Both the position numbers and the translations under genes were made by a program. Positions 1 through 33,116 of a stretch of DNA of 33,116 nt are shown here, one piece after another (positions within the stretch are counted from its first letter, which is position 1; every line of letters begins with the position of its first letter). This DNA comes from Hormiphora californensis (lineage: Eukaryota; Animalia; Ctenophora), in the NCBI GenBank assembly GCA_020137815.1, contig WFME01000017.1, forward strand, positions 1 to 33,116, written 5' to 3'. The notes under the pieces were generated by a model. That model was given only the letters and a program-made list of their open reading frames with translations, did not search any database and was not told the origin of the DNA.

Positions 1-3000
1 AGAGGCCACATACTCGCCGGTTTTCCCTCACGGTATATGTAATATTTCTAACTCTCCCACTGTTGTCTAATGTAGGTCCACCAATACCGGCCTGGTTGTT
101 CTCCCTGCCTTATATGTAAGATTTCTAACTCTTCCCCAACTGTGTAGAAATGAGGCCAGCAATACCGCCTGGGTGTTCTCTTCGCTCCATGTTATAGTAA
201 GATTTTCTATTGTTGACAATCTCTGCCCCAACTGTGTAGATGAGCCAGTATACGCGCCTGGTTGTTCAGCCCTGTAGGTATGGTAAATAAGTTTTAAGGT
301 CTTCCCACACTGTGTAGACTGTAGGCCAGCATACTCGTTCCGGTTGTTCTCCCCTGCACTGTATATAGTGAGTATTTCAACTCCTTCGCCGCGAACGTTG
401 TAGAAATGAGGCCAGCTGAATCGGAGCTTGCTGGGTTGCTTCTCCCCTGTCCATTGGGTATATAGTACGATTCGTAACCGTCCCCAACTTGTAAATGAGG
501 CCGCAATACTCGGCCTGCGTTCGTTCCCTCCTTGTAATCTACTAGCTTTCTAACTCTGCCACCCCAACTGTTAGAGAGCCAGACATACTCGGCCTGTTTT
601 TCTCCCTGCCTGTATATTCTAGGTACTGTGCCTCTAACTCTTCACCCACCTTGTGGTAGAATGAGGTCCCCCAGCATACTCGGCCGCTCTTCTGGTGTGT
701 CTCCCTGCATTCAGTTATTAGTATAGATTTATCTCGTCTCTCCCCACTGTTTTAGAATGGGCCGCAATACTCGCCTGTGTGCTCCCTGCCTGTTATATGT
801 AAATTTCAACTCTTCCCCACCTGTGTAGAATCGAGCCCAGCAATACGTCGGCCTGGTTGTTTCTCCCTGCCATGTCGTATAGTAAGTTCTCATACTCTTC
901 CCCATACTGTGTAGAATGAGGCCAGCAATACATCCTGTTGGTCTCCCTGCATCTGTTATAGTAAGAGACTTTCTAACTCGTTCCCCACTGTGTAGAGAAT
1001 GAGGCCAGCAATACTCTGGCCTGGTTGTTTCTCCCTGCCTGTATATAGTAAGATTTCTAACTCTTCCCCACCTGTTTCAGATGAGGCCAGCCATACTCGG
1101 CCTGGTTTTTCTCCCTGCACTGTATATATAGTAAGATTTTCTAACTCTTCCACTGTGTGAAGCCACGCACTACGGCTGGTTTTCCTCACTGATATAGAAT
1201 TCCACTCTAAGTTAGGCCCATCTGGCCTGGTGTTCTCCCTGCACTGGTTATATTAAGATTCTAACTCTTCCTCCCAACTGTGTAAAAGATGCCATCATAC
1301 TCGGCCCTGGTTTTCTCTCCTGCCTTGTATATAGTAAGGATTTTCTTAACTCTTCCCCAACTGTAAGATGAGGCCAGCACATACCGGCCTTCTTGTTTCT
1401 CCCTGCCACTGTATATATAATGTTCTGAACTCTTCCCCGAACTTGTGTAGAATGAGGCCATCATACTCGGCCTGTTTGTTCTCCCTGCCTGTAGTATTAG
1501 TAAGATATTCATAACACTCTTCCCAATGTGTAGTATAGAGCCATCCATACGTCGGCCTGTGTTTCTCCCTGCACTGTATATAGTAAGATTTCTACCTCCT
1601 CCAACTGTGTAGAAATGAGGCCAGCAATAACTTCGGCCTGGTTGTTCTCCCTGCACTGTATATAGTAATGATTTCTAACTCTTCCCCAACTGTTGAGAAT
1701 GATGGCCAGCAATACTCCGCTTGGTTTTCCTCCCTGCACTGTAAATAGTAAGATTCTAACTCTTCTCCGCCAACGTGTAAATAAGGCCAGCAATACTCCG
1801 GCGCTGGTTGTTCTCCCGCATCTTATATAGTAAGATTTCTAACTCTTCCCCAACTGTTTAGAATGATGCAGCATACTCGCGCCTGGTTGGTTCTACCTGC
1901 ACTTGTAATAAGTAAGTATTTCTAACCTCTCCCCACTTTGTGTAGAATGAGCCAGCAATACTCGGAGCTGCGTTTGGGTTCTCCCTGTCACTGTATATAG
2001 TAAATTTCTAACTCTTCCCCAACTCATGTGTAGAATGAGAGCCGCAAACTCGGCTGGATTTGTTCTCCCTTGTCTTATTAGTACGGATTTCTAACGTCTT
2101 TCCCCAACTGTGGAGAATGAGGCCAGCAATACTCGGCCCTGGTTGTTCTCCCGCACTGTATATAGTAAGATTTCTAACTCTTCCCCACTGTGTAGAATGA
2201 GGCGAGCAATACTCTGGCCTGGTTGTTCTCCTGCCTGATATAGTCGAACTCTGTAGTGAGAGTAATATCTGTTCGACTGTAATAGAGGCTAACTCTTCCC
2301 CAACTGTGTAGAATGAGAGCCAGCAATACTCGTCCTGGTTGTTCTCCCTTCACTGTATATAGTAAGATTTCTACTCTTGCCCAATGTGTAATGATGCCAC
2401 ATATCGCTGGTTGTTCTCCCTGCACTGTAGTAGTAAGATTTCTAAACTCTTCCCCAACTGGTAGAATATGGCCAGCCAATCGTGGCCTGCGTTTTCTCCC
2501 GCACTGTATATAGTATAGAATTTCTAACTCTTCCCCACTGTGTAGAATGAGGGCCAGCAATACCTGCCTGTTTGTTCTCCCCTCAATGTATATAGTAAGA
2601 TTTCTAACTCTTCCCCAACTGTTTATAATGAGGCCGCATACTCGGCCTGGTTGTTCTCAGTGTCCTGCACTGTATATAGTAAAAGATTTCTAAACTCTTC
2701 CCCAACTGGTAGCATGAATGCCAGCAATACTCGGCTTGTTGTTCTCCCTGCATTGTATTAGTAAGATTTCTAACTCGTCCCAACGGTGTAGAATGAGGCC
2801 ATCAATACTCGGCCTGGTTGTTCTCCTGCACTTATATAGTACGATTTCTAACTCTCCCTCCCAACTGTGAGAATGAGGCCATCAATACTCGTCCTGCTTG
2901 TTCTCCTCCCTGCCCTGTAGATAGTAAGATTTCTAACTCTCTCTTCCCCAACGTGTAGAATGGAAGGGCCAGCATACTCGGCCTTCTTTGTGTTCTCCCT

Positions 3001-6000
3001 GCACGTATATATAAGGGTTGTATAAGCGGAAGAGAGATTCTAACTCTTCCCAACGTGGTAGAATTAGGCCAGCATACTCGGCCTGGTTGTTCTCGCTCCC
3101 TGCACTGTATATAGTAGTTTCTAACTCTTCCGCCAACTGTGTAAGAATGAGGCCAGCGACTCCTCTCGGCCTGTTGTTCTCCCCTGCCACTGTTATAGTA
3201 GATTTCTAACTCGCTTCCCCCAACTCTGTGTATAATGAGCCAGCAATACTCGCCTGGTTTTCTCCCTGCAACTGTATATAGTCAGATTTCTAACTCTTCC
3301 CCAACTGTGTAGAATGAGGCAACAATACTCGGCCTGGTTGTTTCTCCCTGCCATTGTACTAGTAAGATTTTCTAACTCTTTCCCCAACTGTGTAGAATGG
3401 GGGGTTGGGGGGGGTAGAACACCACGCATACTCGGCCTGGTTTGTTCTCCCTGCATGTATATAGTAAGATTTCTAACGCTTCCCCAAACTGTGGTAGAAT
3501 GAGCCACAATACTCGGCCTGGTGTTTCTCCCTGCACTGTATATAGTAAGATTCTCAACTCTTTCCCCAACTGTGAGAATGGGCCATCAATACTACAGCCT
3601 TGTTGTTTTCTCCCTGCACTGTATATAGTAAGATTTCTAACGCCGTCCCCACTGTGTAAAGGAGGCAGCAATACTCGGCCCTGGTTGTTCTCTCCTCCCT
3701 TCACTGTAGATAGTAAATTTTCTAACTCCTTCCTCCCCAACTGTTTAAATAGGCCAGCATACTCCGGCCTGGTGGTTCTCCCTGCACGTATATAGTAGAT
3801 TTCTAACTCGTCCCCAACTGTGTATAATGAGCCAGCTACTGGCCTGGTTTGTTCTCCCTGCACTGTATATAGTATATTTCTTAACTCTAACCCCACTGTG
3901 TAGAATGATGCCAGCAATCTCGGCCTGTTGTTTCTCCCTGCATTGTATATAGTAATATTTCTAACTCTTCCCAACTGTGTGAATGAGGCCAGCAATACTC
4001 GCCTGGTTGTTCTCCCTGCATTGTATATAGTAAGATTTCTAACTCTTTCCCCAACTGTGGGTAGAATGAGGCCCAGCAATACTCGGCCTGGTTGTTGCTC
4101 CCTGCATGGTATATAGTAGATTTCTGCTAAACTCTCTTCCCAACTGTTAGAATGAGGCCAGCAATACGACTCGTCCTGGTTGTTCTCTCCCTGCACTGTA
4201 TATAGTAAGATTTCTAAACTCTTCCCCAACTGTGTAGAATGAGGCCAGCATACTTCGGCCGGCTTGTTCTCGCCTGCACTGTGATATAGTAGATTTCTAA
4301 AACTCTTCCCCACTGTGTAGAATGAGGCAGCAATTACTCGGCTGGTTGTTCTCCGGCCACTGTATATAGTAAGATTTATAACTCTTCCCCACTGTGTAGA
4401 ATGAGGCCAGATACTCGGCCTGGTTGTATCTCCCTGCACGTATATAGTAAGATTTCTAACTCTTCCCCAACTGGTGTAGAATGAGGCCCAATACTCGGCC
4501 TGGTTTTTCTCCTCCACTGTATATAGTAAGCATTTCTAACTCGTCTTCCCCAACTGTGTAATGAGGCCAGCAATACTCGTCCTGGTTTGTTTCTCCCTGC
4601 AACTGTTTATGTAGATTTTCTAACTCTTCCCCAACTGTGTAGAATGTGGCCAGCAGTCCTCGCCTGTTGTTCTCCCTGCACTGTCATATAGTAAAGATTT
4701 CCTACCTCTTCCGCCAACGTGTAGAATGGGGGCAGCAATACTCGCCTGGTGTTCTCCCTCAACTGTATATAGTACGATTTCTAACTCTTCCCCAACTGTG
4801 GAGAATAGGCCACAATACTCGGCTGGTTTGTTCTCCCTTCACTGTCATATAGTAACCGATTTCTACCTCTTCCCCAACTGTGTTAAATCGAGGCCCAGCA
4901 ATACTCGGCTGGTTGTTCCCCTGCATTGTATATAGTAAATTTCTAATCTTCCCCAACGTGGGATGAGGCCAGCCAATACCGCCTGGTTGTTTCCCTCCCT
5001 GCACTGTATATAGTAAGATTTCTAACTCTTACCCTAACCTTCCCCCAACTGTGTAGAATGAGGCCAGCAATACTCGGCCTGGTTGTTCCCCGCACTGTAA
5101 TAGAGTAAGATTTCTAACTCTTCCCCAACTGTGTAGTGAGGCCCAAGCAATAGCTCGTCCTGGTTTGTTTACTCCCTGCACGGTATATAGTACGATTTCT
5201 AACTCTCCCCAACTGTTAAATGAGGCCACAAATACTCGGCCTGTTGTTCTCCCGCAACTGTATAATAGTAAGATTTCTAACTCTTCTCCAACTGTGTAGA
5301 ATTAGGCCAGCAATCACCGGGCCGGGTTGGTTTCTCACCTGCACTGTATCGAGGAAGAAGTTCTAAACGCTTGTTCCCCAACTTGTAGAAGAGTCCAGCA
5401 ATACTCGACCCTGGTTGTTGCTCCCTGCAACTGTATAAAATAGTAAGATTTCTAACTCATTTTCCCCAACTGTTGTAGAAATGATGCCAGCAATCTCGCC
5501 TGGTTGTTCTCCCTGCACGGTATATAGTAAATTTTCTAACTCCTCCCCCACTGTGTAGAATGAGGCCATCAATACTCGGCCTGGTTGTTCTCCTGCCTGT
5601 ATATAGTAAGATTTCTAACTCCTCCCCAACTGTGTAGAATGAGGCCCACAGCAATAACCGCGGCCTGGTTGTTCTTCCCTGCACTGTATATATACGATTT
5701 CTAACTCTTCCCCCCACTGTGTAGAATGAGGCCAGCAATACTCGGCCTTTTGTTCTCCTGCACTGTAATATAGTAAGATTTCTAACTCTTCCCCAACTGT
5801 GTAAATGATGCCATCAATACTCGGCCGGGTTGTTTCTCCCGCATTGTATATAGTATAATTTTCTAACTCTTCCCCAACTGTGTAGAATGAGGCCACATAC
5901 TCGGCCTTGGTTTGTTCGCCCTTCACTGTATATATAGTCAGATTTCTAACTCTTCCCCAACTGTGTAGAAGAGCCAGCAATCCTCGGCCTGGTTTTTCTC

Positions 6001-9000
6001 CCTGCATTGTATATAGTAAGATTCTAACTCTTTCCCCACGGTGTAGAATGAGGCCATCAATACTCGGCCTGGTTGTTCTCCCTTCACTTAATATAGTAAG
6101 ATTTCTAACGTCTTGTTCCCCCAACTGTGTAGAAAGAGTCCACAAATACTCTGCCTGCTTGTTCTCCCTGATTGTATATAGTAAGATTTCTAACTCTTGC
6201 CCCAACTGTGTAAATGAAGGCCAGCAATACTCGGCCTGGTTGTTCTCCTGGCACTGTATATATACGCTTTCTAACTCTTCCCCAAGGTGTAGAAATGCAG
6301 GCCACAATACTCGGCCTGGTTGTTCTCCCTGCACGGATATATAAGATTTCTAACTCTTCCCCCACTGTGTGAATGATGCCAGCAATACTTCGCCTGGTTG
6401 TTCTCCCTGCACTGTAATATCGTAATTGCTTCTAACTCTTTCCCCAACTGTGTAGAATGAGGCCAGCAATACCGGCCTGGTTTTCTCCCTGCACTGTATA
6501 TAGTAAGATTTCTACTCTTCCCAACTGTGTAAAGGAGGCCACAATACTCTGCCTGGTTGTTCTCCATGCATTGTTATAGTAAAGCTTTTCTAACTCTTCC
6601 CCAACGTGTAGAATGAGGCCAGCATACTCGGACTGTGGTTCCCCTGCACTTATATGTAAGATTTCTACACCTCTTTCCCCAACTGTGGTAGATAGGCCAC
6701 AACAATACTCGGCCCTGGTTTTCTCCTCCTCCCTGCACTGTAATAAGTAAATTTTCTAACGCTTCGCACCAACTGTGTAGAATGAGGCCAGCAATATCGG
6801 TCCTGTTGGTTCTCCCTTCACTGTATAGAGTAAAGATTTTCTACATCTTTCCCCAACCGGTTAAATGAGGCCCAATACTCGGCCTGGGTTGTTCTCCCTG
6901 CATTGTATATAGTAAGATTTCTAACTCTTCCCCAACTGTGTAAATGAGGTCCAGCAAATACTCCGCCCTGGTTGTTCTCCCATTCACTGTATATATAAAA
7001 TTTTTCTAACTCTCTCTTCCCAACTGTGTAGAATGGAGGGGAGGCACAATACTCGCTGGTTGTTCTCCTGCACTGTATATAGTAATATTTCTAACTCTTC
7101 CCCCCCTGTTGTAGAATGAGCCATCATACTCGGCCTGGTTGTCTCCCCTGCATTGTATATAGTAAGATTTCCTAACTCTTTCCCCAACTGTGTAGATGAG
7201 GCCAGCCATACTCGGCCTGTTGGTTCTCCCTGCACTGTATTAGTAAGATTTCTACACTCTTCCCAACGTGTAGAATGAGGCCAGCAATACTCGGCCTGGT
7301 TGTTCTTCCCTGTCACTTAGCTAGTAAGATTTCTAACTCTGTCCCCACTGTGGAGATAGGCCGCCAGCAATACTCGGCCTGGTTGTTCTCCCTAGCAACT
7401 GTATATAGTAAGATTTCTAACTCTTCCCCAACGTTAAATATCCAGCAATACTCGGCCTGGTTGTTCTCCCTGCACTGTATATAAGTAGATTTCTAACTTC
7501 TTCCCCACTGTGTATACTGAGCACCGCATACTCGGCCTGGTTGTTCTCCCTGCACTGTTTATAGTAAGATTTCTAACTCTTCCCCCAACTGTTTAGAATG
7601 AGGCCGCAATACTCGGCCTGGTTGTTCTCCTGCACTGTATAGAGTAGATTTTTCTAAACTCTTCCCCAACGGTGTAAATGATGCCACAAATAACTCGGCC
7701 TGGTTTTTCTCCTTCTCCCTGCACTGTATATAGTAGGATTTCTAAAAACTCTTCCCCAACTGTGTAGAAATGAGGCCAGCAATACTCGGCGCTGTTTTCC
7801 ATCCCTGCATTGTACTATATTAAGATTCTAACTCTTCCCCAACTGTGTAGAATGAGGCAGCACTCTCGGCCTGGTTGTTCTCCCTGCACTGTAATATAGT
7901 AAGATTTCTAACCTCTCCCCAACTGTGTCGAATGAGGCAGCACAATACTCGGCCTGGTTTGTTCTCCCTGCAATGTAGATAGTAAGATTTCTAACTCTTC
8001 CCCAATGTGTAGAATGAGGCCAGCAATACTACCGGCCTGGTTGTTTTCTCCCCTGCACTGTATATATAAGATTTCTAACTCTAACCCCAACTGTGTAAGA
8101 ATGAGGCAGCAATACTCTGCCTGGGTGTTCTCCTGCCCTGTATCTCGTAAGATTTCTAACTCTTCCCCAACTGTGTAGAATGTGCCAGCAATACTCGGCC
8201 TGGGTTGTTCTCCCTGCACTGTAATAAGTAAGATTTCCATAACTCTTCCCCAACGGTGTAGAATGATGCCAGCAATACTCGGCCTGGTTGTTCTCCCTGT
8301 CACTGTATATAGTAAAATTTCTAACTCTTCCCCAACTGTGTAGAATGAGGCAGCAATACTCGGCGTGGTTGTTTCTTCCCTCCCGCACTGGTATCTAGGA
8401 AGATTTCTACTCTTTCCCCAACTGTGTCAATGAAGGCGCATCAATACTCGCCTGGTTGTTCTCCCTGCTTGTATATAGTAAGATTTCTAAACTCTTCCCC
8501 ACTGTGAGAATGAGGCCCCAATACTCGCCTGTTTGTTCTCCCTGCACTGTAAATTGTAATATTTCTAACTCTTCCCCAACTGTGTAGAATGAGGCCATCA
8601 ATCTCGGCCTGGTTGTTTCTCCCGGCTATAGTATACTATTAAAATTTCTAACTCTTCCCCAACTGTGTAGAAGAGGCCAGCCCTTACTCGGCCTGGTTGT
8701 TCTCCCTGCACTGTATATAGTAAGATTTCTAAACCGCTTCCCCAACTGTGGTGAATGAGGGCGGAGCAATACTCGCCTGTTTGTTCTCCCTGGCAACTGT
8801 ATATATTAGATTTCTACTCTTCCCCTCCCAACTGTGGACGAACAGCAATACTCGGCCTGTTTGTTCCTCCCTCTCCCTGCAATTGTATACTAGTAAGATT
8901 TCTTTCTACCTCTTCCCCCACTGTTGTAGAATTAGGCCAGCAATACTCGGCCTGGTTTTGTTCTGTTCTCCTGCATTGTATATAGGAAGATTTCTAACTC

Positions 9001-12000
9001 TTCCCCAACGGTGTAGAATGAAGGCCAGCAATACTCGGCCTGGTTTTTCTCACCTGCACTGTATAATAGTAAGATTTTAATCCTTCCCCAACTGGTAGAA
9101 TGAGTCCAGCAATCCTACCGCCTGGTTGGTCTCCCTGCACTGTCATAGTACGATTTCTAACTCTTCCCCACTGTGTAGAATGATGCAGCAATACTCGGCC
9201 TGTTTGTTCTCCTGCACTGTGAAGATAGTAGATTTCTTAACGCTTCCCCAACTGTGTAGAATGAGCCAGCAATACTCGCTGGTTGTTCTCCCTTCACTGT
9301 TATATTACGATTTCTAACTCTTCCCCAACTGTGTAGAATGATGCCAGCAATACGCGGCCCCTGGTTTGTTCTCCCGCACTGTATCTAGTAAGATTCTAAC
9401 TCTTCCCCAACTGTGTAGAATGAGCCAGCAATACTCGGCCTGGTTTTGTTCTTCCCTGCACTGTATATAGTAAGATTTCTAACTCTTCCCCAACTGTGTA
9501 GAATGAGGCCAGCATACTCGGCCTGGTTGTCTCCCTGCACTGTAATAGTAAGATTTCTAACTCTTCCCAACTGTGTAGAATGATGCCAGCAATCCTCGGC
9601 TGGTTGTTCCCCCTGCATTCTGTATATAGTGATTTTCTAACTCTTCCCCAACTGTGTAAATGAGGCACAGCAATACTCGGCTGGTTGTTCTCCTCCACTG
9701 GCACGTAGATAGTAAGATTTCTAACTCTTCCCCAACTGTGTATAATGAGGCAGCATACGCGGCCTGGTTTGTTCTCCCTGCCCTTATATATTAATGATTT
9801 CTAACTCTCCCCCCAACTGTGTCGAATGAGGCCAGCAATACTCGCCTGGTTGTTTCTCCCTGCACTGTATATCGGAGTTTCTAACTCTTCCCCAACTTTG
9901 TAGAATGAGGCCAGTCATACTCGGCCTGGTTGTTCTCCTGCTTGTCATATAGTTAAGATTTCTAACTCTTCCCCAACTTGTGTATAATGATGCCAGCAAT
10001 ACTCGGCCCTGGTTGTTCTCCCTGCCTTATATATTAAGATTTCTAACTCTTCCCCACTGTGTAAGAAATGAGGCCAGCAATACGCTGCCTGTTTGTTTCT
10101 CCCTGCACTGTACCTAGTAAGTATTCTAACCTTCCCCAACTGTGTAGAATTATGCCAGCAATAACTCGGCCTGGGTTTTCTCCCCGCACTGTATATAGTA
10201 AGATTTCTAACTCTTTCCCCAACTGTGTAGAAAAAGGAGGCCAGCATACTCGCCTGTTGTTCCACCTGCCACTGTAGAGAGTAAGATTCTAATCTTTCCC
10301 AACTGTGTATAATGATGCCGCAATACTCGGCCTGGTTGTTTCTCGCCTGCCTGTATAAGTAAGATTTCTAACTCTTCCTCAACTGTGTAGAATGAGGCCA
10401 GCAATACTCGGCTGCCTTGTTCTCCCCTCCCTGCATTGATATATTAAAATTTTCTAACTCTTCCCCAACTGTTGAATGAGGCCAGCAAAATACTCGGCCT
10501 GGTTGTTTCTCCTGCATTGTATATAGTAAGATTTCTAACTCTTCCTCAACTGTGTAGAAATGAGGCCAGCAATTACTCACTCGGCCGGGTTGTTTCTCCC
10601 GGCATTGTATATAGTAATAATTTCACTCTTGCCCCACCTGGGTGAAGGAGGCCACAATACTCGGCCTGGTTTGTTCTCGCCTGCACTTATATAGTAAGAT
10701 TTCTAACTCTTCCCAACTGTGGTTAGAATGAGGCCAGCAATACTTCGGCCTGTTGTTCTCCCTGCATTGTTATAGTAAGATTTCTAACTCTTTCCCCACT
10801 GTTAGAAATGAGGCCAGCAATACTCGCCTGGTTGTTCTCCCTGCACTGTATATAGTATAAGATTTCTACTCTTCCCCAACGTGTAGAATGAGGCCGCATA
10901 CTCGGCCTGGTCGTTCCTCCCTGCCCTCTATAAGTGTAAGATTTCTAACTCTCCCCCAACTGTGGTAGAATGAGCCAGCAATACTCGCCTGGGTTGTCTC
11001 CCTGCACTTGTATAAGTAAGATTTCCACCTCTTCCCAACTGTGTAGAATGAGGCCAGCCTACTCGGCCTGTTGTGTTTCTACCTGATTGTTATATAGTAA
11101 GATTCTAACTCTTCCCCAACTGTGTAGATGAGGCCAGCAATACTCGGCTGGTTGTTCTCCCGGCAACTGTATATGTAAGATTTCTAACCTTTCCAACTGT
11201 GTCGAATGAGCCAGTAATACTCGGCTGGTTGTTCTCTCCTCCCTGCACTGTATATAGTAAGTTTCTAACTCTAACTCTTCCCCAACTGTGTATAATGAGG
11301 CCAGCAATACTCGGCCTGGTTTGTTTCTCCCCCTGCCTGTATATCAGTAAGATTTCTAACTCTTCCCCCAACTGTGTAGAATGAGGCCAGCAATACTCGG
11401 CTGTTGTTCTCGCCTGCCACTGTATATATAAGATTTGCTAACTCTTCCACCTCAACTGTGTAGATGAGGCCAGCAATACTCGCCCTGTTTGTGCTCCCTG
11501 CACGGATATAGTAAATTTTCTAACCTTCCCAACGGTAGTAATGAGGCCAGCAATACTCGGCCTGAGTTGTTCTCCCTGCCTGTTATAGTGAAGATTTTCT
11601 AACTCTTCCCCAACTGTGTAATGAGGCCCAGCAAATTCGGCCTGGTTTTTACTCCCATGCACTGTATTCGTAAGATTTCTAACTCTTCCCCAACGGTGTA
11701 GAATGAGCCAGCAATACGTGCCTGGTTGTTCTCCCTCACTGTAATATAGTAAAATTTCTAACTCTTCCCCAACTGTGTAGAATGAGGCCACACAATACTC
11801 GGCCTGCTTGTTCTCCCTGCACTGTAATAGTAAGATTAACTCTTCTCCCCAAACTGTGTAGAATGAGGCCAGCAATACTCGGGCTGGTTTCTCCCTGCAC
11901 TGTATATAGTAAGATGTTCTAACGCTTCCCCAACTGTGTAGAATGAGGCCAGCAATACTCGGCCTGGTTGTTCTCTCCTGCACTGTATATAGTAAGATTT

Positions 12001-12788
12001 CTAACTCTCTCTCCCCAACTGTGTCAGATGAGGCCAGCATACTACTAGGCCTGTTGTTCTCCCTGCACTGTATATAGTAAGATTTCTAACCTTCTCTCCA
12101 CCAACTGTGTAGAATGAGGCCAGCAATACTGGCCTGGTTGTTCTCCTGCACTGTATTAGTAAGATTTCTAACTCTTCCCCAACTGTGTAGAATGAGGCCA
12201 GCAATACTCGGCCTGGTTGTTCTCCCTGCACTGTATATAGTAAGATTTCTAACTCTTCCCCAACGTGTAGAATGAGGCCACAATACTCGGCCTGGTTGTT
12301 CTCCCCTGCACTGTAGATAGTAAGATTTCTAACTCTCCCCAACTGTGGTAGAATGAGCCAGCAGCAATACTCGGCCGGTTGTTCTCCCTGCACTGTATAT
12401 AGTATAATTTCTAACTCTTCCCCACTGTGTAGAATGAGGCCAGCAATACTCGGCCTGTTGTTCTCCCTGCACTGTTATAGTAAGATTTCTAACTTTCCCC
12501 AACTGTGTAGAAGAGGCCGAACAATACTCGGCCTGGGTTTTCTCCCTGCACTGTATATAGTAAGATTTCTAACTCTTCCACTGTGTAGAATGAGGCCAGC
12601 AATACTCGGCCTGTTGTTTCCCTGCATGTATATAGTAAGATTTCTAACTCTTCCCCAACTGTGTAGAATGAGGCCAGCATACTCGGCCTGGTTGTTCGCC
12701 CTGCACTGTATATAGTAAATATTTCTAACTCTTCCCCACTGTTTAGAATGAGGCCAGCAATACTCGGCCTGGTTGTTCTCCCTGCACT
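1..12788 (+). repeat. 81-bp tandem satellite, roughly 155-160 copies; consensus GTATATAGTAAGATTTCTAACTCTTCCCCAACTGTGTAGA-ATGAGGCCAGCAATACTCGGCCTGGTTGTTCTCCCTGCACT
   Basis: Unit read directly (clean copies around 12150-12240). Head-to-tail with no spacers. The last copy runs into TMED10 exon 1. Copy number estimated as length/81. The array continues past the left window edge. Confidence 0.97.
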
Positions 12789-12830
12789 CATCTCTCCGCA
12801 CTTTCCTTCCTTCAAACTTAACCCCTGAAG
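12748..12830 (+). CDS. TMED10: TMED10 exon 1 (signal peptide), with indels as assembled
   Basis: ATG at 12748 preceded by TTTAG|[23 protein letters not shown](E) then GAAG|GTAAG donor. One extra C in ACCCCTGAAG creates an apparent TGA. Confidence 0.75.
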
Positions 12831-14986
12831 GTAAGAAGTAAGGGATTATTAATGTTAACTTGATATGAACTTAGAACCTGAAGGTAACGACGTGAGGGAT
12901 TGTTAATACTTGATGTTAACTTTGGAACCCTGAAGGTAAGACGTGAGGGATTGTTAATACTGATGTTAACTTTAGAACCTGAAGGTAAGAAGTGAGGGAT
13001 GTTAATACTTGATTGTTAACTTAATTGAACTTGAGAACCCGCAATGGCAACCCCGCTCCTCTTAATATTTACTTTTGTGACTCTCATAATTCTATAAACA
13101 TAACAAAATTAAGCAAATATTGATTCCCTGACGAACGAAATGTTTCTCCCACGCCCTTCTCAGGTACAAGATGCATCAAGAGGAGGTACTAAAGGTTGTT
13201 CTAGTGGTTGGGAGTTCAAGATTGAAGGTCTACAGGGATCTCATGATGTTGATATTACCGTGACTGATAGTAAAGACGGGAAACTGTTTGCCAAGGAGAA
13301 GGTATGTTACCGCGTCACTATTTGTCACCAATTGCCACTATTTGTCACTATTTGTCACTACTTTTTACCAATTGCCACTATTTGTCACTATTTGTCACTA
13401 TTTGTCACTATTTGTCGCTATTTGTCACTATTTGTCACTATTTGTCATCAATTGTCACCAATTACCACTATTTGTCACCAATTACCACTATTTGTCACTA
13501 TTTGTCACTATTTGTCACTATTTGTCACTATTTGTCACTATTTGTCACCATGGCAACCCCGCTCCTCTCCCCGGTATGTGGTATGTGGTATGAGTGTGGT
13601 ACATATGAGCGTATAATACCAGTACCTTGTAATGTTTATCCCTCTGGTGAGAGAGAGGGTCGAGCAAGAAAGACACATCGAGAATGGGGGAATAGGAGAC
13701 ATGGGGAAATGAAGGGAGTTGTGAAATCTGAATTAAAATATCCTTTAATTCTTCCAAATCTAAGCTGTTCTCATCCCAGGCTGAAAGTGGAAAGTTTGCC
13801 TTCACGCTGGACGATTATGATATGTTCAGTGTATGTTTTAAAGGTCAACGGAAATCCGAGGTAAGACAAGTTTAGATAATTGACATGAGCTTTCGAGAAC
13901 ACTTTGTTTCACACGTCTTCAGGTTTAGACAGTTTTAGATAGTGGGGGTGGATTATACCCTAAAAAGTATTTTTAGCCAATTTCTGGAGGAGATATTTTT
14001 ATAATTTCCTGACACACTAATTACTTTAGGTGACAGGGAGGAGTCCCCCTGCCCCGGATCTCGATGTGAATTTATCTATCAAGAGGGGAGTTGAAGCGAA
14101 GGCTTACAATGAAATCTCAAAGGTAATGAAACAATATGTGTCTCGGTTGTCAATCCGCCTGGCTTCCGTTTTGGCAAACCTCATCATCCTAGCATTCAAA
14201 AAAAGAAAGAGATGGTGAAAGAGAGAACGAATGTGGCAAAATCAGCCAATAAAATCACTAACCCATTACCAGGCTGAAAAGTTGAAGCCCATGGAACTGG
14301 AATTGAAGAAACTAGAAGATCTATCTGAAGCTATTGTTAACGATTTCCAGTACATGAAATCTCGAGAGAAGCTGATGAGGGATACTAATGGTAGGAAGTT
14401 GAAAATGCTATTACGATTTACAATGTGGACTCCACATTATAGAGTCCACATAGAATTACAGTTGTCCGTAATTGTGGACAAAATCTTAAGTCCTGGTAAC
14501 CAATCCACCACTCCTGGAACATCTCATAAACCCCCTATAAAATATTCAATCTTGGTTGTTCTGGTAACAAGAGTTGGTCGTTGTGAGACATTAGATTGTG
14601 CCACGTTAGGGCACAATCTCATACTTTGCGTAGCGCGCGGTGTCACCCACTTACAAATTCCCGCGCTAACTCGATGACGCGCACAACCTGCCACGTCTGT
14701 GTGTGTCCAGGATTGAAAACTCCACTGCTCCCACTCCTCCGGGAGACCTCCGCCTCCCACTTCAACAACTTTGGGCAAGTTATCCACCAGACGCAGCACT
14801 CACAAGCAGACTCACAATCCCCCCAACAATTTTACAACTTCTAACACCCCATTTACCATTTCAGAATCCACCAACAGTCGAGTCCTCTGGTTCAGTGTAT
14901 TCTCTATGGCAGTTTTACTTGGTCTAGCTCTATGGCAGGTGTTCTACCTCAAACGATTCTTCAAGGCCAAGAAGTTGATCGAATGA
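12748..14986 (+). CDS. TMED10: p24 delta / TMP21 transmembrane emp24 (GOLD) domain cargo receptor, 6 exons: 12748-12830, 13164-13301, 13780-13860, 14030-14122, 14273-14390, 14865-14986
   Basis: Spliced translation gives signal peptide [112 protein letters not shown], a TM segment and the tail [13 protein letters not shown]. All match TMED10 from recall. GT-AG boundaries; phases are consistent for exons 3-6. Exons 1-2 need a few small indel corrections (probable read error). Confidence 0.95.
12815..13040 (+). repeat. About 50-bp tandem repeat (4 copies plus partial) spanning the exon 1 donor site
   Basis: CCTGAAGGTAA recurs at 12824, 12877, 12929 and 12978, each followed by ...GGGAT(T)RTTAAT...AACTT. 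Confidence 0.85.
13164..13301 (+). CDS. TMED10: TMED10 exon 2 (GOLD domain N-part)
   Basis: TTCTCAG| acceptor; (G)[45 protein letters not shown] after restoring two single-base deletions; |GTATG donor. Confidence 0.85.
13314..13550 (+). repeat. 10-bp minisatellite (TTTGTCACTA)n in TMED10 intron 2
   Basis: About 23 copies visible, with variants ATTGCCACTA / ATTACCACTA. Confidence 0.95.
13780..13860 (+). CDS. TMED10: TMED10 exon 3
   Basis: CCCAG|; [27 protein letters not shown]; |GTAAG. Confidence 0.93.
14030..14122 (+). CDS. TMED10: TMED10 exon 4
   Basis: TTTAG|; [31 protein letters not shown]; |GTAATG. Confidence 0.92.
14273..14390 (+). CDS. TMED10: TMED10 exon 5 (coiled coil)
   Basis: CCAG|; [39 protein letters not shown]; phase 1 |GTAGG. 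Confidence 0.95.
14865..14986 (+). CDS. TMED10: TMED10 exon 6 (TM helix and FF/KKXX-like tail)
   Basis: TTTCAG|; [40 protein letters not shown]. Confidence 0.96.
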
Positions 14987-15739
14987 GATGGGGAATTCTT
15001 AGAAAAGGGACAGTTTATTTGCAGAGTGAGACTGATTTGGGTAGGATTCCTACTAGGAAGGGAGGGGTGTGAGGGAAAGAGAGAGGAGAGACTGAGAGAG
15101 GGGGAGAAAGTGACTGGGGATATTCCGGCGCTTGTTTCACTCGAAGTTTTTATTGTTATAGGATATAAATATATTTTGTTGTAATTGGAATCTCAGAGTT
15201 TAAGATTTTGTTGCAACAATTCATGTCAAAAGGTGGCCTGAAATTCAAACGGGTTTCTTGCAGCACTGGTAAAGAACTGTAGACCTTATCAATGTGTCGG
15301 TGGATCGAGGCACGTGTCACCCTAAACTGCGGATAGGCCAGTATTTTCCTGTTTGTAGAATACTAATGTTTTTACTCTGTCTGACTCTGTCAGGCCAATT
15401 CTCTGACCACGGTTCTAGTGCGCTCTTATCTGTAAGAGATGAGAATATAGGGTCAGGCCAATTCTCTGACAGATCTGACTCCACTCTCCGCTGTTTGTCC
15501 AGGGGTGGCGTCTAGACGCCAGACGGGTCTACAAAGTCGACCATTATATCATATCATATACTAGAGAGCCCAGGCAAAAGACCCAAAACTCCTCTCGCCC
15601 CCTACTGACTCCCCCCACCCCTGTCGAATCCTCTCAATATCTACTGACTGCTCTCGCCCCAAATTATTGAATACTCATTCCTCAACACCCTCCTCCCCCC
15701 CGCCCCCGGGCTATGTTGACCAACTCACCCAGTAAACCT

Positions 15740-15830
15740 AAGAGCGAAAGAGCGAGAGACGAGCGAGATGAGAGAGCGAGAGAGAGACGAAGATCGAGAA
15801 GAGAGCGGAGAGGAGAGAGAGAGCAGAGCG

Positions 15831-15886
<56 letters not shown>

Positions 15887-16013
15887 CAGTAGGAGAGAGA
15901 GCGAGAGCGAGAGCGAGGAGAGAGATCGAGAGATAGAGAGGAGAAAGAGTAGAGAGATATCTTCGGAGAGCTCGATCGATCTCTATCTCTCTCTCTCTCG
16001 TCTCTCTTCTCTC

Positions 16014-16052
<39 letters not shown>
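15740..16052. repeat. (GA)n followed by (TC)n microsatellite
   Basis: Direct reading. Confidence 0.9.
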
Positions 16053-16055
<3 letters not shown>

Positions 16056-16107
16056 GTCCGTACTGCTAGTCCACTGCTAGTCCACTAGAGCTAGTCCAGT
16101 AGTCCAC

Positions 16108-19100
16108 TTTCTTAAAGATAAAGAGGTCAAAGTGGGAAAGTTTCTAAGAGATTAGGAGGTCAAAGTGGGACAAGTTTCTTAGAGATAAGAAGGTCAAAGT
16201 GGGAAAGTTTCTTAGAGATAAGGGGGTAAAAATGGGAAAGTTTCTTAGAGATAAGGAGGTCAAAGTGGGAAAGTTTCTTAAAGATGAGGAGGTCAAAGTG
16301 GGAAAGTTTCTTAGAGATAAGGAGATCAAAATGGGAAAGTTTCTTAGAGATAAGAAGGTCAAAGTGGGAAAGTTTCTTAGAGATAAGGAGGTCAAAATGG
16401 GAAAGTTTCTTAGAGATAAGGAGGTCAAAATGGAAAAGTTTCCTATAGATAAGGGGGTAAAAATGGGAAACTTTCTTAGAGATAAGGAGGTCAAAGTGGG
16501 AAAGTTTCTTAGAGATAAGGAGGTCAAAGTGGGAAAGTTTCTTAAAGATAAGGAGATCAAAATGGGAAAGTTTCTTAGATATAAGGAGGTCAAAGTGGGA
16601 AAGTTTCTTAGAGATAAGGGGGTAAAAATGGGAAAGTTTCTTAGAGATAAGGAGGTCAAAGTGGGAAAAGTTTCCTAGAAATTAGGAGGTCAAAGTGGGA
16701 AAGTTTCTTAGAGATAAGGAGGTGAAAATGGGAAAGTTTCTTAGAGATTAGGAGGTCAAAGTGGATAAGTTTCTTAGAGATAAGGAGGTCAAAGTGGGAC
16801 AAGTTTCTAAGAGATAAGGAGGTCAAAGTGGGACAAGTTTCTTATAGATAAGAAGGTCAAAGTGGGAAAGTTTCTTAGAGATAAGGAGGTCAAAGTGGGA
16901 CAAGTTTCTTATAGATAAGAAGGTCAAAGTGGGAAAGTTTCTTAGAGATAAGGGGGTAAAAATGGGAAAGTTTCTTAGAGATAAGGAGGTCAAAGTGGGA
17001 AAGTTTTTTAGAGATAAGGAGGTCAAAGTGGGAAAGTTTCTTAGAGATAAGGAGGTCAAAGTGGGAAAGTTTCTTAGAGATAAGGAGATCCAAATGGGAA
17101 AGTTTCTTAGATATAAGGAGGTCAAAGTGGGAAAGTTTCTTAGAGATAAGGAGGTCAAAGTGGGACAAGTTTCTAAGAGATAAGGAGGTCAAAGTGGGAC
17201 AAGTTTCTTAGAGATAAGAAGGTCAAAGTGGGAAAGTTTCTTAGAGATAAGGGGGTAAAAATGGGAAAGTTTCTTAGAGATAAGGAGGTCAAAGTGGGAA
17301 AGTTTCTTAGAGATAAGGAGGTCAAAGTGGGAAAGTTTCTTCGAGATAAGGAGATCAAAATGGGAAAGTTTCTTAGAGATAAGGAGGTCAAAGTGGGAAA
17401 GTTTCTTAGAGATAAGGAGGTCAAAATGGGAAAGTTTCTTAGAGATAAGGAGGTCAAAATGGAAAAGTTTCTTATAGATAAGGGGGTAAAAATGGGAAAC
17501 TTTCTTAGAGATAAGGAGGTCAAAGTGGGAAAGTTTCTTAGAGATAAGGAGGTCAAAGTGGGAAAGTTTTTTAGAGATAAGGAGGTCAAAGTGGGAAAGT
17601 TTCTTAGAGATAAGGAGGTCAAAGTGGGAAAGTTTCTTAGAGATAAGGAGATCCAAATGGGAAAGTTTCTTAGATATAAGGAGGTCAAAGTGGGAAAGTT
17701 TCTTAGAGATAAGGAGGCTAAAGTAGGACAAGTTTCTTAGAGATTAGGAGGCTAAAGTAGGACAAGTTTCTTAGAGATAAGGAGGTCAAAGTGGGACAAG
17801 TTTCTTAGAGAGGGAAAGTTTTTCTTAGAGAAATGGGTACAAAATGGGGAACGTTTCTTAGAGATAAGTATGGGGGCGCGGTGGTCAAAATGGAAAGGCT
17901 TTTCTTAGGAGATAAGGAGGGTCAAAGTGGGAAAGTTTCTAAAGATAAGGAAGTAAGTGGGAAAGTTCTTAGAGAAGGGAGGTCAAGTGGGAAAGTTTCT
18001 TAGGAGTTAGGAGCTAAAGTGGACAAGTTTCTTAATTAGGAGGCTAAAGTAGGACAAGTTCTAGAGATAAGGAGTTCAAAAGTGGGACAGTGTTTCTTAG
18101 AGTAAAGGGGGGTCAACAGGTGGGAAACCGTTTCTAAGATAAGGAGGTTCAAAGGGCACAAAGTTTCTAAGAGATTAGCAGGTAAAATGGGACATTTCTT
18201 AGAGATAAGGAGGTCAAAGTGGGGAAGTGTTTCTTAGAGTAGACGGAGGTCAAAAATGGGAAATGTTTCTAGAGATTAGAAGTCAAAGGGGAAAGTTTCT
18301 TAGAGATAAGGGGGTTCAAAAATGGGAAAGTTCTTAGAGTAGGGTGTCAAAGTGGGAAGTTTCTTAGAGATAGAGTGGGGCAAATGGAGAAAGTTTTTTA
18401 GAAGAAGACGGGTCAAAATGGCAAAAGTTTTTGCATTAGTAGATAGGAGGTCAAGTGGGAAAGTTTCTTAGAGATAAGGTAGGTTTCAAAGTCCTGAGAA
18501 GTTCTTAGAGATAAGGAAGTCACAAAGTCGGTGGGAAAGTTCTTCGAGAAATGGGAGTGTCGTCAACAGTGGGAAACACTTTTCTAGAGAGTTAGAGGCC
18601 TACGAAGTAGGACATTAGATTTTCTTAGAGATAAGGAGGTCAAAGTGGGAAAGTTTTCTTAGAGAAGGAGGTCAAAGTGGAAAGTCTTAGAGATTAGGAG
18701 GCTAAAGTAGGGACAAGTTTCTTAGAGATAGGAGGCTAAAGTAGGACAAGTTTCTTAGAGATAAGGGACGGTCAAAGTGGGACAAGTTTCTTAGCGAAAG
18801 GGGGTTTCAAAGTGGGAAAGTTTCTCATAGATAAGGATAAGGTCAAAGTGGCAAGTTCTAAGAGATTAAGCAGGTTAATGGGACAGTTTCTTAGAGATAA
18901 GGAGGTCAAGTGGGAAAGTTTCTTAGAGATAAGGAGGTCAAATGGGAAAGGTCTTAGAGATTAGGAGGTCAAAGTGGGAAAGTTTCTGAGAGATAAGGGG
19001 GTCAAAATGGAAAGTTTCTTAGAGATTAGAGGTCAAGTGGGAAAAGTTTCATTAGAGAGATAAGGGGTTCAACATGGGAAAGTTTCTTAGAGATAAGGAG

Positions 19101-20127
19101 GTCAAAATGGCAAAGTTTCTTAGAGATAAGGAGGTCAAAGTGGAAAGTTTTCTTAGAGATAAGGAGGTCAAAGTTGGAAAGTTTCGTAGAGATAAGGGGA
19201 AGTCAAAGTGGGAACGTTTCTTAGAGAAAGGGAGGTCAAAAGTGGGAAAGTTTCTTAGAGATTAGGATGTAAAGTAGGACAAGGTTCTTAGAGAATAAGG
19301 AGGTCAAAGTGGGACAAGGTTTTGAGAGATAAGGGGGTCAAGTGGGAAAGATTCTTATAGATAAGGGAGGTCAAAGTGGCAAAGTTTTCTAAGAGATTAG
19401 GGAGTTTAAAAGGGACAGTTCTTAGAGGTTAGGATTGTTCAAAATTGGGAAAGTTTCTTAGAGATAAGGAGGTCAAAGTGGGAAAGTTTCTTAGAGATAA
19501 GGAGGTCAAAATGGGAAAGTTTCTTAGAGATTAGGAGGTCAAAGTGGGAAAGTTTCTAAGGGGAAACTCTAACTGAATGGCATCCCATTAATGGGATTCC
19601 ATCAACAGTAAAACTCTAACTGATAATGGACCACAGTGATGGTTCTTTCTCTGTATTCTCTCTGTGTGCGCGCCCGTGCCCGGGCATGCCCTATATTTCT
19701 TTCTCTGTATTCTCTCTGTAGGCAGTACATAGATGTACTGCCTACAGAGAGAATACAGAGAAAGAACCATCACTGTGGTCCATTATCAGTTAGAGTTTTA
19801 CTGTTGATGGGATCCCATTAATGGGATGCCATTCAGTTAGAGTTTCCCCTTAGAGATAAGGGGGTCAAAATGGGAAAGTTTCTTAGAGATTAGGAGGTCA
19901 AAGTGGGAAAGTTTCTTAGAGATAAGGAGGACAAAGTGGGAAAAGTTTCTTAGAGATAAGAAGGTCAAAGTGGAACAAGTTTCTTAGAGATAAGGAGGTC
20001 AAAGTGGGACAAGTTTCTTAGAGATTAGGAGGTGAAAGTGGGACAAGTTTCTTAGAGATAAGGAGGTCAAAGTGGGAAAGTTTCTTAGATATTAGGAGGT
20101 CAAAGTAGGAAAGTTTCTTAGAGATAA
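16108..20127 (+). repeat. 33-bp satellite GATAAGGAGGTCAAAGTGGGAAAGTTTCTTAGA, left part
   Basis: Direct reading. Clean 16108-17810, indel-rich 17810-19440, interrupted by a MITE at 19560-19849. Confidence 0.97.
19560..19849. mobile_element. 290-bp palindromic MITE inserted in the 33-bp satellite (GGGGAAACTCTAAC...GTTAGAGTTTCCCC), TAA/TTA flanks, possibly PIF/Harbinger-type
   Basis: About 105-bp terminal inverted arms plus an inner hairpin. Satellite phase resumes on both sides. Superfamily inferred only from GGG termini and TWA flanks, which are not identical. Confidence 0.85.
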
Positions 20128-20337
20128 CCCCATCAGAATGTCGCTCGGCAATTTCCGCATTGGCTCGGTGATTGGTTCGGTAACAACAAGTGGTTTGCCG
20201 AGCCATGCGGCCTTGTGCGGTAAGTTTTCGGCGACCTCCTTGACTGTCCGAACCATGCTGGTTCGGCAAACCACCTGTTGTTCCCAAGCCGTATCCCGAG
20301 CGAATGCGGAAATTGCCGAGCGACATTCTGATGAGGG
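20128..20337. mobile_element. 210-bp MITE copy 1, about 35-bp TIR CCC(Y)CATCAGAATGTCGCTCGGCAATTTCCGCATT; CMC/EnSpm-like
   Basis: TIRs visible; near-identical copy at 31828-32036. CCC termini with 2-bp TSD are known for animal CMC/EnSpm elements. Confidence 0.85.
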
Positions 20338-20369
20338 TTTGGTCATTTTTTGAGGTTGCCGCGCATTGT

Positions 20370-20975
20370 TAAGATTTATAAAGATTTATAATGATTTATA
20401 AAGATTTGTAATGATTTGTAAAGATTTGTATAGATTTATTTAGTAAATGCTTTATTCCCAAGCCCCTTCAGCTCAGGCTTGCTGCCTGCGCGCATATGAT
20501 TCTCTGAATCCATGTAGACCCCAGTCCTCATCCTGGACGCCCGAAAACGTGAAAATCCAAAAGTGAAAAGACCAAAGATAGACTCTGGAACTACCCATGG
20601 TGACGCAATCACCCTTACAACTCGCGTACGTAGCGCGCCAAAACGAAGCCCACGTAGCAGAGAGGTGACGGCGCCACCAACAACTACCCATGATCTCGCT
20701 TCTCCGGTTTAGGAGTTGGTGGTTCCTCGACTCAATCAAAATCTCCATCTTTTCGGTAGTGCACAGGTCACATAACCGATCCCCAATTCTGTACGGTCTT
20801 CCCTTTTTCCTTCCCGAATGTGATCCCCTTGTCTTTCAACTCCCAAACCTTTTCAGACAGCCTTGTAGATGTTATTTTTTCGGAGTTGTTGAATATGTGC
20901 TTGTGCTGGTTGAATCGGGTTTTAAATGAGTTCCCTGTTAACCCGATAGTGATTGATAGTGAGACGGATTCCATG
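20370..20975 (-). mobile_element. Degenerate 3' fragment of a Penelope-like retroelement (GIY-YIG endonuclease), with AATAAA (20451-20456) and a 10-bp tandem tail (20370-20440)
   Basis: Minus-strand frames give IGLTGNSFKTRFNQHKHIF..STRLSEKVWELKDKG, then CDLCTTEKMEILIE..LLNRRSEIMGSC..RH, the typical Penelope-like endonuclease C-terminus. Frameshifted. Confidence 0.8.
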
Positions 20976-21049
20976 AATTATTGTGTGAAGTTCATTTAAA
21001 AGAAAATTAATACCACAGGAGCACTAATAAAAGCAAGCAAAGCATGTAA

Positions 21050-23200
21050 TATTAAAAATTTTTAAAAAATGGGGACCGAAATTTAACCGAAAGAGGGTCA
21101 AAAAGATCCCCCCGATTTTTAAACCGGGCCCCCCGTTTCCGTTTCCCAAAAATGGCTTCCCCCCCGAGGTCCCGGTAAATGGGGGGGCCCCCGACTGCTA
21201 CCTTTGTATACCTTTCCCCCCCCGTTTCCAGATATCTAAGAGAGGACACTGACGAGCTTAAAGGGGGGAGCCCCTTTTTTTTTATGGATAGAATATTGAG
21301 TGCGGGATCGAGAGAGTTTTTGTGTCCGTACCATGTGAAATTTCCCACCGCCCAGACCCAGAGTAGGAGGGAATTACCATAGTACTAAAATCGATCACCA
21401 AAAAATTGTTTTTTGAGGAAAAAAATTCGTGGGAAATTCAGTTTTAAGTTAGTCATCAATTTACACCATTGGGGCAGGGGAAAACAGCATTATAAAAATA
21501 ATAATTCCCCAAAAAATTGGGGAAAAAAAAAATGAAAAAACCGGAGATTTGAAAAAAATTATTCACAGAATTGTAAATTCCCCCATGTTTGCAATAGAAG
21601 AAAACAAAAACAAAAGGGGGGGGGGGCACCGGGGGTGGAAGCGAACTCATACCTAAGCAAAATTAAAAAATTTGGTAAAAATGGTAGGGGTTTTGAAAAG
21701 GGACGAGTACCCGCCAAAAGGCGGCGAAGGGGGGGGGGGCCCTGAGCAGGTAAAAAGAGGGGGGGGTGGGAGGCAAATAAGAATGTCGGAGAAAATCAGT
21801 TAAAAAGAAAAAAAAAAAAGGTGTTTGCTAGGTTTTGATTCTTTATCATCGAAAAAAAAAACGCAGGTGGGGCGGAAATTAGATATCACGTAAGAGTGGC
21901 CCTGGAGCGTCTCTTAAGTTGGTGGAAAATCAACACCAGGTGCGCACGTTCTGATTTTTTTATGGGGGATGCATGTTATGTTTTAGTAAAAGGTAGATTC
22001 GCCCCGCGGGGGCTGTTTTACAGGACGGATAGACACCCCAAGGGGGGGGGGGAAAGGGAAAGCGAGGAAGGCAAGGGGAAAATTCCAAAGGAAATTAAAA
22101 GGGGCACATTAAAAGATTTTAAAAGGAAACCACATGGGGGTTTTAAAATTTTAAAAACCCCTTGGTTTGGTTTTTCAAAGGTTTTTGGGAAAAAGGGGGG
22201 ATTGGGGAAAAAGCCCACATGAGGGTTTTTTAAGGGGGGTTTTGGGTTTAACCAAAGGGGGAGAAGTCACAATTAAATTGGTTTAAAATCCAAAAAAACC
22301 CCCGGGGGTTTTTTTTTTAAATTTTAAAATTTTAAAAAAATTTTTTTTTTTTTTGAAAAAACCCCGGGCCCCTTTAAAACCCTTAAAGTTTTTAAAGCCC
22401 CCCCCCGGGGGGTTGTTTAATGGGGGCCCCGGGGGTTAAAAAAGGGGGGGGAAAAAAAAAACCCGGGAAAAAAACCCCAAGGGGGAAAAAAAAAAAAATT
22501 TCAAAAACAAAAAAAAAGGTTGTTTAGGAAAGGGGGGGGGGGAAAAAAAAGGGGGGTTTCCCCCCCAAGGGGGGGGGAAAAAAGGGGGGGCCCCAAAAAA
22601 AAGAAAGGAGGAAAAGAAAAAAAACAAAACCAAAAAAAAGGGGCCCGGGGTTTGCCCCCAACCAACCGAAAAAAACCCCCCCCCGAAAAAAAAAAAAAAG
22701 GGCCCGGGGAAAAAGGGGAAAAAAAAAACCCCCCCCCCCCCCCCCCCCCTTTTTTTCCCCCCAAATTTTAAGGGGAACCCGGGGAGGGGGGGGGCCCCTT
22801 TTCCCCAAAAAAATTTGAAAAAAGGCACGGGAAAAGGAAGAAGGGAAAAAATTTTTTTAAAAGGGAAAAATTCCCCCAAAAAAAAAAACCCCCCCCGTTT
22901 TCCCAAAAGGTTTGGGTTTGAATTGAAGGGGAAAAGAACCAAATTTGGGGTTTGGGGGGAAAAAAAAGGAAAAGGGGGGAGGGAAGAGAAATTTCCCAAA
23001 AGGGGGGGAGAAAGGGGGGAACAAAAGGAGGGGGGGGGTTTTTTTTTTAAAAAAAAAAAGGGAAAGGGGAAAAAAAAGGGGGGGGGAGGAAAAAGGTACA
23101 AGGACCCAAAAAAAGGTTTTTAAAACCCAACCCCCCGGGGGTTTTTTTTTGGGAAAAAGGAAGGGCGTTTAAAAGGGGAGGCCGGGTTGGGTTTTTTTTT
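21050..23200. other. Low-quality homopolymer-dominated tract, probably sequencing or consensus failure
   Basis: Runs of A, C, G and T dominate. Corrupted versions of neighbouring repeats are recognisable at both edges (about 21100-21200 and 23160-23240). Confidence 0.75.
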
Positions 23201-23712
23201 AACTAATGGGATGGAACTAATGGTAATATGGAGAATCTAAATATTTTCGAAATGATCTCAAATTGCCAGCAAAGTAAAAACAATGCTCCAAAGGGGCGGT
23301 GTTACACGTAACGCTTGGGTTGACATCTGATTTAGGTTCTATTCGACACCCATAATATGGGTGGAATTAAACAGTGACACGTGCAGTGTACTGAGTGAGC
23401 CCGTGAGAATGTGACATGCGGGCCTGGTTTCTGTGAGATGAAGTGATCGGATAGAGGAGCGGAGCACACATCAGAGGCCCAAAAAAATTTTTAATCAGTC
23501 CCATAGCAACATGAAGTGGTCATGACGGGGAAGTTATCATTCCAGGAATGCGCGCAGCGGAAGGAGAAGTAAAGAGTCGTGTTAGTAGCCACGGGTTGCG
23601 GGCGGCAATTCCGCCAGTTCCCGTAATTTTGGTCAGCACCATGCAGGACGCCATGAAATTCTTAATAAAGGGAGCATGTCCGTTAGAAAACGCACTGAAC
23701 AACGCTTCGAAT
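23160..23712. repeat. Deletion-rich copy of the element at 24241-24885
   Basis: Collinear matches such as CGAAATGATCTCAAATTGCCAGCAAAGTAAAAACAA and GGAAGTTATCATTCCAGGAATGCGCGCAGCGGAAGGAGAAG. Confidence 0.85.
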
Positions 23713-23964
23713 TCTTTTTAAATCGGGCGTCCGCTAATCGGGATCAAATACAAAATGTACAGTGTACCCCCTATTTTAACAAATCACGAAGTTTTATAGA
23801 AATCGAATTGTATCGCTGAAATAGTGTTTTTTAAAGTTTACTTACAATTCACGTCAATAAAATTTTTTCGGTATTGAGTTGATGAAAGTTGAAAACGATG
23901 CGCTCCCCGATTCCCCAGTTATTTTAGGGGCTAAATAAAACACAGGAACACTTCGAGGAATCGC

Positions 23965-24055
23965 TCTCTCTATCTCTCTACTCTTCTCTTATCCTTGAAG
24001 GAGAAAAGAGAGAGAAGAGAGAGAGGAGAGGAAGAGAGAGAGAGAGAGGGGAGAG

Positions 24056-24139
<84 letters not shown>

Positions 24140-24177
24140 GAACTCTGCGCTTCTCTAATAATCTCTCTCCTCCTCCC

Positions 24178-24217
<40 letters not shown>

Positions 24218-24237
24218 CTCTCTCTCTCTCTCTCTCC
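23965..24237. repeat. (GA)n then (TC)n microsatellite
   Basis: Direct reading. Confidence 0.9.
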
Positions 24238-24240
24238 CAA

Positions 24241-24885
24241 GTAAGGGCGTTTTGATAACCCACCCGGCGGAGCCGGGTGGCCCTCTTTTTCCCACATATG
24301 TCACCAGTTCAATGGTTGCCATGGCAACTAAATCGGTAACTATGGAGACTGAATTGCTAAATTATGTTCCGAAATGATCTCAAATTGCCAGCAAAGTAAA
24401 AACAACTGCTCCCAAAAGAGGGCCGGGTGTTACACGTAACGCTTTGGGTTTGACATCTGATTTAGAGTTCTATTCGACACTCCCATAATAATGGGTGTGG
24501 TAATTAAACATGTGACACTGTGCAGTGTACTGAGCTGATGACTGTGAGATATGTGACACTGACAGGGCCTGGTTTCTGATGAGATGAAATGTGATCGGAT
24601 AGCAGGAGCAGTGAGCACACATCAAGAGGACCCAAAACAATTTAAATCAGTGCCATAGCAACATGAAGTGGTCATGACAGGAAGTTATCATTCCAGGAAT
24701 GCGCGCAGCGGAAGGAGAAGTTAAAGCAGTCGCTGTTAGTAGCCACTGTGTGCGGGCGGCTCAACTTCCGCCATAGTTACGTAATTTTGGTCACTGCACC
24801 ACTGCAGGACGCCATTGAAATTCTTAATGAAGGAGCACTGTCGCGTAGAAACGCACTGAACGAACGACTTCGACTTCGACGCGAC
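24241..24885 (-). mobile_element. Non-autonomous element with terminal GC hairpin and subterminal inverted repeat (Helentron/DINE-like, tentative)
   Basis: Hairpin CCACCCGGC-GGA-GCCGGGTGG near one end. GTCGCGT...ACGCGAC inverted repeat with (CGACTT) repeats at the other. Both ends are shared with 24933-25187. Confidence 0.5.
24315..24328. promoter_or_regulatory. Perfect RFX X-box palindrome GTTGCCATGGCAAC
   Basis: Exact match to the X-box consensus; one-mismatch copy at 24995-25008. Function not shown. Confidence 0.4.
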
Positions 24886-24932
24886 ATTTCCAAATTATAA
24901 TATAGACTAGCGCACCCATTGGGTGCGCCTCA

Positions 24933-25187
24933 AGTAAAGCCTTTTGATAACACACCCGGCTTCGCCGGGTGGTTCTTTCAACGTCAATAATATGGTTGTC
25001 ATGGCAACTGGAGTAGTAAATGGAGTGGGAATTATTGAAATTCATTCGAAAATATTAACAAACTTCCACTGGAAGATCCAAAAGTGTAAATGGAAGCTTT
25101 ACAGCTTTGGGCACATTGAAGTGTTTTATGAAGGAGCAGCCTGTCGCGTAGATACCGCTGAACGAACGACTTCGACTTCGACGCGAC
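24933..25187 (-). mobile_element. Shorter relative of the 24241-24885 element, same termini, different interior
   Basis: TTTTGATAAC..CACCCGGCTTCGCCGGGTG head; CTGAACGAACGACTTCGACTTCGACGCGAC tail; followed by (TA)n. Confidence 0.5.
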
Positions 25188-25801
25188 TATATATATATAT
25201 ATAGAGATATATACATAAAATATGTATTGTAAAATGTAAATATATGTAATACGGTATTTGACCATTACGGTTTCTGAAATACATATGTATTTGAAATACA
25301 TATATATTTCGGTGTCACGTGTTGTCAATCTGGCGCTCTGATTGGTCTCGTCTTACCGTTTTTCACTGATACCGTGTTGAACCGATACTGTATTCTCACT
25401 ACAAGCACCCATGTAACCATTTGCATTTATCTAATTCTAACTAATCGAATAATTTGATACAACAGCTGTAGGAATTCACACAGGCCAGGTCTTAATTTTG
25501 ATAATCGTCCGAATCATCGAGTAGAGAATTACGTTTTATGATATCTATGCTAACTGGGGCCGGGGGGGGGGGGGGAAGATACTGAACTGGAGGTACTGAA
25601 CTGGAGTTCGGCGACTACTTACTGAAAAAAAAAAACGAAATTCGGGCGTCCAACCAATTATTAGTTTTGCTTCAATTAGGAACCCCCCCCCCCCCCGTCA
25701 GTACGGCTGTTTACTGAAAATAACTGAATTATATTTTTTCTTCAATAAGTATAGCTGCACCGTCTACTTGCTAAATCGTTATTGTCTTTTTTAGATTCTT
25801 C

Positions 25802-26789
25802 ATGGTGTTAGTGGTATATCTCTTCATCTCACTGCTGCTTATACAGACCGGCTCTGGAACAGGTAACAGTAATTACAGTGGGATCCCGATTATACGGTAT
25901 ACCTTACTCTCGCTAATTAAGAAACGCTTTAGGAAGAAATTTTTTTATAAGAAACGGGAAATGTGGAAACACATTAAATAAGAAACCCCAAAATAAGAAA
26001 CTCCCCCAAGAAAGTAAGAAACCCCAAAAATAAGAAACGCAAAAATAAGAAACCCCAAAAATAAGAAACGCAAAAATAAGAAACCCAAAAATTAAGAAAC
26101 CCCAAAATTAAGAAACCCCAAAATTAAGATACCCCAAAATTAAGAAACCCCAAAATTAAGAAACCCCAAAATTAAGAAACCCCAAAATTAAGAAACCCCA
26201 AAATTAAGAAACCCCAAAATTAAGAAACCCCAAAATTGAGAAACCCCAAAATTAAGAAACCCCAAAATTAAGAAACCCCAAAATTAAGAAACCCCAAAAT
26301 TAAGAAACCCCAAAATTAAGAAACCCCAAAAATAAGAAACCCCAAAAATAAGAAACCCCAAAAATAAGAAACTCGAAAAATAATAAACTCGAAAAATAAG
26401 AAACCTAATTAGGGGAGGGCCTCAAAAAGCCCTAAAATGGACATTTTTGACAACACAGACCAAATGCGGCAAAATAACGCAATTTGAACTAGGTAAAATG
26501 TTGTTTAGGCTATTTCGAAGGTGTGGTCAAAATTTCAGCTCATAACGGTTGACAGGTTACGAAATGGTGGCCGGAATAAGTAAGCTGAGACAAGGGGGTT
26601 AAACACAACACAAAACAACTGCAATGAACTGCTTGTGTGTAAACACTCAGAACTGTCGCAGAATGCAGAGGCCCGTTTCTTATCTCTGTTTTCAAGATGG
26701 GTGTGTCGCCCTGCTTTCTCTCCCAATCTCTCTTCCTATCTCGTCCTCTTTTTCTTTCTTTATCATTGATGATGTCTGCGTGTGTGTGT

Positions 26790-26869
<80 letters not shown>

Positions 26870-27294
26870 CTAAGAAGCAAAGCGAGTGTTAAAACACAAT
26901 CTAAGAGTGGGTGGGTACGAAAAGATAAGGTATTAGACCAGAATGTAGCTCGACAGTGGGGGGTACGAAAAGATAAGAAGTGATACTGAGTGTGAGAAGG
27001 GAAAAAGGGGGGGGGAAGAGATGAAACAAAAATGACGACACGAAAGCAAGAAATCATGAACACAAAACACACGGATTTGAGAGAGTGCAAGAGATAGATG
27101 AACGAGATAGGGATCGGGAGGTGCTCATGCGTGACAGACCTCCACGCACGTGACTTAGAATGCTGGCACCCAATTGGCTGATCATAGTGAAAGTGAAAGT
27201 GACCATAAATGCAGCAATTTGATTGGCTGCGCTGACTGAGTTTGTGATTGGGGGCGGGAACTGGGAAGAGAGAGAGAGAGGGAGAGAGAGAGAG

Positions 27295-27359
<65 letters not shown>

Positions 27360-27363
27360 GTGG

Positions 27364-27431
<68 letters not shown>

Positions 27432-30400
27432 AAGCAGGGCGACACACCCATCTTGAAAACAGAGATAAGAAACGGGCCTCTGCATTCTGCGACAGTTCTG
27501 AGTGTTTACACACAAGCAGTTCATTGCAGTTGTTTTGTGTTGTGTTTAACCCCCTTGTCTCAGCTTACTTATTCCGGCCACCATTTCGTAACCTGTCAAC
27601 CGTTATGAGCTGAAATTTTGACCACACTTTCGAAATAGTCTAAACAACATTTTACCTAGTTCAAATTGCGTTATTTTGCCGCATTTGGCCTGTGTTGTCA
27701 AAAATGTCCATTTTAGGGCTTTTTGAGGCCCTCCCCCTAATTAGGTTTCTTATTTTTTGAGTTTCTTTTTTTGGGGTTTCTTATTTTTTGAGTTTCTTTT
27801 TTTGGGGTTTCTTATTTTTGGGGTTTCTTATTTTTGGGGTTTCTTATTTTTGAGTTTCTTATTTTTGGGGTTTCTTAATTTTTTTAGTTTCTTAATTTTG
27901 GGGTTTCTTATTTTTGGGGTTTCTTATTTTTGGGGTTTCTTATTTTTGGGGTTTCTTATTTTTGGGGTTTCTTATTTTGGGGGTTTCTTAATTTTGGGGT
28001 TTCTTAATTTTGGGGTTTCTTACTTTTGGGGTTTCTTAATTTTTGGGGTTTCTTATTTTTGGGGTTTCTTAATTTTGGGGTTTCTTATTTTTGGGGTTTC
28101 TTAATTTTGGGGTTTCTTATTTTTGGGGTTTCTTATTTTTGGGGTTTCTTATTTTTGGGGTTTCTTATTTTTGGGGTTTCTTAATTTTGGTTTCTTATTT
28201 TTTTAGTTTCTTAATTTTGGTTTCTTATTTTTTCAGTTTCTTAATAAACGAGAGAGTTTCTTATTTTTAGGGTGTCTAAATTTTGGGGTTTCTTGTAAAA
28301 AAGTTTATTATTTAAAAGTTTCTTGAAATATGCGAGCTTAATTAACGAGAGTAAGGTATACTATACCAGGCACTCCTTTCCCCGATTTGCCAGGACTTTC
28401 TCCCCGAGAATCCCCGTAAATCGGCCGGGTCCGACTATTAGTAATAGGAGAAAGAATAGGGCTGACGAGAGATAGTAATTACAACATATAATCTTAACAA
28501 GAACTAGAATGACTGCCAAAGAACAGGGAGGCATGGGAATTCCCCCGGAGTCCAAATTAAGAGAAGTGATAGAGAAGTGATAGAGAGAAAGAGACACCCC
28601 GATTTAACGGACAAAACTCCTTCCCCCGAAATTACCGTCAGACTGTATATATAATATTATATAAATCACATCTGCCATTAAAGGGCCTAAAAACCCAAAT
28701 TTTAATTAATTATTTTGAACACTCCATCGTAACAAGCATGCTATTGGAGTCCCAAAAAGCATAGGCACACGCCACATGGACCCCAGGTGAGCCCAGGGGG
28801 AGCCCCTCAAGTTGGGGCCCATTTGGGGTCCCCTTGTAAACGCGCTTGTACTCCTTGAAATGCTAACAATATGATCCTCTCTCAAATATAAAATTTAGGA
28901 TAGAAATGATCCTTGTGTTTTAGTAGATTTCATAATCTTTCTCATCAATTATTATTTAAGCCTATCAAAACTAGGATAAAAATTACCAGAATACAGAGAC
29001 AAGAAAGGTTATGTACTCACCTGTAACATAAGGATAAATTTACCCAAAACTTCAAATTTGAGAGAGGATCATATTGTTAGCATTTCAAGGAGTACAAGCG
29101 CGTTTACAGGGGGACCCCAACTGGGCCCGAACTTGAGGTGCTCCCCCTGGGATCACCTTGGGTCCGTGGGGCGTGTACCTATGTTTTTTGGGACTCCAAT
29201 AGCATGCTTGTTACGATGTAGTGTTCAAAATAAATAAATAGAATTTGGGTTTTTAGGCCCTTTAATGTGTATGTGTGTGGCTCTAGGTTTTAGCGTACCA
29301 AACTCACCCTTCTGACCACCTTTGTTTTCAGACCGTTGTGTTAATAAGATCCAGTACCCATATGCATCTGACGGAACAAGTTATGCAATCCAACATTACA
29401 ATGAGTCAGGAAGGTTTCATGAATTCACCCTAGCCTTCTGGTTCGGGTACGATTCATGGCCGTCAACTGATTGGCAATGCGTAATGGGGTTCGCGACGGG
29501 CGTTCCTGTCGGTCCTACACTAATTGAAGATTTAAAAAATCCTTTAAACGATGAATCACTTGATGTTTGGTTTCAAACATCAGGGAAACAAATCCGTATA
29601 GATTTTGCTAAGGATTACGAGATTTGTAAGTTTGACTGAGCTGAGCTGACAACAATCACAGCTAAAAAATTCCAAAATATCAATGATGAGATCTTGTTCA
29701 GGATTAAGATAGAGAAGATATTAAAAATCTTGTTCTGATAAAAAATTCCACACACACACAATTATATAAATGTTTCCATATTTACACTTTTTAGGGACAA
29801 CAACAACCCTTTCTTTGAGGACCTGGAACCACTACACGGTCACATTCAACACGGTTGTGGGCCTAAAGATCTACGAGAATGGCACGGAAACAGTGTCTAG
29901 GGACGATCTTGCTAGTTATCAAATTCTGAAAGCAGGATACCTTGTCTTTGGGCAGGTAACTAAAGTAAAACACAAACATACACACACACACACAATTAGG
30001 CTTGGGGTTTGTGATATTTACAACGGTCATAGCTCGTGAGATAGAATTTGAATTTGGAGTTTAGGAAGAACTCGAAATGATCCTTCTAACTTCCAAATTT
30101 GCCTTTTTTAGTTTGGGTTAATTAAACCGTTAAGTTGGACCCAAACTAAAAAGGCAAACTTTGATTCAATATTTTGTTAAAATTCTAAAACATTTTTGAT
30201 CTTACAAAAGCTTTCAACTTTTCATTATCAGGACCAAGATAAACCAGCAGATCCAGCATCATTTCAAATTAAACAGTCCTGCTCCGGTCGTGTTAAAGAG
30301 CCGTACTTCTCGGACAAAGCAATTGGTTCTGATGAGGTGGCATTGTTGTACAAGGATCACCACCTTCCTGCAGGGACCAACATGATCGATAGTCATACTA

Positions 30401-30448
30401 TAACTGAATACGGTGAAATCGATATCTCATACACCGTTTGTAACCAAG
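25802..30448 (+). CDS. Secreted pentraxin/LamG-like domain protein, exons 25802-25862, 29332-29625, 29795-29955, 30232-30448; 3' end not resolved
   Basis: Signal peptide MVLVVYLFISLLLIQTGSGT. Spliced frame is open with consistent phases (1,1,0): ..EFTLAFWF..WNHYTVTFN..LKIYENG..GYLVFGQ|DQD..SFQIKQSCSGRV..DEVALLY, the pentraxin pattern (W.H...T, LxxGQEQD). Exon 4 ends in a phase-1 G|GTATG donor (read-through stop at 30466-30468). Confidence 0.8.
25876..28645. mobile_element. Tc1/mariner-type MITE (TA|CAGT...ACTG|TA) in pentraxin intron 1, split by the foldback element
   Basis: Termini CAGTGGGATCCCGATT and ..CAGACTG with TA flanks; internal CCCCGATTT / TAAATCGG motifs in 28361-28645. TIR match is short and degenerate. 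Confidence 0.55.
25900..28358. mobile_element. 2.46-kb foldback-type element: 0.8-0.9-kb inverted arms with internal 16-17-bp minisatellite (AAGAAACCCCAAAATT)n, TA TSD
   Basis: TA|TACCTTACTCTCG...CGAGAGTAAGGTA|TA. 26405-26722 is the reverse complement of 27426-27745. Minisatellite at 25980-26405 and 27745-28270. About 700-bp GA-rich spacer. Confidence 0.88.
28682..29261. mobile_element. 580-bp MITE, about 205-bp TIR, TTAA TSD (Kolobok-like AG terminus)
   Basis: TTAA|AGGGCCTAAAAACCCAAATT...AATTTGGGTTTTTAGGCCCT|TTAA; arms extend to GATCCTCTCTCAAAT / ATTTGAGAGAGGATC. Confidence 0.88.
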
Positions 30449-30517
30449 GTATGGTTATTTACATATAGCACTGAAGATGGTCGCGTGTGTTACGCGGAAT
30501 TATAATGGAATCAAACG

Positions 30518-31406
30518 TATGAAATCATTTGTAAAAGGCTAATTTTTTCGCGGTGTCCTTTATTCGTTTTTGACATTTTTTGACCGGATTATCGAAAAAT
30601 GCACAAAATGTTGAAATTGACTCAGTATATGTATTATGGCTAAACTTTAAGAGATGTACCAGTAAATAAATAAACCTCTTGCAAACGAGTTCTCGGTCAA
30701 AAATGGTTGATTTCATATGAAGTATGAACGTTTGTAGACTGGCGCGTTATGAAGTTGGCTGTTCCCAGCGCGAGCTGGGGACAGCCAACTGGAGTTTAAT
30801 CGCCCGGCAGGGCGATTAAACTGGTTTAAATCCCGACGCCGATCCCGAGGCGCCAGCCGAGGGTGAGGGGGAGGTGATTTAAACCTATAACGCGATAGGC
30901 TAACAAACGTTCATATTTTATGAAACCCGATAGTAATTACACACAAATAAGAGACACAACACAAGGTGAAACACACTAGGACTGCTGGCAAATAGTCAAT
31001 AGACACCCTGAAAATGTGTGTAGACTTAGTGTCTACTGTTCCTAACATGTTTGAGAAAGAGAGAGAAAGATTAGGAGCAATACACACTGTCAGAGGTAGT
31101 GAACAGTAAAAGAGACAATGAGAGAGAGAAATGAATGGAATGTGATTCTTTTCACTCCTTATGAGAGAGATAACATTGAAACGTGTTGCAGACATATTAC
31201 CCCTTTCTTTTGTTGACAGAACTGTGTGTTTACACACATTTTCAATACTTAGAATTTTACACGCATGTTATTCAAATGAAGAGAAACGCGTGAAAAAGGA
31301 CTCTGGCCTGATAAATCGCGAGCAGGGTGTTAAATCCCCCAGCTAGCAGTTATCATGAGCGCGCAAAATCTTCAAACGACTGATAAATCAGCTATCGGGT
31401 TTCATA
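30518..31406. mobile_element. Tripartite TATGAAA-bounded element with central cloverleaf (non-autonomous Crypton-like, tentative)
   Basis: Inverted repeat pairs 30518-30527/30708-30717 and 30919-30933/31392-31406 flank a multi-hairpin core. Confidence 0.5.
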
Positions 31407-31827
31407 TCTCCGTGAAACGTCGAACTCCGAATTCTTCAGTGTGCGTCATGCACCGTTGAGATCTCAATTCAATGCGCACCACTTGACATGTTCCTTGTCT
31501 GTCAGCTCTCACACCGGGCCGAAGGCCCGGTGTAAGCGAGGCGCTTAAGTGCCGAACAGACAGACTGCGTAGCATGGCAACGCACCACCAACTTCAGTGT
31601 GTCTCCTCCCAAATTCATACATAAATTCATACATTACATACATAAATTCATAAAACGGTCCCTTTCTTTCCCTCGAATCGTAATCTAACAAAGATATTTA
31701 TATGTTGGATTGAATTGGACAGGATTGAATCAAAGTTCGCCCTACAGCCCAAAGACAGGCGTCTGTTCAAAGCACAGACTAAATTTTGGTATCAAAAGAA
31801 AGCTATACTATAATAGATGTATGGGCG

Positions 31828-32036
31828 CCCCCATCAGAATGTCGCTCGGCAATTTCCGTATTGGCTCGGTGATTGGTTCGGTAACAACAAGTGGTTTGCC
31901 GAGCCATGCGGCCTTGTGCGGTAAGTTTTCGGCGACCTCCTTGACTCTCCGAACCACTGGTTCGGCAAACCACCTGTTGTTCCCAAGCCGTCTCCCGAAC
32001 GAATGCGGAAATTGCCGAGCGACATTCTGATGAGGG
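31828..32036. mobile_element. 210-bp MITE copy 2 (same orientation as 20128-20337)
   Basis: Near-identical sequence with a few differences. Confidence 0.88.
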
Positions 32037-32916
32037 AAGGAGGTCAAAATGGGAAAGTTTCTTAGAGATAAGGAGGTCAAAGTAGGTAAGTTTCTTAGAG
32101 ATAAGAAGGTCAAAGTGGGACAAGTTTCTTAGAGATAAGAAGGTCAAAGTGGGACAAGTTTCTTAAGGATAAGGGGGTCAAAGTGGGAAAGTTTCTTAGA
32201 GATAAGGAGGTCAAAATGTCAAAGTTTCTTAGAGATAAGGAGGTCAAAGTGGGACAAGTTTCTTAGAGATAAGGAGGTCAAAGTTGGAAAGTTTCTTAAG
32301 GATAAGGGGGTCAAAGTGGGAAAGTTTCTTAGAGATAAGGAGGTCAAAATGTCAAAGTTTCTTAGAGATAAGGAGGTCAAAGTGGGACAAGTTTCTTAGA
32401 GATAAGGAGGTCAAAGTGGGAAAGTTTCTTAGAGATAAGGAAGTCAAAATGGGAAAGTTTCTTAGAGAAAGGGAGGTCAAAGTGGGAAAGTTTCTTAGAG
32501 ATTAGGAGGCTAAAGTAGGACAAGTTTCTTAGAGATAAGGAGGTCAAAGTGGGACAAGTTTCTTAGAGATAAGGGGGTCAAAGTGGGAAAGTTTCTTATA
32601 GATAAGGAGGTCAAAGTGGCAAAGTTTCTAAGAGATTAGGAGGTTAAAATGGGACAGTTTCTTAGAGGTTAGGAGGTCAAATTGGGAAAGTTTCTTAGAG
32701 ATAAGGAGGTCAAAGTGGGACAAGTTTCTTAGAAATTAGGAGGTCAAAGTGGGAAAGTTTCTTAGAGATAAGGAGGTCAAAATGGGAAAGTTTCTTAGAG
32801 ATAAGGAGGTCAAAGTGGGACAAGTTTCTTAGAGATAAGGAGGTCAAAGTGGGAAAGTTTCTTAAAGATAAGCAGGTCAAAGTAGGTAAGTTTCTTAGAG
32901 ATAAGAAGGTCAAAAT
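32037..32916 (+). repeat. 33-bp satellite, right part
   Basis: Same monomer and orientation as 16108-20127. Confidence 0.97.
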
Positions 32917-33002
32917 CTTGTTTTCTTTGATAAAAAAAAAAATTTTCCAAAAAAAACCCATACACACAATTATATAAATGTTTCCATATTTATACTTTTT
33001 AG

Positions 33003-33116
33003 GGACAACAACAACCCTTTCTTTGGGCACCTGGAACCACTACACGGTCACATTCAACACGGTTGTGGGCCTAAAGATCTACGAGAATGGCACAGAAACA
33101 GTGTTTAGGGACGATC
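33003..33116 (+). CDS. Second copy of pentraxin exon 3 (runs off window)
   Basis: TTTTTAG|GG ACA ACA..; TTTTLSLGTWNHYTVTFNTVVGLKIYENGTETVFRDD. Four nt differences from 29795-29908. The upstream intron (32912-33002) is also homologous to 29724-29794. Confidence 0.8.

What the first reader, a model, noticed from the sequence alone, without database searches (positions are those of the whole stretch)
20128..32036. Eukaryotic composite transposon: two MITEs carrying 11.5 kb of host DNA including a pentraxin gene
Seen: two same-orientation 210-bp TIR elements bracket the segment. Neither has matching flanks on its own (copy 1 AA/TT, copy 2 CG/AA), but the outer ends are AA/AA and rejoin into an exact satellite monomer (GAGAT-AA-GGAGGTC). 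Cargo includes four intron-separated, in-frame exons of a secreted pentraxin-domain gene with its upstream region. Known: paired TIR elements can move intervening DNA (bacterial composite transposons, maize Ac/Ds macrotransposition), and animal CMC/EnSpm elements make 2-bp TSDs. Inference: MITE-pair mobilisation acts as a gene-duplication mechanism here. Alternative: ectopic recombination or circle integration into a MITE already in the satellite.
Basis: partly seen in the sequence, partly recalled or inferred. Interest (0 to 1): 0.87.

Follow-up and report, generated by a model that had tools for sequence, protein, structure and literature searches.

The report
MITE-bracketed pentraxin gene in comb jelly
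In a comb-jelly genome, two near-identical 210-base mini-transposons bracket about 11.5 kb that holds a pentraxin gene and sits inside a tandem repeat; the pair likely jumped as one unit, as known from flies and maize, but a garbled stretch of the assembly leaves the link between the two ends unproven.

Summary
Observation confirmed. Two same-orientation hairpin elements (20128-20337, 31828-32036; 97% alike) bracket 11,490 bp. The outer flanks rejoin a 33-bp satellite monomer with a 2-bp AA overlap; the inner flanks (TT, CG) do not match. The cargo holds a four-exon, 250-codon pentraxin-like gene whose closest protein is from Pleurobrachia bachei, so the host is a pleurobrachiid ctenophore. 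Short-read contigs hold the right outer junction at single-haplotype depth (one sample, possibly the source) and the inner right junction in both samples laid; the element is a dispersed family of some tens of copies. The left junctions, donor locus, empty allele and transposase were not tested. Best reading (0.45): macrotransposition using the outer ends of two linked MITEs. Rivals: mis-joined interior (0.22), recombination into a satellite-resident MITE (0.20), reversed-ends composite insertion (0.10). Gene duplication is not shown (2-3 copies by contigs). The CMC/EnSpm label is untested. Known kind (Drosophila Ising TE, maize Ac macrotransposons), apparently a new host group.

The parts
16108..20127 (+). 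33/34-bp tandem repeat, left part (target array); noisy between about 17800 and 19450
   Evidence: TRF rows 16108-19557 and 19849-20127; monomer table; indel counts
20126..20127 (+). left copy of the inferred 2-bp target-site duplication (AA)
20128..20337 (+). MITE copy 1 (CCC..GGG ends, about 34-bp TIR, hairpin); left end one C shorter than copy 2
   Evidence: its two junctions were not tested in reads
20338..31827 (.). cargo, 11,490 bp
21000..23200 (.). homopolymer-rich junk: continuity across it is unproven
   Evidence: no specific source after homopolymer compression, only low-complexity matches
23157..24900 (.). two indel-rich copies of one ~560-bp sequence (raw-read quality or mis-merged haplotypes)
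25802..30468 (+). four-exon pentraxin-like gene, 250 codons, predicted signal peptide; a GT donor at 30449 may lead to a further exon that was not found
31718..31827 (.). piece of another multi-copy repeat into which MITE copy 2 is inserted after CG
   Evidence: depth and loose ends
31828..32036 (+). MITE copy 2
   Evidence: junction-crossing contigs X3 records 2 and 8, X6 records 11 and 12
32037..32038 (+). right copy of the inferred 2-bp target-site duplication (AA)
   Evidence: X3 record 8
32037..32914 (+). 33/34-bp tandem repeat, right part; shares a block of variant monomers with 18798-19558
32914..33116 (+). second copy (allele or paralogue) of pentraxin intron 2 / exon 3, joined straight to the satellite; unexplained

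Best explanation
Two 97%-identical 210-bp MITEs bracket 11.5 kb with a pentraxin gene inside a ctenophore satellite, and the block likely moved as one macrotransposon cut at the outer MITE ends. Shown: the anatomy, the 2-bp AA overlap at the outer ends, a dispersed MITE family, and both right-hand junctions in short-read contigs. Inferred steps: (1) two sister copies came to lie in direct orientation on either side of the gene, at TT and at CG, perhaps by a local hop; (2) a transposase supplied in trans paired the left end of copy 1 with the right end of copy 2 and skipped the inner ends; (3) the 11.9-kb unit was inserted at AA in the satellite, making the 2-bp duplication; (4) if the donor was repaired from a sister or homologue, or the new copy segregated with an intact donor, the gene was duplicated. 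Step 4 is not shown.
For: Outer flanks restore the monomer only with a 2-bp overlap (33 of 34 matches); inner flanks TT and CG do not match each other or the outer ones. Loose ends from other loci start exactly before 31828 (X3 1 contig, X6 3) and behind 32036 (X3 2), fixing the element's ends. The MITE-to-satellite junction is in X3 as a 57-letter contig, 0 differences over the 50 laid letters, depth 49.7, within the 29-55 range of nine single-version X3 contigs. The inner CG junction occurs on other haplotype backgrounds (X3 record 2; X6 records 11, 12), and X6 record 9 runs on into 197 unlike letters at 31831, as a site without the element would; so copy 2 looks like a resident, polymorphic insertion rather than a product of this assembly. 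The one X3 loose end before the element ends in TT, the flank predicted for copy 1's donor site (1 contig, about 1 in 16 or likelier by chance, not linked to this locus). Both copies carry A where every laid contig of four runs has G (31985), so they look like close sisters. Three versions of the 3' flank (30551-30592) in S1, in both X1 and X3, fit two donor alleles plus one extra copy. The right array shares 71 variant 12-mers only with the near part of the left array and 20 only with the far part.
Against: About 2.2 kb of junk and 1.7 kb of raw-read-quality sequence lie between copy 1 and the gene, so the two ends may not be on one molecule. Neither left junction was tested. No junction contig meets the tool's 31-letters-each-side rule (X3 record 8: 28 letters on the MITE side; record 2: 30; X6 records 11, 12: 26 on the flank side), and no listed contig spans a whole MITE with both flanks. 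S1 may be the source individual, so it is not independent; X6 (S2) has no cover at 32044-32058. X3 record 2 differs from the window at 8 letters plus 1 gap, so it is not the window's own haplotype. Exon 2 shows only two versions and total depth at 30358-30372 is 83.8 in X3, about two copies. TSD length comes from one site; if any overlap of 2-9 bp had been accepted, chance phase agreement is about 8 in 33. The near part of the left array is noisy, which inflates shared k-mers. The second gene fragment at 32914 is not explained.
Confidence: 0.45

Rival explanations
1. The contig is a chimera inside the cargo. Each MITE-satellite junction may be real, but the junk stretch joins two unrelated loci or haplotypes; the true structure is a larger rearrangement, or two ends of a different-sized unit.
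For: Homopolymer junk at 21000-23200 and an indel-rich duplicate at 23157-24900; noisy satellite at 17800-19450; an unexplained satellite-to-intron join at 32914 with a noisy start.
Against: It still has to explain two in-phase AA junctions in the same orientation. The sequence around both MITEs is clean, and the right-hand junctions are in short-read contigs. Long reads should not jump through a 210-bp repeat twice (inference).
Confidence: 0.22
2. Homologous recombination, no transposase: the segment looped out of the donor as a circle between two direct MITE copies and integrated into a MITE already sitting at AA in the satellite (or a double crossover did the same).
For: It gives exactly the same flanks (AA/TT, CG/AA). 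The two copies share a rare letter at 31985, as sister substrates would. The X3 outer junction could equally be one end of a lone AA-MITE-AA insertion.
Against: It needs two crossovers within 210 bp of homology and a third close sister copy in the satellite (inference); no such allele was seen, but none could be seen with contigs.
Confidence: 0.2
3. Reversed-ends transposition during replication made a composite insertion: the donor order is copy 2 ... copy 1, and the cargo is two re-replicated flanks joined by repair, with the join hidden in the noisy stretch.
For: The maize model gives transposon termini flanking a segmental duplication with an internal junction (PMC4270019, abstract and passages). 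A second copy of the gene lies 3 kb away at the window end, as a local event would predict.
Against: No internal junction was located; the nearby second copy may be an assembly artefact; the mechanism is shown for hAT elements in the paper read.
Confidence: 0.1
4. Two independent MITE insertions happen to border a segment that split the satellite by another route.
For: The family has tens of copies and the satellite is very abundant.
Against: Neither copy has matching flanks of its own; same orientation and exact phase together are about 1 in 66 for a fixed 2-bp TSD; the copies are close sisters.
Confidence: 0.03

Closest known systems
Drosophila Ising TE / TE146 (foldback-bracketed composite)
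   Same: Host DNA between two DNA transposons moves as a unit in an animal (PMC6431247, passage).
   Different: Hundreds of kb between large foldback elements, movement seen cytologically; here 11.5 kb between 210-bp MITEs, movement only inferred.
Maize Ac/Ds macrotransposons
   Same: Outer ends of linked elements define a 10-28 kb unit that excises, reinserts and can increase in number (PMC9910405, passages).
   Different: hAT with 8-bp TSD and an autonomous partner; here a 2-bp overlap, CCC..GGG ends and no transposase found. The primary papers (Huang and Dooner 2008; Wang 2022) were not held.
Maize composite insertions by reversed-ends transposition
   Same: Same final topology: TE ends, duplicated host DNA, one outer TSD (PMC4270019).
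   Different: Needs an internal repair junction and the reverse donor order; neither tested.
Pack-TIRs / Ssk-FB4
   Same: TIR elements carrying host genes in animals; 370 cases in 100 genomes (PMC8277862, abstract and passages).
   Different: The cargo lies inside one element; here two complete elements bracket it. The terms 'composite', 'MITE' and 'alternative transposition' have 0 hits in that paper's main text, and its methods say TE-linked parental copies may be missed.
Bacterial composite transposons
   Same: Two elements frame and mobilise a cargo (PMC6431247, passage).
   Different: IS elements encode their own transposase; MITE-flanked bacterial units are recalled from memory, not checked here.

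Membership tests
MITE (non-autonomous TIR element) | short, non-coding, terminal inverted repeats, stable hairpin | tested here: met
   209-210 bp, about 34-bp TIR, z = -14.1
MITE (non-autonomous TIR element) | dispersed multi-copy family with sharp ends | tested here: met
   X3 depth 1057-3465 over most of the element (411-602 at 31979-32004) against 29-55 for single versions; loose ends exactly at 31828 and 32036
MITE (non-autonomous TIR element) | TSD of fixed length at several copies | tested here: inconclusive
   2 bp inferred from the satellite rejoin only; flanks of other copies could not be paired
composite transposon / macrotransposon | two related elements bracket host DNA; TSD only at the outer ends | tested here: met
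   (in the assembly)
composite transposon / macrotransposon | both outer junctions on one real molecule | tested here: inconclusive
   right junction k-mers in X3; left junction untested; junk inside the cargo
composite transposon / macrotransposon | donor locus with both elements and their own TSDs; empty target allele | not testable with these tools
   no genome held; only short contigs served; hints: TT-ending left flank in X3, possible empty site in X6 record 9
CMC / EnSpm (CACTA) | 2-5 bp TSD (2 bp for animal CMC MITEs) | tested here: inconclusive
   2 bp at one site; 2-bp TSDs also occur among Harbinger relatives (PMC12730594)
CMC / EnSpm (CACTA) | 5'-CA..TG-3' or CAC..GTG termini | tested here: not met
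   ends are CCC..GGG against passages in PMC12730594 ('in most cases') and PMC6004678; CCC ends in some animal EnSpm families are recalled, not confirmed (searches found no paper)
CMC / EnSpm (CACTA) | autonomous partner with the CMC transposase and the same TIR | not testable with these tools
   no genome held; TIR scans of three public collections gave 0
pentraxin family | Pentaxin / LamG domain with signal peptide | tested here: met
   orthologue P0001 passes PF00354 (33.6 bits, cut-off 25) and PF13385; exons 2-4 are 78-91% identical to it; hydrophobic N-terminus. The spliced window protein itself was not scanned.

The most novel reading that the evidence does not exclude
Pairs of 210-bp MITEs act as ready-made transposon ends in ctenophores, and this is a segregating, heterozygous duplication of an intact immune-type gene into satellite DNA: a route to whole-gene duplication in animals that Pack-TIR surveys are not built to see.
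Probability: 0.25. Interest if true: 0.7.

Novelty: new member of a known kind. Interest (0 to 1): 0.45.

Why it matters
If real, it is a natural animal example of whole-gene movement by the outer ends of two tiny non-autonomous elements, in the sister group to other animals. MITE-dense genomes hold many such linked pairs, so the route could add to gene duplication and relocation there, and a polymorphic case can be tested directly with phased long reads. The principle is already known from Drosophila and maize, so the gain is in host range and element size, not in mechanism.

Tried and rejected
No whole genome is held. TIR pattern scans: 0 matches in metagenome, viral and prokaryote contigs; exon 2 against metagenome contigs: 60 pattern hits, 0 confirmed. 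No RNA holder listed; no reading on expression. Rfam: 0 matches in 12700-33116. Three look-ups of earlier findings returned nothing. Homopolymer-compressed search found no source for the junk. No exact empty-site copy was singled out in the left array: best scores 118 of 132 to 463 of 558, at different places. Idea that the cargo is a circle or tandem unit with one MITE: rejected, inner flanks CG and TT differ. Idea of an 86-bp mini-element with CG duplication at 31740-31825: dropped, contigs show the repeat begins near 31718 and other copies leave at 31805-31807. Idea that the 33-bp repeat codes for an LRR-like protein: dropped, common variants give stops and 34-bp units shift frame. My note that the window comes from a third individual (notes) is withdrawn as unproven: contigs drop one side of short bubbles, so S1 may be the source. 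X6 has no cover over the right outer junction; a hole proves nothing. Five of 22 listed runs held half the words or more; 4 runs were laid and 2 of those; most rows of both outputs were not shown. Papers not held. No supplements were read.
Full report
Scope. I checked the sequence, identified the host group, laid public short-read contigs on the right half of the structure, and compared with the literature. No whole genome was held, and both read-laying runs went to the right half, so the left junctions are untested.

Copy 1 (20128-20337) and copy 2 (31828-32036) are same-orientation elements, 97.1% alike, differing by four substitutions, one C at the left end and a 2-bp indel. Copy 1 folds into a long hairpin (z = -14.1, 0 of 200 shuffles). 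Flanks are AA/TT and CG/AA. Removing the block and one AA restores the 33-bp monomer: 33 of 34 letters match at a 2-bp overlap, the best of 11 overlaps tried. The cargo is 11,490 bp. It holds four exons with GT..AG introns that join to 250 codons with a hydrophobic N-terminus. A strong donor site at 30449 could lead to a fifth exon; none was found by tblastn with the orthologue.

Host. Two homologue searches each returned one protein, both from Pleurobrachia bachei: 78-91% identical to exons 2-4, and 93% to an exon of a p24/TMED10-type gene at 12748-14986. The orthologue passes the Pfam Pentaxin cut-off and matches CRP, SAP-like and neuronal pentraxins. The window is therefore from a pleurobrachiid ctenophore (inference). 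One pleurobrachiid has about 3.2% heterozygosity (PMC8527503, passages), which matters for telling alleles from paralogues.

From 21000 to 23249, 18-65% of bases lie in homopolymer runs of five or more, against 0-4% just before; no source was found for this stretch. Next to it, 23211-23714 and 24321-24877 are 84% alike with many single-base indels. The satellite at 17801-19000 has 139 gap letters in 1,200 bp against 10 in the 1,693 bp before. So the link from copy 1 to the gene runs through poorly supported sequence. At the window end the satellite joins, without a MITE, a second copy of intron 2 / exon 3 with six substitutions; two of them (29753 T, 29886 A) are letters seen in the laid contigs. 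It may be the other allele mis-joined, or a real neighbour.

Read evidence. Of 22 runs listed, five held half the sampled words or more, all from one organism, two samples. All are contigs, which drop rare variants, and S1 may be the source individual. In one search (X3 = S1, X6 = S2; 43 and 112 records laid, 16 listed): X3 record 8 crosses from the MITE into the satellite, 0 differences, depth 49.7, with 28 letters on the MITE side; X6 has no cover there. X3 record 2 (depth 45.3; 8 other letters, 1 gap) and X6 records 11 and 12 cross the inner CG junction on other haplotype backgrounds. X6 record 9 covers the same flank and runs on into 197 unlike letters at 31831, which looks like a site without the element. 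None meets the tool's 31-letter bridging rule. Loose ends from other loci begin exactly before 31828 and behind 32036, so the element's ends are right. The single X3 left flank shown ends in TT, as predicted for copy 1's donor, but this is one unlinked contig. Depth over most of the element is 1057-3465 against 29-55 for single versions, that is some tens of copies (summed depth is a rough guide). Both window copies have A at 31985 where all laid contigs have G, so they look like sister copies.

Is the gene duplicated? Not shown. In S1 there are two versions of exon 2 (depths 51.5 and 49.9; 6 and 11 other letters against the window) and total depth 83.8 at 30358-30372, which reads as two copies. 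At 30551-30592 both X1 and X3 show three versions, one identical to the window, which reads as three. Depth varies with base composition, so 2-3 copies is the honest range.

Mechanism. Most likely (0.45) a transposase paired the outer ends of two linked sister MITEs and moved the 11.9-kb block to an AA in the satellite. The anatomy and the right-hand junctions are shown; the donor, the jump and any duplication are inferred. Recombination of an excised circle into a satellite-resident copy gives the same letters (0.20) but needs two crossovers in 210 bp. A reversed-ends composite insertion (0.10) also gives the same outer structure, with an internal join that the noisy stretch could hide. A chimeric interior (0.22) is the main artefact risk. 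Two chance insertions (0.03) need same orientation and exact phase. The right array shares a block of variant monomers with the near left array (alignment score 534 over 760 bp; 71 against 20 exclusive 12-mers), modest support for one interrupted array.

Comparison. Animal composites are known: the Drosophila Ising TE moves hundreds of kb between foldback elements (PMC6431247, passage). Maize Ac macrotransposons of 10.3 and 28 kb excise and reinsert (PMC9910405, passages), and reversed-ends transposition makes composite insertions (PMC4270019, abstract and passages). Pack-TIRs carry genes inside one element (PMC8277862, abstract and passages). The CMC/EnSpm label is only a lead: passages give CA..TG or CAC..GTG ends and 2-5 bp TSDs for that clade, and 2-bp TSDs also for Harbinger relatives; three searches for CCC-ended or 2-bp-TSD animal EnSpm elements found no paper. 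In the listings I saw no title on a MITE-pair composite in an animal; of the 22 papers holding 'macrotranspos', 19 were listed and most are on plants. The library lacks most subscription papers, so this is not proof of novelty.

Verdict. A real-looking MITE-bracketed gene block in a ctenophore satellite; half of its junctions have read support, its interior is unverified. New member of a known kind; interest 0.45.

Noticed in passing
window 1-12788: The 81-bp tandem array (over 140 units by the rows) contains the start codon and first 14 codons of the p24/TMED10-type gene; its last unit runs into the gene. A 50-bp x4 repeat at 12824-13022 seems to cover the first exon end. A gene start amplified into a 12.8-kb array, or an assembly artefact.
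   Followed up: partly
window 32914-33116: Satellite joins a second pentraxin intron 2 / exon 3 copy through weak similarity to 29700-29727, with a noisy start; the window ends at GATC.
   Followed up: partly
window 19560-19849: Palindromic GGGG..CCCC element inserted in the same satellite with TAA / TTA flanks; looks like a Harbinger-type MITE (label recalled).
   Followed up: no
window 25900-28358: 2.4-kb foldback element in pentraxin intron 1, with 16-bp tandem arrays in both arms and TA at both ends; Tc1/mariner-like (label recalled).
   Followed up: no
window 28678-29265: Palindromic element with TTAA at both ends in intron 1; Kolobok-like (label recalled).
   Followed up: no
window 30711-31399: 689 bp of high-copy repeats that other haplotypes lack (joint 30710 to 31400 in X3, X4, X6); intron 2 also differs between haplotypes (joint 29662 to 29739 in X4, X6).
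   Followed up: no
window 31980 (X6 loose ends): Some family members have a right arm that is the exact reverse complement of the left arm, so the window's two copies belong to a less symmetric sub-type.
   Followed up: partly
window 29851-29859: Contigs with three extra letters in exon 3 (X3, X4) match the extra residue in the P. bachei protein: a further allele or paralogue class.
   Followed up: no
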